Of a stretch of DNA of 64,000 bases, positions 1-64,000 are shown one piece after another; the first letter of the stretch is position 1, and each line of letters begins with the position of its first letter. The position numbers were made by a program, and so were the translations under genes. The notes below the pieces were generated by a model that saw nothing but the letters and a program-made list of their open reading frames with translations, did no database searches and had not been told where the DNA came from. The stretch is from Bacteroidetes bacterium UBA7692 (GTDB taxonomy: Bacteria > Bacteroidota > Bacteroidia > Chitinophagales > LD1). The stretch spans positions 856 through 64,855 of the forward strand of contig DLGO01000001.1 of assembly GCA_002482725.1 (NCBI GenBank). The letters are read 5' to 3'.

Positions 1-294
1 TTTACCGAGATATGCGGCGGCTGCGAGCGGATAAAGAATACGCCCATACCATTTTCTTATAGCGGATTTATCAAGAAGTTCATCTTCTTTTATATCATGA
101 CACTGCCACTGGGCTATGTGTTTGCGGTAGGCTACCTGATCATTCCCATTGTAGTATTTATCTTCTACGTGCTGGCAAGCCTGGAGTTGATAGCCGAAGA
201 AATAGAAGACCCTTTTGGCTCAGATGCCAACGACCTGCCAACGGATACTATTTCCAATGGAATACGTGAATCGGTGTTCGAAATAATGGAATAA
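1..294 (+). CDS. bestrophin/YneE (UPF0187) family channel protein, C-terminal fragment; the 5' end lies outside the window
   Basis: Frame 1 is open from nt 1 (FTEICGGCERIKNTPIPFSYSGFIKKFIFF...) and runs into the listed 97..294 ORF. The ERIxNTPxPxxY-type motif, hydrophobic segment and acidic tail resemble bacterial bestrophin homologs. Confidence 0.6.
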   Translation, partial: FTEICGGCERIKNTPIPFSYSGFIKKFIFFYIMTLPLGYVFAVGYLIIPIVVFIFYVLASLELIAEEIEDPFGSDANDLPTDTISNGIRESVFEIME

Positions 295-355
295 GCACCC
301 CAAAACCTTTTTTAACAGCGCGTGCAGGTACCCCTGCTAAGGTTACTACGGGTAA

Positions 356-2026
<1,671 letters not shown>

Positions 2027-2050
2027 GCCAGAGCAAAAGGATATAAAACG

Positions 2051-2082
2051 GCAGCGGCGCTCCATGATTGGAGCGCCGCTGC
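2051..2082. terminator. perfect 14-bp hairpin between convergent genes, a likely bidirectional terminator
   Basis: GCAGCGGCGCTCCA (2051-2064), loop TGAT, TGGAGCGCCGCTGC (2069-2082). It has A/T-rich flanks, with a T-run on the minus-strand reading. Confidence 0.6.
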
Positions 2083-2103
2083 TATCTAAAAAAGACCTGA
2101 AGT

Positions 2104-2454
2104 TTAGAATGGCAAATCTTCGCCATCCGGAACCCACTGTTTTTCTTCCTGTGCTACAAAGCCTGAGTCCTGGCTGGAACCACCACCTGCGCCTGCAGAG
2201 TCTACTTTCCATGCTTTAACGTCGGTGTACCATTTGCCATTGTATTCGCGGCTTTCCACATCGAAAAAGACGTTCAGCTCGCTGCCTACTACCAGTTGGC
2301 TTTCGGATATTTTGTCGCCCCAAACGGATACGCAAACCTTTTTAGGGTATTGGCCGGGAGTTTCGATAATGATGTCTTGTTTTTTCCAGGGGCCGTTCTT
2401 GCCTGCACCTGTTTGTGCCGGCAATACCTGAACCAGTCTACCTTTGATTTCCAT
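2104..2454 (-). CDS. DUF3127 domain-containing protein
   Basis: 116 aa. MEIKGRLVQVLPAQTGAGKNGPWKKQDIIIET...YPKKVCVSVWGDKI...ESREYNGKWYTDVKAWKV matches the conserved DUF3127 pattern as I recall it. Confidence 0.75.
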   Translation of the reverse strand: MEIKGRLVQVLPAQTGAGKNGPWKKQDIIIETPGQYPKKVCVSVWGDKISESQLVVGSELNVFFDVESREYNGKWYTDVKAWKVDSAGAGGGSSQDSGFVAQEEKQWVPDGEDLPF

Positions 2455-2559
2455 GTTCGTTCTTTTTTTCTTTAATCAGGACTTGCAAATATCGGAGAAT
2501 ACTTCGTTTTATCCGATACAAAAATGTACCTGACTATAACGTTCTTTAAAATATTGGTT

Positions 2560-2916
2560 TTAAATGATGGTTTCAGTCCATTCATTGAAGAGCTCATCCA
2601 GGAATACATTTTCCAACGGAGTGATAGGCTTGGTAGCTTTTACCAGCTTAACGGCAAACTCTATCAGGTGGAGGCGCTCGGCCTCGGTGCTATCCTGGTA
2701 GAAGCTGTCCATCGCTTTCTGGAATTGTGTGAAGTAGTCCTCTTCCGGAATGGACGCGAGGAATTCTGTTTGTGCATCCAATGATACATGGATGGGGAAG
2801 TTCTCGGCTATGTACTCTGCTATAATGCGGTCTTCGCCGATGCTGAACTTATGGTCTACTGCAGACAGTATCATCAATATATGATAACCTGCTACAGGTT
2901 TATTTAACTTAGGCAT
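2560..2916 (-). CDS. hypothetical protein (small helical protein; TerB-like fold possible)
   Basis: 118-aa ORF with protein-like composition in a coding-dense context. I recognise no diagnostic motif. Confidence 0.5.
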   Translation of the reverse strand: MPKLNKPVAGYHILMILSAVDHKFSIGEDRIIAEYIAENFPIHVSLDAQTEFLASIPEEDYFTQFQKAMDSFYQDSTEAERLHLIEFAVKLVKATKPITPLENVFLDELFNEWTETII

Positions 2917-2995
2917 ATTGTGTGTTTTCTTTTATAAAGATAAATATCATTTAGTTATTACACTAAACAATAAATACGATGGGCCTTTTTAAAAT

Positions 2996-4426
2996 TTAAC
3001 CTTTCAGGAACTCTGCAAACCACTTGCCGGAGTCTTTGATGGTGCGCTGCTGTGTGTTGAAGTCGACACCAACCATGCCAAAGCGTGGCCTGTAGCCCTC
3101 TGCCCACTCGAAGTTGTCGAGGAAACTCCATACGAAGTAGCCATCTACTTTTATGCCTTCTTTTTTGGCGCGCAATACCTGCTTCAGGTAGTCCTGTATA
3201 AACTTGGTGCGCTCTGCATCATGGATAGCACCGTCTACGTTTTCGTCTTTGAAGGCAGCCCCGTTTTCGGTAACGATGAGCTTCTTAATCTTGGGATACG
3301 CGGCAAACTGTTTCAGCACCTGGTATATACCCTCTGGGTAAACCTCCCAGTTCATTTCGGTGATGGGGTGGCCCAGCTTCTTGGGCTTGATGTTGAGCGC
3401 ATGCAGCATAGGCACAATGCCCAGGTATTTGGCAACTATGCGGGTGTAGTTCTGCACGCCTATGAAGTCGAAGTCGAACTCCATTTTTTGAGCATCATCC
3501 TCTTTGGTGTACTTCTCCATACGCCACAGAGCAGGCAGGTCTTTAACAGGATATCCCATGCCCAAAACAGGCTCTACGAACAGACGGTTGATGAGCACGT
3601 CGCTGCGGCGCACCGCATCGGCATTCAGCTTTGTGTCTTTCCATGCTTCTACAGGGCTGCAGGAGAAGGTGGTGCCTATGTTGGCATCCTTAACTGTACT
3701 GCGCAAAGCACGACCACCGGCACCATGAGACATAACGGCATGGTGCACAGCAGGGAAGAAATTCTTGTAGCCAAACTTGCCCGGGGCATGGATGCCCAGC
3801 AGGTAACCAAGGCCGGTGAAAGCCATAGGCTCATTGAACACCATCCAGTTTTTGACCCTGTCGCCAAAGCTGCGTCCACAGAGACCAACGTAGTCCTCGA
3901 ACCACTTGATAGAATCGCGGTTTACCCAGCCGCCTTTTTCCTGCAAGGCTTGCGGCAGGTCCCAGTGGTAGCAGGTAACCCAAGGCTCTACGCCTTCCTT
4001 CAGGCATTTGTCTATGAGGCGGTTGTAGAAGTCGATACCTTTTTGATTTGGAGTGCCTGTGCCTGTTGGCAACACGCGGCTCCAACCTATAGAGAAGCGG
4101 GAGGCCGGGATGTTCATCTTGCGCATCAGCTCGATGTCGCTCTCGTACTTATGGTAAAAGTCGCAGGCCACGTCACCGTTTTCGCGGGTCTTTACCTTGT
4201 TCTTTTTGGTATGGGTGAAATGATCCCAGATGCTTTCTCCTTTGCCATCCTGGTCCCAGGCACCTTCTATCTGGTAGGCCGCGGTAGCAGTACCCCAAAT
4301 GAAGTCTTTGCCAAAGTCGCTGCGCTTCAGCTCTTCATCTGCAAGCACCTTTGCCATTAAACACTTTGGCAGCATTGCACCTGCTGCCAGCATTGCGCTA
4401 ACCTTTAGCCACTCTTCTCTGGTCAT
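2996..4426 (-). CDS. GH1 family beta-glucosidase with an N-terminal export-like extension
   Basis: 476 aa. GH1 hallmarks are present: FIWGTATAAYQIEG, acid/base MVFNEP and nucleophile VTENGAA. About 35 aa of hydrophobic leader precede the domain. Confidence 0.9.
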   Translation of the reverse strand: MTREEWLKVSAMLAAGAMLPKCLMAKVLADEELKRSDFGKDFIWGTATAAYQIEGAWDQDGKGESIWDHFTHTKKNKVKTRENGDVACDFYHKYESDIELMRKMNIPASRFSIGWSRVLPTGTGTPNQKGIDFYNRLIDKCLKEGVEPWVTCYHWDLPQALQEKGGWVNRDSIKWFEDYVGLCGRSFGDRVKNWMVFNEPMAFTGLGYLLGIHAPGKFGYKNFFPAVHHAVMSHGAGGRALRSTVKDANIGTTFSCSPVEAWKDTKLNADAVRRSDVLINRLFVEPVLGMGYPVKDLPALWRMEKYTKEDDAQKMEFDFDFIGVQNYTRIVAKYLGIVPMLHALNIKPKKLGHPITEMNWEVYPEGIYQVLKQFAAYPKIKKLIVTENGAAFKDENVDGAIHDAERTKFIQDYLKQVLRAKKEGIKVDGYFVWSFLDNFEWAEGYRPRFGMVGVDFNTQQRTIKDSGKWFAEFLKG

Positions 4427-4483
4427 AAAAATGAAGTTTTGGTAAACTAACTGCTCAATATTAATCTAAAAAACGGTTGTAAG

Positions 4484-4996
4484 CTATCTGTTTTTCTCCG
4501 CTTTAAGGGCACGTGACATTTCGGGATAGCCCTGCTTTTTCAGCAAGGCATTTATCATATTGGAAATGCGGCGGGCTTTTGTTTCGGGAGTCTTTGCAGA
4601 CTCTACCCATTTGGAAAAGTAGTTTTGGTGCGAAGGGGTGAGCGACCTGAAGAACTCCAGCGCTTTGGGTTCCAGTTCCAGGCATTCCATCACATCGCCC
4701 GATGGAAGAACGGGGGAATCATCCACCGAAAGCTGAGCCTCCAGCATGGCACCTTTGTTCTTTGCAAGTGCCTTGCGCATATCGGCATTTACAGGCAGTA
4801 TGAAAGTGCCATCGCCCATGGGCATAACGGCTACCTGCTTTATGGCAAGGCTATCCAGCTTGCCCTTTACGCGGAAGGCTTTTTTGTTGCCGGGAAGCAG
4901 CTCTTCGGCCAGGTCGTGCGGCAGGACAATATAGATCCAGCCTGTCTTTTCGCCCTTCTCACCAAACTTAAGCATAGGTGCTGTATATCGTATCAT
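4484..4996 (-). CDS. DUF1905 / YdeI (OmpD-associated) family protein
   Basis: 170 aa. The N-terminal half is DUF1905-like (GWIYIVLP...FRVKGKLD). The C-terminal half is YdeI-like (LTPSHQNYFSKWVESAKTPETKARRI). Confidence 0.7.
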   Translation of the reverse strand: MIRYTAPMLKFGEKGEKTGWIYIVLPHDLAEELLPGNKKAFRVKGKLDSLAIKQVAVMPMGDGTFILPVNADMRKALAKNKGAMLEAQLSVDDSPVLPSGDVMECLELEPKALEFFRSLTPSHQNYFSKWVESAKTPETKARRISNMINALLKKQGYPEMSRALKAEKNR

Positions 4997-5054
4997 AAGC
5001 CGTAATGTGGAGCCAAAGTTATGAGGTTAGGTCCAATTGTAGTGAGGCTTCTTT

Positions 5055-6248
5055 ATGTTTGTACCCATGATAAAGAAACTGGTTAAGCAGCTTGATAAGC
5101 GATTTGCAGAATTCCTGAGCTATCAGCAGTCGGCAGGCATACTTATAATACTGGCTACGGTTGTATCGCTGATAATGGCCAATACTCCATTGCTACATGC
5201 GATAGAAGCGTTCTGGCATATTCCGTTGGGCTGGCGTTTCAGCGGTTTGGGGTTTTCGCTTACTACACATGAGTGGGTGAATGACGGGCTGATGGCAGTG
5301 TTCTTTTTTCTGGTAGGGCTTGAAATAAAAAGAGAGGTGCTGGGAGGTGAACTGTCTTCTGTTAAGATGGCTACCCTGCCGATAGTTGCAGCAATAGGAG
5401 GCATGATAGTGCCTGCATTGATATACTATTCGATTAACTTTTCCAATCCGGATACTTCTCATGGATGGGGAATACCAATGGCTACGGATATAGCTTTCGC
5501 ATTGGCCATATTATTACTAGCCGGAGACAAAGTGCCACCTTCGCTAAAGCTATTGCTGACGTCGTTGGCTGTGGTAGATGATCTGGGTGCCATTGTAGTG
5601 ATAGCGGCATTTTACTCCGGTGGTTTGGCATGGAGTTATCTCGGAGCTGCGGTACTAGTGGTACTGATACTGGCAGCCATGAACTATGCAGGTGTTAAGC
5701 GGTTTGTATTTTACCTGATACCAGGCATAGTGCTATGGTACCTGGTGTATAAATCGGGCATACATGCTACGATAGCAGGTGTGGTGCTGGCTATATTTAT
5801 CCCATACGGAAAAGGCGAAGATTCGTCTACTCTGATGAAGCTGGAGCACGCGCTGAATAGGCCAGTTAACTTCATGATATTGCCATTGTTTGCATTATCT
5901 AACACACTTATTCCTTTGTCGGGCGACATGATTCAAGGGCTGGGTAGTGCTATGAGCATTGGCATATTTGCTGGTTTGGTGATAGGCAAGCCATTGGGCA
6001 TAAGTTTGTTTACGTGGCTGGCATTGAAAACAGGCCTGAGCAAGCTTAGCGGAGGAGCTAATATGAAGCAGATAATCAGTGTTAGTATACTTGGGGGTAT
6101 CGGTTTTACGATGAGCATTTTTGTGGCATTGCTGGCATTTAAAAACCCTGCTTATATTGATGCTGCAAAGCTGAGCATTCTGATTTCCTCTGCGGTGGCT
6201 GCCGTAGGTGGCTTATTGGTTTTGAGGTTGAGCAGTGCAAAGGAGTAA
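5055..6248 (+). CDS. nhaA: Na+/H+ antiporter NhaA
   Basis: 397 aa polytopic membrane protein. It has NhaA-type motifs (WVNDGLMAVFFFLVGLEIKRE; PMATDIAFALA; AVVDDLGAI). The start could instead be the Met at 5067. Confidence 0.9.
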   Translation: MFVPMIKKLVKQLDKRFAEFLSYQQSAGILIILATVVSLIMANTPLLHAIEAFWHIPLGWRFSGLGFSLTTHEWVNDGLMAVFFFLVGLEIKREVLGGELSSVKMATLPIVAAIGGMIVPALIYYSINFSNPDTSHGWGIPMATDIAFALAILLLAGDKVPPSLKLLLTSLAVVDDLGAIVVIAAFYSGGLAWSYLGAAVLVVLILAAMNYAGVKRFVFYLIPGIVLWYLVYKSGIHATIAGVVLAIFIPYGKGEDSSTLMKLEHALNRPVNFMILPLFALSNTLIPLSGDMIQGLGSAMSIGIFAGLVIGKPLGISLFTWLALKTGLSKLSGGANMKQIISVSILGGIGFTMSIFVALLAFKNPAYIDAAKLSILISSAVAAVGGLLVLRLSSAKE

Positions 6249-6337
6249 CACTGCAAAATCACAATAGATGATATTAAGCTAACAATATTGCAACACAACT
6301 ATTATATTCGACATCATATTAATCAAATCAGACAGTT

Positions 6338-7804
6338 ATGAAAAATAATCTTTTACTCGGAGCATGTTTGCTGATAAGCAGTGTGGGATTCGGCCAACGA
6401 TACCTGACGCCACAGTTCAGCAATGTGACAGTTACAAAAAACGTTGTTTACGGAAAAAACTATGGATATGGCAGTGCTTTTTCTGCATTAGAAGACCTGA
6501 AGATGGATGTATATCTGCCGGATGGTGATACCGCAAGCAAGCGCCCTGTAATCATATTCGGACATGCGGGATCTTACCTGACTCTATACCCATGGGGAAT
6601 AAAAGAACAGTACAGCGTAGTGGAGCTATGCACACGATTTGCCAAGCTGGGCTATGTAGCAGTATCTATTGATTACCGTCTTGGCTGGAGTGCCGGCGAC
6701 CCTGTTGACAAGGTGCGTGAGAAGACCATTATAAATGCAGTATACCTTGCAGGGCAGGATTATAAAACAGCTATTCGTTATTTCAAGAAAGATGCATATA
6801 CGGACAACCTGTGGAAGGCAGACCCATGTAAAGTATTCATAGCGGGTACTAACTCGGGAGGTTACTCTGCACTGGCAGCAGGCAACCTGGATAAAACAAG
6901 TGAGCTGTCTCAACTGAAATTTTTGGATGCACAAGGACAGCCTTATATCAACCAGGCGATAAGCGGTGATTTTGAAGGCTATGGTGGCACCAAAAACTAT
7001 GACAACCACAAAGGCTACTCGAATAAGTTTGTGGGTACCCTGGCATTGGGTGCTGCAACGGGAGATACCACATGGGTTGAGGCAGGTGACCCACCGGTAG
7101 TTGCTTTTCACGGAACAAAAGAAACTACTACACCCTATAATAAGGCGATAGTTATCACATCAAGCGGTACTGCAATTATAGAAGTGTTCGGTTCGGGTGA
7201 TTTTATGCCAAGACATGAGAGATTGGGTAACAATAATGTGTTTAATGTTGCCGGAATGCCAGTAGCGCCTAAGAACGGGTATAATGACAACAACAATAAC
7301 TTCATACAGACCAATGTGGTAAACGGACTGTATCCTTTATACGGCGAAGGATTTGAGCCATGGAGCTGGTACGATGGAGCTCAACCTGTGAGTGATCCGG
7401 ACAATAAGCTTAATCCGGGTGCTTCCCAAACCAAGGGGATGAAATACATTGATACCATTATGGCTTATACTGCGCCAAGGTTCAATGCAATAATAGAAGC
7501 AACAGCTTCCGATTGTGTATATACTGTAGGTATAGAAGAAGCAAACAAGATTGATGAGGCTGCCTATACCATGGTGCCAAATCCTGCGAGCAACACGATT
7601 ACAGTATTTACCAAAGACATTAAGGGAGATATAGCTTCAGTAACCTTGTTTGATGTAAACGGAAGGGCAGTTAAGTCTTTGAATGGCTTTGAATACAACT
7701 ATGCCGTGATGAATGTAGAAGATGTGCCGAATGGTATGTACTTCCTGCAAATAGCAAATAAAAATGGAGCTGTAGCAACTAAGAAGGCGATAATACAGCG
7801 ATAG
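6338..7804 (+). CDS. secreted alpha/beta-hydrolase (esterase-like) with a T9SS type A C-terminal sorting domain
   Basis: 488 aa with an N-terminal signal peptide. The hydrolase core includes HAGSY, IAGTNSGGYSA and AFHG. The C-terminal ~80 aa (MVPNPASNTITV...GMYFLQI...KKAIIQR) looks like a Por/T9SS secretion CTD. Confidence 0.8.
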   Translation: MKNNLLLGACLLISSVGFGQRYLTPQFSNVTVTKNVVYGKNYGYGSAFSALEDLKMDVYLPDGDTASKRPVIIFGHAGSYLTLYPWGIKEQYSVVELCTRFAKLGYVAVSIDYRLGWSAGDPVDKVREKTIINAVYLAGQDYKTAIRYFKKDAYTDNLWKADPCKVFIAGTNSGGYSALAAGNLDKTSELSQLKFLDAQGQPYINQAISGDFEGYGGTKNYDNHKGYSNKFVGTLALGAATGDTTWVEAGDPPVVAFHGTKETTTPYNKAIVITSSGTAIIEVFGSGDFMPRHERLGNNNVFNVAGMPVAPKNGYNDNNNNFIQTNVVNGLYPLYGEGFEPWSWYDGAQPVSDPDNKLNPGASQTKGMKYIDTIMAYTAPRFNAIIEATASDCVYTVGIEEANKIDEAAYTMVPNPASNTITVFTKDIKGDIASVTLFDVNGRAVKSLNGFEYNYAVMNVEDVPNGMYFLQIANKNGAVATKKAIIQR

Positions 7805-7868
7805 ATTATAGCGTAAAGTTTTGGAAGGGGGACGATGGTGAAAGCTGTCTTCCCTCTTTTATTTTGCA

Positions 7869-8237
7869 CTATAAATAGTCGCTGAGGAAGTTCAATAGGT
7901 ATTTGCCAAAGATAAGCAGGCCTACTGCTATCGATGTAATAGCTGCAATAAGTACTGCGGCAGCACCTAAATCCTTAGCCTGCTTGGCAAGTGGATGAAT
8001 GGATGGAGATGCTAGGTCTACCACTTTTTCTATGGCAGAATTGACTACCTCTGTGGCGATGACGAAGCCACAAACCAATATGACAATGAGCCACTCATTG
8101 AAAGTAATATTGCAGATAAGACCTGCCGCGATAACGCATAGAAACACGGTGAAATGGATGCGAAGATTGGGCTGCTCCTTTGCGGCAGTATTCAATCCTT
8201 CTATGGCAAACCCTAAGCTTTTCAGGAATCTCTTCAT
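7869..8237 (-). CDS. dgkA: diacylglycerol kinase (DgkA family)
   Basis: 122 aa with three TM segments. FAIEGL...EQPNLRIH and ATEVVNSAIEKVVD match DgkA. Confidence 0.85.
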   Translation of the reverse strand: MKRFLKSLGFAIEGLNTAAKEQPNLRIHFTVFLCVIAAGLICNITFNEWLIVILVCGFVIATEVVNSAIEKVVDLASPSIHPLAKQAKDLGAAAVLIAAITSIAVGLLIFGKYLLNFLSDYL

Positions 8238-8239
8238 GA

Positions 8240-8596
8240 TTATTTGTAGTGTGCGTATACTTCTGTTATCTCAAGTTTAGAATTCAGTATAAACGTTTCT
8301 GAAGCTAAAAGATTATTGACGCTTCTGTAATGTATTACAAATGAACTTGAACCGCACAGTATTTCGAACAGCTCAAATTTTAAGTAGGGATAAGCCTCTA
8401 ATGCTTTTGAAAAGTAAGCGCGCAGGTTGTCTTTTCCTTCAAGCAATCCATCCGGATTACCTGTAAGCCGTTGTACAAAAGGGGAGTGGAAAATTATACC
8501 GGCACTATAGTGCTTGAGTATATCTTCCAGATTATGTGCATTCCATGCAGTCAGCCATTCATTAGCTATTTGTTCCGCGTCAGTTCGATTCATCAT
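8240..8596 (-). CDS. SnoaL-like / NTF2-fold family protein
   Basis: 118 aa. The start overlaps the upstream gene stop by 4 nt (ATGA). The size and pattern (WLTAWNAHNLEDILKHYS...) are typical of SnoaL-like proteins. Confidence 0.6.
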   Translation of the reverse strand: MMNRTDAEQIANEWLTAWNAHNLEDILKHYSAGIIFHSPFVQRLTGNPDGLLEGKDNLRAYFSKALEAYPYLKFELFEILCGSSSFVIHYRSVNNLLASETFILNSKLEITEVYAHYK

Positions 8597-9672
8597 AACA
8601 ACTCCAATTTTAGTGATGCAATTCTCTCAGTTAAAAGTAGGTTTTGTTTAGGTTCCGGAGAAAAGCCTTTAGCTGAATGCGCTTTCTTCAGGTCTTCCTT
8701 CAGGTTTAGGTTTTGCTGCGATACGGTATGCGCGATTTTCTTTTCTGAAAGGCTTTTTGCGAGATACTGTTGCTCTGTTTGCCCGGGGGTGGGAATCAAG
8801 ATGGCTTTACCTCCTACAGTATGCAGGTCCATGATAGTACTGTATCCGCTGCGGGCAACGACCACGCTGCTTTGCAACATGAGTTCGTTCAATGCTGCGG
8901 CATCCATATAATCCGCTTCCTCTACAAGCTCATTCAGGTTTTTGATAGTGGTACTAGTGGGAATGCCCCTAATGATGATGGCGCGTTTGTTTAGTTGAAG
9001 TAGTTGCTCCCTGATTATGTTTTCCAGGATTGTGCGCTGAGGCTCCGGGCCGGATAGAATTGCTGCCACATCGTACTTCTTTTCAGCAGCGCCTCTTTTC
9101 ATACGCGAAAGTATGCCTATGAAATCAACGTTTAAGCCTGTGTCATGTGACAGTTCTCCCGACAGGTTGTTTTTGCCTTCTATGTCCGGAACCCAGCAAG
9201 AGTCGAAATTGGCTATCCGGGATTTGTTGAATGTAAATACTAGCTGTTGGAGCAAGCCAAAACCATCCGGCATCAATATGTTCAATTGATGCGTGATGAA
9301 GATGCTCTTCACCTTGGCAGAATAGCAGCCGTAGCGGTTGTCGGATATTATGGCAGCAGCGCTGTGTTTTTTGACCAGCTTTTGAATTGTGCTATGCTCT
9401 GCTTTAATAGCCCGGATAAATTTAGGTAGCTGAAGCGCCATCTTGAGCATAATGCGATCGCCATTAGCATAAGTAGCGTTGTATCCCGGTAAGGTTTCGA
9501 AAGGAAGTTCGCTGAAAGATCCTCTCAAAACGGCAAGTGCATGGCCATCGCTGCACAGCACCACATTGAAATTTTGTGCAAGTAGTTCGTATATAATCGG
9601 AATACATCGGGTGGCATGCCCTATACCCCAATTCAAAACACATACTAAAACAGTTGGTTGCTTGGATTGCAA
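8593..9672 (-). CDS. glycosyltransferase (MurG/GT28-like C-terminal domain family)
   Basis: 359 aa. The N-terminus (LNWGIGHATRCIPI) and C-terminal half (ARSGYSTIMDL...GKAILIPTPGQTEQ) resemble GT-B UDP-sugar transferases. Confidence 0.7.
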   Translation of the reverse strand: MQSKQPTVLVCVLNWGIGHATRCIPIIYELLAQNFNVVLCSDGHALAVLRGSFSELPFETLPGYNATYANGDRIMLKMALQLPKFIRAIKAEHSTIQKLVKKHSAAAIISDNRYGCYSAKVKSIFITHQLNILMPDGFGLLQQLVFTFNKSRIANFDSCWVPDIEGKNNLSGELSHDTGLNVDFIGILSRMKRGAAEKKYDVAAILSGPEPQRTILENIIREQLLQLNKRAIIIRGIPTSTTIKNLNELVEEADYMDAAALNELMLQSSVVVARSGYSTIMDLHTVGGKAILIPTPGQTEQQYLAKSLSEKKIAHTVSQQNLNLKEDLKKAHSAKGFSPEPKQNLLLTERIASLKLELL

Positions 9673-9726
9673 ATTCTATCTTCGTTTAGTGCAACTTACA
9701 CTATAAAACTGCGTTGTACAAATGGC

Positions 9727-9855
9727 ATGAAAAAATCTGCACAATATCTGTTCGTCTTATTGCTAGTGAGCTCGTTTAGCGCTGCTTTTTTGAGTGGCTG
9801 TAAGTCCAGCAAGTGCGACTGCCCGCATGGAACTTTTAATGGCAGGAGACATTAA
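9727..9855 (+). CDS. small Cys/His-rich lipoprotein (42 aa)
   Basis: An internal ATG of the listed 9658..9855 ORF gives MKKSAQYLFVLLLVSSFSAAFLSGC|KSSKCDCPHGTFNGRRH. This is a classic signal peptide plus lipobox (LSGC). It ends 33 nt upstream of ferritin. Confidence 0.5.
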   Translation: MKKSAQYLFVLLLVSSFSAAFLSGCKSSKCDCPHGTFNGRRH

Positions 9856-9888
9856 TTTATTCTTATATAAAAACTAAAAAACAAGAAA

Positions 9889-10422
9889 ATGCTTATACCT
9901 AAGAAAGTTGAAAAGGCACTAAATGAACACCTTGCACTGGAAATGGGAGCTATTTACCATTATCTGGCAGTGGCATCATGGTGCGATAAAGAACGTTATG
10001 AAGGAGCTTCAGCCTTCTTCCATAAGCAATCGGCCGAAGAGCAGTTACACTTTATGAAGTTCTTCAACTATATAAATGAAATGGGAGGCCATGCATTGGT
10101 TCCGGAGTTGAAGAAGCCTTTATCGGTATATAAGAGTATAGTAGAGGTATGTGAGAAATCCCTTGAGGCAGAGAAAAAGGTTACCAAGTCGGTATATAAC
10201 CTTGTAGAAGTAGCGCGAAGTGAGCACGACCACGGAACAGTTGAATTCCTGAAATTCTTTATTGATGAACAGCGTGAGGAGGAGGTGCAATTCACCAAGT
10301 TGCTGGATAAAATAAAACTGATAGGGGATGGTCCTCAGTCGTTGTACTACATAGACAAGGAGATAGAGAAACTAACTGCTAAGGCAGGTAAGAAAGACAA
10401 GAAAGCTGCGGCCGGTGAATAG
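9889..10422 (+). CDS. non-heme ferritin
   Basis: 177 aa. Ferritin-like di-iron ligand pattern (E...Y..., EEQLHFMKFFNYI, SEHDHGTVEFL, DEQREE) with a Lys-rich tail. Confidence 0.85.
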   Translation: MLIPKKVEKALNEHLALEMGAIYHYLAVASWCDKERYEGASAFFHKQSAEEQLHFMKFFNYINEMGGHALVPELKKPLSVYKSIVEVCEKSLEAEKKVTKSVYNLVEVARSEHDHGTVEFLKFFIDEQREEEVQFTKLLDKIKLIGDGPQSLYYIDKEIEKLTAKAGKKDKKAAAGE

Positions 10423-10449
10423 AAATATACCAAACTGAGCTAAAATAGA

Positions 10450-10481
10450 AAAGGGTCGATGTTTCACAACATTGACCCTTT
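10450..10481. terminator. hairpin between convergent ferritin and RRM-protein genes, a likely bidirectional terminator
   Basis: AAAGGGTCGATGTT (10450-10463), loop TCAC, AACATTGACCCTTT (10468-10481). There is one G.U pair and it is followed by TCTT. Confidence 0.65.
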
Positions 10482-10502
10482 CTTATAAAAGTTAAGAAAC
10501 TC

Positions 10503-10871
10503 TTAGTAGCGATCTCCGCCACCACGATTTCCACCTCCGTATCCACCGCCACGGTTGCCACCGCCACCGCCGTATCCGCCACTACCTCCACCGCTTGGAC
10601 GGTTGAAAGTTTTGCGAGGAGCACTTTCGTCGCGCTCGCGAGCTTCTTTTACAGACAATGGACGTTCGCCCACTTCTTTGCCGTTCAAAGCGTCGATAGC
10701 ACTTTGTGCTTCGCTTGAGTTTGGCATTTCTACAAATCCGAAACCACGGCTACGGCCTGTTTCACGATCTGTAACAATTTTTACTGAGCTAACTTCACCG
10801 TAACGCTCAAATTCTGAGCGAAGTTGGTCTTCCGTAGCGCGGAAGTGAATGTTACTTACGTACAAATTCAT
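10503..10871 (-). CDS. RNA-binding protein with an RRM domain and a Gly/Arg-rich tail
   Basis: 122 aa. RNP2 is LYVSNI and RNP1 is RGFGFVEM. The C-terminus is GGGSGGYGGGGGNRGGGYGGGNRGGGDRY. Confidence 0.9.
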   Translation of the reverse strand: MNLYVSNIHFRATEDQLRSEFERYGEVSSVKIVTDRETGRSRGFGFVEMPNSSEAQSAIDALNGKEVGERPLSVKEARERDESAPRKTFNRPSGGGSGGYGGGGGNRGGGYGGGNRGGGDRY

Positions 10872-11135
10872 TGGAAAAAATTAAAAATGACTAAATCTGC
10901 CCTGAAATACTACTAATGATATAAAGAAAAACTTTGACAGATTACTTTCTAACTAATAGGCTGCATTTCACGATGCGAATGTGAATATAACTTAATTAAT
11001 TTTAATTCCAAGCCCTGCGCAAAATTATTTTAAGGTTTTTTTATCATTGATTATCAAAGGGTTCACGTAAAATGCAGGTAGTCAACACTTCACAATGCAA
11101 CCAGAGGTGAATTTTTATCAACCAAATTTCCACAA

Positions 11136-13073
11136 TTATTCGAAAAACCTCCAGCGAACCCCTCCTTTGAAGGCAATATCCTGTGCCGGATACAGGTAAG
11201 AAGTGTAGTATCCTTTAGGTCCGAATTTAGAGCTTATATTCTCTACTTTCAGGAATATTCTTGCCCATTTTATTTTTAGGTTAATGAAGGCATCCAACAC
11301 CGGATAATACTTGAATTGCTGCTCATTTTGCACATAAAACTGACCCGTCAACGGGAAATAGGCATTGGAACTGAACTCGGTGTTGTACCTCAGGTCAAAT
11401 CCGAATCCCATCCATAGTGCTTTCTTAAAATACCTGCGCTCATAGAATATACTATGCCTTGTTACTACCATTGGTAGCCTTATTACATCTTTGTTTGAAG
11501 CCACCTGAAACCAGACATCATTGTCTACGTGTAACCCTTTCCACGCAAACCTGTTGCCGGCATGTACTACCAGTATGCTACTGTTGCGACCATCATAAGC
11601 CGGTGTATTTGGCGCAGAAAAATAGAAGTAGTTGTTGGAAAGCGTATAATTGGCATCGGCAAAGATTCCGTACTTATTATTTACATACTTACCTCCAAAA
11701 CTCAGCAGTGATTGCTTAGGGAAGTTAAGCTCCCATTGCTCGCTATGCGACTTGAATTGCTGGTTGATAAGCGGAGCCTCAGTAAGCGAATAATTGGCAT
11801 GCGCAGTAAGCACACCAAATTTTCCAAAGTCGTAACCAAACCAGCCGCCCAGGTGCAGGTCGTTTCTGTTATAGCCGCTCAGGTAGTATTTGAACTCGCC
11901 GCAATAGATAATGGGCAGGCGCACATTGGTATTGTTCCTGATCTCGCCACGTACATAGATATTGGCAAAGTTAGATTTCAGGTTATTCTGCGACATCATC
12001 ACATAGTCAATTCCCAGTGCCGCATTGGCCACCATGTTGATGTATTTTACCGTAGTGTCATCTTTCAGGAATTGACCGTGAAAGTCAAATTGCGCTTCAT
12101 TACCTATTTTGATATAGCTCAGTGAATTCTTCAATGAATCTGATGGTATGTAGAAGCTCTCATAGTAGGTGCTGTCGGGCTTGGCATCTGTATAGTTGTA
12201 TTTGTTCCTGCCGATATTAAGCCTGTAGCCTGCACTGAAGGTTGGTATAGTCTTTTTATAAGTGATGGTATCTGCCACTATCGTTTTCTTCTTGCCCAGG
12301 TTATACCGGGTATATAGGTACCAGTCAATGCTTTGGTACTCATTTACGGCACTTGTCAATCTGGTTTGCGCTAGGTTTTTGGTAAATAGGGTGGTGTCGC
12401 TGCCAAAGATATCCTCTGTCAATCCTCCGTTTTCCTTTGCCCGGAAGTTGTTGAAGAGCATGGTCGATTTAATCTCTACCACATTGCTCTTTGGGGCAAA
12501 AATACCATACAGCGAAAAGCCATTATCATTGGTGCTTTGGTTGGTATAGGTGCCTTTGGAGTTGATACGCGTAAAGTCGACTCCATAGAACAGCCGCTGC
12601 TTGCTTTGCGCGGCAAACTTGCCATTGAACATCTGCTCTGTTCCCTGCCCTATTACATAGCTCAGTTGGGTATATGGCCTTTGCGCTCTGTATACCCTGA
12701 TACTATCCAGGATGAACTTGTAGGCGTTGAACTGATTAAATCCAACATTAAAATCCTTGTCTGCAAATGGTGTGAATATCAGCGGAAAGGCTGCAGTTCC
12801 GGCATTCCCCAGATTGTAATATTCGGGGCCCGGCCTTTGCATTTGGTTGTACTCCTCCAGATTTACTATAGAGGTATCTATCTGGTAGTACTGCTCAGGC
12901 TTTCCCCAATAGTGCCATGTATCATTGACAGAATTCTTAACCTTGGTTGAATCATTTTTAGCCGCAAAAGCGCTTCCCCAGCACAATACCATAAACAGCA
13001 ATACCACTAGTCCGGGATATATCGAACTGCTGTTGTTGTTATTATCACATGGTATTGCCTTATGCATCTTCAA
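11136..13073 (-). CDS. putative outer-membrane porin / beta-barrel protein
   Basis: 645 aa with a signal peptide. It is rich in alternating aromatic and polar beta-strand patterns and ends in aromatic residues (...GGVRWRFFE), typical of Bacteroidota 'putative porin' family proteins. Confidence 0.65.
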   Translation of the reverse strand: MKMHKAIPCDNNNNSSSIYPGLVVLLFMVLCWGSAFAAKNDSTKVKNSVNDTWHYWGKPEQYYQIDTSIVNLEEYNQMQRPGPEYYNLGNAGTAAFPLIFTPFADKDFNVGFNQFNAYKFILDSIRVYRAQRPYTQLSYVIGQGTEQMFNGKFAAQSKQRLFYGVDFTRINSKGTYTNQSTNDNGFSLYGIFAPKSNVVEIKSTMLFNNFRAKENGGLTEDIFGSDTTLFTKNLAQTRLTSAVNEYQSIDWYLYTRYNLGKKKTIVADTITYKKTIPTFSAGYRLNIGRNKYNYTDAKPDSTYYESFYIPSDSLKNSLSYIKIGNEAQFDFHGQFLKDDTTVKYINMVANAALGIDYVMMSQNNLKSNFANIYVRGEIRNNTNVRLPIIYCGEFKYYLSGYNRNDLHLGGWFGYDFGKFGVLTAHANYSLTEAPLINQQFKSHSEQWELNFPKQSLLSFGGKYVNNKYGIFADANYTLSNNYFYFSAPNTPAYDGRNSSILVVHAGNRFAWKGLHVDNDVWFQVASNKDVIRLPMVVTRHSIFYERRYFKKALWMGFGFDLRYNTEFSSNAYFPLTGQFYVQNEQQFKYYPVLDAFINLKIKWARIFLKVENISSKFGPKGYYTSYLYPAQDIAFKGGVRWRFFE

Positions 13074-13074
13074 T

Positions 13075-13899
13075 TTACAGGCTTGCCAGTAGTTCTATGA
13101 TAAGCCTTGTAAGCTTTGGCTCGGCTTCTTTAGCTTTTTGTAAAACGAACTCATGGCTTACTTCATCTGCTTTTTCAAATGGATAGCCCATGTCGCTGAT
13201 TACAGATACCGCAAATACCTCCAGCCCGCAGTGCCTTGCGACTACCACCTCAGGTGTAGTGCTCATGCCCACTGCATCACCGCCAAGCAGGTGAAACATC
13301 CTGTACTCTGCCGGGGTTTCAAATGTTGGTCCCTGCACACCTACATATACACCTGCATGGCAAGTGGTATTGTGCTCCAGGGCTATATCCATTCCACGCC
13401 TTACCAGTTCGGGATTATAGGCGTTGTTCATATTAGGGAATCTTGGTCCTAGTTGCTCTTCGTTTTTGCCGCGTAGCGGATGGTCGGGTTGCAGGTAGAT
13501 ATGGTCGCGGATGATCATCAGGTCCCCTACTTCATAGTCTTCATTCATACCACCCGATGCGTTGGATATGAAAAGGTGGGTAATGCCCAGGGCTTTCATA
13601 ACACGGATAGGGAAAGTAACCTCCTGCATAGAGTACCCCTCGTAGTAGTGGAAGCGGCCGCTCATAGCTACTACCTGCTTGCCACCAAGTTCGCCAAATA
13701 CCAGTGAGCCTCCATGACCCTGTACTGTAGATACAGGAAAGTTGGGTATTTCGCTGTATGGTAGTTGAACGTGTATGTCTATTTCACGTGTCAGGTTTCC
13801 CAGGCCGGAGCCCAGAATAACACCGTATTTATACTCCTTTGTTATCCTTTTTTTTATGAAGGAAGCCGTCGCTTCTATTCTTTCTATCAGATTTTCCAT
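13075..13899 (-). CDS. purine nucleoside phosphorylase (trimeric PNP-I family)
   Basis: 274 aa. GSGLG, QGHGGSLVFG, RFHYYEG, GPRFPNM, GPTFETPAE and VGMSTTPE are PNP-I motifs. Confidence 0.9.
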   Translation of the reverse strand: MENLIERIEATASFIKKRITKEYKYGVILGSGLGNLTREIDIHVQLPYSEIPNFPVSTVQGHGGSLVFGELGGKQVVAMSGRFHYYEGYSMQEVTFPIRVMKALGITHLFISNASGGMNEDYEVGDLMIIRDHIYLQPDHPLRGKNEEQLGPRFPNMNNAYNPELVRRGMDIALEHNTTCHAGVYVGVQGPTFETPAEYRMFHLLGGDAVGMSTTPEVVVARHCGLEVFAVSVISDMGYPFEKADEVSHEFVLQKAKEAEPKLTRLIIELLASL

Positions 13900-13969
13900 T
13901 TGCTTTATTTCAATTCTTTATTGGCCTATCACATGCCAAAGATGCGTTTTGTACTGCTTCTATCAAAAA

Positions 13970-15004
13970 TCATTTTACGGATTGGATAAACGACCGTACA
14001 TCATTCAGTATCTGTTCCTCCCCACCAAACAGAAAGGAATAATGAACGGCTTGTACAAATACAGGGATATTATTTACCGCAAACCATTCTTTGTGAGGGA
14101 GCAATCGCATGGCATCTTTTTCGGTGGTCATTACTGCTACCTCTCCACCCATATTGCTTATGGTATCGCGTATGTTCTCCAGGTCGTATTGGTCAAATAC
14201 ATGGTGGTCTTTGTATTCCTTCATCACTACCTTGCCAAATCGTTGTGTTACATAATCCCTGAGCGGGGCAGGATTGGCTATGCCACACAGCAGCAATATG
14301 CTGCTGCCTTGTTTTAGCACTGCGTTATCACTGAATGTATATACGTTGCCATAGTTAAGGGATGCGAAATAGACATGCTGATACGGCTTGGGGTTTATCT
14401 CTTTTAGCAGCGCATCTCTTTGCTCTTTACTCAGGTTTTCAGGGCATTTGCTCACTACTATTATGTCTGCCCGGTGGTAATTTTCCTTAGCTTCCCTTAG
14501 CCAGCCGCGGGGGAAAATATGGTCCCTTGTAAATAGCCTGCTATAGTCAGTCACCAATATCTGCAGGCCGGGTTTTACAGCCCTATGCTGAAAAACATCG
14601 TCCATCAATATGGCATCAATGGGCTGGTCTATCTGCAGCAACCTTGGTATACCTAATACCCTGTCTTCTGATACGCTTACTGCCACTTCCGGAAACTTCA
14701 GCTTAAACAATAATGGCTCATCGCCTGCTTCCATAGCGGTGCTTGTGCGTTCCACCATTCTGAAGCCATGTGTTTTCCTGCCATAGCCGCGGCTCATTGT
14801 GGCCATGGCAAATTCCTGCCTTAGCTTAAAGAGCAGGAACTCTATCAGTGGCGATTTGCCGGTGCCGCCCATGCTTAGGTTGCCAATACCAATTACGGGC
14901 ACATTGAACTTTACAGACTTCAGCCAGCGCTTGTCATATAACATATTACGGAGGCCAGTTATGGCTCCGTAGATATAAGAAAGGGGTATTAAAAGTAAAG
15001 ACAT
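13970..15004 (-). CDS. lpxK: tetraacyldisaccharide 4'-kinase
   Basis: 344 aa. P-loop GNLSMGGTGKSP, RGYGRK and LMDDVFQH match LpxK. Confidence 0.9.
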   Translation of the reverse strand: MSLLLIPLSYIYGAITGLRNMLYDKRWLKSVKFNVPVIGIGNLSMGGTGKSPLIEFLLFKLRQEFAMATMSRGYGRKTHGFRMVERTSTAMEAGDEPLLFKLKFPEVAVSVSEDRVLGIPRLLQIDQPIDAILMDDVFQHRAVKPGLQILVTDYSRLFTRDHIFPRGWLREAKENYHRADIIVVSKCPENLSKEQRDALLKEINPKPYQHVYFASLNYGNVYTFSDNAVLKQGSSILLLCGIANPAPLRDYVTQRFGKVVMKEYKDHHVFDQYDLENIRDTISNMGGEVAVMTTEKDAMRLLPHKEWFAVNNIPVFVQAVHYSFLFGGEEQILNDVRSFIQSVK

Positions 15005-15014
15005 GGCTTGGGTG

Positions 15015-16046
15015 CTAGTATAGGTTTACCTCTGGTTCTATGGTTATGTTGAATTTTTCGCGCACGCTTTGCTGTATGGCCAAAGCAAGGTTGTATATCT
15101 CTTTGCCCGATGCGCCGCCATAGTTTACCAGCACCAATGCCTGTGAGGCATGTGAGCCTGTATTGCCTACGCGCTTGCCTTTCCAGCCACATTGTTCTAT
15201 CAGCCAGCCCGCGGGCACTTTGGTTTCAGTATCATTGGCAATGTAGCCTGGCATTAATGGATAGTATGCCTTTGTGTCTTGATACTGTTTTGTCGGTATC
15301 ACAGGATTCTTGAAGAAGCTCCCTGCATTGCCCAATACTTTAGGGTCCGGCAATTTAGAAGAGCGTATCCGTATCACTGCATCGCTTATGGCTTTCAGCG
15401 TGGGTTCAAATACCTTCATCTCTGCCAGTTGGGCTTCTATGTCGCCATAGCTCCTGTTGAAGTTATAATGCGGGTTCAGGTTCAGATCGTGTAGTCTGAA
15501 TGTAACACTGGTTATCACATACTTATTCTTCAGCTCTCGCTTGAATACGCTCTCCCTGTATCCGAAATGGCACTCTTCTTTGGCAAAGGTCCTGATATGG
15601 CCTGTCTTGATATCCATAGCCTCCAGCGACAGGAATACATCTTTTATTTCTACGCCATAGGCGCCTATGTTCTGCATGGGTGCGGCACCCACACAGCCGG
15701 GTATCAGCGACAGGTTTTCTATGCCGCCATAATTCTTGGCTATGCAGTATAGCACAAACTCGTGCCAGTTTTCACCGGCATTGGCTTTCACATCTACATG
15801 GTGGTGCAGCCTGTTTACTACTTCTATTCCCTTTATGGCGTTGCGCAATACCAACCCCTCAAAGTCTTTTGTAAAAAGCATATTGCTGCCTCCGCCCAGT
15901 ATCAGGATGTTTTCTGCAAGCAGTCCGTGCTTTACCAGCAATTCCTGTAGTTGTTGCACATCTGTTGCTTCGGCAAAGCTGCTTGCCCGTGCCTGCAGCC
16001 CGAAGGTGTTATATGGCTGTAGTTCCTTATTCTGCTGAATATCCAT
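15015..16046 (-). CDS. murB: UDP-N-acetylenolpyruvoylglucosamine reductase
   Basis: 343 aa. FAD-binding LGGGSNMLF, GIENLSLIPG, GAAPMQNIGAYG and GNAGSFFKNP match MurB. Confidence 0.9.
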   Translation of the reverse strand: MDIQQNKELQPYNTFGLQARASSFAEATDVQQLQELLVKHGLLAENILILGGGSNMLFTKDFEGLVLRNAIKGIEVVNRLHHHVDVKANAGENWHEFVLYCIAKNYGGIENLSLIPGCVGAAPMQNIGAYGVEIKDVFLSLEAMDIKTGHIRTFAKEECHFGYRESVFKRELKNKYVITSVTFRLHDLNLNPHYNFNRSYGDIEAQLAEMKVFEPTLKAISDAVIRIRSSKLPDPKVLGNAGSFFKNPVIPTKQYQDTKAYYPLMPGYIANDTETKVPAGWLIEQCGWKGKRVGNTGSHASQALVLVNYGGASGKEIYNLALAIQQSVREKFNITIEPEVNLY

Positions 16047-16069
16047 TGGCCCTTATTCTTCCGTTCTGC

Positions 16070-17626
16070 TTATTTCTTGCTCAGTTTTACTACCGGCACT
16101 ATCATCTCTTCCAGCGATATACCTCCATGTTGAAAGGTATTCCTGAAAAAGCTTACAAAGTGATTGTAGTTGTTCGGGTATATCAGGAATTTATCTTCCT
16201 TGGCAAATATGTAAGAAGAGGTCAATGAAGTCTTAGGCAGCATGATCTCTTCAGGATTTTTTACCGCATACACATCCTTCTCCTCAAAGTTCAGGTTCCT
16301 GCCTGTTTTGTAGCGGATGTTGCTGGTAGTTTGCCTGTCACCTATGCACTTGCTCGGGTCTTGTACGCGCACGGTGCCGTGGTCGGTCGTTATCAGCAGG
16401 TTAATATCTTTTTCTGCCAGTTTTTTCAGTGCGTTGTGCAGCGGGGAGTGCTCAAACCAGCTGGCTGCTATGGAGCGGTATGCCGCTTCGTCGCTTGCCA
16501 GTTCTTTCAGCACCTCCATTTCTGTGCGGGCGTGGCTCAGCATATCTACAAAGTTGTAGACTATGGCTGTTAGCTTATTGTTCAGGCTGTTCAGTATGTT
16601 GTTTTCCAGGGCCTCCGCATCGCGGTGGTTGGTTATTTTTATGTATTGGTGCTTTATGCTGTCGCGGAAGTTCCTGCCCAGTAGGTCGGTAAGAAATTCG
16701 CCCTCGTGCATGTTCTTCCCTTCCTCATCATCATCATATATCCATTTGTCGTTGAATTTCTTTTGGATCTCCAATGGCATCATACCGGCAAATATGGCAT
16801 TGCGCGAGTATTGGGTTACCGTCGGCAAAATGGCATAAAAAGTTTCCTCCTCGTCTATCCTGAAAAGGTTGGACACCATGCCTTGAATCGCTTTCCACTG
16901 GTCGTAGCGTAGGTTATCTATCAATAGCAAAACTGTCGGCTTGTCCTGTTTCAGCAGGTCAAACAACTTTGTTTTCAATAGTGTATGGCTCATAACCGGA
17001 GCATCAGGTCCCGGCTCTTTTTTCAACCAGTCTTTGTAGTTCTTTATGATGAACTTGTTAAACTCCCTGTTGGCTTCCTGCTTTTGGGCATCAAACACGG
17101 TTTTCATCTGCTCCGCATTAGATGCGTCCAGTTCCATCTCCCAGTATACCAGCTTTTTGTACAGCTCTGCCCAGTCTTTGTAGTCCAGCCTGTCCTGCAT
17201 GCGCATAAATAGGCTCTGGAACTCTTTCTGGTAGTTCGACGATGTTTTTTCTGTTACCAGCCTGTCATTGTCTATTATCTTTTTCAGGGTAGATAGCAGC
17301 TGCTGAGGCTTTACCGGTTTTATCAGGTAGTCCGATATCTGTGAGCCTATGGCATCTTCCATCAGGTTCTCCTCCTCGTTCTTAGTTATCATTACGCAAG
17401 GCAGACGGCTGTTCTTCTCCTTTATGCGCATCAGCGTTTCCAGTCCGGTCAGCCCGGGCATGCTTTCGTCCAGGAACACCACATCTATTTGTTCGGTATC
17501 TACCTTGTCTATGGCATCCTTACCATTGGTTACAGGTATTACGTTGTAGCCTTTGTCTTTCAGGTATAGTATCAGTGGCTTCAAAAGATCTATCTCATCA
17601 TCTGCCCATAGGATATTTATGCTCAT
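16070..17626 (-). CDS. porX: PorX-type response regulator (receiver domain fused to a PglZ/alkaline-phosphatase-superfamily domain)
   Basis: 518 aa. The N-terminal CheY-like receiver has ILWADDE, phospho-acceptor VVFLDESMPG and LIKP. The rest is PglZ-like (IDNLRYDQW, PTVTQYSRNAIFAG, NFVDMLSH, TTDHG). This architecture is characteristic of Bacteroidota PorX. Confidence 0.8.
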   Translation of the reverse strand: MSINILWADDEIDLLKPLILYLKDKGYNVIPVTNGKDAIDKVDTEQIDVVFLDESMPGLTGLETLMRIKEKNSRLPCVMITKNEEENLMEDAIGSQISDYLIKPVKPQQLLSTLKKIIDNDRLVTEKTSSNYQKEFQSLFMRMQDRLDYKDWAELYKKLVYWEMELDASNAEQMKTVFDAQKQEANREFNKFIIKNYKDWLKKEPGPDAPVMSHTLLKTKLFDLLKQDKPTVLLLIDNLRYDQWKAIQGMVSNLFRIDEEETFYAILPTVTQYSRNAIFAGMMPLEIQKKFNDKWIYDDDEEGKNMHEGEFLTDLLGRNFRDSIKHQYIKITNHRDAEALENNILNSLNNKLTAIVYNFVDMLSHARTEMEVLKELASDEAAYRSIAASWFEHSPLHNALKKLAEKDINLLITTDHGTVRVQDPSKCIGDRQTTSNIRYKTGRNLNFEEKDVYAVKNPEEIMLPKTSLTSSYIFAKEDKFLIYPNNYNHFVSFFRNTFQHGGISLEEMIVPVVKLSKK

Positions 17627-17765
17627 TGCTTGTTTTTTAGCTGTTAAGTTTCGGTACTGCTAATAAGGTAAAATAGAAGCAAATATTGTCTGCTGTTAAC
17701 AAATACTTACTAAGACCTTCGCGGTAGTGTAGTCTTAATCTGTTCACCAAACGGGCCAGTAGCCT

Positions 17766-18893
17766 TTAACCTATTGCCTCATCCAGGTTTGGCATGCCAA
17801 ACCTGTTCAGTGTGTTTATATGCGAGCGCACCGCCTGTAAAAAGGTTTTGTTCTCCATATACGGCACTCCGTATTCCGCTGCCGTTGCCTTTACTATTTC
17901 CGATATGGCAGGGTAGTGTACGTGGCATATTTTAGGGAACAGGTGATGCTCTACCTGATAGTTAAGCCCGCCTACATACCAGGTTACAAACTGATCGTCT
18001 TTAGAGAAGTTGACCGTTGTATTCATTTGGTGCACCGCCCAGCTGTTTTCTATATTGCCCGAAACAGGGCATGGCAGCGGGTGCGTGGTGCCTTCTACAG
18101 TGTGCGCCAATTGAAATACTATCGTCAGTACAAATCCGGCAATCATGTGCATGAGCATAAACCCGGCCAGCAAATGCCAGAAAGGCACTCCGAAAACCAG
18201 CGTAGGTATTGCCAGCATGGCTATTACATATACTACTTTGCTTACTACTATTTTCAGCAGTATTATCCTGCTTTTCTTTTCAGATTCTTTATTTACCCCA
18301 TTGGCAGTGTATCGTGCAAACTGGAAGAAGTCCTTTGCCAGCACCCAATAGATGGTCAGCAGGCTGTAGAGAAAAAAGGCATAGTAGCTTTGGTACCTGT
18401 GCACCGGCTTTACTTCGTTGTGCGGCGACATCCTGAGTGCCAGTTTGTCTGCTATATCCTCGTCCATGCCCACTACATTGGTATATGTATGGTGCAGCAG
18501 GTTGTGCTGTAGCTTCCAGTTAAATACCGATCCGCCCACCAGGTTCAGGGTGTGGCCCATCCAGTAGTTTACACTTTGGCTGGTAGAGTATGCTCCGTGG
18601 TTGGCATCATGCATTATGCTCATGCCTATTCCTGCCAGGCAAAAGCCCATGATGCTCCAAAGAGCAAGGCTTATGGGTAATGAGGGCTTGAAAATAAGGA
18701 TAAGGATAAAGGGAATAAGGTAGCCTGATAGCAACACTATTGTTTTTGCAATCATAGTGCTGTTCGCATGTCGCGAAATGCCATTTGCGGTAAAATATTC
18801 GTTTACCCTTTCTTTCAGTGTGTCGAAAAATAAAGTCTGACCCTTATTTACGAAACGGATTTGTTTTTTTACTTCCATTAATAAGTCGCGCAT
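17766..18893 (-). CDS. membrane fatty-acid (acyl-lipid/acyl-CoA) desaturase
   Basis: 375 aa. Three His boxes (HDANH, HNLLHH, QVEHHLFP) and multiple TM segments. The start could instead be the Met at 18878. Confidence 0.85.
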   Translation of the reverse strand: MRDLLMEVKKQIRFVNKGQTLFFDTLKERVNEYFTANGISRHANSTMIAKTIVLLSGYLIPFILILIFKPSLPISLALWSIMGFCLAGIGMSIMHDANHGAYSTSQSVNYWMGHTLNLVGGSVFNWKLQHNLLHHTYTNVVGMDEDIADKLALRMSPHNEVKPVHRYQSYYAFFLYSLLTIYWVLAKDFFQFARYTANGVNKESEKKSRIILLKIVVSKVVYVIAMLAIPTLVFGVPFWHLLAGFMLMHMIAGFVLTIVFQLAHTVEGTTHPLPCPVSGNIENSWAVHQMNTTVNFSKDDQFVTWYVGGLNYQVEHHLFPKICHVHYPAISEIVKATAAEYGVPYMENKTFLQAVRSHINTLNRFGMPNLDEAIG

Positions 18894-18993
18894 TTCGGTT
18901 GGCGCGTGCTCTAAACGTGAATATAGCTATTATAATATGCGTTCTGATCAAAATGTCGATTCTATGCTCATTTATTAACCTTTGCTTTATATC

Positions 18994-19760
18994 GCTGAGG
19001 GTAAAAATTGATGGTGTTTTCTGATGGTAGCTTTATGGGTGTGCTGGGGGTAAATTGATGGTGTTAAATGAGGGTATTTCTTGAGGGTAAATGATGGGGT
19101 GATTTTGGTTTGTGCTGAGGGTATTTTTATTGTTCATTTATTGCTTCCAGGTGTATCTGTTTAGGGCAGCTTTTGTCTTTAGAAAATTACTTTTTTTTGT
19201 CCGTTTTTTATCCCGGTAATATTCTTCTTAATAAATTGATTATCAGTATATCACTATGCTTTTTGGTCTTTTAGAAGATTATGCATTTTGGGTGATTTCT
19301 GTTTATCTCCAAATGCTTTTTTTGTCCGCTTGTCAAAGAAGGTGTCGCTGAGGGGGTAAAATTGACTTGGAGAGATGTTTTCTGAGGGTTTGTTTATTGT
19401 CCATTTATTGATTTCTGGCTTACCTGTTTAGTGCAACTTTTGTCTTTAGTCATTTACTTTTTTTTGTCCAATTTTTGTCCCGTTAATGCTCTTGTAAAAT
19501 AATTGATTATCAGTATATTAATATGCTTTATTGTCTTTTAGAAGAATACACATTTTGGGTGATTTCTGTTTACTTGCCAATGCCTTTTTTTGTCCGCTTA
19601 TCAAAGAGGGTAACGCTGAGGGTAAAATTTGACTTGTAGAGCTTGTTTTCTGAGGGTGTTTTTTAAGTGTGGCATTGAGGGTCTTTTATGTCTGTAAATA
19701 ATAGTTTTGCTGAGGGTAAAATAGCATGCTGCAAAGAGGGGAAACCTGAGGGTAAAATCA
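18994..19760 (+). repeat. same-orientation array of TGAGGGT(A/T-rich) words in a coding-free island
   Basis: Ten exact TGAGGGT copies start at 18996, 19069, 19082, 19116, 19383, 19617, 19651, 19676, 19711 and 19747. Variants are TGAGGGGGT (19349), TGGGGGT (19045) and TGATGGT (19009, 19022, 19057). All are on the + strand. Confidence 0.85.
19115..19649 (+). repeat. tandem direct duplication, two units of about 267 bp
   Basis: Unit 1 (19115-19381) and unit 2 (19382-19649) align end to end. Both run CTGAGGGT..TTTATTGT.CATTTATTG...CTGTTTAG...CTTTTGTCTTTAG...TTTTTTTTGTCC...AATTGATTATCAGTATAT...TTTTGGGTGATTTCTGTTTA...TTTTTTTGTCCGCTT.TCAAAGA.GGT..CGCTGAGGG. By eye roughly four fifths of positions are identical. 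Confidence 0.9.
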
Positions 19761-20073
19761 TGCTTTTTATTATACGCTAAATACACTTTCATTCCTCAAT
19801 TTTTGATTTTTATCAAAATCGTCACAGTCTTTTATCCTGCCTGTTTTATGTAAAGAACGATTTAGGCAGCCTTGTATATTTTAGAATCAAAAAACCTGCC
19901 AAAGTATACTTCCTACATTGCAAAATTTGAAGAACTGACAGATTGCCATATGCGTGGGTAACAGGTTTTTACAAAACGCAAAATCTTTGCACTTTCCTTA
20001 AGATATGGTAAGAAGATCTGTCAGTAACGTTAAAAGTTTTTTTATTTCCATGATAAATTTCAACTTACAGCGC

Positions 20074-20580
20074 ATGAAACAACAGATACTCCTTCTTTTT
20101 ATTCTTCCGGCATTAATGTTCATCAGTGGTTGCGATAGGAAATCCTGCGACGACGCCCAGTGCAATTACCGTCAGCAATGTATCAGTGGCCAGTGCTACT
20201 GCAACAATGGATATGAAGGTAGTGCCTGCGAAACCGAGGCATACAAGAAATATGTCCGATCTTATCTCGTTTACGAAAACTGTGCACAGTCCACGCCAAC
20301 AGTAGGCCAGTATTCCTCTACTATATACAACGACCCTTCGTATATCAATAAAATTGTGATTACTAACTTTTTAGGGCAGGGGTTTTCTGTTGATGCTTAC
20401 ATCACTACCGATGGAAACAATAAAGGAAATGCAATTGCAATACAAAACCAGAACTTAGGTGGTTTCATAGTAGAAGGATACGGCACATTTGATGAGTACA
20501 ACAAACGCCTTACCATGAATGTAAACTACACCTACAACTTCGAAAGCAAAAGCTGCACGCACACATTCTATCCAAACTAA
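20074..20580 (+). CDS. lipoprotein with an EGF-like Cys-rich module
   Basis: An internal ATG of the listed 20005..20580 ORF gives MKQQILLLFILPALMFISGC (signal peptide plus lipobox). It is followed by CDDAQCNYRQQCISGQCYCNNGYEGSAC, which fits the EGF pattern C-x-C-x5-G-x2-C. Confidence 0.7.
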   Translation: MKQQILLLFILPALMFISGCDRKSCDDAQCNYRQQCISGQCYCNNGYEGSACETEAYKKYVRSYLVYENCAQSTPTVGQYSSTIYNDPSYINKIVITNFLGQGFSVDAYITTDGNNKGNAIAIQNQNLGGFIVEGYGTFDEYNKRLTMNVNYTYNFESKSCTHTFYPN

Positions 20581-20606
20581 TCGGAGAAGCAGGACGGCCG
20601 GATGGT

Positions 20607-20894
20607 CTAGTCCAGGTTTACGTCTATTACACTTTCTACAGGGATAAATACGCCCCCTTTCAGTATTACGTAGCGCTCGGTATATGCCCATACCGTTGTT
20701 TCTACTTGGCGCTGGCCTTCGGTAGTGGCAAAAAATATCTTCACTTTATTATGATACCCATTGCCCAACAGCATAGCGCGGTACAATTTCTTGTCATTGT
20801 TTTTTCGTTGGTCTATGGTTAGGTTATTGCGCTCACTTGCGAAAGAACACGCAGGGATTAACTCTTTGTCTATGCTTAGTGCTGACATTATCAT
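20607..20894 (-). CDS. hypothetical protein
   Basis: 95-aa ORF with protein-like composition, convergent with the lipoprotein gene. I recognise no family. Confidence 0.5.
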   Translation of the reverse strand: MIMSALSIDKELIPACSFASERNNLTIDQRKNNDKKLYRAMLLGNGYHNKVKIFFATTEGQRQVETTVWAYTERYVILKGGVFIPVESVIDVNLD

Positions 20895-21012
20895 AATTAG
20901 TATTTTCGTCTAGTTCATTAACATTTACGCACCTATACTGCAAAAGTTACACAATAGCCGCAGCACTGTAATAGAATTTTAGTTTCATTTGACCTCAGAA
21001 AAACAGACAGTT

Positions 21013-22152
21013 ATGAAATTTGGCACCAAGGCTATACATGCAGGCGCAGAACCGGACCCAAGCACCGGCGCTATAATGACTCCCATATACCAGACCTCTA
21101 CTTATGTGCAGGAGGCTCCCGGCAAAAATAAGGGCTACGGATATGCACGTGGCAAAAATCCGACACGTGCCGCACTCGAAAAAAATATAGCTGCGCTCGA
21201 AGACGGCAAGTATTGCCTTTGCTTCAGTTCTGGCATGGGCTCTATGGATGCGGTAATGAAAATTTTGCGCCCCGGCGATGAGGTGGTTACGGGCGATGAC
21301 CTGTATGGTGGTAGCTACCGTATGTTCACACAGATATTTGCAAACTATGGCATCAGGTTTCACTTTATAGATATGACCAATGTCGCCAATGTGCGCGCTG
21401 CGGTTAATGAAAATACAAAGCTGATATGGGTAGAAACGCCTACAAACCCGACTATGCAGATAGTGGATATAGAAGCCTGCGCAGCTATAGCTAAGGAGAA
21501 AAATATACTGCTTGCCGTAGACAATACATTCGCCTCCCCTTACCTGCAGAATCCGCTTGCACTTGGTGCAGATATAGTCATGCACAGTGTTACCAAATAC
21601 TTGGGCGGCCATAGCGATGTGGTCATGGGTGCTTTGGTTATGAACGATGATGCGCTGTACAGCAAAATCTCCTTTATACATAACTCGTGCGGAGCCACAC
21701 CGGGGCCTATGGACTCATTTCTGGTGATGCGCGGCATCAAAACCCTGCACCTGCGCATGGAGCGCCATTGTTATAATGGGCGCAAAGTTGCAGAGTTCCT
21801 GCGCCACCATCCTGCTCTGGAAAAAGTCTACTGGCCGGGTTTCGAAGACCACCCCAACCACGACATAGCAAAGAAACAAATGCGTGACTTTGGTGGTATG
21901 ATTTCCATAGTGTTAAAGGATAAAAGCATAGAAAACACTTTCCGCATAGCTTCTTCTTTTCATGTATTCTCCCTGGCAGAGTCGCTGGGCGGTGTAGAAA
22001 GCCTTATCAATCATCCTGCTACCATGACACACGCCTCTATACCAAAAGCAGAGCGCGAGCGTGTAGGTGTGGTAGACAATTTATTGCGTCTGAGCGTGGG
22101 TGTAGAAGATGTAGAAGACCTTATTGAGGATTTAAAACAGGCCTTGGGTTAA
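21013..22152 (+). CDS. Cys/Met-metabolism PLP-dependent enzyme (cystathionine gamma-synthase/gamma-lyase/beta-lyase family)
   Basis: The ATG at 21013 (MKFGTKAIHAG...) is more likely than the TTG at 20989. The PLP-Lys context is HSVTKYLGGHSDV and the C-terminus is LRLSVGVEDVEDLIEDL, both typical of the trans-sulfuration family. Confidence 0.9.
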   Translation: MKFGTKAIHAGAEPDPSTGAIMTPIYQTSTYVQEAPGKNKGYGYARGKNPTRAALEKNIAALEDGKYCLCFSSGMGSMDAVMKILRPGDEVVTGDDLYGGSYRMFTQIFANYGIRFHFIDMTNVANVRAAVNENTKLIWVETPTNPTMQIVDIEACAAIAKEKNILLAVDNTFASPYLQNPLALGADIVMHSVTKYLGGHSDVVMGALVMNDDALYSKISFIHNSCGATPGPMDSFLVMRGIKTLHLRMERHCYNGRKVAEFLRHHPALEKVYWPGFEDHPNHDIAKKQMRDFGGMISIVLKDKSIENTFRIASSFHVFSLAESLGGVESLINHPATMTHASIPKAERERVGVVDNLLRLSVGVEDVEDLIEDLKQALG

Positions 22153-22235
22153 TTTTATATACTCAAAAAGCCGATTTTTAGTCACTAACCCTATCTTCGC
22201 GCACGTTTCTATCAATAAAATATCAAAATACTTAT

Positions 22236-23375
22236 ATGCTATTTGACCTTACAGAAGAGCAGTTAATGATTAAGCAGGCAGCTCGCGACTTTGCCCAAAA
22301 CGAATGTAAACCGGGTGTTGTGGAGCGCGACGATCATCAGTCTTACCCTACAGAACTGGTAAAAAGAATGGGTGAGCTGGGCTTCCTGGGTATGATGGTA
22401 GACCCTAAATACGGCGGTGGCGGTATGGATACCCTTAGCTATGTGTTGGCGCTGGAGGAAATTTCTAAAGTAGATAACTCTTGTTCGGTTATCATGAGCG
22501 TAAACAACTCGCTTGTTTGCTGGGGCCTTCAGGAGTTCGGCACCGAGGAGCAAAAGCAAAAATACCTGACACCACTAGCCAAAGGTGAAATCCTGGGCGC
22601 ATTTTGCCTGAGTGAGCCGGAGGCCGGTAGCGATGCTACCTCTCAGCAAACTACTGCAAAGGATATGGGCGACCATTACCTGTTGAACGGTACAAAAAAC
22701 TGGATAACAAACGGTGGCATGGCTACTGTTTACCTGGTTATAGCGCAGACATATCCAGAGAAAGGACACAAAGGCATCAACGTATTGATTGTAGAGCGCG
22801 ACATGCCGGGCTTCGTTATCGGGCGTAAGGAAGATAAGCTGGGTATCCGTTCTTCTGACACGCATACGCTTATGTTTACCGATGTAAAGGTTCCTAAGGA
22901 AAACCGCATAGGCGAAGATGGCTTTGGCTTCAAATTCGCTATGAAAACACTTAGCGGAGGCCGTATTGGTATCGCCGCCCAGGCTTTGGGCATAGGTGCC
23001 GGTGCTTACGAGCTGGCAGTTGACTATTCTAAGCAGCGCAAGGCTTTCAAAACAGAGATCATCAACCACCAGGCTATTGCATTCAAGCTGGCTGATATGG
23101 CTACAGATATTGAGGCTGCCCGTTTGCTGGTGTACAAATCTGCTTCCCTGAAAGACGAAGGCAAAAACTATGACTTGGCAAGCTCTATGGCTAAGCTGTA
23201 TGCTGCCGAAACTGCTATGAAACACACCGTAGAAGCGGTACAGATACATGGTGGCTACGGATTTGTAAAAGAATACCACGTAGAGCGATTGATGCGCGAT
23301 GCAAAGATCACACAGATATACGAGGGCACCAGCGAGGTACAAAAAATCGTTATCTCCCGTTCAGTATTGTCATAA
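22236..23375 (+). CDS. acyl-CoA dehydrogenase (short/medium-chain type)
   Basis: 379 aa. CLSEPEAGSDA, WITNGG, the catalitic-base region IYEGTSEVQ (catalytic base) and QIHGGYGF match ACAD motifs. Confidence 0.9.
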   Translation: MLFDLTEEQLMIKQAARDFAQNECKPGVVERDDHQSYPTELVKRMGELGFLGMMVDPKYGGGGMDTLSYVLALEEISKVDNSCSVIMSVNNSLVCWGLQEFGTEEQKQKYLTPLAKGEILGAFCLSEPEAGSDATSQQTTAKDMGDHYLLNGTKNWITNGGMATVYLVIAQTYPEKGHKGINVLIVERDMPGFVIGRKEDKLGIRSSDTHTLMFTDVKVPKENRIGEDGFGFKFAMKTLSGGRIGIAAQALGIGAGAYELAVDYSKQRKAFKTEIINHQAIAFKLADMATDIEAARLLVYKSASLKDEGKNYDLASSMAKLYAAETAMKHTVEAVQIHGGYGFVKEYHVERLMRDAKITQIYEGTSEVQKIVISRSVLS

Positions 23376-23399
23376 GCTTACAGCTACTTTATATCAAAA

Positions 23400-23430
23400 G
23401 GCCCTCCCCGGAGGGCCTTTTGTGTTTTTG
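23400..23430 (+). terminator. Rho-independent terminator after the acyl-CoA dehydrogenase gene
   Basis: GGCCCTCC (23400-23407), loop CC, GGAGGGCC (23410-23417), followed by TTTTGTGTTTTT. Confidence 0.85.
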
Positions 23431-23508
23431 CCTTGTTAATATTCCCAACTATTAGCGGTTCAGGATGCTGCAAAACGCCACTGATATAAAAAACGCTATT
23501 TTTACACG

Positions 23509-23946
23509 GTGAATAATCAAAATCCTCAGGAACATGCCGGTGAAATGTTCCACGATAGTGCTCTTAGGAAGACTACTCCCTTTCAGCACTTTTCAGTAGC
23601 GCTCATAGCAGGTGTTTTGGGCATGCTTGTAGCTAAGTATTACTTCCGCTCAAATGATGGGGTGGGTTTTATGGGCTGCTTCGGGCTTATGTTTTATGCA
23701 TTGTTCAATCCCTGGTTGTTTATGCTGGCCGCCAATTCATTAAAGTATTTCCTCACTTCACTGTCGTTGTATGTTTTGCTTACACTGTTCATGTTTGGGG
23801 CCATCTACTTTTTTACGGGCGAAAGCATCATGAACAAATGGGACCTGCGCATTATCATCATTTCTGCCACTTTCTTTTATTTCGTGGCGTTTGGCATGAT
23901 GCGCCTTTTAAAACTTATTTTGGATACAGACGACGACAAACTATAG
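23509..23946 (+). CDS. hypothetical membrane protein
   Basis: 145 aa (GTG start as listed; a later Met is possible). It has four predicted hydrophobic helices and lies 9 nt upstream of fur. Confidence 0.55.
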   Translation: MNNQNPQEHAGEMFHDSALRKTTPFQHFSVALIAGVLGMLVAKYYFRSNDGVGFMGCFGLMFYALFNPWLFMLAANSLKYFLTSLSLYVLLTLFMFGAIYFFTGESIMNKWDLRIIIISATFFYFVAFGMMRLLKLILDTDDDKL

Positions 23947-23955
23947 GAGAGCAAT

Positions 23956-24438
23956 ATGGCATCGACAAAAGATACAATACTGGAGATAAGGAATATTTTT
24001 TCGGCCTACCTGGAGCAGAAAGACCTGCGAAAAACCAGTGAGCGCTTTGCCATACTGGAAGAAATATACTCCCGCACCGACCATTTCGATGCAGAGGCAC
24101 TGTATGTAGAGATATTGAAAAAGGGATTCAATGTAAGCCGCGCCACGGTGTACAATACACTGGAGCTATTGGTTAGCTGCGATCTGGTAAAAAAACACCA
24201 GTTTGGTAAAAACCAGGCCCAGTACGAAAAAAGCTATGGCTACAGGCAGCACGACCATATTATATGTGTCGATTGCAAAAAGGTGGTGGAGTTCTGCGAC
24301 CCACGCATCCACCAGATCAAAAGCATGATGGGCGATTTGCTGAATTTTAAGATTACGCACCACTCGCTGAATCTTTATGGCGTTTGTGGCAGTTGCCAGT
24401 TGAAGCGCGACATAGCAACTACGGCTATTGCAAAATAA
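23956..24438 (+). CDS. fur: Fur family transcriptional regulator
   Basis: 160 aa. It has a winged-helix N-terminus (RATVYNTLELL) and metal-site motifs HDHIICVDC and HHSLNLYGVCGSC. Confidence 0.85.
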   Translation: MASTKDTILEIRNIFSAYLEQKDLRKTSERFAILEEIYSRTDHFDAEALYVEILKKGFNVSRATVYNTLELLVSCDLVKKHQFGKNQAQYEKSYGYRQHDHIICVDCKKVVEFCDPRIHQIKSMMGDLLNFKITHHSLNLYGVCGSCQLKRDIATTAIAK

Positions 24439-24573
24439 AAAAGAGGTCGCCCAACCATCTCGGACAACCTCTTCATAAAAAACAAAGCAAAAGTTTTAAT
24501 CGGGAAACTGAGAAAATTTGAACGAAAACAGTTTCCTTTTTATAACAGACCGTTTCAAGTCAAAAACGGTTGC

Positions 24574-25026
24574 TTAGAAGGTAAGACTGGCACCTGCGCC
24601 ATTATCTATCGCACCCAGCTCAAGTCTAAGTTTGTAGTGCGGGTACCTTGTTTTTATATCATGTATGCATTTTACGCCCAGTGTGGTTAGTATGGCAGAT
24701 ACTGCAAGTGAGCCTGCGCCTACGCCTATCAGTATTTTACCGTTCCTGTCCCAACGTTTTGCGTACTGTGCACGTTGTTCTTTGTTAAAGTGAGCCGAGT
24801 AATCCGGTGCTTTATTAGCTTTTACCAAACCTGCAGCAAGGCAGCTTCCACCTACTACACCCAATACGCCACCTTCTATAAGGTATAGCTTGGCGTGCGT
24901 TTGCAATTTATCATAATTGATAAGGCGAACAGATGAAGGAGTTTTGTAACGTGAATCTTCTTGTGTTTGCGATGAAACATTTTTCGCTACAAGGAGTATA
25001 AGAAGAAGAGCAACTATATTTTTCAT
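24574..25026 (-). CDS. hypothetical secreted or membrane protein
   Basis: The start is taken at the Met giving MKNIVALLLILLVAKNVSSQ (signal peptide). It has Gly-rich hydrophobic segments and ends in ...GASLTF. Confidence 0.55.
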   Translation of the reverse strand: MKNIVALLLILLVAKNVSSQTQEDSRYKTPSSVRLINYDKLQTHAKLYLIEGGVLGVVGGSCLAAGLVKANKAPDYSAHFNKEQRAQYAKRWDRNGKILIGVGAGSLAVSAILTTLGVKCIHDIKTRYPHYKLRLELGAIDNGAGASLTF

Positions 25027-25125
25027 ATTACTTACTGTGTTTTGCATACCTGTAAAGTAGTATCGTTAAATGTTTTTGTCAAGCATTTGTGTAACCTTTT
25101 TTATTATTTCGCGTAGGGGTGTTTT

Positions 25126-25575
25126 TTATTCCTTTTGTCGCGAATCGACTGAAATCGTTACAGGGCCATCGTTTACGAGCGCTACAGACATGTCTGCGCC
25201 AAACTCGCCCGTCTGGATTTTTCCGGCAAGCGCTTCCATTTTTAACAAAAACTGTTGGTACAGCGGTATAGCTATATTAGGTTTTGCCGCCTTTATAAAG
25301 GAAGGCCGGTTTCCTTTTTTGGTTGCTGCATACAGCGTAAACTGGCTTACAACCAGTATTTCCCCTTTTATATCCAGTACGCTCAGGTTCATCAGCCCTG
25401 CCTCATCGTTGAATATGCGCATGTTCACCACTTTGGCGGCCATCCATTCTATATCCTCTTGGGTATCCTCTGCTTCAAACCCCACCAGCACCAGCAGCCC
25501 CTGCCCGATAGCGCTCTTCACTACTCCTTCTATAGTTACACTAGCCTCTTTTACCCTTTGTATTATTACGCGCAT
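25126..25575 (-). CDS. dtd: D-aminoacyl-tRNA deacylase
   Basis: 149 aa. MRVIIQRV...SVTIEG and SQFTLYAATKKGNRPSF match Dtd. Confidence 0.9.
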   Translation of the reverse strand: MRVIIQRVKEASVTIEGVVKSAIGQGLLVLVGFEAEDTQEDIEWMAAKVVNMRIFNDEAGLMNLSVLDIKGEILVVSQFTLYAATKKGNRPSFIKAAKPNIAIPLYQQFLLKMEALAGKIQTGEFGADMSVALVNDGPVTISVDSRQKE

Positions 25576-25731
25576 TTCTTTTTGGTTTCCTGATTCAATA
25601 TTAATGTAATCAGTTTGTCTTCCCTATTTGCAACAAACCACACCAAACACCCGTCTGTTGATGGTTAAAAGGGATGCATCTTGATTTTTCCCATAAATTA
25701 TTTACTTTCAGCATCCGAAGATGTTCTGTCC

Positions 25732-27207
25732 ATGAAGAAAATTTTATACATCACCATTGGTCTCCTTGCTGCTCAGGCATCACACGCTCAGGCATTGTTC
25801 TATAACAATGGTGCCGATGTGCATGTGTCCGATGGTGCCTTCATGATCGTAAAGACAGGCTCTGTACAAAATGCCGCAGGCACCATTACCACCAACGGAA
25901 CCGTAGTGGTAGAGGGCAACGTGCAAAATGATGCTACCATCACCGCCTCCGGCGATACCATCCGCCTTACAGGCGATTGGATAAACAATGGTGCTTATGC
26001 AGGTGCATCAGCCAGCACCGTAGATTTCTTCGGAGGCGCACAGTCGCTTACCGGCACACAAAAAACCGTTTTTGTCAATGCCAATCTTTTGGGTGGCAAC
26101 ACAGTTAAGACCCAAACGATAGACCAGGAAGTTTCAGGCATATTGAATCTGTCCAATGCCGAATTGGCTACGGCAGACTTCGAAATGCTTGTAAGCAATA
26201 ACAGCACTACGGCCGTTCAACGCCAGGCGGGTTTTGTTTCCAGCCTCAACCAGGGTCGTCTTTCGCGCCGCACCAATGCTACTGCGGCTTATTTTTTCCC
26301 AACAGCATCTCCATCCAGCTTGGGTACTCCATTGTACCGTCCGGTTGAGTTTAGGCCTTCATCAGCTACAGCCAGCATTTATGGCGTGCGTACCATCAAG
26401 GGCGATGCTACTCTGGATGGGTTCGATGTTACACTCTTCGACGATAGCCTGTGTAAGGTAAACCCGAACTTCTATCACCACCTGCACCAAACCTTGGGCA
26501 ATAACCCTGCTTCTATTACCATGTTCTACGACCAGTCTACCGATGGCGGTTGGAACACGCAGGCGCATTGGGACAACACCCGCTGGGCAGATATGGCCAA
26601 CAATTCCATAGGTTCAGGACAGGGTTTTACCACTACTACCGTGAGCACATGGAACAACTTTACGCCAATACAGTTTGCTTTGGCTAACAAGAAATTTACC
26701 ATAGATGCCGGCGATGATGTGCTGTTAGCCGAAGGCGAAACAGGGCAGTTTCAACCGATTATCCTGAACGTAGTCGGCCCTACTTACGAGTGGTCTCCGC
26801 CTACATACCTGGCTTGCACCGATTGCCCTACCCCTGATGTTACCCCTTCCGAAAACACCACCTATCAGCTATTGGTTACCGATGCTTCCGGCTGTACCGC
26901 TACCGATTCAGTACGTGCGCTTATCATCAACGATGTATTGCTATTGCCTACAGGTTTCTCGCCAAACAGCGATGGGGTAAACGATTTATTCCGCGCGGCC
27001 AACAAGAACCTTAAAAAACTGGTGTTACAAGTCTACAACCGTTGGGGCGAAAAGGTATTTGAATCAGTTGGACCTAAAGACGGCTGGGATGGTTTCTACA
27101 AAAACAGCGAACAGGCAATAGGCACCTATACATGGCGCGCCGAATACCAGACCACCAACATGAAAAAGGCTAAGTTCGAAAGCGGCAACGTTACCCTTAT
27201 CCGCTAA
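25732..27207 (+). CDS. secreted protein with a gliding-motility-associated / T9SS type B C-terminal sorting domain
   Basis: The start is taken at MKKILYITIGLLAAQASHAQA (signal peptide). The C-terminal domain (LPTGFSPNSDGVNDLF...VYNRWGEKVFES...GWDG...GTYTW) is the CHU_C/type B CTD pattern. Confidence 0.8.
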   Translation: MKKILYITIGLLAAQASHAQALFYNNGADVHVSDGAFMIVKTGSVQNAAGTITTNGTVVVEGNVQNDATITASGDTIRLTGDWINNGAYAGASASTVDFFGGAQSLTGTQKTVFVNANLLGGNTVKTQTIDQEVSGILNLSNAELATADFEMLVSNNSTTAVQRQAGFVSSLNQGRLSRRTNATAAYFFPTASPSSLGTPLYRPVEFRPSSATASIYGVRTIKGDATLDGFDVTLFDDSLCKVNPNFYHHLHQTLGNNPASITMFYDQSTDGGWNTQAHWDNTRWADMANNSIGSGQGFTTTTVSTWNNFTPIQFALANKKFTIDAGDDVLLAEGETGQFQPIILNVVGPTYEWSPPTYLACTDCPTPDVTPSENTTYQLLVTDASGCTATDSVRALIINDVLLLPTGFSPNSDGVNDLFRAANKNLKKLVLQVYNRWGEKVFESVGPKDGWDGFYKNSEQAIGTYTWRAEYQTTNMKKAKFESGNVTLIR

Positions 27208-27220
27208 GCAATTTTCTTTT

Positions 27221-27805
27221 TTAAGAAGCCTCTCCCTCTTCATCCGGCCTCAGCCGCACTATCACCCAAAACATCAGCACATCAAACAATATATGCGCGG
27301 TTATGGCCGACCATATACCATACAGGTAATACAAGTATCCGAACCCGGCACTCACTAGTATCAAGAACAGGCCATAGATAAACAACATCACCTTTTTCGG
27401 GTTCAGGTACCCGTGCAGCAGCACAAACAATATAGCCGTGGGCCATACAAATATCCATTGCTGTATAGCACCTCTGAATAGTATTTCCTCGCCCACTCCG
27501 GCACAGGTAGAATAGAATCCGATATGGAATATACTTGGCTTTGCTTTAGAGAAAAGCTCGCTGAACAGCAGGTTAAATTTGCTCATGCTCTTGCGTTTCA
27601 CCAGCAATAACCCAAGCCCTCCGGCCCCAAGGCCAAAAACCGAACCATACAGTAGCTGTTTCCACCATACCGATCCGGTCCACAAAAATTCGGTAATTGT
27701 TTTTTTACCGCTGAAGTGGATGATCATAAAGCCCAGCGCACCCATCCCTAAAATGTTGAGCAAGCTGAGGTAAAACAAAGATTGGCGCGAAAATTTGACT
27801 GGCAT
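27221..27805 (-). CDS. CPBP family intramembrane glutamic endopeptidase (CAAX protease-like)
   Basis: 194 aa polytopic protein. It has GVGEEILFRG (EExxxR), FVLLHG and AHILFD motifs. Confidence 0.8.
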   Translation of the reverse strand: MPVKFSRQSLFYLSLLNILGMGALGFMIIHFSGKKTITEFLWTGSVWWKQLLYGSVFGLGAGGLGLLLVKRKSMSKFNLLFSELFSKAKPSIFHIGFYSTCAGVGEEILFRGAIQQWIFVWPTAILFVLLHGYLNPKKVMLFIYGLFLILVSAGFGYLYYLYGIWSAITAHILFDVLMFWVIVRLRPDEEGEAS

Positions 27806-28038
27806 TAACCGTTTAATTCAAAAGCAATATAATTTGTTTGATATGATGATGCAATTCTATACTTGTTCACAGTTGCTTCATTTCCTTTGTTTATCGCAAT
27901 ATTCATACAACAGGCGGCCTTTAGAAAAGGTTGTTGCTCCTCTGGTTAAACGGTATGCAGTGCTTTTATTTCACAACAGGGCCAAAACATCTGCCGCTAT
28001 ATTCCGCAACTATGGCAAAGAATTTATAACATTGCTAC

Positions 28039-28776
28039 ATGCTGATTTTACGTTCAGAAAATTTGGTGAAGAGCTATAAGGGCCGAACGGTTGTTAATGA
28101 GGTGAGCGTGCAGGTGCAGCAGGGCGAAATTGTTGGTTTGCTTGGTCCTAATGGCGCAGGTAAAACAACCACGTTCTATATGACTGTTGGTCTCATCACA
28201 CCAGATGCCGGCAGGGTTTATCTGGCAGATAAGGATATTACTTCATTGCCGATGTATAAGCGCGCACAGGCAGGCGTGGGGTATTTACCCCAGGAAGCCT
28301 CAGTTTTCCGCAACCTCAGTGTAGAGGATAATGTGGCAGCTGTGCTCGAAATGACAGACCTTTCCAAGTCGCAGCAAAAAGAAAAGCTGGAATCACTACT
28401 ATCCGAATTCGGTCTGAATCGCGTACGCAAAAGCATGGGAAATGTACTGAGTGGTGGCGAGCGCCGTCGTACAGAAATAGCGCGGGCATTGGCTACAGAC
28501 CCTAAGTTTATCTTACTGGATGAGCCTTTCGCTGGTATAGACCCGATTGCAGTAGAGGACATTCAAGGTATCGTAGCACGACTAAAAGAAAAGAACATAG
28601 GAATACTCATAACCGACCACAACGTACAGGAAACCCTTTCTATCACCGACCGGGCATACTTATTGTTCGAAGGAAAGATATTGAAACAAGGGGTGGCCGA
28701 AGAACTTGCGGAAGATGAAATGGTGCGCAAGGTGTATCTCGGCCAGAACTTTGTATTGAGAAGAAAAAATCTCTAG
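28039..28776 (+). CDS. lptB: LPS export ABC transporter ATP-binding protein
   Basis: 245 aa. Walker [12 protein letters not shown], signature LSGGERRR, Walker [12 protein letters not shown] and the LptB-type C-terminus VRKVYLG. Confidence 0.9.
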
Positions 28777-28785
28777 ACAAAAGCT

Positions 28786-30279
28786 ATGCTCAAGTGGATC
28801 GCCGATAACTATATATCCTGGAAAATTCCCTACCTGCAAACCATCAGGCAAAATGCAGTGCCGATGCAGCGGGCACAGTTCGGTATATTGCTTAACCTGG
28901 CAAAAGACACCGAGTTTGGTACCAGGCACAGTTTTCGCAAAATCACTTCACACAAAGAATTTCAAGCCAATGTGCCGCTTCATACTTATGAAGACCTGCA
29001 ACCTTCTATAGATAGAATGATGCGTGGAGAGCAGAATATACTGTGGCCTGGCGAGGTTACATGGTTCTCAAAAAGCAGCGGAACTACAGCGCGCAGCAAA
29101 TTTATACCGGTTAGCAAAGAGGCGATGGCATTCGGCAACTACAAGGCCGGCCGCGAATTACTGGCTTCCTATTTTGCGCAGAAGCCGGGTAATAATCTCT
29201 TCTCGGGCAAGCACCTGATTATGGGTGGTTCATTGAATAGCTTTGAGCATAATCCCAAAGTACAGGTCGGCGATGTGTCTGCCGTACTTATGAAAAACAT
29301 TACACCATGGGTTCAGCTCCTGCGCACGCCTTCTCTCAAAATTGCATTGATGCCTACCTGGGAAGATAAGCTCGAGGTAATGGCCCAACAGGTAAGCAAA
29401 CAGAGCATCACAGGGCTTACAGGCGTTTCTACCTGGACCTTGTTATTGCTAAAGCGCATATTGGAAATAACAGGCAAAAGCACCATCGCTGAAGTATGGC
29501 CCGATATTCAGCTGTTTATTCACGGGGGTGTAAATTTCGAACCATACCGTGCACAGTTCAATCAACTGATAGGTGAGGAAATGACCTATATCGATTCCTA
29601 CAATGCTTCAGAGGGGTTTTTCGCCTTTCAGGATACTGCCGAAAAGGGCGATCTCTTACTGCCCAAGCATGGAATTTTCTTTGAGTTTATCCCTGTAGAA
29701 AATGCCACGGCTACAAACCCACAAGCGCTCACACTGGAGCAGGTAGAGGTCGGTAAGGTTTACGAAATAGTCATCTCTACCAACGGCGGCCTGTGGCGCT
29801 ATAGGATTGGTGACACAGTGCGCTTTGTTTCTGTCAATCCGTACCGTGTGGTAGTAGCAGGACGCACAAAACAGTATATCAATATCGTAGGCGAAGAGCT
29901 TATGGTGCACAATGCAGAGGCCGCCCTTACCAAAACCTGCAAAGCCATGGGGGTGAATGTCCGCGACTTTTCAGTAGCGCCTATCCCACTTACACTATCT
30001 CAAACAGGTGCACATGAATGGGTTGTCGAGTTTAGCAATATGCCTGATAGCCCTGAAGCCTTTGCGCAGATGCTTGACAACGAACTGCAGCAAGCCAACT
30101 CCGACTACGAAGCCAAGCGTCGCGGCAGCATGGCCCTTGGTATGCTGAAGCTTACAGTTGTTAAACCCGGCCACTTTCAACAATGGCTGAAAGCCAAAAA
30201 CAAGCTCGGAGGCCAGCACAAAGTACCCCGCCTTAGTAACGACCGTACGGTATTGGAAGAAATCCTCGCAATGAGATAA
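28786..30279 (+). CDS. GH3 (auxin-responsive promoter) family adenylating enzyme homolog
   Basis: 497 aa. The SSGTTARSKFIPVS nucleotide-binding motif, YNASEGFFAF and RYRIGDTV are typical of GH3 acyl-acid amido synthetase-like proteins. It starts 9 nt after lptB. Confidence 0.8.
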   Translation: MLKWIADNYISWKIPYLQTIRQNAVPMQRAQFGILLNLAKDTEFGTRHSFRKITSHKEFQANVPLHTYEDLQPSIDRMMRGEQNILWPGEVTWFSKSSGTTARSKFIPVSKEAMAFGNYKAGRELLASYFAQKPGNNLFSGKHLIMGGSLNSFEHNPKVQVGDVSAVLMKNITPWVQLLRTPSLKIALMPTWEDKLEVMAQQVSKQSITGLTGVSTWTLLLLKRILEITGKSTIAEVWPDIQLFIHGGVNFEPYRAQFNQLIGEEMTYIDSYNASEGFFAFQDTAEKGDLLLPKHGIFFEFIPVENATATNPQALTLEQVEVGKVYEIVISTNGGLWRYRIGDTVRFVSVNPYRVVVAGRTKQYINIVGEELMVHNAEAALTKTCKAMGVNVRDFSVAPIPLTLSQTGAHEWVVEFSNMPDSPEAFAQMLDNELQQANSDYEAKRRGSMALGMLKLTVVKPGHFQQWLKAKNKLGGQHKVPRLSNDRTVLEEILAMR

Positions 30280-30284
30280 ATTGC

Positions 30285-31748
30285 ATGCTCAACACGCACC
30301 CAATCATGCTCACAATAAATAATTTCATCAACGGCCAATACCTGGCGGCATCATCAATCGCCACTTTTCAAAACATAGAACCCGCCATTGGTCAACCGTA
30401 TTCGACTATACCCGATAGCGATGCCACAGATGTAGCGCTTGCCGTAGCCGCTGCACAAGACGCGTTCCCTTCCTGGAGCGAAGCTCCACTGGAACAACGC
30501 GCCGCCATCATGAACAAGATGGCCGACCTCATAGAGGCACGGCTTGAAGAGTTTGCACAGGCCGAATCCCGCGATAGCGGCAAGCCCATCAGCACAGCGC
30601 GCACAGTAGATATTCCGCGTGCCATCTCCAACCTGCGCTTCTTTGCATCAGCAGCTACACAGTTTGCCAGCGAAAGCCACTACTCACCACAGCAGGGTAT
30701 TAACTATACACTGCGCCAGCCGATAGGCGTGGTAGGTTGCATCTCTCCCTGGAACCTGCCGCTATACCTCTTTACCTGGAAAATCGCCCCTGCCTTAGCA
30801 TCAGGTAATTGCGTAGTGGCCAAGCCATCAGAAATTACACCTTACACCGCTTTCCTTTTGGGCGAAATATGCCAGCAGGCTGGTTTGCCTTCCGGAGTAC
30901 TGAATATATTGCATGGCTATGGCTACAAAGTCGGCCAGGCTATCGTAGAGCATCCGCACATCAAAGCCATTTCATTCACAGGTGGCACCGAAACGGGTAA
31001 ACGCATAGCCACTACTGTAGCGCCTTTGTTCAAAAAAACATCTCTGGAGCTTGGCGGCAAAAACCCGACCATCATTTTCGATGATTGCGACTTCGACCAC
31101 ACGGTAAGCGAAGCCGTGCGCGCAGCATTCAGCAACACCGGACAGATATGCCTTTGTGGCTCCCGCATCTTTGTGCAGCAGGGCTTGTACGATAAATTTA
31201 AAGAAGCCTTTGTGGCAAAAGTAAAACAGTTGCGCACCGGAGATCCGCTAGATACCGCGACACAAGTTGGAGCCATCACCTCTCAGTCGCATCAGCAAAA
31301 AATACTGTCGTATATCGCTCTTGCCAAAGAAGAGTGTGGAACTATTTTGTGCGGAGGGGATACAATCGATATTCCTGGCCGCTGTAGCTCCGGCTATTTT
31401 ATTCAACCTACGGTCATAGAAGGTTTGCCTGTAATCTGCCGCACTCAGCAGGAAGAAATTTTTGGTCCGGTAGTCACGCTTACCTCATTTGATACAGAAA
31501 CCGAAGTGTTAGCCATGGCAAACGATACACCTTATGGCCTTGCCGCCAATCTTTGGACTGCAGATATCAGCCGTGCACACCGCATGGCGCAGCAATTACA
31601 CTTCGGCATAGTATGGGTCAACGCATGGATGATGCGCGACCTGCGCACGCCTTTTGGAGGAGTAAAGAACAGTGGCGTAGGCCGCGAAGGTGGTTTCGAA
31701 GCCATGCGCTTCTTTACAGAAGCAAAAAATGTATTTATTCGCTATTGA
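30285..31748 (+). CDS. NAD(P)-dependent aldehyde dehydrogenase (resembles 2-hydroxymuconic/2-aminomuconic semialdehyde dehydrogenases)
   Basis: 487 aa. SPWNLPLY, the catalytic Glu context LELGGKNP, the catalytic Cys context GQICLCGSR and EEIFGPV are present. It starts 5 nt after the GH3 gene. Confidence 0.85.
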   Translation: MLNTHPIMLTINNFINGQYLAASSIATFQNIEPAIGQPYSTIPDSDATDVALAVAAAQDAFPSWSEAPLEQRAAIMNKMADLIEARLEEFAQAESRDSGKPISTARTVDIPRAISNLRFFASAATQFASESHYSPQQGINYTLRQPIGVVGCISPWNLPLYLFTWKIAPALASGNCVVAKPSEITPYTAFLLGEICQQAGLPSGVLNILHGYGYKVGQAIVEHPHIKAISFTGGTETGKRIATTVAPLFKKTSLELGGKNPTIIFDDCDFDHTVSEAVRAAFSNTGQICLCGSRIFVQQGLYDKFKEAFVAKVKQLRTGDPLDTATQVGAITSQSHQQKILSYIALAKEECGTILCGGDTIDIPGRCSSGYFIQPTVIEGLPVICRTQQEEIFGPVVTLTSFDTETEVLAMANDTPYGLAANLWTADISRAHRMAQQLHFGIVWVNAWMMRDLRTPFGGVKNSGVGREGGFEAMRFFTEAKNVFIRY

Positions 31749-31763
31749 AAGAACAGTAAAGTC

Positions 31764-32162
31764 ATGGAAAACAAACTGCCAAAGCCAATGGGGCTTTACC
31801 CTGTAAGCCGCAAAGTAGGGAACCTCTTATTTGTTAGTGGCCTCGGCCCGCGAGAAGCAGGGACTGATAATATCCCCGGACTGGAGCGCGATAAGTACGG
31901 CAACTACCTCAACTTCGATTTCGAAGCGCAGGTGCACTCTGTTTTCAGGAATGTAAAGACCGCCTTGGAAGAAAGCGGCAGCAGCTGGGATAAAATTGTA
32001 GACGTTACCGTATTCCTTACAGACATGAAGCGTGACTTCATCACCTTCAATTTGTTGTATGCGCAATATTTTAAAGAGAACCAGCCTTGCCGGACTACTG
32101 TAGAGGTAAATGCCCTTCCATCTCCTATAGCAGTAGAGCTAAAGGTTATTGCGGAGGTGTAG
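31764..32162 (+). CDS. RidA/YjgF family reactive-intermediate deaminase
   Basis: 132 aa. The YjgF-type pattern (LFVSG..., VDVTVFLTDM, PCRTTVEV) is present. It starts 15 nt after the aldehyde dehydrogenase gene. Confidence 0.8.
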   Translation: MENKLPKPMGLYPVSRKVGNLLFVSGLGPREAGTDNIPGLERDKYGNYLNFDFEAQVHSVFRNVKTALEESGSSWDKIVDVTVFLTDMKRDFITFNLLYAQYFKENQPCRTTVEVNALPSPIAVELKVIAEV

Positions 32163-32171
32163 TTATAATTA

Positions 32172-32990
32172 TTACTGTAGCCACTCTTTTTTGAACACGC
32201 TGTCTAAAGAGGTATAAGGAATCTCCAGGTCATAAGGTCCTTCTGCATACGAGCGTATCTCGTAGTTGTTGTAGTGGAATACTACGCCCTTCTTGCTAAA
32301 GAATACATTATTGCTCAGGCTGAATACGCCATCGGTGAAAAAGAAGCCCGCCTCTTCCAGGTTCTCTTTGTCCTTCAGCTTAAAATTTTTACGGAATTGC
32401 TTGTCAGCAATTTCCCAAAGCTTTGCAGTGTCCCCATTTGTCAGGAAATCTTTAAGGTATATAGGCTTGTTGTTTGCCAATTCCACATGCGAATAGGAAT
32501 CATAGCTGTTCGGGTGTGCTCCGCCGGCATACATATATTCTGTTAGGTGTAGGGTTATAAATTTAGGTAGCACCGTATCTACTTTCACCGTTCTGTCGAG
32601 TTGCCATCCCCAGCCAAAATCCCCCTCTGCCTTTTCTTTTTCAAAGTCGGCAATGAAGCTTTTTCCTACTGATTTATAATCCGTTTCCACAGTATCCATA
32701 TACGGTGCAGACAATAGCTGCGCCACAAATTGGTTCAGTCCTTTCACATCTTTTCCTGCGAAAACAGGGAAGTAGAAGTTTGCATTAGCACACGAATCCC
32801 CCGTACATCCTGCTGTAGCCAGCTTGAAAGAATCTACCGAATAAGTCAGTTTGCCCTGTTCGGCACCCGGTTTTTTGCCGGTGCAGGCAGCAAGGTAAAT
32901 AGATAAGATTAGCACGGCCAGGGGCAGCAGTTTGTTCACTGTGTGATTTGTTTGCTGCAAAGGTAGTTTCAGTATAGCGCAATAAGCCAA
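32172..32990 (-). CDS. DUF3298/DUF4163-type lipoprotein
   Basis: The listed ORF starts at a TTG. A GTG at 32939 giving VNKLLPLAVLILSIYLAAC (lipobox) is an equally good start. Core motifs YMYAGGAHPNSY and VFHYNNYEI are typical of DUF3298. Confidence 0.7.
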   Translation of the reverse strand: MAYCAILKLPLQQTNHTVNKLLPLAVLILSIYLAACTGKKPGAEQGKLTYSVDSFKLATAGCTGDSCANANFYFPVFAGKDVKGLNQFVAQLLSAPYMDTVETDYKSVGKSFIADFEKEKAEGDFGWGWQLDRTVKVDTVLPKFITLHLTEYMYAGGAHPNSYDSYSHVELANNKPIYLKDFLTNGDTAKLWEIADKQFRKNFKLKDKENLEEAGFFFTDGVFSLSNNVFFSKKGVVFHYNNYEIRSYAEGPYDLEIPYTSLDSVFKKEWLQ

Positions 32991-33116
32991 ACCTTAGTAA
33001 AACCTATGCTATACCCCTTCGTGCTTTGAGTATAAAACCATGCACTTTTACAATTTATGGCTAAAACGTTCGTCTTAGGTTTTTCATAGCCGTTAGAATA
33101 TCTACATATTTGCACC

Positions 33117-33830
33117 ATGGACTTTTCAATTTTTACCACCGCCGACGCGTGGATCAGCTTGCTTACCCTTACCTTTTTGGAAATAGTACTGGGTGTAGAC
33201 AATATCATTTTTATCTCTATAGTAACCAATAAGCTTCCTGTAGAAAACCAGAAGAAAGCCCGTAACTGGGGCCTTCTTATAGCCCTTGGTTTCAGGATAT
33301 TGCTGCTGCTATCTATCAGCTATATCATTGGCCTTACAGAGCCGGTTATTACCGTAGCCAATCAGGCATTCTCCTGGAAAGATATCATCCTTATTGCCGG
33401 GGGATTCTTCCTCTTGGCTAAGTCTACCTCAGAAATTCACCACAAGGTAGAAGGCAAGGGTCAGGAAGTGCAAGCAAAGGCTGCTTCTTCATTTTTCGCT
33501 ACTATACTGCAGATAATCATGATTGACATCGTATTCTCATTCGACTCTATACTTACTGCAGTAGGTCTTACCCGCCACATACCTGTTATGATCATTGCCG
33601 TTATCCTGGCTATGTTCGTTATGATGATGTTTGCTGGTGGTATCAGCAAGATTATCAATAAGTATCCTACCCTTCAGGTGCTTGCGCTTTCATTCCTTAT
33701 CATGATAGGTCTTACGCTTATACTTGAAGGTTTCGGTGTGCATGTGAATAAGGCGTTTGTTTATGTGGCAGTTTTGTTCTCTCTTACAGTGGAGTTGCTC
33801 AACATACGTTTCAGAACTAAAAACGGTTAA
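33117..33830 (+). CDS. TerC family integral membrane protein
   Basis: 237 aa. LEIVLGVDNIIFISI and DIVFSFDSILTAVG are TerC signature segments. Confidence 0.85.
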   Translation: MDFSIFTTADAWISLLTLTFLEIVLGVDNIIFISIVTNKLPVENQKKARNWGLLIALGFRILLLLSISYIIGLTEPVITVANQAFSWKDIILIAGGFFLLAKSTSEIHHKVEGKGQEVQAKAASSFFATILQIIMIDIVFSFDSILTAVGLTRHIPVMIIAVILAMFVMMMFAGGISKIINKYPTLQVLALSFLIMIGLTLILEGFGVHVNKAFVYVAVLFSLTVELLNIRFRTKNG

Positions 33831-34621
33831 TGAATCCATTCCTGATTTCAGCGATTACCATTTTCGCTTACATGGTGTTGGTCTTTATCCTGGCACAGAT
33901 CCTGCGCAACAATTCTATTGTAGATATTGCCTGGGGCGGAGGATTCATCTTTGCAGCACACGCTACTTATTTCAATGCAGATGAGCACACCTTTGCTGCC
34001 AAGCTGGTTACTACACTGGTTATTTTCTGGGGTGTTCGCCTTGGCGCATACCTGCTACTGCGCAACTGGGGTAAGCCGGAGGATTGGCGCTATGCCAACT
34101 GGCGCAAAGAGTGGGGCAAATACGCAACCATACGAGCTTTTTTCCAGGTGTTCATGCTACAGGGAGTTATGATGTTTATCATCAGCCTGCCGGTTACAGT
34201 AGCTAACTCATACCATGTCATCAATGAGCGCTTTTCTGGGCTGCACCTCTTAGGCTGTATCCTGTTTGCTATCGGCTTTTACTTCGAAGCTGTGGGCGAT
34301 GCGCAGATGTTTCTCTTCAAGAGCGATAAACGCCATGCAGGCAAAGTAATGAACCGCGGCCTGTGGAGGTTTACACGTCACCCGAATTATTTCGGTGAGG
34401 TGTTGATGTGGTGGGGTATATTCTTTATTGCTGCGCCATCAAGCCTTTGGTATATTTCCATCTGGGCACCGCTTACTATTACCTTCTTGCTATTGAAGGT
34501 TTCAGGGGTTACTATGCTCGAGAAAAAATACGAAGGTCACGATGCCTATTCCGTATACAAGCAGCATACAAATGCATTCTTCCCTTGGTTTCCCAAGCGA
34601 AGTATAGAGCATGCAGAATAA
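33830..34621 (+). CDS. DUF1295 (steroid 5-alpha-reductase / ICMT-like) membrane protein
   Basis: 263 aa. GLWRFTRHPNYFGE is the family motif. The ATG overlaps the TerC stop (TAATG). Confidence 0.8.
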   Translation: MNPFLISAITIFAYMVLVFILAQILRNNSIVDIAWGGGFIFAAHATYFNADEHTFAAKLVTTLVIFWGVRLGAYLLLRNWGKPEDWRYANWRKEWGKYATIRAFFQVFMLQGVMMFIISLPVTVANSYHVINERFSGLHLLGCILFAIGFYFEAVGDAQMFLFKSDKRHAGKVMNRGLWRFTRHPNYFGEVLMWWGIFFIAAPSSLWYISIWAPLTITFLLLKVSGVTMLEKKYEGHDAYSVYKQHTNAFFPWFPKRSIEHAE

Positions 34622-34777
34622 TTACCTTGTCTGATTGGTCGTTGCTTCTGTCTTTGCATCAAGGGCTGCCTGCCTCGCCCGCATGGTGTCGCTCATCTTG
34701 CTGCTGAAAAATACGAATCCGATTAGCACCGCACAAAATACTACGAGCATTAAGTTGGTTGATTTGTCCGTTTTCAT
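34622..34777 (-). CDS. possible small single-pass membrane protein (51 aa, not in the supplied ORF track)
   Basis: Read by hand on the minus strand: MKTDKSTNLMLVVFCAVLIGFVFFSSKMSDTMRARQAALDAKTEATTNQTR*. It has one clear TM helix and a polar tail, and it fills an otherwise empty gap. Confidence 0.35.
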   Translation of the reverse strand: MKTDKSTNLMLVVFCAVLIGFVFFSSKMSDTMRARQAALDAKTEATTNQTR

Positions 34778-34900
34778 GGTGTGTCTGTTTGATTAATATA
34801 ACAGAAGCGTTAAGCCAATGTTGTATTAATATTAGCAACCATAGTGCCAACGATTGTTAATGTTATGCACATTCATTTTGGGGCAAATATTCCAAAATAC

Positions 34901-34925
34901 AAAAGCAAGGCGTGGCCTTGCTTTT
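34901..34925 (-). terminator. hairpin terminator downstream of serS
   Basis: AAAAGCAAGGC (34901-34911), loop GTG, GCCTTGCTTTT (34915-34925). This is a perfect 11-bp stem with U-runs on either reading. Confidence 0.75.
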
Positions 34926-34940
34926 GCCGGTAGTCATTAT

Positions 34941-36203
34941 TTATGCTAAAAGTGCAAATCCTGTGTATCGCTGCAAAGCAGTAGGGATTTCTATCCCCGA
35001 AAGTGTCTGATTATTCTCCAATAGCGCGGCTACAATTCTGGGCAAAGCCAACGCGCTACCATTCAATGTATGTGTCAGGCGCATCTTTTTCTCATCGCGG
35101 AATCTTGTCTTCATCCGGTTGCTTTGGAAGGTTTCAAAGTTGGAAACAGAGCTTACCTCCAGCCACCTTTTTTGTGCTGCGCTCCATACTTCAAAGTCGT
35201 ATGTAAGGGCAGAGCCAAAGCTCATATCGCCACCGCACAGGCGTAGTATCCTGTAGTGCAATCCAAGCTCGTTCAGTATGCCTTCTACATGCGATACCAT
35301 TTCCTCCAATACTTCATAGCTCTTGTCAGGGTGAACCACTTGTACTATCTCTACTTTGTCAAACTGGTGAACCCTGTTCAGTCCGCGCACATCCTTGCCA
35401 TAAGACCCTGCCTCGCGGCGAAAGCATGGTGAGTAAGCACAGAATTTAACCGGTAGTGTTTCCAGTATTTCATCGCGTACTATGTTTGTTACAGGTACTT
35501 CTGCTGTAGGTATCAGGTAAAATCCATCTACTGTGGCATGGTACATCTGCCCTTCTTTATCAGGTAGTTGGCCTGTGCCAAATGCACTTGCCTCATTCAC
35601 CATGTGCGGAGGTATCACTTCCATATATCCGGCATCTATTGCCTTATCCAGGAAGTAGCTAATTAGGGAGCGTTGTAGCTTGGCACCTTTTCCTTTGTAT
35701 ACAGGAAATCCGGCTCCGGTTATTTTTACGCCCAGCTCCAGATCAAACAGGTCCAGCTTCTTGGCTATTTCCCAGTGTGGCAATGCTTCAGCATGTAGGT
35801 TTGGCTCAGTACCACCCATGCGCACTACCTCATTGTCCTCCGGTGTTTTGCCCGCCGGTACAGAGTCGTGTGGCAGGTTGGGCATCAGCACCAATAGCGC
35901 TTGCTGGTTCTTTTCTATTTCTGCAAACTCACCTTCCAATATTTTACTGCGCTCTTTTAGTTCTGCTACACGCGCCTTTTCTTTTTCGGCTTCTTCTTTC
36001 TTGCCGCCTTTCATCAGCTCGCCTATAGCCTTTGCTATCTGGTTCTGCTGTGCCAGCAGGTCGTCCAGTTCCCTTTGCGTGCTTTTGCGTTTTTCATCCA
36101 GTGCCAGCACTTCATCTACCAGCTGCACATCCTTAAAGTATTTCCTTCCCAGTTTTTCCTTTACTATTTCCGGTGCTGTTCTCAGCGTATTTATTTCTAA
36201 CAT
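34941..36203 (-). CDS. serS: seryl-tRNA synthetase
   Basis: 420 aa. It has an N-terminal coiled-coil arm and class II motifs (CFRREAGS, RVHQFDKVE, GSALALPR). Confidence 0.95.
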   Translation of the reverse strand: MLEINTLRTAPEIVKEKLGRKYFKDVQLVDEVLALDEKRKSTQRELDDLLAQQNQIAKAIGELMKGGKKEEAEKEKARVAELKERSKILEGEFAEIEKNQQALLVLMPNLPHDSVPAGKTPEDNEVVRMGGTEPNLHAEALPHWEIAKKLDLFDLELGVKITGAGFPVYKGKGAKLQRSLISYFLDKAIDAGYMEVIPPHMVNEASAFGTGQLPDKEGQMYHATVDGFYLIPTAEVPVTNIVRDEILETLPVKFCAYSPCFRREAGSYGKDVRGLNRVHQFDKVEIVQVVHPDKSYEVLEEMVSHVEGILNELGLHYRILRLCGGDMSFGSALTYDFEVWSAAQKRWLEVSSVSNFETFQSNRMKTRFRDEKKMRLTHTLNGSALALPRIVAALLENNQTLSGIEIPTALQRYTGFALLA

Positions 36204-36256
36204 CTTAAATCTTTTTGAACGGTTAAATATATCAATCGGCTAATCTAACTGGCCTC

Positions 36257-37972
36257 TTACGAAGCATATTTTTTTCTCCTGTAGTAGGTGAATCCTGCGC
36301 TCAGCAGGCTTATGATAGCTATAGGCACCACTATATTCATCACCTGCCAGAACACCTTGTCTTCGTTTACCTTTGTAGCATCCAGCAGCCTCAGCTTTAC
36401 TTCTTTGTTCCTTGTTTCCAGCAGCCCGTCTTCATCGCTCAGGTACTCTATACAGTTTAGTATAAAGTCTTTGTTCGATAGTGTCTGCTGCGTATATGGC
36501 TGGTAGCCTAGCGGATAAGCCGTGCCATCCGTTCTTATATCATTCCTCATCACATCTCCATCGGCTATTACAATCATTTTTGATGGCTTGCTCTTTTCCA
36601 TAAATTTCAGCTCTTTCACAGAGTCGCCTATGGCCAGGAACGAAGGCGATACGCGGTTGGTAAACACCGATTGGAATTCGCCCTCCAGCAATGCAGCAAC
36701 CGGCAATGCCTGCTGGTTAAAGTATTTGGGGTCTGGTTTATCTGCCAGTATATTAAAGTTCAACCGTGCCGGTGTAAGCAGTGCCTTTGAGTTGTTGGTT
36801 GTATGCAGCAATATGGTTTTGCGTACGCCGGGATTCCTCACGGTGTCTATAGTGCTGGCAAACTTTGCAGCTACAGGGTCTAGGTTGCGGTTTATAGCAT
36901 GGTTGTTATCGCTTATCAGATACGGGAAGTAGTACCAAGGAAACATCTGTGTCTGTGGGGCATTGCCCATGCGGCCTATCACCAGTGGTATGCTGCCGCA
37001 CAGGTTTATGTCCATCACCAGGTCGGTATTGATACGTACACCGTACTTAAACAACTGGTCGTCCAGATTCAGTTGATTGTCCAGCACAAACTGCCCGGTC
37101 AGGTTTTGCTTCAGGCTATCCATATCAGCTGTAGTAGCATCTATCAGCCACAGCAGTTTACCACCGCGCATCAGGTATTGGTCTATCTTATATTTGGTGC
37201 GCTCGTCAAATGCTTTTCTTGGCTTGGCTATTATCGCCAGGTCAAATTTTGACGGTATGCTGTAAGCACTATCTATTTCCAGTGCCTGTACCTCATACTT
37301 GTAGCTGATCAGTGTGTTGTGTATGTCAGCCAGCTCCAGCCTGTTCAGCTCACCATGCCCTTGCAGGAATACGATACGCGGTGCGCGGTATTGCGTTAGT
37401 TTTTTTATGGCATTGGCAAACTTGTACTCCAGTTGTATCACCGAGTTATTCAGCACCTCTTCAGGCGAAAAACCTATCTGGTTTTCCAATAGTTGTACAG
37501 GTAGGGTAGTGCCGCCGTATGTCACCAATGCTCCCGGAAAAATGATGCGCTGTGTGCTTTCATTTTTATCCTTCGTCATCAGGTTAGTCGGGCTAAGTCC
37601 CTTTTTGCTCAGGTCTTCGTATATCTCTTTCTTTTCTTTTTCTGTCTTGCCTTCCAGCGGGTCGCTAAACTCAAATTGGATGTTCTTGCCACCATAAGCG
37701 CGCAGGTTGTTCATCAGGTCGCGTGTGCTTCCTTCCAGTCTTTTAAATCCCGATGGCAGGTCGCCCGCCAGGTATATTTTTATAGTTACCTCATCTTCCA
37801 GTTTCTCTATCAGCTTCACTGTTGGTGGTGCCAGCGAGTAGCGTTTCTCTCCCGTCAGGTCAAAACGCATATAGAAAAATGCTGCCAGTACATTGGCAAT
37901 TATGATTACCGCTACCGTAAGTATCAGTGCGCTGATAGCGTCCTGTTTGCTGCTGTTTTTCTTCTTTACCAT
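36257..37972 (-). CDS. gldG: gliding motility-associated ABC transporter substrate-binding/accessory protein GldG
   Basis: 571 aa with N- and C-terminal TM anchors. The start overlaps the gldF stop. The size, context and sequence are typical of GldG (ABC-type uncharacterized transport system domain). Confidence 0.8.
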   Translation of the reverse strand: MVKKKNSSKQDAISALILTVAVIIIANVLAAFFYMRFDLTGEKRYSLAPPTVKLIEKLEDEVTIKIYLAGDLPSGFKRLEGSTRDLMNNLRAYGGKNIQFEFSDPLEGKTEKEKKEIYEDLSKKGLSPTNLMTKDKNESTQRIIFPGALVTYGGTTLPVQLLENQIGFSPEEVLNNSVIQLEYKFANAIKKLTQYRAPRIVFLQGHGELNRLELADIHNTLISYKYEVQALEIDSAYSIPSKFDLAIIAKPRKAFDERTKYKIDQYLMRGGKLLWLIDATTADMDSLKQNLTGQFVLDNQLNLDDQLFKYGVRINTDLVMDINLCGSIPLVIGRMGNAPQTQMFPWYYFPYLISDNNHAINRNLDPVAAKFASTIDTVRNPGVRKTILLHTTNNSKALLTPARLNFNILADKPDPKYFNQQALPVAALLEGEFQSVFTNRVSPSFLAIGDSVKELKFMEKSKPSKMIVIADGDVMRNDIRTDGTAYPLGYQPYTQQTLSNKDFILNCIEYLSDEDGLLETRNKEVKLRLLDATKVNEDKVFWQVMNIVVPIAIISLLSAGFTYYRRKKYAS

Positions 37973-38697
37973 TTGCGGCTCTCCAGTACGGTTTTGGTTG
38001 AAAAAATAAACAGCCCTATGCAGCCTGCAAAGTATACCAGGTCACGCGTGTCCAATACGCCCTTACTCATAGAGGCATAGTGCGCATTGATACCGAATTG
38101 CTCTACCAGGTAATCATTCTTGCCAAAAAATATACCCAGCTTGGCCAGGTAATCAAATGCCTGGTAAATAAAGAAGCAAAGGAATACACCTAATATAAAG
38201 GCGACAATTTGGTTGGCTGTTACCGCCGAGCAAAATATGCCGATAGATACAAATACTGCCCCCAGCAAAAATAAGCCGATGTAAGAGCCGATGATGCCAC
38301 CGGTATCTACATTGCCTACAGGTGTTGCCAACCGGTATATGGTGATGTAATAAATAACCGTAGGCACCAGGGCAAGAAAAACCAAAGCAAGGGAAGCCAG
38401 GTATTTACCACCGATTATCTGTATATCGGTTATAGGCCTTGTAGCCAGTAGTTCGTAGGTGCCGGTATTTATTTCTTCTGCAAAGCTGCGCATAGTGATG
38501 GCAGGTATCAGGAACATAAATATATAGGGCCCCATATCAAAAAGGGCATCCAGAGATGCATACCCGAAGTCCAGGATATTCGTATCCGGAAATATCCAGA
38601 TGAACAGCCCCAGCACTAGCAGGAAAACCACCAGTGCTATATAGCCTATCAGCGAGCTGAAAAACTGTTTAAATTCTTTAAGGAAGATTGCTACCAT
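37966..38697 (-). CDS. gldF: gliding motility-associated ABC transporter permease GldF
   Basis: 243 aa ABC-2-type permease with six TM segments, immediately upstream of and overlapping gldG. Confidence 0.8.
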   Translation of the reverse strand: MVAIFLKEFKQFFSSLIGYIALVVFLLVLGLFIWIFPDTNILDFGYASLDALFDMGPYIFMFLIPAITMRSFAEEINTGTYELLATRPITDIQIIGGKYLASLALVFLALVPTVIYYITIYRLATPVGNVDTGGIIGSYIGLFLLGAVFVSIGIFCSAVTANQIVAFILGVFLCFFIYQAFDYLAKLGIFFGKNDYLVEQFGINAHYASMSKGVLDTRDLVYFAGCIGLFIFSTKTVLESRKW

Positions 38698-38769
38698 AAG
38701 CAGGTGCGAAAATAAGCGCGCGATTCGATTTTTTTAGATATTAAGTGGTCATTCAGGCTAATTCCTCTG

Positions 38770-39708
38770 TTAAGGTATTACAACCCGCAGTGCTTTATGT
38801 ACTACATTTAGTTCAAATGGGCCTTCGCCTGCCAGGTCTCCATCCGTTTGCATCTTTACGGTATCGGTACTTTCTACCACTTCTATCTTTAGCGAGCTCG
38901 TGGTAAATGTCCATACATCCTTATGTTTTGGCAGGCTGCCATCGTATAGCATGATTATACGCCGCAGCACCTCCAGCTTCGATATATCCTTGGCTATGGT
39001 TACATGAAAGAGTCCATCATCGGGCACCGCACCGGGCGTCAATTGTATGCCGCCTCCGCAGTACCTGCCTATCCCGGCTATAGTCATGTATGCTTTTACT
39101 ATGGCCGACTCCCCATTGGCTGTTATTTTCAGTTGCGGCTTTTGAAACGATACCAGCCAGCGCAGCATGCCCAGCAGGTATGCCACAGGGCCGAATTTCT
39201 TTAACCTGGCAGTTCTTTCTACCACATATGAGTCAAACCCGCAGCCTGCAAAATTGATGAAGTATCGCTTTACAGCCTGTCCCTTGTCAAAGCAGTGCAC
39301 CACCCCTGCATCCTGTAGCATAGTTGTGCCGTTTTTAATGGCGGCTACTGCGCCTTCTATATTATGTGGTATGCCAAAGGTCCTTATCCAGTCGTTGCCT
39401 GTGCCTAGTGATATAATGGCTAGCGTTACATCTGTAGATGGGACTATTGTCTGCGTCAGTATTCCATTGGCTACATCGTGCATGTTGCCATCGCCTCCCA
39501 CGCATATTATTTTCCGGTAGCCTTTTTGTATTGCTTGCAGGGCCAGGTTTTGCCCGCCTCCCGCTTGGGTTGTCAGTTCAAAGTCATAAGGTATCCTGGC
39601 ATTGTTCAGCGCTGCTTGTACCTTGCTCCATTTGCGGTGCACGGTGCCATTGCCCGATACGGGATTAGCTATTATAAACCAGTTTTGTTGGGCTGTTTGC
39701 TCGTTCAC
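38770..39708 (-). CDS. diacylglycerol/lipid kinase family protein (YegS/BmrU-like)
   Basis: 312 aa. The DAGK catalytic motif is present (NPVSGNG..., VGGDGNMHDVANG, GTGNDW). Confidence 0.85.
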   Translation of the reverse strand: MNEQTAQQNWFIIANPVSGNGTVHRKWSKVQAALNNARIPYDFELTTQAGGGQNLALQAIQKGYRKIICVGGDGNMHDVANGILTQTIVPSTDVTLAIISLGTGNDWIRTFGIPHNIEGAVAAIKNGTTMLQDAGVVHCFDKGQAVKRYFINFAGCGFDSYVVERTARLKKFGPVAYLLGMLRWLVSFQKPQLKITANGESAIVKAYMTIAGIGRYCGGGIQLTPGAVPDDGLFHVTIAKDISKLEVLRRIIMLYDGSLPKHKDVWTFTTSSLKIEVVESTDTVKMQTDGDLAGEGPFELNVVHKALRVVIP

Positions 39709-40982
39709 GCAGATGCAGGTTGTTTCAGCAATTTAGAATAATCTTTCAGTAACCAAAACGAACCCACAAAACAAATGCCTGCCAATATCACCACCGGAAT
39801 AAAGATCATGTCGGCAGTATGGAAAAACGGAGCGGTAAACAGACCTATAAGGATCAGCCTGAAGGCAACGTTTGTTACAAAGAAAATACTGCTTACCCTG
39901 CCCAGCACATGATTGGGTATGTGGTGAAAAAGGTAGGTGATGCGCAATATCCGTACCCCCGAATTGCAGATGCCTATTACAAAGTTCACCAGCAGGAATA
40001 GCATGGTCGACTTGCCCGTAAGCATGGTCAGGTACATGCATCCCGATACAGCGCACAATATGATAAGCCCTTTCAGGTTATTGTTTTCCTTTATTACCAT
40101 AGATGTAAGGAATCCTGCCAGCAACGCACCTGCCGAAAAGAACATTTCGCTCAGCGCATATACATTGCCCGAAGCATTCAGGAACTTGTCTACAAATATC
40201 GGCCCTACATAAGTTCCGAATAGTATCACCGTCAGGAACACCAGCAGCGTCAGGTTGCCGAAGCGGAATACTACCTTGTCATTCCTCAGGAAGTTGATAC
40301 CCGTAGTCAGTCTTTCCCGCAGCTTCGAGGTGTCCACTTTTTTCTCACTTACAGGCATGGCTTTTATAAAGTAGATCATGATAAATGCGGCTACATAGGT
40401 CGCAGCATCTATCGAAAATATCTCATAGATGGTCAATGGCGCTATGCGTACATCTTTCAGAAAACCCATGCCCCATCCGGCAAATTGTGCGCCCTCAAAT
40501 CCATTTAGCAGTATCGCGCCTATGCCTCCTGCCAGCGTAAAGGATATCTGCCCTTGTATCTCCAGCAGCGATGTTATCCTGCTGTATTCTTCTTTGGGGG
40601 TTATCTCCTGTGCGTAGGCATACAGGTTGGGGAAGTGGATGTTGTATATCAGGGCTGTCATGCCAAATGCGCTGGCCACCAGGTACCATGGTAGTTCCTT
40701 GTATATAAATCCATAAGTGGATAATCCCGCCAATACCGTAAAGCCTACCACATTCAGTATCAGGAATATCTTTTTGCGGTCGTGCCTGTCTATCAGCGTG
40801 CCTGCATATACACCCCAGAATAGGGATATGAATGTGACAGCAAAGTAGATAATGCCGAACAAATCCTCCCGGTGTATAATGCCGGCAAAATACCACGGCA
40901 CAGCCAGCATCGTTATACCCTGCGATACACCCGATATGGCGTTTGCTATAAGCAGTAAGTAAATAGGTTTGCCGTTTTTCAT
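39705..40982 (-). CDS. MFS transporter
   Basis: 425 aa with about 12 TM segments. It has the MFS loop motif GTLIDRHDRKK. The stop overlaps the lipid kinase start by 4 nt. Confidence 0.8.
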   Translation of the reverse strand: MKNGKPIYLLLIANAISGVSQGITMLAVPWYFAGIIHREDLFGIIYFAVTFISLFWGVYAGTLIDRHDRKKIFLILNVVGFTVLAGLSTYGFIYKELPWYLVASAFGMTALIYNIHFPNLYAYAQEITPKEEYSRITSLLEIQGQISFTLAGGIGAILLNGFEGAQFAGWGMGFLKDVRIAPLTIYEIFSIDAATYVAAFIMIYFIKAMPVSEKKVDTSKLRERLTTGINFLRNDKVVFRFGNLTLLVFLTVILFGTYVGPIFVDKFLNASGNVYALSEMFFSAGALLAGFLTSMVIKENNNLKGLIILCAVSGCMYLTMLTGKSTMLFLLVNFVIGICNSGVRILRITYLFHHIPNHVLGRVSSIFFVTNVAFRLILIGLFTAPFFHTADMIFIPVVILAGICFVGSFWLLKDYSKLLKQPASA

Positions 40983-41092
40983 GTTATAGGCGAATGTGCT
41001 GATTTTTAATGAAAACCCAATCGGGTGGTTTTAGTTCATAAAGTTGGCTGCCGCTGTGGCGGCAATTGGTTAACATTGTACTGCCGGTTTAT

Positions 41093-41545
41093 ATGCAGCA
41101 ACTCGATCCCTTAATAGTCAACAAGATTATCAGCTACTGCGAGTACCAGGAGCGCTGCGAATCTGATGTCAAAAAGAAGCTGCGCACCTTGGAGGTAAAG
41201 GATGCCGTGCCTTACCTGCAGCGGCTGCGCGATGCCCGTTTTGTCGACGATGCCCGCTTTACGCGTATCTTCATCGATAGCCGCTATAAGCGCTGGGGCA
41301 AGAACAAGCTACTGCTGGAGCTCCGCAAGCGCAATATTTCCAAGGATATTTACCAACCTATGCTCGATGAGCTCCAGGACGGTGACGACTATATGCAGGC
41401 CATTGAAAATGCAGCTACCAAAAAATGGAAATCCATAAAGGGCAAAAGCCTCATGGAGCGCAAAAGCAAGCTTATCCGCTTTCTGCTGGGCAAAGGTTTC
41501 GAAATGGATAAGATCCGGTCTGTGGTCGGCAAGCTGCAGGAATAA
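41093..41545 (+). CDS. recX: RecX family regulatory protein
   Basis: The ATG at 41093 (MQQLDPL...) is preferred over the listed TTG at 41066. The repeated helical pattern (YCEYQERCESDVKKKL, DDARFTRIFIDSR, KGFEMDKI) is typical of RecX. Confidence 0.75.
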   Translation: MQQLDPLIVNKIISYCEYQERCESDVKKKLRTLEVKDAVPYLQRLRDARFVDDARFTRIFIDSRYKRWGKNKLLLELRKRNISKDIYQPMLDELQDGDDYMQAIENAATKKWKSIKGKSLMERKSKLIRFLLGKGFEMDKIRSVVGKLQE

Positions 41546-41549
41546 CCCC

Positions 41550-42734
41550 TTACTTAATAACCCCAAGCTCCTTACCCACCTTTACAAATGCCTTAACAGC
41601 ATGCTCCAGATGCTCGCGTTCGTGTGCTGCACTTACCTGTACGCGTATACGCGCCTGACCTTTGGCTACTACGGGGTAAAAGAACCCGATTACATACACC
41701 CCTTCATCCAAAAGTTTGGCTGCGAAGTTCTGCGCCAGCACAGCATCGTACAGCATTACAGGTACTATAGGGTGGGTGCCCGGTTTTATCTCAAATCCCG
41801 CATCGGTCATTGCCTTGCGGAAGAATATGGTGTTTGCTTCCAGTTTGTCGCGCAGGGCAGTTGATGCGCTCAGCATCTTCAGCACTTCCAGCGATGCGCC
41901 AACTATGGCAGGCATCAGGGTATTGCTGAACAGGTATGGCCTGGACCTTTGGCGCAGCAGGTCTATTATTTCCTTTTTACCGGAGGTGAATCCACCACTC
42001 GCACCACCCAGTGCTTTGCCCAGGGTGCCGGTTATAATATCTACTTTGCCCAGCACACCACAGTGCTCATGCACACCGCGTCCTGTTTTGCCCATGAAGC
42101 CCGTGCTGTGGCATTCGTCGCTCATGATCAGGGCATTGTATTTTTCTGCCAGTGCTACTATTTTATCCATTTGCGCTATGGTGCCATCCATGCTAAACAC
42201 ACCATCTGTTACTATGATGCGCGAACGGTTCTTTTGCGTCTCCTGTAGTTTTGTTTCCAGGTCAGCCATGTGGTTGTGCTTGTAGCGCAGGCGCTCTGCC
42301 TTGCACAGGCGCACGCCGTCTATTATAGAGGCATGGTTCAGTTCATCCGATATGATAGCATCTTCTTCACCAAACAGTGGCTCAAACACTCCCCCATTTG
42401 CATCAAATGCCGCGGCATATAGTATTGTATCTTCTGTACCCAAAAATTCCGAAAGCTTTGCCTCCAGCTCCTTGTGTATATTCTGCGTGCCGCATATAAA
42501 GCGCACACTGCTCAGGCCAAATCCATGGGAGTCCAGAGCATTTTTTGCCGCAGCTATTACCCTTTCGTTGTCAGACAGGCCCAGGTAGTTGTTTGCACAA
42601 AAGTTGATTACCTCTTTGCCATTGGCAACTATGTTGGCTGCCTGCGGGCTGGAGATAATCCTTTCCTTTTTAAACAATCCGTTGCGCTCTATTTCTGCCA
42701 GTTCTGCGGCTAGTCTTTCTTGTATAGCGTACAT
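41550..42734 (-). CDS. kbl: glycine C-acetyltransferase (2-amino-3-ketobutyrate CoA ligase)
   Basis: 394 aa. The PLP-Lys context is GTLGKALGG. DGVFSMDG and NYLGL also match. Overall pattern fits the Kbl/AONS family and the length is Kbl-like. Confidence 0.85.
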   Translation of the reverse strand: MYAIQERLAAELAEIERNGLFKKERIISSPQAANIVANGKEVINFCANNYLGLSDNERVIAAAKNALDSHGFGLSSVRFICGTQNIHKELEAKLSEFLGTEDTILYAAAFDANGGVFEPLFGEEDAIISDELNHASIIDGVRLCKAERLRYKHNHMADLETKLQETQKNRSRIIVTDGVFSMDGTIAQMDKIVALAEKYNALIMSDECHSTGFMGKTGRGVHEHCGVLGKVDIITGTLGKALGGASGGFTSGKKEIIDLLRQRSRPYLFSNTLMPAIVGASLEVLKMLSASTALRDKLEANTIFFRKAMTDAGFEIKPGTHPIVPVMLYDAVLAQNFAAKLLDEGVYVIGFFYPVVAKGQARIRVQVSAAHEREHLEHAVKAFVKVGKELGVIK

Positions 42735-42777
42735 AAATATTCTGTAGGTAGTGTTCTGTAAATAGTAATGGTAAGCC

Positions 42778-43230
42778 TTATTCCCCTAATGAGGATTTAA
42801 TGATTTCTGCTACCACTTTATTGTCGGCTTTGCCGGCCAGTAGTTTACTTGCAGCGCCCATTACCTTGCCCATTTCTTTTTGCGACTTAGCGCCTGTATC
42901 TGCTATTACCTTAGCTACTATGGTGCGTATTTCGTCTTCGCTCATCATAGCAGGCAGGTACCTTTCTATCACGGCTACTTCTTCCTGCTCTTTTACTATC
43001 AGGTCGTTGCGGTTTGCTTTCTCAAACTCTGTTATCGAGTCCTTGCGCTGTTTCAGCATTTTTTGCAATATCTGAACACCGCGCTCTTCGGTTACTTCAC
43101 CCGTGCCGCCTTTTTCTGTTTTAGCCAGCATTATTGCGCTTTTTATTGCGCGTATTGCCCTCAAGCCTGCTTCGTCTTTGGCCATCATTGCTGCTTTCAG
43201 GTCTGCGTTTATCTTTTCTTCCAATGCCAT
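42778..43230 (-). CDS. GatB/YqeY domain-containing protein
   Basis: 150 aa. MALEEKINADLKAAMMAKD...LRAIKSAI...KQRKDSI...YLP are YqeY-family hallmarks. Confidence 0.85.
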   Translation of the reverse strand: MALEEKINADLKAAMMAKDEAGLRAIRAIKSAIMLAKTEKGGTGEVTEERGVQILQKMLKQRKDSITEFEKANRNDLIVKEQEEVAVIERYLPAMMSEDEIRTIVAKVIADTGAKSQKEMGKVMGAASKLLAGKADNKVVAEIIKSSLGE

Positions 43231-43281
43231 GGTACTATCGTTTTTTATGTTGTATTAAGTAAATTATTGTTTGTACTTATC

Positions 43282-44190
43282 TTATGAAGTCAGCTGCTTG
43301 AATACCTCTTCCAGCGAGTAACTCTCTTTGTGCAATTCCAGCAGGGTCAGTTGCCTTTGCTTCGCAAACTCAAATATCTCTTCGCGAATATCTTTTTGCC
43401 CTGCTGCGGTAAACTGCCAGTTGCCACCATCCAGCTGCACTATGTGGTTTACACCTTTTATCTCGCTCAGTATGGCTTTCGTCACCGGTTGTTTAAAGGC
43501 TGCCGTCACCAGCATCTCATTGTTTATGCGGCTCTGTAGCTGCTCGGTAGTATCATCGGCCACTATCTTGCCCTTATTGATGATAATAACCCTGTCGGCC
43601 ACGGCCTGCACCTCCTGCATGATGTGCGATGAGAATACCACCGTTTTATCCCTGCCCAGCTTTTTTATCAGTGCGCGTATCTCTACCAGTTGGTTCGGGT
43701 CCAGTCCGCTTGTCGGTTCGTCCAATATCAGCACTTCCGGGTTGTGCAGCATCGCTTGCGCCAGCCCTACCCTTTGCTTGTATCCTTTCGATAGTTGGCC
43801 TACCTTCTTTCTGCGCTCGGCAGTCAGCCCTGTGGCTTCCAGCATCTCGTCTATGCGCGACTTTGTTTTGGTACCTAGCTTGTGTATGCCTGCCATAAAC
43901 TCCAGGTACTCCACCACATACATATCGTAGTATAGCGGGTTGCTTTCCGGCAGGTAGCCTATGTGCTTTTGCGCCTCTATTACATCGGTGGTTATATCCT
44001 TGCCGCATACCAACGCCGAGCCTGCTGTCTGTGGCAGGTAGCCCGTCAGTATTTTCATGGTGGTGCTTTTTCCTGCGCCATTTGGCCCCAGGAATCCAAG
44101 CACTTCGCCTTTCTTTACTTCAAACGATATATCGTTTACCGCCTTTTGCGGTCCGTATTCTTTAGTAAGGTTTTTAACCAGTATTGACAT
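43282..44190 (-). CDS. gldA: gliding motility-associated ABC transporter ATP-binding protein GldA
   Basis: 302 aa. Walker A GPNGAGKSTTM, signature LSKGYKQRV and Walker B LILDEPTSGLD. This is the ABC-2-type ATPase expected to partner with gldF/gldG. Confidence 0.75.
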   Translation of the reverse strand: MSILVKNLTKEYGPQKAVNDISFEVKKGEVLGFLGPNGAGKSTTMKILTGYLPQTAGSALVCGKDITTDVIEAQKHIGYLPESNPLYYDMYVVEYLEFMAGIHKLGTKTKSRIDEMLEATGLTAERRKKVGQLSKGYKQRVGLAQAMLHNPEVLILDEPTSGLDPNQLVEIRALIKKLGRDKTVVFSSHIMQEVQAVADRVIIINKGKIVADDTTEQLQSRINNEMLVTAAFKQPVTKAILSEIKGVNHIVQLDGGNWQFTAAGQKDIREEIFEFAKQRQLTLLELHKESYSLEEVFKQLTS

Positions 44191-44200
44191 GTTGCGCTGC

Positions 44201-44548
44201 TTAAAACTTATATTTCTTCACTTTCAATCCATATTTTTTGGCCTCTGCGCAGCTCACTTTTATGCTGTGCAGCTTTAGCGGTGTGCCCGCCATCCGAAAG
44301 TTAGGTGGTATTTTTCCTACCTCGCCTGTAAAGGTAACTTTCAAACCATCTTTTTTTAAAGAATCGGGTAGCTGCCTGCTTATATACCTCTCGTTTGGGT
44401 CGGCGTCCGTTATTATCACCACCAAGTCCTCGCTCAGCACTTTTATGCTGCCTTTTACATTCTTTATGGTCTTGTACCATTCAAAATCCTGCGCCTGCAC
44501 AGCACAGCTTGCCAGCACCAATCCGCATATCAACATTACGTACTTCAT
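44201..44548 (-). CDS. hypothetical secreted protein or lipoprotein
   Basis: 115 aa. The signal peptide is MKYVMLICGLVLASCAVQAQ. It lies 10 nt downstream of gldA. I recognise no family. Confidence 0.55.
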   Translation of the reverse strand: MKYVMLICGLVLASCAVQAQDFEWYKTIKNVKGSIKVLSEDLVVIITDADPNERYISRQLPDSLKKDGLKVTFTGEVGKIPPNFRMAGTPLKLHSIKVSCAEAKKYGLKVKKYKF

Positions 44549-44680
44549 ATATCCCTTTCTTTTTTTAACACCCCAAATATGTTGCCAAAAATCGGAATCA
44601 AACTGTTGATAATCCCTAAACAGCTAAATTTTTATCAATTCCGGGCTGTTACATGTTTCGTCTGAATGTATATTCGCGCC

Positions 44681-46228
44681 ATGAGCACATCGACAACATC
44701 ACCTGCTATCACATTTCAGGATATTATTTCGCACTGCAAGGAGTATGGCTTCATTTTCCCTTCATCAGAGATATATGATGGCCTTAGCGCCGTTTACGAC
44801 TATGGCCCTTATGGCATAGAGCTGAAAAACAACCTGCAGCAGTTCTGGTGGAAGTCCATGGTGCAGCTGAACGAAAACATCGTGGGCCTGGATGCAGCTA
44901 TATTCATGCACCCGAAAACCTGGAAGGCCAGCGGTCACGTGGATGCTTTCATGGATCCTTTGATAGATAACAAAGACTCTAAGAAAAGGTACCGCGCCGA
45001 TGTGCTGATAGAAGACGCCCTGGCTAAGTTTGAAGACAAAATTGCAAAGGAGGCCGATAAGGCAGCCAAGAAATTCGGCGATACCTTCGACCGCGAAATG
45101 TTCCTGAAAACCAACCCCAACGTGCTGCGCACACAGGAGAAGTTCGATGCTACAGAGGCGCGCTTCAAAAAAGCGCTGGAAGACAACGACCTTGCAGAAG
45201 TACGCCAGATAATCATAGACCTGGAGATTGCCTGCCCTGTCAGCGGCACCAAAAACTGGACCGAAGTGCGTCAGTTCAACCTGATGTTCAGCACCGAGGT
45301 GGGTTCTGTGGCCGAAGAAGCATCTACCATATACCTGCGCCCCGAAACAGCACAGGGAATATTCGTTAACTTCCTGAACGTGCAGAACACTTCGCGCCAG
45401 CGCATACCGTTTGGTATAGCGCAGATTGGCAAGGCTTTCCGAAACGAGATAGTAGCGCGCCAGTTCATATTCCGCACACGTGAGTTCGAGCAAATGGAGA
45501 TGCAGTATTTCGTGCGCCCCGGCTCCGAAATGGAGTGGTTCCACCACTGGAAAGAGTCGCGCATGAAATGGCACCGCAGCCTTGGTTTTGCCGAAACCAA
45601 CCTTAAGTTTTACGACCACCTGAAGCTGGCACACTACGCCAATGCAGCGGTAGACATACAGTTCAACTTTCCGTTTGGCTTCAAAGAAATAGAGGGCATA
45701 CACAGCCGTACCGATTTCGATTTGAAGAGCCACCAGGAGCTGAGCGGCAAAAAGCTACAGTACTTCGACCCCGAGCTGAACCAAAGCTACATACCGTATG
45801 TGGTAGAAACCTCGGTAGGTCTTAACCGTACCTTCCTTGCACTGATATGCAATGGCCTGAAGAACGAAAAGCTGGAAGACGGCAGCGAGCGCACTGTGCT
45901 TCAACTGCCTCCTTTCCTGGCGCCTATCAAAATAGCTGTATTCCCATTGGTGAAAAAAGACGGTCTGCCGGAAAAAGCGCGCGAAATATTCGACGTGCTT
46001 AAATTCGACCACCGCTGCTTCTACGAAGAGAAAGACAATATCGGCAAGCGCTATCGCAGGCAGGATGCTATAGGCACGCCTTTCTGCATAACTGTAGACC
46101 ACCAAACACTGGAAGACAATATGGTAACCCTGCGCGAACGCGACAGCATGCAGCAGGAGCGTATCAGCATAGAGCGCCTTCAGCAGGTGGTAAACGAAAA
46201 AGTAGACTGGAGAAAAGCCTACAAATAG
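44681..46228 (+). CDS. glyQS: glycyl-tRNA synthetase (dimeric GlyQS type)
   Basis: About 515 aa from the ATG at 44681 (44666 is also possible). Class II motifs are present (YLRPETAQG, GKAFRNEI, FEQMEMQYF) together with an anticodon-binding C-terminus. Confidence 0.95.
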   Translation: MSTSTTSPAITFQDIISHCKEYGFIFPSSEIYDGLSAVYDYGPYGIELKNNLQQFWWKSMVQLNENIVGLDAAIFMHPKTWKASGHVDAFMDPLIDNKDSKKRYRADVLIEDALAKFEDKIAKEADKAAKKFGDTFDREMFLKTNPNVLRTQEKFDATEARFKKALEDNDLAEVRQIIIDLEIACPVSGTKNWTEVRQFNLMFSTEVGSVAEEASTIYLRPETAQGIFVNFLNVQNTSRQRIPFGIAQIGKAFRNEIVARQFIFRTREFEQMEMQYFVRPGSEMEWFHHWKESRMKWHRSLGFAETNLKFYDHLKLAHYANAAVDIQFNFPFGFKEIEGIHSRTDFDLKSHQELSGKKLQYFDPELNQSYIPYVVETSVGLNRTFLALICNGLKNEKLEDGSERTVLQLPPFLAPIKIAVFPLVKKDGLPEKAREIFDVLKFDHRCFYEEKDNIGKRYRRQDAIGTPFCITVDHQTLEDNMVTLRERDSMQQERISIERLQQVVNEKVDWRKAYK

Positions 46229-46267
46229 CCCTTGTCAGTAGCTTACTTTTTGCAATTCCCAACTGTT

Positions 46268-46548
46268 AAAAAATGGCGGTGGTTGGCGGTGGCTGGCGGA
46301 ATTTGCGTTTTTCAGCATGAATTTCGCTTTTTTGCGGCACTTTCAATGCGCTAAACCTTTTGCCCTCAACACTCTTAGCCAAATTTCTGTCGGTAAAAAC
46401 ACGGACAGTTTTTCGGCTTTCTGTCGGTACCATCACCCAAAAAAGTGGCGGTGGTTGGCGGTGAGTGGCGGAAATTACGTTTTTTCAGCCTTTTTGAAAT
46501 TGTTAAAATCTGCGGTACCAAAATTGCGGTATTTCTGACGGTGTTTTA
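46268..46548 (+). repeat. direct repeats and a TG(N)CGGT word array in a coding-free island
   Basis: A ~45-bp direct repeat AAAAAA(T/G)GGCGGTGGTTGGCGGTG(GC/AG)TGGCGGAA(A)TT(TG/A)CGTTTTTCAGC occurs at 46268-46316 and 46439-46489. CTGTCGGTA occurs at 46387 and 46421, CTGCGGTACCA at 46510, TTGCGGTA at 46524, CTGACGGTG at 46536 and an outlier CAGTCGGTAAAT at 46819. Confidence 0.8.
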
Positions 46549-46986
46549 TTCACACACGCCGTCCTGTATTCCCAAATTTTAATTGTACTCCGGCTGTAAA
46601 AAAATCCGTGTGTTTCAGTGAAATCTGAGTAATCTGTGATCCCATTTCAGACAAAAAAAGAACGCTCCGGGTCATCGATCCACGCGCTAATGTAAATGTC
46701 AAGTGCTATTCGACTTTAGCAAAAAAGGCGGCAAAGTTTTTTGCCTGGTCTAACTACATGATTAGCAGGTGCATGTATGTAAATTAAAAAATGTGAATGC
46801 CTGTCTTTTAATGCTCTTCAGTCGGTAAATATTTTTACCTCTGGCACAAATTAGCCTAACTAATGTATCGCGTTTGGTGTTTTGGTTTTTACGAAATAAA
46901 TACGTGTATTCAATAGGCAATGGGAATTCATAATGTCGAATATTGGTTGCTGAACCTTACAATAACATTTTCATCTTTGCGGCCAA

Positions 46987-47889
46987 ATGAAAAATATAAG
47001 GGCGCACATCATGTTGCTTATCGTAAACCTGTTTTACGGGGCAGGTTTTACAGTTTCTAAGATGGTGATGCCGGAGTTCATAAAGCCCTTTGGTTTTATT
47101 GCAGTCAGGGTATCGGTTACGCTGATACTGTTTGTTATACTGCACGAGATTTTCATCAGGGAAAAGATACAGAAGAAAGACTTTGGCCTGCTGGCCCTGT
47201 GCAGCTTGTTTGGTGTGGTGCTTAATATGGAAATGTTTTTTGTGGGCCTCAGTATTACCACGCCCATAAATGCTGCGCTTATTATGATCATGACGCCCAT
47301 ACTCACCATTATCATATCCTCGTTTGTAGGCAGGGAGGCGCTCACCGGCCGCAAAATTGCAGGCATTGTATTGGGCACCCTTGGCGCGCTGATAATACTA
47401 TCCGGCCGCGGCTTCGATTTCTCTTCTAAGACCATGCTGGGCGACCTGTGCATTCTTATCAATGCTGCCTCCTATGCGGTGTACCTGGTTATTGCCAAGC
47501 CGCTGATGAAGAAATACCATCCGCTTACGGTTATCCGCTGGGTGTTTACCTTCGGTGCTGTTCCCGTATTGATATTTGGGTTGGGGCAATTGCAGGATGT
47601 GCGCTGGTTCGAGTTTTCTACCACTACCTGGCTGGCCGTGGTGTTTGTGGTAATGGGTACTACCTTTTTTGCCTACCTGTTCAATATGCTGGCACTGCGC
47701 GAGGTCAACTCGTCGGTAGTAAGCGCATACATTTATCTGCAGCCTATACTGGCTACCATTATTTCAATACTGGTAAAAAGCGATACGCTTACCATGGAAA
47801 AAGTAATATCGGGCGTGCTGATATTTTCAGGAGTGTTCCTGGTGTCGTATTCGGGCCAAATGAAACTGTTTGGCAGGGTTACGAAGTAG
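46987..47889 (+). CDS. DMT superfamily (EamA-like) transporter
   Basis: 300 aa with ten TM segments arranged as two EamA-like halves. Confidence 0.8.
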   Translation: MKNIRAHIMLLIVNLFYGAGFTVSKMVMPEFIKPFGFIAVRVSVTLILFVILHEIFIREKIQKKDFGLLALCSLFGVVLNMEMFFVGLSITTPINAALIMIMTPILTIIISSFVGREALTGRKIAGIVLGTLGALIILSGRGFDFSSKTMLGDLCILINAASYAVYLVIAKPLMKKYHPLTVIRWVFTFGAVPVLIFGLGQLQDVRWFEFSTTTWLAVVFVVMGTTFFAYLFNMLALREVNSSVVSAYIYLQPILATIISILVKSDTLTMEKVISGVLIFSGVFLVSYSGQMKLFGRVTK

Positions 47890-48037
47890 TTTGTTCAGTG
47901 GCATCAATTATTGCCACCATGAGTTAAGAAGAGGTTAAAGGCCAGTTTGTTTTCAATAATAATTCCGGTAAGACTTAGTATTGCTGCTATAAAGGGGTGT
48001 GGTTTTTTGCGCTATGCCTGCAAGTTAAGCTACAATT

Positions 48038-49381
48038 ATGAAGTACATTTTTTCAGCATGGCTGTTGGTGTTTTGCATCAGTGCGTTTTCTCAGTCGGGT
48101 CAATATATCAAAGATGGCCGCACCGGATGTATGGTTTGGAGCGACGAGCATGCGCCCGAAGACAGCATTAGGTGGAGCGGTGCTTGTAAGCAAGGCTACG
48201 CTTCAGGCCCGGGAGTGTTGGAGTGGTACCATGATAATAAGCTCGTAGTTACTTACAAAGGGAAAATGGAACACGGAAAGCTGAATGGTAAGGGCCGGTA
48301 TTACATTGTAGGGTACGCTACTTTCGATGGTAATTTTGTTGATGGTGCGCTGAACGGCAAAGGTGCTGCTTACTATAGCAACGGAGGGAAAACTATAGGC
48401 AATTTTGTAAATGGTGTTTTTTTGAATCTGGACAATAAGTATCTGAAACTGCTTAAAAAGCACTATGTAGCCATTAGCGATAGTACGGACATCTATGGCA
48501 ATGATGGCGATTGGGACAGGCTTTTCTATTATGCCCTTGTTCCCGGCAATACTATAAAAGCTGTGTTGGTGTTATTCCCTTCTACGGGCGAATCAGTTGA
48601 AAATGTTATAAGCTGCAACAAAGCATTGATGCAGCAGGCATACGACAATGGTATTTTATCGGTTGTGGTAAGCGCCAACTTCAATAAAACATTGGATAGC
48701 GATAAACCTGCCATGCGCTTTTTCGATACGGTTTTTAAAGAACTGCTTGCCAAATTCAATGCGCCGGAGAGCAAATTTGTTTTGTGCGGCCTTTCGCTGG
48801 GCGGTGAGAACGCACTGCAGTATACCGAAATGTCGAGGAACAGTAAATACAATACAGCTATTAAGCCATTGGCTACAATTGGTGTGGACCCACCTGTGGA
48901 TATGGTAGATTTATACTACCGCGCCGAAGAGCAGATCGTGGTGTATGAAAAGGAAGGTTCCAGTCTGTCGCAGAGCAAAAAACTGGCCTTGCAGGAGAAC
49001 TATTTTTTGATGGATTATTTTAAGAAATTGTACGGAGGCTCGCCAAAGGAATTTCCGGACAAATATGTAGAGGGTTCACAGTTTTCGAGAGACAGGGCAG
49101 ATGGTGGCAACGCTAAGTATTTGCTGGATGTGCCCGTAAGGCTGTATTGCGACCCCGATATAGTATGGCAGCTTAAAAATAAGGGCAGGGACTATTACCA
49201 CATGAACGCAGCCAGCCTTTCTGCCATGGCAAATTTTCTGATGCAGAACGGTAATACAAGGGCAGAGTTTATACCCGCGCTGGGCAAGGGCTACAGGGTT
49301 GATGGCGAACGGCATCCGCATTCGTGGTCTATTGTAGATCCAACCGACTGTATTAAATGGATTTTATCCCTCGTAAAATAA
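48038..49381 (+). CDS. secreted protein with N-terminal MORN-like repeats and a C-terminal alpha/beta-hydrolase-like domain
   Basis: 447 aa with a signal peptide. Repeats are of the type GKMEHGKLNGKGRYY / GNFVDGALNGKGAAYY / GNFVNG. A nucleophile-elbow-like LCGLSLGGENA is present. Confidence 0.6.
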   Translation: MKYIFSAWLLVFCISAFSQSGQYIKDGRTGCMVWSDEHAPEDSIRWSGACKQGYASGPGVLEWYHDNKLVVTYKGKMEHGKLNGKGRYYIVGYATFDGNFVDGALNGKGAAYYSNGGKTIGNFVNGVFLNLDNKYLKLLKKHYVAISDSTDIYGNDGDWDRLFYYALVPGNTIKAVLVLFPSTGESVENVISCNKALMQQAYDNGILSVVVSANFNKTLDSDKPAMRFFDTVFKELLAKFNAPESKFVLCGLSLGGENALQYTEMSRNSKYNTAIKPLATIGVDPPVDMVDLYYRAEEQIVVYEKEGSSLSQSKKLALQENYFLMDYFKKLYGGSPKEFPDKYVEGSQFSRDRADGGNAKYLLDVPVRLYCDPDIVWQLKNKGRDYYHMNAASLSAMANFLMQNGNTRAEFIPALGKGYRVDGERHPHSWSIVDPTDCIKWILSLVK

Positions 49382-49421
49382 GCTCGGGCAAAAATCTTAC
49401 TATCATAAAATAAAACCATTC

Positions 49422-50513
49422 ATGCAAATGCGCACATGTACCATAATTTCAATTTTAGCCTTTGTTGCTTCCTGTAGCGGGCAGCCCAATGCGGTGCTTC
49501 CAAAGGTGTCGGCTGAGCAGCAAACAGCCACCTACACAGCCCAATTGAAGCTATTGAAAACACAGGGGTCAACAGAGTCAGACAATGTTCATTGTGGCTT
49601 GCAGGACAAAACCGGCAATATATGGTTTGGCACAACGGGCGAGGGTGTCTATCGTTATGATGGCAGCACGTTTACCCAATTTACTGTAAAGGATGGCCTA
49701 AACAGCAACCGCGTATGGTCGCTGCTGGAAGACCGTGCCGGCAATATATGGATTGGTACCAATGCTGGCGTAAGCAGGTTCGATGGTAAGCATTTTAAGA
49801 GCATTCCGGTAGATACAACTTATGGCAATGATATGTATCCGAGCGTTGCGCCCGACCACAACCCGCAAGTGGGTAACGAGGTGTTCAGCATGATGCAGGA
49901 TAAAAGCGGAATAATCTGGTTGGGGACTACTGAAGGGGTGTATTGCTTTAACGGCAAATCTTTCAGCCAGTTTTCAGCCGATACCGGTGTTGTAAATAAG
50001 GGTGGGCTAAACCTGAAAAGTGTACAATGTTTGTTACAGGATAACAAGGGTAATATATGGTTTGGCTCCGGCCCTTTGGCCTTTGAAGGTATTGCCATGT
50101 ACGATGGCAAATCCCTTCTAAATTTTAAACCCAAAGATGAAACGTGGATCCGGAATATGTTTCAGGATAAGAACGGAGATATATTGTTTGGCACAAGGCA
50201 CTATGGCACATGCCGCTACAATGGCGGTGGCTTTACTTTTGTTACGGAGAAAGGTGTTGGCAATGCAATGCTGCAGGACAAAGCGGGCAATATTTGGTTT
50301 GGAGGTGGCGAAAAACTGAATACAGTGGAAAGCGAAGATGGCATCTGGTGTTACGATGGCAAATCGTATAAAAACTTCAGCACTAAGGATGGCTTGGGTA
50401 TATATGCCGTGTACGTCTTTTTGGAGGACCGTGCCGGCAATATCTGGATAGGTACCCGCAACAACAGACTGTACCGTTACGATGGTAAAAGCTTTAGCTC
50501 TTTTTCTGAATAG
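49422..50513 (+). CDS. stand-alone two-component-regulator propeller (Reg_prop) repeat lipoprotein
   Basis: 363 aa. The signal peptide plus lipobox is ILAFVASCSG. At least seven repeats of the D(K/R)xGNIWFGTxxGVxRYDGKxF type are present. There is no TM, kinase or DNA-binding domain. Confidence 0.8.
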   Translation: MQMRTCTIISILAFVASCSGQPNAVLPKVSAEQQTATYTAQLKLLKTQGSTESDNVHCGLQDKTGNIWFGTTGEGVYRYDGSTFTQFTVKDGLNSNRVWSLLEDRAGNIWIGTNAGVSRFDGKHFKSIPVDTTYGNDMYPSVAPDHNPQVGNEVFSMMQDKSGIIWLGTTEGVYCFNGKSFSQFSADTGVVNKGGLNLKSVQCLLQDNKGNIWFGSGPLAFEGIAMYDGKSLLNFKPKDETWIRNMFQDKNGDILFGTRHYGTCRYNGGGFTFVTEKGVGNAMLQDKAGNIWFGGGEKLNTVESEDGIWCYDGKSYKNFSTKDGLGIYAVYVFLEDRAGNIWIGTRNNRLYRYDGKSFSSFSE

Positions 50514-50803
50514 GATGTCCTTGCGGTAATTTAAATATTGAATAAATGAGTTCGCTTTGTGCCTGACAGGCAAGCGACATAGCAGTTATTTCAGTCAAGG
50601 GTAATGTGCTATAGCTTAGTTTGGTGGGGTGGATGCGTACTGCTTTGCTGAGATTATGAATATCCCATTATAAGCAATAAAGTTCCCTTGTTGGGATGCC
50701 GCATAAATATGGTTTCAAGTTGCTTTTCAGCGTGGTATATGTCAACCGGGTTTGTGGCATAGGTTATGCAACAGAAGGATGTTTGCTGACCAAATTAAAT
50801 ATT

Positions 50804-51289
50804 ATGAGAACCACAAAAGTTAATGTGCTGATAGTGGAAGACTGCAGTGCAGAGCTTCTTCTTTTTAAATTAGCGCTGAAGGATTCCCGCCTTGTGCACT
50901 TCATTTCGCTTATTGTTGCGCGCAATGGTTCAGAGGCAATTGACCTGCTTATTCAAAAAGAAAGGGATAAAGAATGTATTGATTTGATGCTGATGAATAT
51001 TAACCTGCCTATGTTGTCGGGTACAGATGTGTTACGCAAAGTGAGGTCACAGAATATGCCCTCTCTGCAGGTATTCATTATAAGCAACTCGGGTAACGAT
51101 TCGGATATCAGCGACTGTTACGAACTGGGTGCAAATGCTTATATACAAAAACCAATAGATTATGACCACCTCGTTGATTTCTGTTCCCTAATAAAGCATT
51201 GCATACAAACGCATGGTTTGGTGGATATAGCATTGATGGAAGAGGAATTAGGTGTCGGGCTTATGAAAGCCGGACATTACAGGTACTAG
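50804..51289 (+). CDS. single-domain response-regulator receiver protein with an atypical Asn at the phospho-acceptor position
   Basis: The ATG at 50804 gives MRTTKVNVLIVEDC.... The receiver fold markers ED pair, FIISNS and YIQKP are present, but the expected LLD(I/L)N(M/L)P reads LMNINLP. Confidence 0.75.
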   Translation: MRTTKVNVLIVEDCSAELLLFKLALKDSRLVHFISLIVARNGSEAIDLLIQKERDKECIDLMLMNINLPMLSGTDVLRKVRSQNMPSLQVFIISNSGNDSDISDCYELGANAYIQKPIDYDHLVDFCSLIKHCIQTHGLVDIALMEEELGVGLMKAGHYRY

Positions 51290-51371
51290 GATTTTCCCGT
51301 CACAACCCTTGCGGGAAGAAACACTGGTAAGTCGCCAATAAAGAAATTACAAAGCTCTTAAAGCTACCCTA

Positions 51372-51719
51372 TCAGGTAAGCTCGTTTTTACCGTTTACGT
51401 GTATAGTAACAGGCACGTGTGTTTTATACTCTTCCGGCGTCATTTGTGCGTACGATATCACTATTATGATGTCACCCAAAGCCACTTTGCGCGCTGCAGG
51501 CCCGTTCATGCACATAATACCGCTACCCCTTTCTCCGCGTATAACGTAAGTCTCCAAACGCTCACCATTGTTCACATTTACTATTTGTACCTTTTCATGC
51601 TCCACCAGGTTGGCAGCTTCCATCAGGTTCTCATCTATGGTTATGGAACCGATATAGTTAAGGTCCGCTTGTGTAACAGTGGCGCGGTGTATTTTCGACT
51701 TGTAGACTGTAATTAACAT
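51372..51719 (-). CDS. panD: aspartate 1-decarboxylase
   Basis: The start is taken at [29 protein letters not shown], which includes the Gly-Ser self-cleavage site. The listed ORF extends 15 codons further upstream. Confidence 0.9.
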
Positions 51720-51806
51720 AGGGTGCGAAAGTATTAGTTTTATACAATGCAGCAAACGCTTCAAACTTTATTTATGAATTAGCTCCAGCGCAATTTCTGT
51801 AGTTTC

Positions 51807-52664
51807 CTATGCCCTGTGCGGTATTATCAGGTTGTCTATCAACCTTACACCCCCTGTTTTTGCAGCTATCAGTACTACAGCTTTCCTGTCAAATGCCTTT
51901 AGGGGTTTTAGTGTCTTGGCATCACGTATTTCCAGGTACTCAGTTTCTATGGCCTTAACTTTTGCCAGATGGTCCAGCGCCTTTCTGCGCACTTGTGCTA
52001 CAGTTAGCGTACCTTCTTTCAGCAGTTTGCGGGCCAGCTTCAGGCTTTTGCTCAACTCAAGTGCTGTTTCCAGCCCTTGTGCATCCAGCCTTGTATTGCG
52101 CGAGCTCATGGCCAGGCCGCTCTTTTCGCGTTTGGTGGGGCTTGCTACCAACTTGGTTTTCAGGTCTTTCTTTTTAATCAGTTCCCCTACTATCAGCTGT
52201 TGCTGGTAATCCTTCAGGCCCATGTACAGCTTATCTGGCTGCACTATGCGCAGCAGCTTTTCTACTATCTGCGCCATGCCGTCGAAGTGGCCCGGGCGGA
52301 ACTCGCCCTCCAGTGTTTCGGCCATGTAGCCAAAGTCTACCGGCTCGGGATTGCCAAATCCATCGGGATACATTTCCTTAACATTAGGGGCAAAAAGCAG
52401 ATCGCATTTTACTGCTTTCAGCAGTTTAGAGTCGTTTTCTAGGGTGGCAGGGTACTTGTCGAAGTCCTTTTTGTCGTTAAACTGGGTCGGATTAACAAAA
52501 ATACTAACGATAACTACATCATTTTGAGCCTTTGCCTTCTCTACAAGGGCTATGTGCCCGGCATGCAGCGCACCCATGGTTGGCACGAAGCCTATTTTTT
52601 TTTGCCTAACTTTTAACTTAGACATTTGTTTTTCAATCTCTTGTATATTATTTATGGTTATCAT
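51807..52664 (-). CDS. panC: pantoate--beta-alanine ligase
   Basis: 285 aa. PTMGALHAGH, FVNPTQF, and SSRN match PanC motifs. Confidence 0.95.
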   Translation of the reverse strand: MITINNIQEIEKQMSKLKVRQKKIGFVPTMGALHAGHIALVEKAKAQNDVVIVSIFVNPTQFNDKKDFDKYPATLENDSKLLKAVKCDLLFAPNVKEMYPDGFGNPEPVDFGYMAETLEGEFRPGHFDGMAQIVEKLLRIVQPDKLYMGLKDYQQQLIVGELIKKKDLKTKLVASPTKREKSGLAMSSRNTRLDAQGLETALELSKSLKLARKLLKEGTLTVAQVRRKALDHLAKVKAIETEYLEIRDAKTLKPLKAFDRKAVVLIAAKTGGVRLIDNLIIPHRA

Positions 52665-52782
52665 TTATGCCTTGTGTTAAACTTAATAGTAAGTTTCCTT
52701 TGGTTTTATTCGAATTTTTATTAGTATCTTTGCATTCCGCTTCAAAAAAGTTCTTATTTCTTTAACTAAACAAGTTTTTAAA

Positions 52783-53592
52783 ATGGAAAAAAAGAGAATT
52801 CTGATTGTAACCCAGGAAATGGACCCTTACATTAACCTCACAGAAGCTTCCAAGATAATAAATGAGTTGCCTAAATATATGCTGGAAAATGGTAACGAAA
52901 TTCGTGTTTTGATGCCAAAATTCGGCAACATCAACGAAAGACGCCATCGCCTGCACGAAGTAGTTCGCTTATCCGGCATCAATGTTATAATAAATGACGA
53001 AGATTATCCGTTGGTTATCAAGGTAGCTTCTCTACCGGGCGCACGCCTACAGGTCTATTTTCTAGACAATGAGGACTTCTTTAAGCGTAAAGCTGTATTC
53101 GAAGATGAGCAAAACAACTTCTACGAAGACAATAGCGACCGTATGATCTTCTTCTGTAAAGGTGCTTTGGAAACAGTACGTAAATTTGGCTGGGCTCCGG
53201 ATATTATCCATTGCGCAGGCTGGATGACAAGTCTTATACCTATGTACCTGAAAACTACATACAAAGACGATCCTGTTTTTGCTAACGCAAAGGTGGTGTA
53301 CACTATGTACAACAACGATTTTCCTTCTACATTGAAAGAGAACTTCGCTGACCAGCTTAAAATAAGCGACGAGATTACTACTAAACACGTGGATTTCTTT
53401 AAGCAAGGCGACAATACAAGCCTGCTTATCGGCGCTTCGGAATTTGCTGATGCACTGGTAGTGGACGATATGTTGGACGACAAGGTTCAGAAGTTGATCA
53501 AGAAGACCAAAAAACCTACATTGAACATGAACCTGGGTACAGGCAATGTGGAGCAGCTGGATACCTTCTTCAAAAACATAATGGCCAATTAA
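52783..53592 (+). CDS. glycogen/starch synthase-like protein (GT5 N-terminal domain only, about 270 aa)
   Basis: 269 aa. KILIVTQEMDPY...LPKYM...G.EIRVLMPKFG...PDIIHCAGWMTSLIP resembles the N-terminal half of GlgA. No C-terminal GT-B half is encoded. Confidence 0.7.
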   Translation: MEKKRILIVTQEMDPYINLTEASKIINELPKYMLENGNEIRVLMPKFGNINERRHRLHEVVRLSGINVIINDEDYPLVIKVASLPGARLQVYFLDNEDFFKRKAVFEDEQNNFYEDNSDRMIFFCKGALETVRKFGWAPDIIHCAGWMTSLIPMYLKTTYKDDPVFANAKVVYTMYNNDFPSTLKENFADQLKISDEITTKHVDFFKQGDNTSLLIGASEFADALVVDDMLDDKVQKLIKKTKKPTLNMNLGTGNVEQLDTFFKNIMAN

Positions 53593-53669
53593 GAATAAAA
53601 CAACTCTGCGCGCCTGTAGCCAAAAATAATTTTGGTACTATTGCGTTTCATCGGCAGAATAAACTAAGC

Positions 53670-54965
53670 GTGTCTAAATTGAATTTAAAATCAATACTTG
53701 CAGCGAGCGTAATGCTTGCTGCAATTTTTTTTGTTGAAGGTTGCAAAGAGCCTACTATCGAAAACTCAACGCTCCTTACTTCGGACGATGAGTTGGTACT
53801 CGGCACGGCCGATACCCTTTCTATTTTTACAAGGCTGCTGAAAGAGGATCCGCAGATAACCAGTGGTGCCACTACAGGTATCCTGGGTAGTATCTCAGAT
53901 CCCGTATTTGGCACAACAGCGGTAAGCTTTTCTTCCCAGTTTCGCCTGAATACCAATAATATATCTTTTGGTACAGGGCTTGCCCTGGACTCCTGCGTAT
54001 TGTCTTTAAGCTATAAATCGCTATACGCCAACTTTACCCAGCCGGTTAATCTTAGTGTGTATGAGCTTTCAGAGGCATTGAATGTATCCTCTGTTTATTA
54101 TAGCAATTCATCCGTAGCTATAGCTACTCCACCGGTAGGCAAGGTAAATGGTTATAAGCCCAATTTTAAAGATAGCTCCTATGTATATGGCGAAGTGTTC
54201 AAGCCGCAGCTTAGGGTACGCCTTAGCAATGACTTTGGTAACAAAATATTATTAGCAGATTCGCTGACTTTGTCAGACAATGGCAAATTCCTTAATCTGA
54301 TTAAGGGTCTCCAAATCAAAGCAGAGCCTGTTGCTAATGGCGATGGCCTTGTAGGATTCGATCTCAGGAGCGCAGAAACCAGAATAACACTATACTATAG
54401 AAACAGTGCCAATGACTCATTAAAGTTGGATATACCTATTGGCAGCGCCTCACAAAGCATCAACCATTTTGCCAATAATTTTTCGCCTACGGTTAACTCT
54501 GTATTGAACAATGACCCATTGGCCAATGATACCGTGCTTCCTGTTTCTGCCTCTGCCGGTACCAAGGTGAAAATCAGTATACCCCAGCTGGATTCACTGC
54601 CTCCTAACATTGCTATCAATAAGGCAGATCTGATCGTGCCTCTTTCTGCTTTTTACAGCATGTACGACACTACTTTCCTTCCGCCAACTACCATGAAATT
54701 ATACCGGGTAAATTCTTTGGGCGTAGAGCAGGATAGCCTGAATGTGACCGATCAGAATATTCAACAAAAAAATATTAATGGAGTCCTTACCGTTGTATAT
54801 AGATTTAATGTTACATTGTTCGTTCAAAAGTTATTGAATAAACAGGAAAAAAACTACGGGTTTGTGCTTAAAGCACCGGTTATAGATGGCAGAAGGGTAT
54901 GCCTTAGCAATACCACAGCGCCTGCCGGTAGAATAGCATGTAGGATTATTTACACCAAGTTATAG
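53670..54965 (+). CDS. DUF4270 family lipoprotein
   Basis: 431 aa with a GTG start. The signal peptide plus lipobox is AAIFFVEGC. The position between the short glgA-like gene and glmS matches the conserved Bacteroidota neighbourhood as I recall it. Confidence 0.65.
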   Translation: MSKLNLKSILAASVMLAAIFFVEGCKEPTIENSTLLTSDDELVLGTADTLSIFTRLLKEDPQITSGATTGILGSISDPVFGTTAVSFSSQFRLNTNNISFGTGLALDSCVLSLSYKSLYANFTQPVNLSVYELSEALNVSSVYYSNSSVAIATPPVGKVNGYKPNFKDSSYVYGEVFKPQLRVRLSNDFGNKILLADSLTLSDNGKFLNLIKGLQIKAEPVANGDGLVGFDLRSAETRITLYYRNSANDSLKLDIPIGSASQSINHFANNFSPTVNSVLNNDPLANDTVLPVSASAGTKVKISIPQLDSLPPNIAINKADLIVPLSAFYSMYDTTFLPPTTMKLYRVNSLGVEQDSLNVTDQNIQQKNINGVLTVVYRFNVTLFVQKLLNKQEKNYGFVLKAPVIDGRRVCLSNTTAPAGRIACRIIYTKL

Positions 54966-54973
54966 AATAGAAT

Positions 54974-56809
54974 ATGTGTGGAATTGTAGCTTATATAGGT
55001 GGCCGAGAGGCTTATCCTATACTTATCAAAGGCCTTAAACGTCTTGAATACAGAGGTTATGATAGTGCCGGTGTGGCATTGTTGAACAATGGCTTGAACG
55101 TGTATAAGAAGAAAGGAAAGGTGGCTGACCTGGAAGAAGCTACAGAGGGCAAGGATACGCACTCTCATCTAGGCATGGGGCATACCCGATGGGCCACCCA
55201 CGGCGAACCCAATGATGCCAACTCACATCCGCACCTTTCGCAAAGCGGCGATATTGCTATTATACATAATGGTATTATAGAGAACTATGGTACGCTGAAA
55301 GAAGAGTTGACCAATCGTGGGCATCATTTCAAAAGCGATACAGATACAGAGGTGCTGGTACACCTGATAGAGGAGATAAAGGAAAAGACAAATACTTCAC
55401 TGGAAGAGGCTGTAAGGCTTGCCTTGAATGAAGTGATAGGTGCCTATGCCATAGTGATAATATCTAAAGAAGATCCTACCCAAATGATAGGTGCCCGTAA
55501 GGGTAGCCCATTGGTAGTAGGTATCGGCGAAAATGAGTATTTCATGGCGAGCGATGCTACACCTATCATCGAGTATACGCGCAAAGTAAGCTATCTGGAA
55601 GATGGTGAAATTGCCTACATCAAGAATGGTGAGCTGAACGTGCGTAACATTGCAAACGAAGAGGTATCCCCTTTCATTCAGCAATTGGAAATGAACCTGG
55701 AAGCAATAGAGAAGGGCGGCTATCCGCACTTTATGCTGAAAGAAATACATGAGCAGCCACGCTCTATATTCGATAGCATCCGCGGTCGTTTCGACCCAAA
55801 GACAGGTGAATTTGCCATGCGCAGCCTGAAAGAGTATGAGCATAAGATCAAAAACCTGAACAGGATATTGATAGTAGGCTGTGGTACATCATGGCATGCC
55901 GGCCTGGTAGGTGAATACCTTTTCGAAGACCTGGCAAGAATACCGGTAGAAGTCGAATACGCCAGCGAATTCCGCTATCGTAACCCAATTATAAATGAAG
56001 ATGATTTGGTAATCGCCATCTCTCAAAGTGGTGAAACAGCAGATACGCTGGAGGCTATGCGTATAGCTAAGGAACACGGTGCTACCGTATTTGGACTGTG
56101 TAATGTAGTAGGCTCTTCCATACCAAGGTTAAGCCATGCAGGTGCATATACCCACGCAGGGCCTGAAATAGGTGTGGCCAGTACCAAAGCATTTACCAGC
56201 CAGGTCGCCGTACTTACGTTGCTGGCATTGGCATTTGGTGAACTTCGCGGCAAAATTTCCAAGCAAGACCTTCGCTTGTCTATGGCAGAGCTGGAGACAA
56301 TCCCGGAAAAGGCCGCAAGCCTGTTGAAATATGAGCCGCAAATAGTGCAGATAGCTGAAAAATTCCAGCATGCCCAAAACTTCCTTTTCCTTGGTCGTGG
56401 TTATGGTTTTCCGGTGGCACTGGAAGGAGCGTTAAAATTGAAAGAGATTTCCTACATACATGCCGAGGGATATCCTGCGGCAGAAATGAAGCATGGTCCT
56501 ATCGCTTTGATAGATGACCAGATGCCTGTAGTGGTTATTGCCACCAAAAGCGTAAACTACGACAAGGTAGTAAGCAACATACAGGAGGTGAAAGCCCGCA
56601 AAGGTATCGTGATAGCAATAGTAACAGAGGGTGATACTAAAGTAAAGGCTATGGTGGATTACGCTATAGAAATTCCTTTGGTAAGCGATTTCCTTGAGCC
56701 GCTTTTGTCTACTATACCATTGCAGTTATTGTCATACCACATAGCGGTGTTGCGTAATTGTAATGTAGACCAGCCAAGGAATTTAGCTAAAAGTGTTACG
56801 GTAGAATAG
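54974..56809 (+). CDS. glmS: glutamine--fructose-6-phosphate aminotransferase
   Basis: 611 aa. It has the N-terminal MCGIVAY (Ntn Cys), two SIS domains (GCGTSWHAG, SQSGETADT) and the C-terminal KSVTVE. Confidence 0.95.
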   Translation: MCGIVAYIGGREAYPILIKGLKRLEYRGYDSAGVALLNNGLNVYKKKGKVADLEEATEGKDTHSHLGMGHTRWATHGEPNDANSHPHLSQSGDIAIIHNGIIENYGTLKEELTNRGHHFKSDTDTEVLVHLIEEIKEKTNTSLEEAVRLALNEVIGAYAIVIISKEDPTQMIGARKGSPLVVGIGENEYFMASDATPIIEYTRKVSYLEDGEIAYIKNGELNVRNIANEEVSPFIQQLEMNLEAIEKGGYPHFMLKEIHEQPRSIFDSIRGRFDPKTGEFAMRSLKEYEHKIKNLNRILIVGCGTSWHAGLVGEYLFEDLARIPVEVEYASEFRYRNPIINEDDLVIAISQSGETADTLEAMRIAKEHGATVFGLCNVVGSSIPRLSHAGAYTHAGPEIGVASTKAFTSQVAVLTLLALAFGELRGKISKQDLRLSMAELETIPEKAASLLKYEPQIVQIAEKFQHAQNFLFLGRGYGFPVALEGALKLKEISYIHAEGYPAAEMKHGPIALIDDQMPVVVIATKSVNYDKVVSNIQEVKARKGIVIAIVTEGDTKVKAMVDYAIEIPLVSDFLEPLLSTIPLQLLSYHIAVLRNCNVDQPRNLAKSVTVE

Positions 56810-56816
56810 AGAGTTT

Positions 56817-57986
56817 CTATTCTTCGCTTTCATCGTCGTCCCAATCGTATATAGATCGTTCATAAACGGCGTCTATATAGTCTACTTCCACAATGTGTAC
56901 ATTGTCTTTTAGTATCTTAAATTTTTCATTCAAAGGAATGCCGGCAAGTGTATTTTCTGTGGTGAAATAAGATGTTATGTTTCCTTTTTCCATTAATTTT
57001 CGCACGGCCTTCAACTTTATAGCATAGTTCACATTTTCACCTCCTCGTAATTGAGAGCAAACGGTGCCTATAAGATTAGCATTTTTGTCAAACAGCGGGC
57101 TGCCGCTGTTTCCGGGTTGTATTGGTGAAGATATCTGATACATCATAGTGTCGCCTTTAAAGCCTGATCCTGAACTTATTACTCCTGTGGTTAGCTTGGC
57201 TTCATAGCCCATATAGTCAGTAATAGGATACCCAATGGTAAATAGTTCTTCTCCTGTTTCTGCTTCCGATTCCCTCAATGCATAGGATGGATCTTTAAGT
57301 ATGAGAGATGTGTCTCTTAATCGCAAGATTGCAAGATCATTTTTCTTGTCAGTAATCACAGTGTCCAGTCGGTAATAACGGTTCTTGTCCTGTGGATTTA
57401 ATCCTTTTATACGTATAATACTGTATTTATTAATTACATGATGATTGGTGATAAAGTAGCCTTTAGAATTGAGCAGATAAGCTGTGGCAGAAGGAAACTT
57501 AGTTGCCTTGCCCATATTCTTGTCTTTTTTCCTCAGCAATATGTCATTCTCATCATAATCCTTACTAGAAAAAGGCTCTTTTTGTTTTGCAAGGAATATT
57601 TGGAAGGAATCTTTATCAATTCTCTGTAATCTGGTCCAGTACCTGCTTCCAATCACTTCTTTTTCATAATCCACATTAAATGCGAGAAATACGGTGTCTC
57701 CTATTGTTGTAATGATCTTGTTAGCGTATGCGTCGAAATAGCCTATACTTATTGCCAGTTTGCCTTCAGAATAGCTTGTGTAATGTGCTACCTGGTCCAT
57801 GTTGAATCCTCCCAATTGTATGCCATTTATATACAAGTGCATAGACTCATCCTGATAGCGCATCTTTTTATGAACCTGGTAAGGAAGTACATATACCTCT
57901 GTTTTGGTTTGGGTGGAATCTTGTGCCCGTACAGGGGTCAAAAAGAAAAAAGTAAGCAGGCAGCAAACAAATAGTTGGTAACTCAA
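56817..57986 (-). CDS. secreted trypsin-like (S1/S1C) serine peptidase with an uncharacterised N-terminal domain
   Basis: 389 aa with a signal peptide. The catalytic triad context is TNHHV ... NDLAIL ... GNSGSPLF. The tail is acidic (DWDDDESEE). Confidence 0.75.
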   Translation of the reverse strand: MSYQLFVCCLLTFFFLTPVRAQDSTQTKTEVYVLPYQVHKKMRYQDESMHLYINGIQLGGFNMDQVAHYTSYSEGKLAISIGYFDAYANKIITTIGDTVFLAFNVDYEKEVIGSRYWTRLQRIDKDSFQIFLAKQKEPFSSKDYDENDILLRKKDKNMGKATKFPSATAYLLNSKGYFITNHHVINKYSIIRIKGLNPQDKNRYYRLDTVITDKKNDLAILRLRDTSLILKDPSYALRESEAETGEELFTIGYPITDYMGYEAKLTTGVISSGSGFKGDTMMYQISSPIQPGNSGSPLFDKNANLIGTVCSQLRGGENVNYAIKLKAVRKLMEKGNITSYFTTENTLAGIPLNEKFKILKDNVHIVEVDYIDAVYERSIYDWDDDESEE

Positions 57987-58087
57987 GTAGTGATTTTGTT
58001 GAAGTTAATGATTATATAAATATAAGCGTATCTCGCTAATGATTATTCGGGCGAATAATAATAATTTTTATAATTATGGCTTTTTAG

Positions 58088-58435
58088 ATGGATAAGTATA
58101 GCAATAAGCAATATAATTTTTTTGAAAACGTATTCGATCTGGTACGCCTTATTCCCAATGGGCGGGTCACTTCTTATGGTGCTATAGCCAGATACCTTGG
58201 TACAGGCAATAGCGCGCGCATGGTTGGCTGGGCTATGCATGCGGCAGGTACAGCCGTCCCTCCTATACCCGCCCATAGAGTCCTGAACAGCAGTGGCCTG
58301 CTTACGGGTAAGCATCACTTTGGGTCGGGCCCCGAAATGCAGGAACTCCTGGAAAAAGAAGGCATTCAGGTTGAAAATAATAAAGTGGTCAATTTTAACA
58401 AGTGTTTTTGGGACCCAACGCAGGAGCTGGGGTAG
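58088..58435 (+). CDS. MGMT-family DNA-binding protein of the alkyltransferase-like (ATL) type
   Basis: 115 aa. The IPNGRVTSYGAIA helix-turn-helix region is present. The active-site motif reads PAHRV instead of PCHRV. Confidence 0.8.
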   Translation: MDKYSNKQYNFFENVFDLVRLIPNGRVTSYGAIARYLGTGNSARMVGWAMHAAGTAVPPIPAHRVLNSSGLLTGKHHFGSGPEMQELLEKEGIQVENNKVVNFNKCFWDPTQELG

Positions 58436-58496
58436 CTAAGTAGCCTTTAGTGTAAACTGGTTTTCATGTGTTGTCAGCAATTTCTATATTAGCAGC

Positions 58497-59378
58497 ATGC
58501 TCAGATCAATGACAGGCTTCGGCAAGGCCACAATCAACAAAGGCGATACTACTATTACCATAGAAATACGATCGCTGAATAGTGGCAAGGGCATGGACCT
58601 TTCTACCAAATTGCCATCCCGTTTTCGCGAGCAGGAATATCTGCTGCGCCAATCACTTACACAAAAGCTCAGCAGGGGTAAAGTTGACCTGTATGCAAGC
58701 GTAACCAAGGAAGTAGAGACTACCGCGCTTCAGCTAAACAAGGGAGTAGTAAAATCGTATTACAAGATGCTGCGCGAGCTCAGCAGCGAATTGAATGCTA
58801 ATGACGAACCTTTATTTTCCAGCATACTTAAATTGCCAGATGTATTTGCAGATGCCCAGCAGGAGGCAGACCTGGATGAATGGAATTTAATAGATGAAAC
58901 GATCAGCTCTGCCGTAGAGGCATTGGATCAGTTTCGTATTACAGAGGGCAAAGCTATAGCAGATGATCTATTGGGTCGAATAAAAATTATTGAGTATTTC
59001 AGCACGCACTTGAGGGAGCAGGATAAGCGCCGCACAGCAGATATGCGCCAACGCCTGAAAAATAATGTAGAGCAATTTATTCCCAAAGACCGTATAGACG
59101 AAAACAGGTTTGAGCAAGAAGTTATTTTCTATCTGGAAAAGCTGGATATAACCGAAGAGCTTACCCGCTTACGTGCGCATTGCGACCACTTCCGCTCGGT
59201 AATAGAGGAGGATAAAGAAGACCAGAAAGGCCGGAAGCTCAACTTTATTTCGCAAGAGATAGGCCGCGAGATAAATACCGTAGGCTCCAAAGCCAATGAC
59301 TCTGCCATGCAGAAGATTGTGGTGAATATGAAAGATGAACTGGAGAAGATAAAGGAACAAACCAGCAACGTATTGTAA
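58497..59378 (+). CDS. YicC family stress-induced protein
   Basis: 293 aa. MLRSMTGFG at the N-terminus and EEL.R...H...NFI.QE..RE.NT.GSK at the C-terminus are YicC hallmarks. Confidence 0.85.
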   Translation: MLRSMTGFGKATINKGDTTITIEIRSLNSGKGMDLSTKLPSRFREQEYLLRQSLTQKLSRGKVDLYASVTKEVETTALQLNKGVVKSYYKMLRELSSELNANDEPLFSSILKLPDVFADAQQEADLDEWNLIDETISSAVEALDQFRITEGKAIADDLLGRIKIIEYFSTHLREQDKRRTADMRQRLKNNVEQFIPKDRIDENRFEQEVIFYLEKLDITEELTRLRAHCDHFRSVIEEDKEDQKGRKLNFISQEIGREINTVGSKANDSAMQKIVVNMKDELEKIKEQTSNVL

Positions 59379-59398
59379 AAGGATAATTTTAAGAATAA

Positions 59399-60007
59399 AT
59401 GAGTCACGCACCAGTAGTTAAAACATTTGAAAAGAAGTTGATTGTAATCACCGCTCCATCCGGTGCCGGAAAAACATCCATTGTAAAAAAATTGCTTCGC
59501 CATTTCCCGAATTTTGCCTTTTCTGTATCAGCCACTACGCGCGATAAAAGAACGGGGGAAGAGCATGGAAAGGATTATTATTTCCTTTCTCATGAGGAGT
59601 TTAAGAAGAAGATAAACGAACATGCATTTGCAGAGCATGAAGAGGTATATGCCAATCAATTTTATGGCACATTGAAAGATGAGATTGAGCGTCTGTGGGC
59701 CATGCGCAAAACCGTAATTTTTGATATTGATGTAAAAGGTGCGGAAAACCTGAAAAAACAGTTTGGTGTACATTGCCATGCGATATTCATAAAGCCGCCT
59801 TCTAAAGAGACCCTGCTAAACAGATTGAAAGCGAGAAGTTCCGAAAGCGCAGATAGCTTGAAAAAGAGATTGAAGAGGGCTGAAGAAGAACTTACTTACG
59901 AAAATAAGTTCGACTATGTGGTGGAGAACAAAGATTTCGATATTGCCTACATGAGGGTTAAAAATTCAATTGTCCGCTTTTTGAATCCAACGCCGGTTTT
60001 TCATTGA
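59399..60007 (+). CDS. gmk: guanylate kinase
   Basis: 202 aa. P-loop APSGAGKTS, SATTR..R.GE..G.DYYF, and DIDVKGA match guanylate kinase. Confidence 0.9.
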   Translation: MSHAPVVKTFEKKLIVITAPSGAGKTSIVKKLLRHFPNFAFSVSATTRDKRTGEEHGKDYYFLSHEEFKKKINEHAFAEHEEVYANQFYGTLKDEIERLWAMRKTVIFDIDVKGAENLKKQFGVHCHAIFIKPPSKETLLNRLKARSSESADSLKKRLKRAEEELTYENKFDYVVENKDFDIAYMRVKNSIVRFLNPTPVFH

Positions 60008-60111
60008 TTAGCAGTTGCTTATTGGTGAAAAGTGAAAGTTTGATAATAGTAAACGTAGTGTTTTCTTAAAGTGGCAAAACGTCACTAAAAAACTTATTTT
60101 TGCATCCTCCT

Positions 60112-62010
60112 ATGAGTGATTCTATCCACCACGAATGTGGTATCGCCTTTATCCGACTGCTGAAGCCATTAGATTACTATGTAGAAAAATACCGCACCAT
60201 CTCCTGGGGGCTTAACAAGCTCTATCTTTTGATGGAAAAGCAGCACAACCGTGGCCAGGACGGCGCGGGCATGGCGGTTATTAAACTCGACCCAAAGCAT
60301 GGTAGCCATTTCATCAACAGGCAGCGCAGCGTACGCACGCAACCTATAGTTGATATTTTCAGCCAGGTATTCTCTACCTTTCCGAAAGACCGGAAGCCAC
60401 TGGAAAGTGCAGTAGCAGAAGCAGAATGGTATAAGCAGCACAACCCATTTGTGGGAGAGGTATTGCTTGGCCACCTTCGATACGGCACTTATGGTAAAAA
60501 CAACGATAGCTTTTGCCATCCGTTTATCAGGGAAAATAACTGGATTACCAGAAATCTTGTTTTAGCGGGTAACTTCAACATGACCAATGTTGACGACTTG
60601 TTCAATAACCTGATAGAGTTGGGCCAGCACCCGCGAGAGCGCAGCGATACCATTACGGTATTGGAGAAAATAGGCCACTTTCTGGATACAGAGGTGCAAA
60701 CAATATTTGATAAGTACAAGGGTCAGGAGTACAGCAATAAGCAAATAACCGACTTTATAGCAGAGGAGTTGCGTGTCAGCACTATTCTTCGCCGTTCAGC
60801 AAAGGATTTTGACGGAGGATATGCTATGGCTGGTATGTTTGGCCATGGCGATGCTTTTGTATTGCGCGACCCCAATGGTATTCGCCCTGCCTACTATTAC
60901 CACGATGATGAAGTGGTGGTAATAGCGAGCGAAAGGCCGGCAATTCAAACTACATTCAATGTACACTTCGACAGCATAAAAGAGGTGTCACCGGGCCATG
61001 CTATTATAGTTAAGAAAAATGGCGAGGTAAAAGACAGGATGATAGTAGAGCCGGGTGAGCGCAAAGCTTGTAGTTTCGAACGCATCTACTTTAGCCGCGG
61101 CACAGATTTTGAAATATATGATGAGCGCAAAAAACTAGGTGAGTACCTTACCCCGGCAGTTTTGGAAGCGGTTAACTATGATTATGACAATACCGTATTT
61201 TCATTCATTCCCAATACAGCTGAAGTCGCATTTTATGGCTTGATGAAAGGCGTAGAAGGTGCGTTGAATAAACACAAGCGCGATATAATTGGCACACAGC
61301 CCGATATCACAATTGAGCAGCTGGATACCTTACTTGCTTTAAGACCTCGTGTCGAAAAAATAGCGGTAAAGGATGTGAAGATGCGCACCTTTATAACAGA
61401 CGATGCCAGCCGCGACGAAATGGTGAGCCACGTGTATGATATCACCTATGGTAGCGTGAAAGCACATACTGATACCTTAGTCGTATTGGATGATTCTATA
61501 GTTCGGGGCACTACACTACAGCGTAGCATATTGTCGATACTGGACAGGCTGCACCCGAAAAAAATAATCATTGTAAGCTCTGCACCACAAATCCGCTATC
61601 CTGATTGTTACGGTATAGATATGAGCCGCATGTACGACTTTATTGCTTTCCGGGCGTTAATCGCCTTGTTGAAGGACGATAAGCGTGAAGATTTGCTACA
61701 GGACGTGTACGAAAAGTGCAAAGCAGATGACAGCAAGCCAAATAGTGAGGTCAAAAACCATGTGAAGGAGCTATATGCACAATACACCGCCGAGCAGATA
61801 AGCACCAAAATTGGTGAGATAGTAAGGCCTCCTCAGATATTTGCTGATGTACAGGTTATATATCAAACTATAGAAAGCCTTCACCGTGCTTGTCCTCAAA
61901 ATCTTGGAGACTGGTACTTTACGGGTAATTATCCTACTCCGGGTGGCAATAAAGTTGCCAATAAGGCCTTCGCAAACTATATGGAAGGCCGCAACGAAAG
62001 GGCTTACTAA
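60112..62010 (+). CDS. purF: amidophosphoribosyltransferase (long Bacteroidota-type PurF)
   Basis: The ATG at 60112 gives MSDSIHHE|CGIAF, a short propeptide before the Ntn Cys. It has a glutamine amidotransferase class II domain and a PRTase motif VVLDDSIVRGTT. The listed ORF begins at an upstream TTG. Confidence 0.85.
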   Translation: MSDSIHHECGIAFIRLLKPLDYYVEKYRTISWGLNKLYLLMEKQHNRGQDGAGMAVIKLDPKHGSHFINRQRSVRTQPIVDIFSQVFSTFPKDRKPLESAVAEAEWYKQHNPFVGEVLLGHLRYGTYGKNNDSFCHPFIRENNWITRNLVLAGNFNMTNVDDLFNNLIELGQHPRERSDTITVLEKIGHFLDTEVQTIFDKYKGQEYSNKQITDFIAEELRVSTILRRSAKDFDGGYAMAGMFGHGDAFVLRDPNGIRPAYYYHDDEVVVIASERPAIQTTFNVHFDSIKEVSPGHAIIVKKNGEVKDRMIVEPGERKACSFERIYFSRGTDFEIYDERKKLGEYLTPAVLEAVNYDYDNTVFSFIPNTAEVAFYGLMKGVEGALNKHKRDIIGTQPDITIEQLDTLLALRPRVEKIAVKDVKMRTFITDDASRDEMVSHVYDITYGSVKAHTDTLVVLDDSIVRGTTLQRSILSILDRLHPKKIIIVSSAPQIRYPDCYGIDMSRMYDFIAFRALIALLKDDKREDLLQDVYEKCKADDSKPNSEVKNHVKELYAQYTAEQISTKIGEIVRPPQIFADVQVIYQTIESLHRACPQNLGDWYFTGNYPTPGGNKVANKAFANYMEGRNERAY

Positions 62011-62158
62011 GATTTCTACGCTTTTGAAATAGCTTTTCATTAAAAAATTGAAGGCCAATGCTTTCAGTTAATAAAAAAACTATTATCAAAATATTAATTT
62101 TTGCTGTTGGATATATGCAACGTTATTAGCAGTTTTAACGCCTAGCTTCTGACAGACG

Positions 62159-64000
62159 ATGGACAAAAAATTACTCAGCTATATTTTAATAGGTGTTTTT
62201 TCAATTGGCCATTTGGTAAAGGCACAGAATTGTCCGCCACCTGCACCATTGATTATGCAGAACCCTTCTTTCGAGGGGCCGCAGGTAGCACACCAAACAC
62301 CTGGTCCATGGACCACTTGCCAAATAGGGCAAACGCCTGATACACAACCAGGCAACTGGGGCGTTACACAGGCTCCTTCAAACGGAGCTTCATACCTTGG
62401 GCTTGTGGCTCAATATGCTAACAATGATCCTACAAGCGGTCAGCTTATATGGCAGGAAGGTGCCAGCCAGCCTTTGAGCGCACCTATGGTAGCGGGCACC
62501 GAATATTCCTTTTCTGCAGATATATCTAATACTACTGCAACCGGTGGTGGTATAGATCCGGGATGTGCCGAACTGCAGATATGGGGCGGCTTTAGCAGGT
62601 GCGACAGGGGGCAGTTGCTATATAGCTCTGGCGATATAACCAACTACGATGTTTGGCAAACCTACAATATTACCATTACCGCTAATCAAAACTATACCTG
62701 GTTTTCTTTTATGATCAACCCGCTGGGTTGTTCTGCCTTGCCTTATATTCTACTGGATAATATTACACCTGTTGTACCTAAGCCTGTAAATGTTACAGTT
62801 GCAGAACTTCAGGGCGTTCTTTGCCACGCAGGTCAAACAGGGCAAATAAGGGCGAGTGTAAAAGGGCAGAATCCTCCTTTTAACTATCAATGGAGTTTAC
62901 CACCTTCAAAGCTTCAGAATGATTCTACGGCTTTTAATCTAACAGCAGGCACATATAGCGTTACTGTTACAAATGCCATTGGTTGTTTGGGTATTGCTTC
63001 ACTTACATTGACAGAGCCTACTCCAATGTACCGTGATACTTCCATCATAATTGATGCAAACTGTTTTGGTATAGGTGGTAGTGCATTATTGCGTTATAAA
63101 GGAGGCACTCCTGTTACCATGGATACCATAGCCTATTACTACAGTTGGAGCAATGGCAATAAGGAAATGGGTACAGGCCCAAATGTAAATTCAGGTACAT
63201 ACTACCTTACGGTTACAGATGCAAATGGTTGTACAGCACTGGATTCTGTCTTTATACCTATTGGCTCCGGTTTCTATCTTGATACTGCTGTGAGAAGGAG
63301 TGATTGTCTTGCTGTAAGCAATAATATAGAGGCGGCTGTTTTTCCGGTAGGTGGACTCCCCGGAGCCACATATACCTATTTATGGAATACGACACCTGTG
63401 CAGACAACAAATACAGCGTATAACCTCAACACCGGGTCCTATAAGGTCGTCGTCACAGCTAATGATGGCTGTGAGGATTCAGCGATTTTTAACGTAGCCG
63501 TTCCTCCTAAAGGATTATATATTACACCTACAGCTACAAAAGTGTCATGTTATGGTCAATCTACGGGTCAGATTAGTCTTGCAATTAATTCTGCCAACCC
63601 TGTTACAACCTATACATGGTCACCGCCTGTAAGTACAAGTGCTATTGCGAGTAATCTGGCTGCAGGAACCTATAGGGTTACGGTTACTGATGATAAAAAT
63701 TGCCAGGATACTTCCAGCGCGGTTATTACTCAATCAGATTCGATTGCCATATCACTTACTTCTTCAAACGTTACTTGCTTTGGCAATGCTTCAGGATTTA
63801 TCCGGGCAAAGGTAACGGGTGGCAACAGGCCGTATAGTTATGTGTGGGATTCCAATCCGGCACAAACGGACTCTCTTGCCAGGAGCCTTCCGGCAGGTAC
63901 TTATACCGTAACTGTAACTGATAGCACCAATTGTGTAAATACGCGTAGCAGAACTATTACCCAGCCTGCAGCGCCTTTGAATTTGCTAAAAAATAAGACA
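62159..64000 (+). CDS. large secreted SprB-repeat cell-surface protein, N-terminal part; the 3' end lies outside the window
   Basis: It is open from the ATG at 62159 to the window edge (614 codons), so it is absent from the ORF track. The signal peptide is MDKKLLSYILIGVFSIGHLVKAQ. After a ~200-aa unique domain there are at least six repeats of the C.G..(T/S)G.I...V.GG..P(F/Y).Y.W type (SprB repeat). Confidence 0.8.
   Translation, partial: MDKKLLSYILIGVFSIGHLVKAQNCPPPAPLIMQNPSFEGPQVAHQTPGPWTTCQIGQTPDTQPGNWGVTQAPSNGASYLGLVAQYANNDPTSGQLIWQEGASQPLSAPMVAGTEYSFSADISNTTATGGGIDPGCAELQIWGGFSRCDRGQLLYSSGDITNYDVWQTYNITITANQNYTWFSFMINPLGCSALPYILLDNITPVVPKPVNVTVAELQGVLCHAGQTGQIRASVKGQNPPFNYQWSLPPSKLQNDSTAFNLTAGTYSVTVTNAIGCLGIASLTLTEPTPMYRDTSIIIDANCFGIGGSALLRYKGGTPVTMDTIAYYYSWSNGNKEMGTGPNVNSGTYYLTVTDANGCTALDSVFIPIGSGFYLDTAVRRSDCLAVSNNIEAAVFPVGGLPGATYTYLWNTTPVQTTNTAYNLNTGSYKVVVTANDGCEDSAIFNVAVPPKGLYITPTATKVSCYGQSTGQISLAINSANPVTTYTWSPPVSTSAIASNLAAGTYRVTVTDDKNCQDTSSAVITQSDSIAISLTSSNVTCFGNASGFIRAKVTGGNRPYSYVWDSNPAQTDSLARSLPAGTYTVTVTDSTNCVNTRSRTITQPAAPLNLLKNKT

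Follow-up and report, generated by a model that had tools for sequence, protein, structure and literature searches.

What is the coding-free island of about 1 kb, crowded with copies of the word TGAGGGT on a single strand, that separates a divergently oriented desaturase and lipoprotein gene in the Bacteroidota contig examined here? A preliminary description of this DNA, a 64-kb stretch referred to below as the window, put forward an operator array, iterons or a sponge-like non-coding RNA. The island is most likely neither a gene nor an RNA nor a replication origin, and the explanation that we prefer, with about even confidence, is that it represents non-coding, lineage-specific repeats of VNTR or minisatellite type, dispensable and hypervariable, which would have grown in place upstream of two conserved, presumably promoter-bearing blocks.

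The locus and its flanking genes

The hypervariable segment comprises positions 18991–19992 and lies between two conserved promoter-proximal blocks (Table 1). For the desaturase, translation from MEVKKQI at 18878 is likelier than from 18893, and a relative's protein P0001, of 369 aa and 87% identity, begins to align at residue 6. The lipoprotein gene has homologues in P0121 (99%) and P0122 (77%), and its match to the Pfam family EGF_TEN (E 1e-5) falls under the curated cutoff. A PorX gene is found two genes to the left of the island. The island is indeed a long spacer, as first described, but it shares this property with one other long ORF-free spacer in the window, at 46229–46986. It was also described as coding-free, and no credible ORF was found in the gap: none inside it exceeds 63 aa and none is protein-like, one 68-aa ORF on the + strand (18818–19024) extends in from the desaturase gene, and small ORFs behind SD-like GAGG sequences run for just 6–22 codons and are inconsistent. 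Since Logan contigs from two other, independent sequencing runs (L192 and L193) reproduce the island exactly, at 100% identity throughout, it is not an assembly artefact.

Table 1. Features of the island and its surroundings, in window coordinates
Feature	Position	Strand	Basis and remarks
Fatty-acid desaturase gene	17766..18878	-	Pfam FA_desaturase, E 1.4e-38
Desaturase-proximal block, conserved	18879..18990	-	Presumed promoter and leader; invariant 25-nt stretch 18963–18987; ~80% to relative L075, well over the 58% at third codon positions
Word cluster 1	18991..19125	+	Degenerate ~13-nt units of TGAGGGTAAAWNN; G 36%, C 5%; repeat family D2; skew
Tandem repeat, 267–268-nt unit	19062..19663	+	2.1–2.25 copies, 79–83% identical; TRF, repeat finder, self-BLAST
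T-rich segment S1	19126..19333	+	50% T; own one-strand words TTTTGTC(C/T); no TGAGGGT
Word cluster 2	19334..19392	+	AAAGAAGGT-N5-CTGAGGGGGTAAAAT-N19-CTGAGGGT
T-rich segment S2	19393..19600	+	Paralogue of S1, 83% identical
Word cluster 3	19601..19760	+	Five exact TGAGGGT and two GAGGG variants; local ~35–36-nt duplications (19700–19760)
Right part of variable segment, non-repeated	19761..19992	+	Alignments to sister lineage and relative
Lipoprotein-proximal block, conserved	19993..20064	+	Presumed promoter; 95.6% to L184 from 19993; kept in L075 from ~20008
Lipoprotein gene	20065..20580	+	Signal peptide MKQQILLLFILPALMFISGC with lipobox Cys; weak EGF-like matches; likelier start 20065

Words and nested repeats within the island

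The clustering of TGAGGGT words in the island is not due to chance. All ten exact copies counted in the preliminary description were recovered, each on the + strand and within 18996–19753, and the rest of the 64-kb window holds one more, at 59952; for the window as a whole the total of 11 copies, against 5.2 expected, is a mildly unusual count. The shorter GAGGG occurs 13 times in the island where 0.35 would be expected from its rate in the remaining window, and its reverse complement CCCTC does not occur, which bears out the earlier claim of a one-strand density beyond chance. A weight matrix built from the word sites gives 14 matches in the island, all on the + strand (11.9 per kb), as against 0.14 per kb outside it with both strands counted. 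Also confirmed were the variants TGAGGGGGT (19349), TGGGGGT (19045) and TGATGGT (19009, 19022 and 19057), and the longer word reported at three sites reappears as repeat family D3, at 19334, 19602 and 19732. Words follow each other at spacings of 12–13, 24–25 and 34–36 nt, and the core gCTGAGGGTAA varies less than the linkers, whose sequence and length both differ, although this comparison is biased by the alignment anchor.

What the earlier interpretation missed is a nested tandem duplication (a 267-nt unit and a 13/23-nt array) that generates much of this word count. The repeats of the island are the sole tandem repeats in the 64-kb window. For the 267-nt unit the TRF score is 765, self-BLAST aligns 19062–19395 with 19331–19663 (79% over 340 nt), and repeat family D1 covers 209 nt at 83%. 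Within cluster 1 the units of TGAGGGTAAAWNN decay, as read from the sequence, to TGATGGT, TGGGGGT and TGGGTGT, with the exact word kept in only four of about ten; TRF reports a period of 23, with 2.9 copies and 66% matches. The base composition of the island is A 0.25, C 0.14, G 0.20 and T 0.41, and positions 19037–19114 (32 G, 2 C) show the top G-over-C excess among all 78-nt stretches of the window. The last ~110 bp of the non-repeated right part retain patchy homology (~60%) to the sister lineage and the relative, for example at CAAAAAnCCTGCCAA. The sequence TAAATTTC, 14 nt before the lipoprotein ATG, agrees with the Bacteroidota -7 box TAnnTTTG at seven of eight positions, and this box has one match inside the island, at 19702, without any pattern; a promoter role is presumed for the block at 18879–18990 and, from reading its sequence, for that at 19993–20064.

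Comparison with related lineages

The relative L075 (~80% nt identity) aligns with the window in two unbroken BLAST segments, 7972–18990 and 20029–25622. The sole break between them is the island, where 1038 bp in the window face 596 unalignable bp in L075, and on the left homology ends at 18990, with the first word following five bases later. Because all other spacers are 75–93% identical to those of L075, as compared with 58% at third codon positions, the interior of the island is without the constraint acting on every other spacer. The tandem copies, 17–21% diverged from each other, are younger than the split from L075, and L075 has no TGAGGGT at all. Although the L075 spacer cannot be aligned with the island, it shares the repeated words of the island beyond composition-preserving shuffles (P 0.002 for 9- and 10-mers, 0.03 for 11-mers). 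That spacer contains TTTCTGAGGAT twice, and also CTGAGGATAAA, in the same orientation as the island words, and four copies of TGAGGA where 0.03 are expected. These shared words hint that the TGAGGGT-type word itself may be maintained. Strand skew in the L075 spacer is reversed, with G exceeding C on the desaturase-sense strand.

In the sister lineage L184 the nucleotide identity is 95.6% from 19993 rightwards, with other DNA upstream, and divergence from the window rises at that position from ~4% to ~40%. In L184 the island is replaced over at least the 420 bp nearest the lipoprotein gene, the location of cluster 3 included, and the L184 contig ends inside its own, different array. At the island site L184 carries two units of a G-rich repeat module, (TGGCGGTGnn)x3, which is homologous to window positions 46277–46513 (72% over 242 nt, 97% in the head); the relative L195 has at this 46.3-kb site a 78-bp spacer only, without the module. 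As the module is present in the window and in L184 and absent from this site in L195, long G-rich arrays come and go in the spacers of this lineage. Each of the three G-rich arrays seen precedes a gene by a few hundred bp, its G-rich strand being in the sense orientation of that gene. The island spacer is thus occupied by three unrelated sequences in three related lineages, and the absence of the island from related strains, named earlier as evidence that would tell against a regulatory or RNA role, is borne out in part: at least some of it is replaced in L184, and the next relative has none.

More distant searches did not find a counterpart. Seventy-four distant desaturase loci (800 kb) contained no word cluster and no conserved long spacer, their upstream gaps being mostly below 400 bp; BLAST of the island against plasmids and phages gave no match; and neither the 64-kb window nor any of the fetched loci contained a further copy of the TGAGGGT island or a part of it. 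A literature search for the word returned primers and unrelated sequences only. A metagenome scan with a word pair gave 106 matches and nothing related, mostly a eukaryote-like 18-nt satellite (GGGTAAAATGCAGACTGA), and, of the remaining single matches, two that were read lay in coding sequence. The same word pair had one match in a viral scan, inside a 1095-aa ORF.

Probable growth in place by nested duplication

Several properties of tandem-repeat loci are present here, namely head-to-tail units in non-coding DNA, a lack of conservation between lineages, and evolution faster than that of the flanks. The VNTR-type label rests on this architecture and on non-conservation, the only conspecific sequences, L192 and L193, being 100% identical. 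Since the DNA found at this spot in close relatives is quite different, the island is most likely dispensable and fast-evolving. Its growth may have begun from a G/T-rich seed of ~13 nt, TGAGGGTAAAWNN, that gave rise to a degenerate array; a ~60-nt module of two or three words, together with a ~208-nt T-rich stretch, would then have been duplicated as the 267-nt unit, and the ~36-nt duplications would have come after it. Replication slippage or unequal recombination between word copies is the probable route. A nested duplication history of this kind leads to a high word count, a strict single orientation and a G/T strand skew. Indeed, tandem duplication accounts, with no recourse to function, for the single orientation and for the larger part of the word count, and a sequence-specific function of the island appears unlikely. 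Any effect on the neighbouring genes would probably be indirect, with the island located upstream of both core promoters and spacing them ~1 kb apart. Useless DNA is usually deleted from bacterial genomes, and one observation that counts against a dispensable island is that it has persisted long enough for its copies to diverge by 17–21%; its identity in two independent read sets counts against dispensability as well.

A possible protein-binding array

It is possible, if on balance unlikely, that the ~11-nt word (TTT)CTGAGGRT(AAA) is the asymmetric site of a putative DNA-binding protein, such as a direct-repeat-binding response regulator. The island would then act as a multi-site landing pad or titration array modulating one or both of the divergent promoters, and duplication would merely have multiplied the sites. 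The 14 one-strand sites represent a ~80-fold local enrichment upstream of two conserved promoter blocks, their core is more uniform than the linkers while their spacing varies, and the L075 spacer, although otherwise unalignable, holds related words oriented as in the island. The word has also stayed intact in unit copies that are 17–21% diverged, but at ~83% identity a 7-mer survives by chance about one quarter of the time, so that its survival says little. A core regulatory array should have been kept in L184, where other DNA occupies at least the proximal 420 bp next to flanks of 95.6% identity, and L075 contains no TGAGGGT whatever. Fourteen sites over 760 bp are far more than typical bacterial operators possess, and the words show no helical phasing at 10–11 bp; the peak seen at 11.7 bp (R 0.81) is a post hoc finding that mirrors the 12/24/35-nt structure of the units. 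No candidate regulator was found. The PorX footprints of P. gingivalis (PMC8050853) are dissimilar to the TGAGGGT word, and Fur-box matches in the S segments (13–14/19) have 33 equally good ones in the window and are thus meaningless. The operator array envisaged in the preliminary description is therefore weakened by its replacement in L184 and its absence from L075, yet it draws some support from the TTTCTGAGGAT words that L075 keeps in the same orientation. Oligonucleotides named for binding tests of the arrays are CTGAGGGTAAAAT and (TGGCGGTGGT)x3.

A possible inserted or mobile element

A further explanation, which we regard as distinctly unlikely, holds that the island is a dispersed, non-autonomous non-coding element, moved by transposition or recombination or brought in by horizontal replacement of the spacer, and not grown in place. 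Mobility is suggested by the TGGCGG-type module, which two close lineages carry at different loci (the window at 46.3 kb, L184 ahead of its lipoprotein gene) and which is missing from the corresponding site of L195, as well as by the sharp boundaries of the island at 18990 and 19993–20029. The jump from ~4% to ~40% divergence at 19993 points to allelic replacement, not local decay. Nevertheless, the island has no second copy in the 64-kb window or the fetched loci and no plasmid or phage match, its ends (18990 and 19993) reveal on reading neither terminal inverted repeats nor a target-site duplication, such inverted repeats as were found are short and scattered, and no transposase or integrase gene lies nearby. 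The internal nested duplication shows, moreover, that at least much of the length arose locally. Dispersed repeats of the MITE, REP or BOX-like kind were rejected for want of another copy within the window and of terminal inverted repeats.

In a broader and similarly doubtful proposal, the TGAGGGT and (TGGCGGTGnn)x3 arrays would together represent an undescribed class of portable G-rich direct-repeat modules, exchanged between intergenic sites and between strains, that may act as multi-site pads for a DNA-binding protein or as G-rich elements of the non-template strand promoting local recombination (of R-loop or G-quadruplex type), and so rewire regulation of the downstream gene. A canonical G-quadruplex was considered and rejected, the GGG runs of the island being 8–30 nt apart and too distant.

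A possible element acting in RNA

That the island is transcribed and its words act in RNA, either as a Rho loading site in the desaturase mRNA leader or as a UGAGGGU/ACCCUCA sponge, is quite improbable. The Rho version calls for a C-rich, G-poor, unstructured leader from the - strand with ACCCUCA about every 13 nt. A Rho subunit binds an RNA length of ~13 nt, which the repeat unit matches, and all words are on one strand. In cluster 1, 49 of the 140 nt on the - strand (18991–19130) are C and 7 are G, and this strand offers the C-rich, G-poor, unstructured stretch of at least ~80 nt expected of a rut site. The folding of the island's - strand is also much worse than that of shuffles (z = +4.96), although poor folding is to be expected of a few direct-repeat words without their complements; the + strand has a z of +1.1. 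Strand skew is reversed in the L075 spacer, which argues against a conserved rut role, and, because conserved promoter-like blocks adjoin each gene, both genes probably have their transcription starts downstream of the island.

The usual signatures of an RNA element were not detected. Searches of the island for tRNA and tmRNA genes and for terminators found none, no promoter–terminator pair or stable or conserved structure was seen, and Rfam had no match at gathering score in the window, a permissive search of 18700–20300 returning chance-level matches only (E 0.5–7). Weak hairpins in S1 and S2 are not shared between the two copies. A structured ncRNA or riboswitch of any Rfam family was rejected, with no covariance-model match and a fold no stabler than shuffles, and so was a protein-sponge RNA of the CsrB/RsmZ type, as the island has no terminator, folds no more stably than shuffles and has only a few weak local hairpins, which its copies do not share. 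The sponge or ncRNA idea advanced earlier is thus not upheld, and an RNA role remains unsupported. Two further repeat systems were set aside. A CRISPR array, in which identical repeats of 23–50 nt alternate with unique spacers of similar length, does not agree with a conserved core of ~11 nt, irregular spacings and 'spacers' that are themselves repeated. A type III toxin–antitoxin RNA array (ToxI-like) would have near-identical tandem repeats of ~36 nt followed by the gene of a ToxN-like endoribonuclease; spacings of 34–36 nt do occur in the island, but the sequence between the words is unrepeated, and the gene that follows codes for a secreted lipoprotein with EGF-like matches.

Rejection of a replication origin

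An origin, iteron or centromere-like site of the chromosome or of an integrated plasmid is extremely improbable and was rejected along with the earlier iteron idea: direct repeats in one orientation do lie beside AT-rich DNA between divergent genes, and TTACCCTCA, the word's reverse complement, differs from a DnaA box by two mismatches, but no DnaA box with one mismatch or fewer occurs in the island (the window count being at chance level), there is no GC-skew turning point (skew follows gene orientation), no rep, par or dnaA gene is present and the flanks are syntenic chromosomal genes, and the island is neither conserved in relatives nor similar to any plasmid or phage.

Relation to known repeat systems

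Intergenic VNTR and minisatellite loci, such as the MIRU-VNTR of Mycobacterium tuberculosis and boxB of the pneumococcal BOX, resemble the island in being non-coding, in having head-to-tail units that decay with age, in differing between close relatives and in lacking autonomous mobility genes. Unlike these loci, the island has nested units (13, ~60 and 267 nt), is old (17–21% diverged), has its TGAGGGT type at one locus only, and contains no stem-loops or small ORFs. The STRR heptamers of heterocystous cyanobacteria are contiguous and dispersed genome-wide. They share with the island a skewed, intergenic 7-nt word in one orientation, whereas the words of the island are 12–36 nt apart, form part of larger units and, over 64 kb, are restricted to a single spacer. 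Oren and colleagues, in PNAS in 2014, reportedly described how entire intergenic regions are replaced between strains, under the name 'horizontal regulatory switching'. The locus is similar in that a sharply bounded spacer is swapped in a 95.6%-identical lineage, with a jump in divergence at the boundary, but the swapped DNA is upstream of the conserved core promoters and consists of repeat arrays, not of an alternative promoter.

Two other likenesses are more superficial. Plasmid iterons, parC of R1, sopC of F and datA of E. coli also present many direct repeats of a short asymmetric site over a few hundred bp, but the island lacks a cognate rep, par or dnaA gene, DnaA boxes and conservation, and its spacing is irregular. 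The protein-sponge sRNAs CsrB/RsmZ and CrcZ likewise contain many copies of a short one-strand motif, but in the island the motif is not placed in hairpin loops, and it has no promoter or terminator, no Rfam match and no conservation in relatives.

Implications

If the ordinary reading, repeat growth in place, is right, the island provides a clean case of a bacterial spacer growing to 1 kb through nested duplication. It also warns against taking every dense one-strand motif for a regulatory code: motif statistics should be interpreted as function only once duplication history has been taken out. A spacer with three unrelated sequences in three lineages, and another G-rich module at different loci in close relatives, suggest that non-coding DNA lying upstream of genes turns over unusually actively in a little-studied Bacteroidota group. 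Such turnover could be one source of variation in the regulation of a membrane-lipid desaturase and of a surface lipoprotein.

Repeat architecture and composition

The island separating the divergent desaturase and lipoprotein genes (18991–19992) is built of nested head-to-tail duplications, overlooked in the first reading, and its tandem repeats are the only ones found by TRF in the 64 kb. Its sequence was recovered again in Logan contigs of two further runs, which match the window at 100% identity across a 13.5-kb stretch that takes in the island. The preliminary description had listed ten + strand copies of TGAGGGT, several variants and a longer shared word, and all are indeed present, the ten copies spanning 18996–19753 with one more elsewhere in the window. 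Although the whole-window total (11 vs 5.2 expected) is only mildly unusual, the local density does exceed chance as proposed: GAGGG occurs 13 times in the island vs 0.35 expected, with no copy of its complement CCCTC, and a weight matrix derived from the word sites gives 14 island matches, all on the + strand, vs 0.14 matches per kb outside it, both strands counted. Window-wide, only here and in the array near 46 kb does a complex 6-mer reach five or more copies within 400 bp. Composition and ORF inspection agree that the island is T/G-rich and free of coding-like content, and the window's strongest G-over-C excess falls at 19037–19114. Many copies, a single orientation and strand skew can all be accounted for by head-to-tail duplication alone.

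Features of the island, its flanks and other loci compared (window coordinates)
Feature	Position	Description
Fatty-acid desaturase gene	− strand; start 18878 (370 aa) favoured over 18893 by comparison with relatives	Then PorX-like response regulator, MurB, LpxK
Degenerate array	18991–19125	~13-nt units at the island's left end; TGAGGGT decaying to TGATGGT, TGGGGGT, TGGGTGT
267–268-nt unit	19062–19663	~2.25 copies, 79–83% identical
~60-nt word module		One per 267–268-nt unit; AAAGAGGGT-N5-CTGAGGGTAAAAT-N21-CTGAGGGT
208-nt segment		One per 267–268-nt unit; 50% T; own one-strand words
Right-hand cluster	19601–19760	Additional ~36-nt duplications
Lipoprotein gene	+ strand; start 20065 fits best, directly ahead of signal peptide and lipobox	Then Cys/Met PLP enzyme, acyl-CoA dehydrogenase, Fur; 191-aa ORF from 20005 (one public annotation) probably overlong
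RRM_1 RNA-binding protein gene	10503–11135 (−)	Upstream spacer 264 bp
Second long ORF-free spacer	46233–46985	753 bp, between class-II tRNA synthetase (GlyRS-like) and EamA transporter genes; two ~172-bp direct-repeat units, heads (TGGCGGTGnn)x3-AAATTGCGTTTTT, + strand only
TTTCTG(TC/AC)GGT	46385, 46419, 46533	Resemble the island's TTTCTGAGGGT
Gene at alignment break	48038–49381	447 aa, no Pfam match
Gene at alignment break	56817–57986	389 aa

Divergence from a relative and possible maintenance of the word

L075/L076, a JGI metagenome contig from a relative, is syntenic with the window and encodes a desaturase 87% identical in protein sequence. Its BLAST alignment consists of two single segments, 7972–18990 (79%) and 20029–25622 (83%), and the sole break is the island, where 1038 bp of the window face 596 bp of L075 with no detectable similarity. 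Third codon positions, 58% identical between the two, provide a calibration: short spacers at 8.6–25.6 kb are mostly 75–93% identical, well above synonymous-like sites (the only exceptions, at ~30%, measure just 23 and 26 bp), and most intergenic DNA in this range is under purifying selection. Thus the other spacers are short and constrained, whereas the island interior is not, and its tandem copies, 17–21% diverged, are younger than the split from L075. Elsewhere in this range, the RRM_1 gene is 89% identical to L075 at third positions vs the neighbourhood average of 58%, and its upstream spacer 93% identical; its mRNA and leader are under nucleotide-level constraint, the leader having an MFE z-score of +0.48 and no Rfam match.

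Motif conservation upstream of the orthologous desaturase, envisaged earlier, is only hinted at: the L075 spacer cannot be aligned, yet it contains related words in the same orientation. TGAGGA occurs there four times vs 0.03 expected, alongside two copies of TTTCTGAGGAT and one of CTGAGGATAAA, all oriented as the window's word, and the island's repeated 9-, 10- and 11-mers are common to this spacer above dinucleotide-preserving shuffles (P 0.002, 0.002 and 0.03). Since neutral divergence is near-saturated, the word is unlikely to have been kept by descent alone, and may therefore be maintained, or else re-amplified from a common seed. Against maintenance, the sister lineage L184 has no copy of the word within the 420 bp that adjoin the lipoprotein promoter block, cluster 1 units (18991–19125) show visible decay, and a 7-mer is expected to survive between 83%-identical copies about a quarter of the time. 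A protein-binding array, which a maintained word would suit, is conceivable but unlikely. The L075 spacer also holds a 17-nt inverted repeat, GAAATTGAGGCGACAGA (9583–9599/9802–9818, 94% complementary, arms 202 nt apart), and a GC-rich hairpin, TTGAGGGGCCGGGTCGCCTCAA (9753–9785), an architecture unlike the window's purely direct repeats.

A second G-rich repeat in related lineages

In L184 the lipoprotein is 99% identical and the DNA 95.6% identical from 19993 rightwards, while upstream of this point similarity falls to ~60% for ~110 bp and then vanishes. Where the window has the right part of the island, upstream of the lipoprotein gene, L184 has two ~170-bp units of another repeat with a 45-nt head, (TGGCGGTGnn)x3 then AAATTGCGTTTTT. 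This repeat is homologous to window 46277–46513 (72% over 242 nt, head 97%). The spacer around that window segment has no Rfam match, and its counterpart in the relative's contig L195 measures only 78 bp, with an ordinary intrinsic terminator. An inserted or exchanged repeat element would fit such a replacement; no plasmid or phage similarity to the island was found, and we regard this reading as improbable.

Tandem TGGCGGTGnn (3 to 8 or more copies, 10-nt period) also occurs in seven IMG/VR viral contigs vs a roughly estimated chance expectation of ~0.1, among them L185 (878–913), L186 (2646–2681), L188 (908–943) and, at contig ends, L187 and L190; the DNA around it in L185, L186 and L188 is non-coding in appearance. 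The window-to-L195 alignment breaks at 48024–49362 and 56809–58086, where both genes are without an aligned counterpart in the syntenic contig; these breaks look like gene-level insertions or deletions.

Proposed RNA-level and replication roles

An RNA-level role, for instance as a Rho-loading C-rich leader, is quite improbable, and the non-coding RNA first suggested gained no support: searches of the island turned up neither an Rfam family nor a tRNA or terminator, its + strand RNA is no more stable than shuffled sequence (z +1.1) and its − strand RNA folds much worse (z +5.0), and the hairpins of its two T-rich segments are few, weak and not common to both. The iterons also suggested, or an origin, can be set aside almost entirely, with DnaA boxes at chance level, no GC-skew turning point and the same lack of plasmid or phage similarity.

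Metagenome word-pair matches were mostly to an unrelated eukaryote-like satellite, and the few other single matches inspected were coding. This 18-nt satellite, GGGTAAAATGCAGACTGA, probably eukaryotic, is abundant in samples Ga0126338, Ga0126339, Ga0126343 and Ga0099808 (loci L077–L182, e.g., L083, L121, L143); the string TGAGGGTAAAAT is common to it and the island by coincidence.

Implications for the lineage

The source organism is a member of the Bacteroidota, the best desaturase matches being from Pontibacter (~65%) and the best EamA matches from Chitinophagales MAGs (~67–69%). Our favoured reading, at about even odds, takes the island for hypervariable, dispensable repeat DNA that expanded in situ, with a conserved promoter block on either side; where the promoters lie, how the repeats grew and that they lack a function are inferences. 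Three related lineages each have a different, unrelated sequence in the desaturase–lipoprotein spacer, and the L184 module, the 46-kb array and its 78-bp counterpart in L195 indicate that long G-rich repeat arrays come and go in the spacers of this lineage.

Follow-up and report, generated by a model that had tools for sequence, protein, structure and literature searches.

A tandem duplication of 2 × 267 bp lies in the 1.2-kb spacer between a fatty-acid desaturase gene on the minus strand and a small lipoprotein gene on the plus strand; it is real, its copies have diverged, and the duplicated units are very probably non-coding. The reading that we favor, with a probability of roughly 0.6, is that the duplication is a by-product of DNA misalignment in a dispensable spacer core rather than a working part, and that its copies have since drifted neutrally. 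As it stands, the duplication matters little and is apparently ordinary. Positions refer to the window, that is, the whole 64-kb stretch of DNA that was analysed, and the features discussed below are collected in Table 1.

Table 1. Features in and around the duplicated spacer segment (window positions)
Feature	Position	Strand	Description
Fatty-acid desaturase gene, 370 aa	17766-18878	-	Left flank, transcribed away from the spacer; Pfam FA_desaturase E = 1.4e-38
Desaturase-proximal spacer part	18879-18990	-	Well aligned with L075 to ~18990, unalignable beyond
Hypervariable spacer core	18991-19880		Unalignable with L075 or L079
Left box array	18994-19114	+	Five CTGAGGGTAAA-like boxes: 18996, 19045, 19069, 19082, 19116; the last is the start of unit A
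Unit A	19115-19381	+	267 bp; box R, 233-nt interior X, box GCTGAGGGGGTAAAATTGA with 34-nt tail
Small ORF of unit A, 31 aa MLFGLLEDYAFWVISVYLQMLFLSACQRRCR	19256-19351	+	Probably not a gene
Unit B	19382-19649	+	268 bp; 82.7% identity to unit A
Small ORF of unit B, 38 aa MLYCLLEEYTFWVISVYLPMPFFVRLSKRVTLRVKFDL	19523-19639	+	Probably not a gene
Partial third copy (third R box, CTGAGGGTGTTTTT)	19650-19665	+	Right limit of R-X-R-X-R; array of Tandem Repeats Finder (TRF) reaches 19665
Right box array	19650-19760	+	Four TGAGGGT boxes: 19651, 19676, 19711, 19747; 25-36 nt apart
Lipoprotein-proximal spacer part	19885-20073	+	Kept in L079 from 19986 on (BLASTN)
Small EGF-like lipoprotein gene, 168 aa from ATG 20074	20074-20580	+	Right flank; signal peptide MKQQILLLFILPALMFISGC; weak Pfam EGF_TEN match

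Structure and Boundaries of the Duplication

The two units are colinear tandem copies that are 82.7% identical over the 269 columns of a MAFFT alignment, with 220 identical positions, 46 substitutions, and three single-base gaps, and TRF reports an array at 19115-19665 with a period of 267, 2.1 copies, 83% matches, 2% indels, and a score of 765. A sequence-only reading of this DNA had described two units of ~267 bp with about four fifths identity, and both programs confirm that description. The array is laid out as R-X-R-X-R, where R is the 14-nt box CTGAGGGTnTTTTT; the word CTGAGGGT opens both unit A and unit B, and a third CTGAGGGT stands directly after unit B, at 19650. Homology is lost abruptly to the left of 19115, where 4/10 bases match, and to the right of 19649 it extends for ~14 nt only (CTGAGGGTGTTTTT vs CTGAGGGTATTTTT), the third box matching the unit start at 13/14 positions before homology stops.

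Both units contain 3-8 stop codons per frame in all six frames, which agrees with the earlier view that they are non-coding. That view also counted four TTTTGTC(C/T) blocks in each unit, a count that is right for unit B but not for unit A, which has three and reads TTTTATCC at the site equivalent to the fourth. Internal sub-repeats were not found in the unit, as the best self-alignments are no better than those of shuffled sequences (P = 0.21 and 0.36). The units are separated by a Jukes-Cantor distance of 0.20, and the duplication is indeed not recent, as had been proposed.

Placement of the Substitutions

The sequence-only reading took the preserved blocks to suggest selective constraint on specific sub-segments. 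The blocks themselves exist, as identical runs of 16, 18, 22, and 16 nt between the units, but constraint on them is not supported, because the substitutions are placed as by chance. The longest run, of 22 nt, compares with a simulated mean of 21.4 nt (P = 0.42), with P = 0.32 for the three longest runs summed and P = 0.72 for the index of dispersion; the placement is indistinguishable from random. Of the three outcomes that the sequence-only reading had named as refuting constraint, two are therefore observed, namely randomly placed substitutions and, as described below, no excess of compensatory pairs. At 83% identity, identical runs of 16-22 nt arise by chance, and such runs are therefore no sign of constraint, which is a caution for any reading made from the sequence alone. 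A point that sits less well with ordinary drift is that transitions and transversions between the units number 18:28, whereas the corresponding ratio in coding comparisons is 1.4-2.1, coding and non-coding spectra not being strictly comparable. Neutral evolution of the units is a probable reading of this comparison, which covers two copies in one strain.

The Spacer Core and its Counterparts in Relatives

On the plus strand, positions 18991-19760 consist of 43% T, 23% G, 22% A, and 12% C, and GGG occurs 25 times vs two occurrences of CCC, which is a strong strand asymmetry. The genes around the spacer are housekeeping genes, and their synteny is conserved. Only two contigs, L077 and L078, span the spacer; they match the window at 100% identity over 13.5 kb and represent an identical strain. 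Two more distant relatives, L075 and L079, were compared, for which the distances at third codon positions are ~0.58 and 0.09-0.17, respectively.

The first of these, L075, is ~80% identical and shows full synteny, with 87% amino-acid identity for the desaturase. Its spacer is shorter, at 684 bp, lacks the unit, and can be aligned with that of the window at its two edges only. The second, L079, is 95.5% identical to the window from 19986 onward and carries unrelated sequence upstream of 19986 (BLASTN). Neither the complete L075 spacer nor the part of the L079 spacer that is visible, 415 nt, contains the unit sequence. A word, AAAAAnCCTGCCAA, at ~19885 is common to all three spacer sequences (window, L075, and L079) on reading. 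As one counterpoint to a dispensable core, three relatives each have a G-rich box array of their own in this place. In the L075 spacer, TGAGG occurs five times on the same strand vs ~0.3 expected, a number reached in 0/5000 simulations; as a further counterpoint, this enrichment in an otherwise unalignable spacer hints that the box core may have been retained for a reason.

Sequence resembling the spacer core was found neither elsewhere in the window nor in the L075 and L079 cores, plasmids, phages, or JGI metagenome contigs; the plasmid search covered 72,556 records (BLASTN), and phage records were searched likewise (BLASTN). A scan of 185,579 species genomes gave, as the closest loci, those with 65-66% amino-acid identity (Pontibacter and other Bacteroidota), and the box is present at none of them. 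A two-box pattern matched 26 metagenome contigs, of which 25 carry one unrelated 18-nt minisatellite, CAGACTGAGGGTAAAATG, and the last was matched by chance, in sequence that appears to be coding; matches in the viral scan are also chance matches and mostly resemble repeats in coding sequence. A literature search on the box sequence returned nothing relevant.

Replacement of an intergenic region between close strains has been described as "horizontal regulatory transfer" or "regulatory switching" (PMC5890482, PMC9944727). The situation here is similar in that the flanking genes are conserved while the core of the spacer is unrelated between relatives, with sharp breakpoints. The cited work concerns the pangenomes of E. 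coli, staphylococci, and pneumococci, whereas the present case consists of three alleles known from sequence.

A Possible Origin of the Duplication

In the reading that we favor, the spacer core would be dispensable, quickly turned over, and full of short CTGAGGGTAAAAT boxes on the same strand. Two such boxes of ~14 nt, 267 nt apart, may have mispaired, either by replication slippage or in an unequal sister-strand exchange, and this mispairing would have copied one box together with the 253 nt that follow it, generating R-X-R-X-R. The copies would then have diverged by 17% through randomly placed ordinary substitutions and three 1-nt indels. On this basis, the duplication would be about as old as the split from the 95%-identical relatives and much younger than that from the 80%-identical relative. 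This age estimate agrees with the missing unit in L075.

The promoters of both flanking genes probably lie outside the duplicated segment: positions 18879-18990 presumably hold the desaturase promoter and 5' leader, and positions 19885-20073 presumably hold those of the lipoprotein gene. The duplication may have been tolerated because both promoters would be located in these conserved 110-190 nt at the spacer edges.

Duplications at short direct repeats and intergenic minisatellites, including VNTR loci, offer the nearest parallel to such an event, since they are also head-to-tail, intergenic, bounded by a short direct repeat, and devoid of an apparent gene product. The MIRU loci of mycobacteria are an example of a bacterial intergenic VNTR. 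The copies at VNTR loci are typically near-identical, however, whereas here two old copies have diverged by 17%, and at 267 bp the unit exceeds most minisatellite units in length.

The Boxes as a Possible Binding Platform

The spacer core contains ~12 boxes of the form CTGAGGGTAAAAT, all in one orientation. Of the 11 copies of TGAGGGT in the 64-kb window, 10 lie within 18996-19753, all on the plus strand, and only 0.09 are expected in the spacer under a first-order Markov model of the spacer. This density, together with the TGAGG enrichment in the L075 spacer and the presence of formally similar boxes (CTGTCGGTAAAAA and CTGACGGTGTTTT) in a second spacer of the window, at 46229-46986, would fit a cis-regulatory or architectural platform, in which a putative protein binds CTGAGGGTAAAAT through its TGAGG core and controls or insulates the divergent promoters; the duplication would then have added four sites and 534 bp. 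We regard such a platform as unlikely, though by no means far-fetched. The spacing of the boxes is irregular, at 13-49 nt, without helical phasing, a loose spacing of 23-24 nt being seen at the left end only (TRF 18994-19064, period 23, 2.9 copies, 66% matches). No TGAGGGT box occurs in the 415 nt of the L079 spacer that are visible, enrichment of the box upstream of the desaturase gene was not found at 45 more distant Bacteroidota loci, and the TGAGG words of L075, unlike the boxes of the window, are located within small hairpins and in both orientations. The output domain of the neighbouring response regulator is PglZ and not DNA-binding. Furthermore, an array that had grown from one seed by local duplication would be enriched in these words without any function.

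A broader version of the same idea is doubtful. In this version, the TGAGG(G)T array would be a multi-site platform for a DNA- or RNA-binding protein, and the core word of the array would be kept across species while the sequence between boxes turns over. The different G-rich arrays (TGAGGGT, TGGCGGTGAG, and TGAGGA/CCTCAATTTC) would be cassettes that can replace one another and determine how the desaturase and lipoprotein promoters are regulated or insulated, with the 267-bp duplication as a growth step.

Comparison with Mobile Intergenic Elements

Because spacer cores have clearly been swapped at this site, the region might instead be a piece of a lineage-specific, non-autonomous repeat element with a degenerate minisatellite that was inserted or exchanged into the spacer and then partly duplicated. 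The L079 spacer contains, at this position, a 240-nt element with TGGCGG boxes, which has a homologue at another locus of the window, 46277-46515 (73% over 245 nt by BLASTN, with E-values of box segments down to 1e-14). In addition, Bacteroidota possess species-specific intergenic elements of 84-991 nt with minisatellites, such as BrickBuilt, a minisatellite-containing MITE of Porphyromonas gingivalis (PMC4596501). BrickBuilt resembles the region studied here in belonging to the same phylum, in being strictly intergenic and species-specific, and in combining short direct repeats of ~23 nt with unique flanks to a length of up to ~1 kb. By its description, however, it consists of perfect head-to-tail 23-nt repeats, has a leader and a tail with inverted-repeat ends, and is present in 19 copies per genome, whereas the present region has irregularly spaced boxes, no inverted ends, and one known locus.

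An inserted element is improbable in our estimation. Terminal inverted repeats were not found at the ends of the core, a second copy is absent from the 64-kb window, and the metagenome and viral scans revealed no bacterial relative; the boxes, moreover, are not arranged head-to-tail. Logan contigs, which are built with k = 31, cross the spacer unbroken in two samples, and this continuity speaks against further near-identical copies in the genome.

Small Open Reading Frames

Each unit contains a small ORF at the same place, which appears by eye to encode a hydrophobic helix followed by a basic C-terminus, and of the two longest identical runs between the units, one directly precedes the ATG and the other falls within the ORF. 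These features recall type I toxin-antitoxin modules, in which case the units would be tandem small-protein genes for hydrophobic peptides of ~30-38 aa, perhaps with an antisense RNA; the occurrence of tandem short hydrophobic ORFs in one intergenic region is a published criterion for type I toxins (PMC2887945). The E. coli ldr/rdl "long direct repeats", ibs/sib, and zorO-orzO/zorP-orzP loci likewise are diverged tandem repeats of a few hundred bp within one intergenic region, with an unannotated short hydrophobic ORF per copy and a spacer far longer than in relatives without the locus (PMC2887945, PMC3919570). At the zor locus, for example, the spacer measures 1.2 kb vs 0.3 kb between strains (PMC2887945).

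Nevertheless, we consider a toxin module very unlikely. The ORFs of the two units share 14 of their first 19 residues, after which a 1-nt indel, at ~20 codons, shifts the frame, so that the C-termini differ. The first 19-20 codons show five non-synonymous and four synonymous changes, which is indistinguishable from neutral, and all plus-strand frames of such T-rich DNA yield hydrophobic, basic peptides. Neither ORF has a family match or true homologue: Pfam gave nothing, the best NCBIfam E-values were 0.11 and 0.13, and phmmer against 1.84 billion representative proteins returned one match, to a spurious repeat protein. The mRNAs and antitoxins of type I systems are structured, whereas the RNA structure predicted for the units is weak on both strands, and the units lack a promoter motif. 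In sum, the units differ from the E. coli loci in their frame-shifted ORF and in that no homologues, structured RNA, or promoters were detected.

Search for RNA and Promoter Signals

A long, non-coding, duplicated region with some identical runs might also represent duplicated structured RNA genes or a duplicated cis-regulatory RNA, but this is extremely improbable given the predicted folds. The sequence-only reading had proposed folding each unit on both strands, and neither strand of either unit is more stable than its shuffles (z-scores of 0.02 and 1.86 on the plus strand and of 0.30 and 2.46 on the minus strand). The RNAalifold consensus fold is weak, at -26.5 kcal/mol for the plus strand and about -11 to -12 kcal/mol for the minus strand. 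Compensatory substitutions, the other proposed sign, affect 2/58 pairs on the plus strand and 2/31 pairs on the minus strand, as compared with 2.27 and 1.41 expected when the same substitutions are placed at random, a comparison of two sequences that has low power. No Rfam family matched in the whole window at gathering thresholds, and at E ≤ 10 the region 18800-20150 gave two noise matches, with 20.3 and 18.2 bits where the gathering scores are 40 and 60. Neither unit contains the Bacteroidetes -7 motif TAnnTTTG, and the right flank has one, at 19702; sigma-70-like matches are about as frequent as in shuffled sequence, and no terminator-like site was found in the search. Absence of the unit sequence from L075 and from the visible L079 spacer speaks against an RNA gene as well.

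Three further candidates were rejected. A diversity-generating retroelement pair does not fit, as of the 46 substituted columns only 12 show A in unit A and only 14 in unit B, and no reverse transcriptase is encoded among the neighbouring genes. Runs of GGG are 8-21 nt apart and, by eye, form no canonical four-run G-quadruplex motif. A candidate Fur box, TGATTATCA, is present in both units and agrees with the consensus for E. coli Fur at 13-14/19 positions, but 33 sites in the window score equally and the lead was therefore dropped.

Test for a Replication Origin

We give next to no credence to the spacer being a replication origin, whether chromosomal oriC or iteron-type, with the boxes as initiator-binding sites: a long AT-rich spacer between divergent genes with ~12 direct repeats, a period of 23-24 nt at its left end, and a word, TGAGGGTAA, that on reading differs at two positions from the DnaA box TTATCCACA in reverse complement would be in keeping with it, but the spacer has no DnaA box with ≤1 mismatch (the window has seven, all elsewhere, vs ~17 expected), no dnaA, dnaN, or rep gene was found nearby, and the box array is unlike those in L075 and L079, whereas an origin should be conserved. 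Both mismatches of TGAGGGTAA fall at positions that we take to be important for binding of E. coli DnaA. The GC skew shows no step at 19 kb and follows gene orientation over the 64 kb surveyed, a length too small for a firm conclusion on skew, and regular iterons are not seen in the spacer beyond ~3 loosely periodic copies (period 23, 66% matches).

Implications

The locus provides a clean example of how short direct repeats may seed a larger tandem duplication in a bacterial spacer, and of spacer cores being replaced quickly while the flanking genes remain 95% identical. Its importance would be greater if arrays of boxes on one strand did prove to serve as platforms for binding or as regulatory cassettes that can be exchanged. 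For Bacteroidota other than the gut genera, little has been charted of non-coding repeat families and of promoter architecture.

Neighbouring Genes

Finally, some observations on the neighbouring genes may be added. A Fur-family gene is located 4 kb from the duplication, and the response regulator with the PglZ output domain is also a neighbour. Public assemblies record the desaturase product as 370 aa, with its start at 18878, and for the lipoprotein gene the public records carry both 168-aa and 176-aa forms.

STRUCTURE OF THE DUPLICATION

The spacer between the desaturase and lipoprotein genes holds a 267/268-bp unit in two head-to-tail copies, unit A (19115-19381) and unit B (19382-19649). 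That these form a diverged tandem duplication, as a sequence-only reading had proposed, was confirmed by Tandem Repeats Finder (19115-19665, period 267, 2.1 copies, 83% matches, 2% indels, score 765) and by a MAFFT alignment, in which 220 of 269 columns are identical, 46 are substitutions and 3 are single-base gaps (82.7% identity). No significant sub-repeat was found within the unit. The copies become homologous precisely at the 19115 box (only 4 of the 10 nt before it match) and cease to be so after a third partial copy of ~14 nt behind unit B (CTGAGGGTGTTTTT vs. CTGAGGGTATTTTT); the layout is therefore R-X-R-X-R, where R is a 14-nt box and X the interior between boxes.

The longer form of the box is (G)CTGAGGGTAAAAT(TGA). 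Ten of the 11 TGAGGGT words of the 64-kb window lie within 18996-19753, always on the + strand; a first-order Markov model built on the spacer predicts 0.09. Five boxes stand to the left of the duplication, two in each unit, and four more to the right, at spacings of 13-49 nt except across the unit interiors. The spacer core (18991-19760) is strongly strand-asymmetric (T 43%, G 23%, A 22%, C 12%; 25 GGG vs. 2 CCC).

Coordinates of the spacer, its flanking genes, and the small ORFs of the units
Feature	Coordinates	Strand	Remarks
Spacer	18879-20073		1.2 kb; separates two divergently transcribed genes; holds the repeat
Fatty-acid desaturase gene	17766-18878	-	
Small EGF-like lipoprotein gene	20074-20580	+	
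Small ORF, unit A	19256-19351	+	31 aa
Small ORF, unit B	19523-19639	+	38 aa; same position as the unit A ORF

SEQUENCE CONSTRAINT AND RNA STRUCTURE

The blocks said to be preserved between the units do exist, as identical runs of 16, 18, 22, and 16 nt, but the selective constraint proposed for them is unsupported. With mismatch positions permuted, the longest run (22 nt) compares with a mean of 21.4 (P = 0.42), and neither the sum of the top three runs (P = 0.32) nor the index of dispersion of mismatches (P = 0.72) departs from chance, which is what the placement of substitutions follows. When both units were folded as RNA, the z-scores were 0.02 and 1.86 for the + strand and 0.30 and 2.46 for the - strand; shuffled sequences are thus at least as stable, and sometimes more so. 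RNAalifold consensus folds were weak (-26.5 kcal/mol on the + strand, -11.7 on the - strand), with doubly changed pairs numbering 2 of 58 and 2 of 31, respectively. Random placement of substitutions of the same number and spectrum, simulated 300 times per strand, gave on average 2.27 (+) and 1.41 (-) such pairs at the same energies, which puts the observed counts at the chance level. At gathering thresholds Rfam matches nothing in the window, and relaxing to E <= 10 brings up just two noise hits in the spacer.

TURNOVER OF THE SPACER AND AGE OF THE DUPLICATION

Across 13.5 kb that takes in the spacer, two Logan contigs (L077, L078) match the window at 100% identity and represent the same strain. 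The source organism belongs to the Bacteroidota, and the nearest named genomes (Pontibacter) show only ~65% amino-acid identity in the desaturase. L079, a contig of a close relative, matches the window at 95.5% identity from 19986 across the lipoprotein gene and further right, and its 415 nt upstream of the point matching 19986 are unrelated to the window spacer. This breakpoint (L079 416/window 19986) is sharp, with 95.5% identity rightwards and none leftwards, and therefore the whole spacer core has been replaced between conserved flanking genes. Exactly where the window has its TGAGGGT array, L079 has an element of 240 nt (1-240) that bears GGCGGTGAGTGGCGG boxes and whose homologue in the window lies at a different locus (46277-46515; 73% over 245 nt, box segments with E down to 1e-14). 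Since the L079 core is unrelated and its element resides elsewhere in the window, close relatives have swapped spacer cores, and at least one element with boxes sits at different loci in the two. The element common to L079 1-240 and window 46270-46515 looks like a dispersed and possibly mobile intergenic element. The window copy, in a second long spacer (46229-46986), contains two direct copies of (TGGCGGTGnn)x3-GGAAATTnCGTTTTTTCAGC ~172 nt apart, and additionally CTGTCGGTAAAAA-type boxes.

A more distant relative (contig L075; ~80-84% nucleotide identity to the window, 87% amino-acid identity in the desaturase) is fully syntenic. Its spacer of only 684 bp lacks the 267-bp unit and can be aligned with that of the window only over ~110 nt beside the desaturase gene and ~70-165 nt beside the lipoprotein gene.

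Units A and B are separated by a Jukes-Cantor distance of 0.20, and third-codon-position distances to the window are 0.09-0.17 for L079 and ~0.58 for L075. If the units drift at a roughly synonymous rate, the duplication would date from about the time of the split from the 95%-identical relatives, in support of the claim that it is not recent, and much younger than the L075 split, which fits the absence of the unit from L075. Overall, the earlier interpretation is supported as regards a duplicated, old, and non-coding sequence, and unsupported as regards constraint.

ORIGIN OF THE DUPLICATION

Slippage or unequal exchange between two short direct repeats already present 267 nt apart would give rise to R-X-R-X-R. 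This layout is the expected footprint of such events, the mechanism being drawn from established knowledge of duplication formation. We consider a neutral, slippage-born duplication in a dispensable, rapidly replaced spacer core, with promoters at the conserved edges, to be the best reading, at a probability of roughly 0.6. The closest known counterparts include tandem duplications mediated by short repeats, minisatellites of intergenic regions, intergenic-region switching between strains (PMC5890482, PMC9944727), and the minisatellite MITE BrickBuilt of P. gingivalis (PMC4596501).

Alternatively, the box arrays may constitute a binding platform or an exchangeable cassette, to which we assign a modest probability. 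The same site bears three different G-rich box arrays in three relatives. The L075 spacer (9317-10000), although otherwise unalignable with the window, holds five TGAGG on the strand equivalent to window +, several in small hairpins (e.g., TTGAGGcgacccggccCCTCAA), where ~0.3 would be expected and 0 of 5,000 simulations reached five. In addition, the transition:transversion ratio between the units (18:28) is below that of coding comparisons with relatives (1.4-2.1; 6.25 in one short comparison). An array grown by repeated local duplication of one seed would also account for the word enrichment. In the L075 spacer TGAGG occurs in both orientations, as does a GAAATTGAGG/CCTCAATTTC word.

In 45 more distant Bacteroidota loci, the region upstream of the desaturase gene shows no enrichment of TGAGG, and none of the loci has the box. 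Similar sequence is absent from 72,556 plasmid records, 50,697 phage records, and the rest of the window, and a viral scan returned chance matches, mainly in apparent coding repeats. A metagenome scan for the two-box pattern yielded 26 JGI contigs (L082-L107), one being a chance match in apparently coding sequence and the other 25 members of a single unrelated minisatellite family with an 18-nt unit, which has the 13-mer CTGAGGGTAAAAT in common with the window by chance. In this family, CAGACTGAGGGTAAAATG alternates with CAGACCAGGGGTAAAATG-type units (contigs Ga0126343_, Ga0126338_, Ga0100405_, etc.); it occupies many loci on contigs of ~40% GC and is probably a repeat family of a eukaryotic host genome in those samples.

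CODING POTENTIAL AND OTHER READINGS

Each unit has 3-8 stop codons in each of the six frames, bearing out the stops reported in all frames. The small ORFs are identical at 14 of their first 19 residues and share a hydrophobic stretch, and a published search for type I toxin loci uses short hydrophobic ORFs repeated within a single spacer as a criterion (PMC2887945). The arrangement recalls the tandemly duplicated type I toxin loci of E. coli, but the likeness is in outward form only, and tandem small-protein genes seem improbable: a 1-nt indel alters the frame after ~20 codons, nucleotide changes in the early codons are non-synonymous in 5 cases and synonymous in 4 (manual count, MAFFT alignment), hydrophobic, basic peptides come out of every frame of this T-rich strand, the ORFs have no meaningful Pfam or NCBIfam match, and phmmer against 1.84 billion representative proteins returned only a spurious repeat protein.

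A DGR repeat pair was ruled out because substitutions between the units are not adenine-specific. A replication origin is very unlikely, as the spacer has no DnaA box at <=1 mismatch; GC skew, over 64 kb, shows no step there. The Fur-box-like word in each unit scores at best as well as 33 other window sites. Motif searches found no Bacteroidetes -7 motif (TAnnTTTG) inside the units and no terminator-like site.

Farther out lie genes for a receiver/PglZ response regulator, MurB, and LpxK on the desaturase side, and for a Cys/Met PLP enzyme, an acyl-CoA dehydrogenase, and a Fur-family regulator on the lipoprotein side. The response regulator gene (16070-17626, -) adjoins the desaturase gene, an adjacency kept in L075, and its combination of receiver and PglZ domains is that of PorX, a regulator of type IX secretion. 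Two conserved ORFs without Pfam matches, 20607-20894 (-, 93 aa) and 23509-23946 (+, 145 aa), have ORF calls at matching positions in the relatives' contigs.

Follow-up and report, generated by a model that had tools for sequence, protein, structure and literature searches.

The stretch of DNA analysed here, a 64-kb window, contains a 758-bp segment that lies between two conserved genes and that we call island 2 (46229..46986, no strand assigned). On its left is glyS (44666..46228, + strand), which encodes a class II glycyl-tRNA synthetase of 520 aa with Pfam tRNA-synt_2b and HGTP_anticodon domains, and on its right is an EamA/DMT transporter gene, likewise identified by Pfam (46987..47889, + strand), whose start in the public annotation is placed 8 codons later (P0001, 292 aa). 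These two genes, together with a secreted hydrolase-like gene and core genes, make up a neighborhood that is syntenic with relatives, and the G+C content of the island (0.42) is the same as that of the genome. The original prediction described the segment as a gap without a credible ORF, and our ORF, Pfam, and blastx checks bear this out. The ORF at 46317..46538, which had been judged not protein-like, is present and 73 aa long. Neither this nor any other ORF of island 2 has a Pfam match, and when the 73-, 56-, and 52-aa ORFs were looked up in the public protein collection, none was present. A possible EamA promoter of the Bacteroidota type was read by eye at 46944..46975 (+ strand), where TTG, 21 nt, and CATCTTTG would give a single mismatch to the −7 box TAnnTTTG; a motif scan found the exact form of this canonical box nowhere in island 2.

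Comparison of the regions downstream of glyS, a check suggested in the original prediction, revealed that island 2 has no alignable counterpart in the nearest relatives. One of these, L161, is ∼88% identical, shares the gene order over 14 kb at 82–90% nucleotide identity, and lacks island 2 altogether. Its glyS–EamA gap is only 83 bp and contains a strong terminator, a GGGCGGG/CCCGCCC hairpin followed by T6 (−18.9 kcal/mol, z = −4.3), and blastn homology to the window ends at 46232 and returns at 46986. A sister strain, available as two independent assemblies (L285 from JGI and L286 from Logan), matches the window at 96.5% identity over the 2.35 kb that end at the glyS stop codon, and the blastn match to L285 ends at 46228. 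Beyond the stop codon, the sister strain carries at least 888 bp of unrelated noncoding DNA and has kept the ancestral terminator. Within 46233–46985, blastn gave no match to L161 or L285, and local alignments of island 2 with the L285 island are not significant in either orientation. Remote homology between these two islands was considered (a score of 40 vs 29 with simple shuffles) and rejected, as p = 0.058 with dinucleotide shuffles and control segments score equally. In the more distant L007 and L008, the glyS stop codon overlaps the EamA start, and in L081 (GlyRS 79% and EamA 66% identical), a 332-aa gene lies between the two.

In the ancestral state, which relatives retain, a strong rho-independent terminator of glyS sits in a short gap, and EamA follows directly. 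Here, ∼750 bp takes the place of this short spacer, and not even the 96.5%-identical strain has anything that aligns with it. Because it is absent or wholly different in the closest relatives, island 2 is fast-turnover intergenic DNA, and it is not a gene, a known RNA, or a recognizable mobile element. Switched intergenic regions between core genes are a recognized pan-genome category (Piggy; PMC5890482), and the locus shows both of its hallmarks, conserved syntenic core flanks and an unrelated spacer between close relatives. That category is descriptive and silent on repeat content, whereas here three close genomes show three states, and one hexamer is enriched in both replacement alleles. 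TGGCGG occurs 6/0 times (+/−) in island 2 and 3/2 times in its L285 counterpart.

The original prediction also reported a direct repeat of ∼45 bp in the gap; the repeat, which we term D1, is real, and its copies are 172 bp apart rather than 171 bp. The first copy, D1a (46268..46316, + strand), consists of an A-run, three TGGCGG, AATTTGCG, a T-run, and CAGC, and the second copy, D1b (46440..46489, + strand), is 88–89% identical to it. Positions 46268–46312 and 46440–46484 match over 45 nt at 89% identity, and BLAST extends the match to 46268–46316/46440–46489 (88% over 50 nt, E = 2.8e-11 against the whole window). Both copies are built as a 10-bp tandem of TGGCGGTGGT/TGGCGGTGGC/TGGCGG, so that each contains three TGGCGG at an exact 10-bp period. 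TRF accordingly reports a 10-nt unit in 2.6 copies at 46274–46299 (93% matches) and in 2.8 copies at 46444–46471. The truly tandem part of island 2 thus amounts to ∼55 of 758 bp, and the remaining words are dispersed at spacings of 12–94 bp. The sequences downstream of D1a and D1b do not align with each other (z = −0.45), which eliminates the 172-bp spacing as a decayed tandem unit and indicates that D1 is a dispersed duplicate. With two copies only, 172 bp apart, D1 does not constitute a CRISPR array. The data do not support the idea that D1 arose when the 5′ half of the ancestral glyS terminator expanded by slippage (AATGGGCGGTG vs AATGGCGGTGG; p = 0.19–0.9).

Along with D1, the gap had been predicted to hold a series of related words on one strand, and all of them were found, the last of the cluster at 46535 instead of 46536. 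They are CTGTCGGTA at 46387 and 46421, CTGCGGTACCA at 46510, TTGCGGTA at 46524, CTGACGGTG at 46535, and CAGTCGGTAAAT at 46819. The first pair belongs to two copies of a TTTCTGTCGGT word on the + strand, one at 46384..46394, which is the first of three TTTCTGNNGGT in island 2, and the other at 46418..46428; together they form a 19-nt repeat, D4, at 84% identity. A cluster of CTGCGGTA, TTGCGGTA, and TTTCTGACGGTG follows at 46510..46543 (+ strand, spacings of 14 and 12 bp), and an isolated CAGTCGGTAAAT word lies at 46819..46830 (+ strand) in the repeat-poor right half. Variants of the word in island 2 include TGGCGGT, TGTCGGTA, TGCGGTA, and TGACGGTG. Outside D1, the words are spaced by 94, 34, 24, 44, 14, and 12 bp, with no helical phasing as read by eye. 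A sigma-54 reading of TGGCGGAATTTGC was discarded because its GG–GC spacing is, by eye, 2 nt too short.

The enrichment and strand bias of these words are pronounced. TGGCGG is observed 6 times against 0.16 expected, all on the + strand of the whole island (6:0), and CGGT occurs 10 times on the + strand and never on the − strand over the full 758 bp, with 9:0 in the left 392 bp (46229–46620). Across the window, the looser pattern YTGNSGGTR has 23 hits on the + strand, of which 7 fall at 19–20 kb and 5 at 46–47 kb, and 5 hits on the − strand. The exact TTTCTGNNGGT has 6 hits in 64 kb against 0.63 expected, all on the + strand, a count reached by 0/100 shuffles; the pattern was picked post hoc, so its p-value is optimistic. 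Within the 64 kb, word clustering is thus far above that of shuffled sequence, against which the original prediction had proposed to judge it. No TTTCTGNNGGT clusters were found in 1.18 Mb of other Bacteroidota loci. In island 2, AA/TT recurs at 10 bp (z = 5.7) and TTT at 9 bp, and in island 1, described below, GG recurs at 11.5 bp; these periodicities are taken as suggestive only, since many tests were made against a weak null.

All of the TTTCTGNNGGT hits outside island 2, three in number, fall in a sister island, island 1 (18990..20004, + strand), in which TGAGGGT occurs 11:0 (+:−) and a 267-bp unit is present in 2.1 tandem copies (19115–19665, 83%). Homology to the relative L163 ends at 18990 and returns at 20029, and the interior is unalignable with that genome. 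The design of the gap was said to mirror that of the 18.9–20.1 kb island, and it does; the two islands additionally share the exact TTTCTGNNGGT, with none elsewhere in the 64 kb. The further suggestion that two such islands point to a family of elements is not supported, at least for discrete elements. The islands show no mutual BLAST or 8-mer similarity (p = 0.18), their dominant words differ (TGGCGG/CGGT in island 2 vs TGAGGGT in island 1), and there is no TIR or target duplication. TGAGG occurs 11/1 times (+/−) in island 1 and 5/2 times in the L163 counterpart, and TGGCGG and TGAGG are each found at most once at the other's locus. The description of the region as a core-genome window obscures the main point, which is that the two islands are hypervariable within otherwise syntenic sequence, the nearest relatives either lacking them or carrying unalignable DNA in their place. 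A third candidate island, a − strand TGGCGG cluster at 10.5 kb, proved to be the Gly-rich tail of an RRM protein gene.

The explanation that we tentatively prefer, at somewhat less than even confidence, is that island 2 is a switched, repeat-built intergenic filler that arose through slippage and duplication in place. The DNA is built from local duplications, in support of such an origin: two 10-bp slippage triplets, a dispersed 45–50-nt duplicate, and several 12–19-nt word duplicates, all in one orientation. Island 1 behaves alike, including its 267-bp tandem duplication. The island would grow and reshuffle in a minisatellite-like manner through replication slippage, local or unequal duplication, and deletion, so that the seed words (TGGCGG/CGGT here, TGAGG at 19 kb) would persist while their arrangement turns unalignable after little divergence. 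Pure slippage does not account for the unique parts, which are also unalignable at 96.5% flank identity, and a wholesale exchange through recombination or insertion has to be assumed as well. On this account, island 2 would require no function of its own. Likely side effects would be that EamA is separated from glyS and that the canonical glyS terminator is lost, so that a weak hairpin with a T5 tail (46387–46413, + strand; −8 kcal/mol, z = −2.2), which overlaps the first TTTCTGTCGGT word, is all that remains ∼160 nt downstream.

Precedents exist in the intergenic short direct-repeat arrays of Bacteroidetes, cyanobacteria, and Beggiatoaceae, which are missing from the shorter spacers of close relatives (PMC4679880). 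In the present comparison, simple arrays of this type, with 7–8-nt and 21-nt units, were seen next to glyS in further Bacteroidota loci. Such arrays, among them long simple sequence repeats, the TAACTGA-type heptamers of Beggiatoaceae, cyanobacteria, and some Bacteroidetes, and the cyanobacterial STRR, resemble island 2 in their noncoding location, short G/T-rich units, single orientation relative to the downstream gene, and presumed origin by slippage, as well as in being present in one strain while relatives have a shorter repeat-free spacer between the same neighbors (PMC4679880). Island 2 differs in that its tandem units number only 2.6–2.8, its words are mostly dispersed, irregular, and of several variants, and they sit, alongside a dispersed 45–50-nt duplicate, in ∼750 bp that is otherwise unique. 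A head-to-tail 5–11-nt unit is thus present, though short, and the array does not make up most of the feature. The lack of long clean tandem runs as in typical simple-sequence arrays, with 2.6–2.8 copies in tandem here, argues against filler. Two observations are left unexplained by it: the exact TTTCTGNNGGT common to islands 27 kb apart and found nowhere else in the window, and the way in which a locus keeps its own word across genomes while the sequence turns over. Selection of the words as binding sites would predict both, and the 88–89% identity of the D1 copies amid unrelated surroundings could reflect constraint rather than recency. If the filler explanation is right, the locus would be a clean, well-bounded case of fast bacterial intergenic replacement, with three states in three genomes whose flanks are 88–96.5% identical, and one in which replacement removes the canonical terminator of an essential gene. 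Its use would be as a caution for annotation and intergenic pan-genome work, and it would not be surprising.

The main rival, which we consider possible but distinctly less probable, takes the word arrays as protein-binding sites of the iteron or integrase/excisionase arm type, and the island as a relic arm or end of an integrative or other mobile element at a hotspot downstream of glyS or as a lineage-specific regulatory or decoy array. The likeness to the arrays of phages, satellites, and integrative elements lies in direct repeats spaced by one helical turn in two clusters, that is, the three TGGCGG at exactly 10 bp in a module present twice, and the words are strictly in one orientation. 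TGGCGG is also enriched in the nonhomologous island of the 96.5%-identical strain at the same site, and the variation begins exactly at the stop codon of the conserved glyS. Variation that starts from a gene 3′ end is typical of site-specific insertion hotspots, such as those of tRNA- or gene-3′-end-targeting integrases and Tn7-like elements. Assemblies also break to either side of the region, which suggests that it is polymorphic in the population sampled. In IMG/VR, TGGCGG triplets with a 10-bp period were found directly 3′ of Prim-Pol/AAA_25 replicative helicase genes (L168, L183, L188), 3′ of Int_N tyrosine integrase genes beside a tRNA-3′-end-like core (L228, L244, L266), and upstream of small-terminase genes (L217, L253). 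However, a scrambled control hexamer, GTGCGG, is nearly as frequent at the same period in viral contigs (106 compared with at least 120 for TGGCGG), and we therefore take these hits to reflect a widespread architecture rather than kinship. The exact 18-mer TGGCGGTGGTTGGCGGTG matches only 10 unrelated high-GC contigs, which together with the control eliminates a special status of TGGCGG in phages.

Several features expected of such an element are missing from the locus. The ∼10–11-bp direct repeats are there, but no integrase, transposase, rep, or terS gene lies beside island 2, where the neighbors are syntenic core genes. There is no duplicated core or att site, as no direct repeat of at least 7 nt links the junctions and no second glyS 3′ end occurs in the window, and the island has no inverted end. 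Inverted word copies, which viral attP-like arrays have, are lacking, the words outside D1 are not helically phased, and plasmid and phage sequences show no homology to island 2 beyond the searched hexamer. Any function must also be dispensable, since L161 lacks the island. Island 2 resembles MITEs and REP/BIME in being a short noncoding intergenic insertion that varies between strains. It differs from them in having no TIR, TSD, or palindromic units, the only inverted match being an 8-nt one at about chance level (AATTCCCA, 46254/46921), and no second copy was found in the 64 kb, except the loosely similar island 1, or in ∼37 kb of relatives.

A wider reading, which we regard as improbable, is that both islands and their unalignable sister counterparts represent undescribed, lineage-specific, strand-oriented word-array loci of this Chitinophagales group, in which the word is actively maintained amid turnover. 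Each locus would have its own G-rich word (TGGCGG/CGGT at glyS, TGAGG at the desaturase locus) behind a shared TTTCTG context. The words might be maintained because the arrays serve a dedicated DNA- or RNA-binding protein as its platform or, alternatively, by a sequence-specific generator such as templated insertion or site-specific recombination at conserved gene ends. Selection on the words, if it proves real, would indicate that an uncultured Chitinophagales lineage possesses a novel factor that binds DNA or RNA, or a novel mechanism that generates repeats, for which D1 and the TTTCTGNNGGT words would be defined baits.

A role at the RNA level is less probable still. The island might act as a long glyS 3′UTR or as a small RNA derived from it, in which UGGCGG binds a protein or C-rich targets, or its C-rich, G-poor − strand transcript might load Rho and thereby stop antisense transcription. 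This genome lacks the canonical glyS terminator found in relatives, and the first hairpin followed by U5 is that at 46387–46413, so glyS transcripts probably extend ∼160–185 nt into the island and include D1a. The words are confined to the sense strand of both flanking genes, and the window encodes an RRM-type RNA-binding protein (10503–10871). Folding does not favor this proposal. The energies of both halves on both strands are shuffle-like (z = −0.20, −0.20, −0.98, and −0.53), D1 is unstructured (z = +0.9), and the island is without the canonical −7 box. The covariance models of Rfam 15 gave no hit in the window, and even at E < 5 the single match was a chance-level eukaryotic lncRNA. On the − strand, a terminator-like hairpin followed by a T-run lies at 46722..46745 and folds weakly (−7.1 kcal/mol, z = −0.4).

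It is very improbable that island 2 is artefactual, the product of an assembly that took a chimeric path where this metagenome-derived contig varies between strains. In Logan assemblies of two runs with identical flanking proteins, the contigs end within glyS and within the gene that follows EamA, and exact-protein look-ups for an independent contig with island 2 returned only contigs that stop before it. The flanks, however, are joined in the same order and orientation as in relatives, the G+C content matches that of the genome, the two sister-strain assemblies have an equivalent though different island at the same place, and island 1 shows the same properties inside a contiguous syntenic block. 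The least credible reading is a decayed pseudogene, such as a remnant of the gene that L081 carries between glyS and EamA, and it is effectively refuted: tblastn of the L081 protein against island 2 gave a best E of 12, and blastx of island 2 against all ORF fragments of at least 50 aa from 165 Bacteroidota loci (L001–L164 and L285/L286) hit only the glyS and EamA flanks, so the translated search against relatives that the original prediction had named as a test detected no similarity inside the island. An oriC was suggested by a cumulative GC-skew minimum at 45–46 kb and a gene-strand switch near 44.6 kb, and was rejected because the island is absent in L161 and different in L285. A single near-consensus DnaA box, TTATTCACA, was noticed by eye at 46548.

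Island 2, the 758-bp gene-free gap at 46229-46986, lies between glyS (44666-46228, + strand, with tRNA-synt_2b and HGTP_anticodon domains) and an EamA/DMT transporter gene (46987-47889, +) of a Chitinophagales-like Bacteroidota host, for whose GlyRS the best matches among species-representative genomes come from MAGs with Chitinophagales or Bacteroidetes labels, at 79-85% identity. All sequence features listed for the gap in the original prediction are present, after one-base corrections to the spacing of the dispersed direct repeat D1 (172) and to the position of CTGACGGTG. The two D1 copies (46268-46312 and 46440-46484) are 45 nt long at 89% identity, reach 50 nt at 88% identity when extended (E = 2.8e-11), and each contain three TGGCGG with a period of exactly 10 bp (TRF: 2.6 and 2.8 copies). 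The + strand words are CTGTCGGTA at 46387 and 46421, CTGCGGTA at 46510, TTGCGGTA at 46524, CTGACGGTG at 46535 and CAGTCGGTAAAT at 46819. Word counts against expectation and shuffles confirm that these repeats and words are non-random: TGGCGG occurs six times in island 2 (0.16 expected), and CGGT is found ten times on the + strand and never on the - strand (9:0 in the left 392 bp). Over the 64 kb, YTGNSGGTR has 23 matches on +, 12 of them within island 2 and its sister at about 19 kb (island 1, 18990-20004), and 5 on -. The sharpest feature common to both islands, which are the only gene-free stretches in the window longer than about 450 bp, is TTTCTGNNGGT, with three + strand matches in each and none elsewhere in the window (six observed vs 0.63 expected; 0 of 100 shuffles reach six, for a pattern picked post hoc). 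Its 15 matches across 1.18 Mb of other Bacteroidota loci are the background rate, and no two of them fall within 400 bp. A candidate third island at 10.5 kb was rejected; its minus-strand TGGCGG/CCGCCA cluster is the Gly-rich tail of an RRM-domain RNA-binding protein gene (10503-10871, -).

The exact EamA sequence, with a later start codon, has one entry in the public protein collection, and relatives were reached through its 90% cluster, which leads to a sister species represented by JGI metagenome contigs (L161/L162), and through the GlyRS cluster, which leads to a sister strain (L285/L286). Across window 41.5-55.9 kb the sister species shares gene order and 82-90% nucleotide identity, with homology stopping at 46232 and restarting at 46986; its glyS-EamA gap is 83 bp, essentially one strong terminator (GGGCGGG-CATAA-CCCGCCC then T6; -18.9 kcal/mol, z = -4.3). 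The sister strain is 96.5% identical over 43877-46228, and homology ends exactly at the glyS stop codon. L285 retains the ancestral terminator (-16.8 kcal/mol), and beyond it lie 888 bp or more of DNA that looks non-coding and is unalignable to island 2 in either orientation. Each of the three close genomes has its own state at the position immediately after glyS, which is therefore hypervariable, and island 2 is a recent, dispensable acquisition or expansion. Among more distant relatives, glyS overlaps EamA in two loci (L007, L008) and a gene lies between them in another (L081). The window's glyS is without a canonical terminator, lost along with the presence of island 2, where the first + strand hairpin with T5 (46387-46413) is weak (-8 kcal/mol); derivation of D1 from the ancestral glyS terminator was tested and was not supported.

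Island 1 behaves in the same way. Homology to the relative L163/L164 ends at 18990 and restarts at 20029, and its interval of about 570 bp is unalignable to the window's roughly 1015 bp, about half of which consists of 2.1 tandem copies, 83% identical, of a 267-bp unit (19115-19665). This tandem unit has TGAGGGT words at its borders and TTTTTTTGTCC motifs inside. Each locus keeps its own word though the alleles are unalignable: TGGCGG downstream of glyS (+/- counts of 6/0 in the window and 3/2 in L285, with 0/0 at the other locus in both genomes) and TGAGG at the desaturase/EGF locus (11/1 in the window and 5/2 in L163, with at most one at the other locus). All four enrichments give p < 0.0005 against shuffles, and TTTCTGAGGAT occurs twice in L163 too. 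The TGGCGG/CCGCCA words of L285 make up the stems of hairpins that resemble terminators and precede U-runs; the TGGCGG words of island 2 are direct throughout, without hairpin formation. The proposed "family of elements" is partly supported: both islands have a design and one motif in common, yet neither shows itself to be a discrete element. The unexplained persistence of locus-specific words is the main point of interest.

The best-supported reading, which we hold tentatively, is that island 2 is switched, repeat-built intergenic filler. Its strain specificity, its make-up by duplication, its one-strand words and the absence of coding, RNA or mobile-element hallmarks are directly observed. 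Slippage, local duplication and deletion would generate and reshuffle the island, with occasional wholesale replacement besides; it would have no function of its own, and altered glyS termination and the setting apart of EamA from glyS would be side effects. The variant belongs with known kinds of repeat-rich, switched intergenic DNA: some Bacteroidetes, cyanobacteria and Beggiatoaceae are reported to have intergenic short direct-repeat arrays where close relatives have shorter spacers without them (PMC4679880), and "switched" intergenic regions that lie between conserved core genes form an established category (PMC5890482). Simple arrays also adjoin glyS or its promoter in other fetched Bacteroidota loci, with clean short tandem arrays beside glyS in L002 (5600-5830; a unit of about 21 nt, 10 copies) and, with units of 7-8 nt, in L041 (2900-3280), L048 (3860-3970), L058 (3945-3995) and L060 (5500-5642); those of L041, L048 and L058 extend to a TAnnTTTG -7 box just upstream of the start codon.

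The main rival, which we regard as unlikely, takes the words as iteron- or arm-site-type protein-binding sites and the site as an insertion hotspot; it accounts better for the phasing within D1, for TTTCTGNNGGT being common to both islands and for the persistence of the words, but has no partner gene, duplicated att sequence or inverted end in its favour. TGGCGG-N4-TGGCGG-N4-TGGCGG is found in at least 120 IMG/VR contigs, mostly as tandem 10-mers among the matches listed, and array positions are stated for contigs with readable context. One would expect origins (iterons) 3' of helicase genes, attP arms 3' of integrase genes and packaging sites upstream of small-terminase genes. Triplets of TTGGCGGAAG-type 10-mers lie directly 3' of AAA_25 helicase genes (708-759 aa) in L168 (1395-1420), L183 (6555-6580; Prim-Pol domain also matched) and L188 (4164-4189), and TGGCGG arrays lie upstream of small-terminase genes in L217 and L253. 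Directly 3' of Int_N tyrosine-integrase genes, L228 (8667-8725), L244 (427-480) and L266 (9856-10075) carry TGGCGG direct repeats of 10-11-bp period plus inverted copies, followed in L228 and L266 by tRNA-3'-end-like sequence (..TTCGATTCC..CCACCA) and in L266 by a second TGGCGG cluster beyond it; this arrangement resembles a complete attP flanked on either side by arm-type sites. Scrambling the hexamer while keeping the period gives 106 contigs, and the exact D1 18-mer hits only ten, unrelated and high-GC. Helically phased hexamer triplets are shown to be a common protein-binding architecture in mobile DNA; the viral matches demonstrate no kinship with island 2, and blastn against PLSDB plasmids and INPHARED phages gave no similarity. 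A MITE-like element was rejected, with no terminal inverted repeats, target duplication or second copy of the glyS 3' end.

An RNA-level role is very unlikely: Rfam gives no family at gathering score across the window and only chance-level eukaryotic matches at E < 5 in the islands, both halves of island 2, on both strands, have the folding energy of shuffled sequence (z = -0.2 to -1.0), and D1 shows no structure either. The canonical Bacteroidota -7 box TAnnTTTG does not occur in the island; a box with one mismatch, CATCTTTG, precedes the EamA start by 12 nt. That island 2 is an assembly chimera we consider highly improbable. No independent contig spans it among assemblies with identical flanking proteins; in independent Logan assemblies with proteins identical to the window's (SRR5322598, SRR845265), two contigs (L393, L394) break off within glyS, past residue 411, and a third (L395) begins inside the 447-aa gene after EamA. 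The breaks flank the 3 kb holding island 2 and EamA, and their presence on both sides suggests population heterogeneity, with several alleles of this segment coexisting in the samples. The predicted want of a credible ORF is borne out, in that the small ORFs (73-aa ORF included) have no Pfam match and the public protein collection lacks the three that were searched for in it (73, 56 and 52 aa). A pseudogene origin has a negligible chance, as a blastx comparison of the two islands with every ORF fragment from the fetched Bacteroidota loci, relatives included, finds flanking genes only, and the 332-aa gene that separates glyS from EamA in L081 has left no trace.

The EamA start codon is ambiguous (46987 vs 47011): the ORF allows 300 aa and the public annotation has 292 aa, and the 314-aa JGI call in the sister species crosses the glyS terminator there. 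Genes switch strand at 44549-44665 (- at 34.9-44.5 kb, + at 44.7-51.3 kb), near the window's minimum of cumulative GC skew at 45-46 kb, and island 1 has a similar local switch; skew minimum and switch are probably a mere effect of gene orientation. Relative to L161, a clean 1.34-kb insertion at 48024-49362, with no flanking repeats seen at its junctions, holds the single 447-aa gene (48038-49381, +), whose product combines MORN-like repeats and a GLSLGG (GXSXG) hydrolase motif with an N-terminus resembling a signal peptide, and matches no Pfam or NCBIfam family. At 50516-51373, 858 bp replace 161 bp of L161 and carry a gene (50696-51289, +) for a 197-aa receiver-only response regulator, which is also present in the Logan contig L395 of the same strain.
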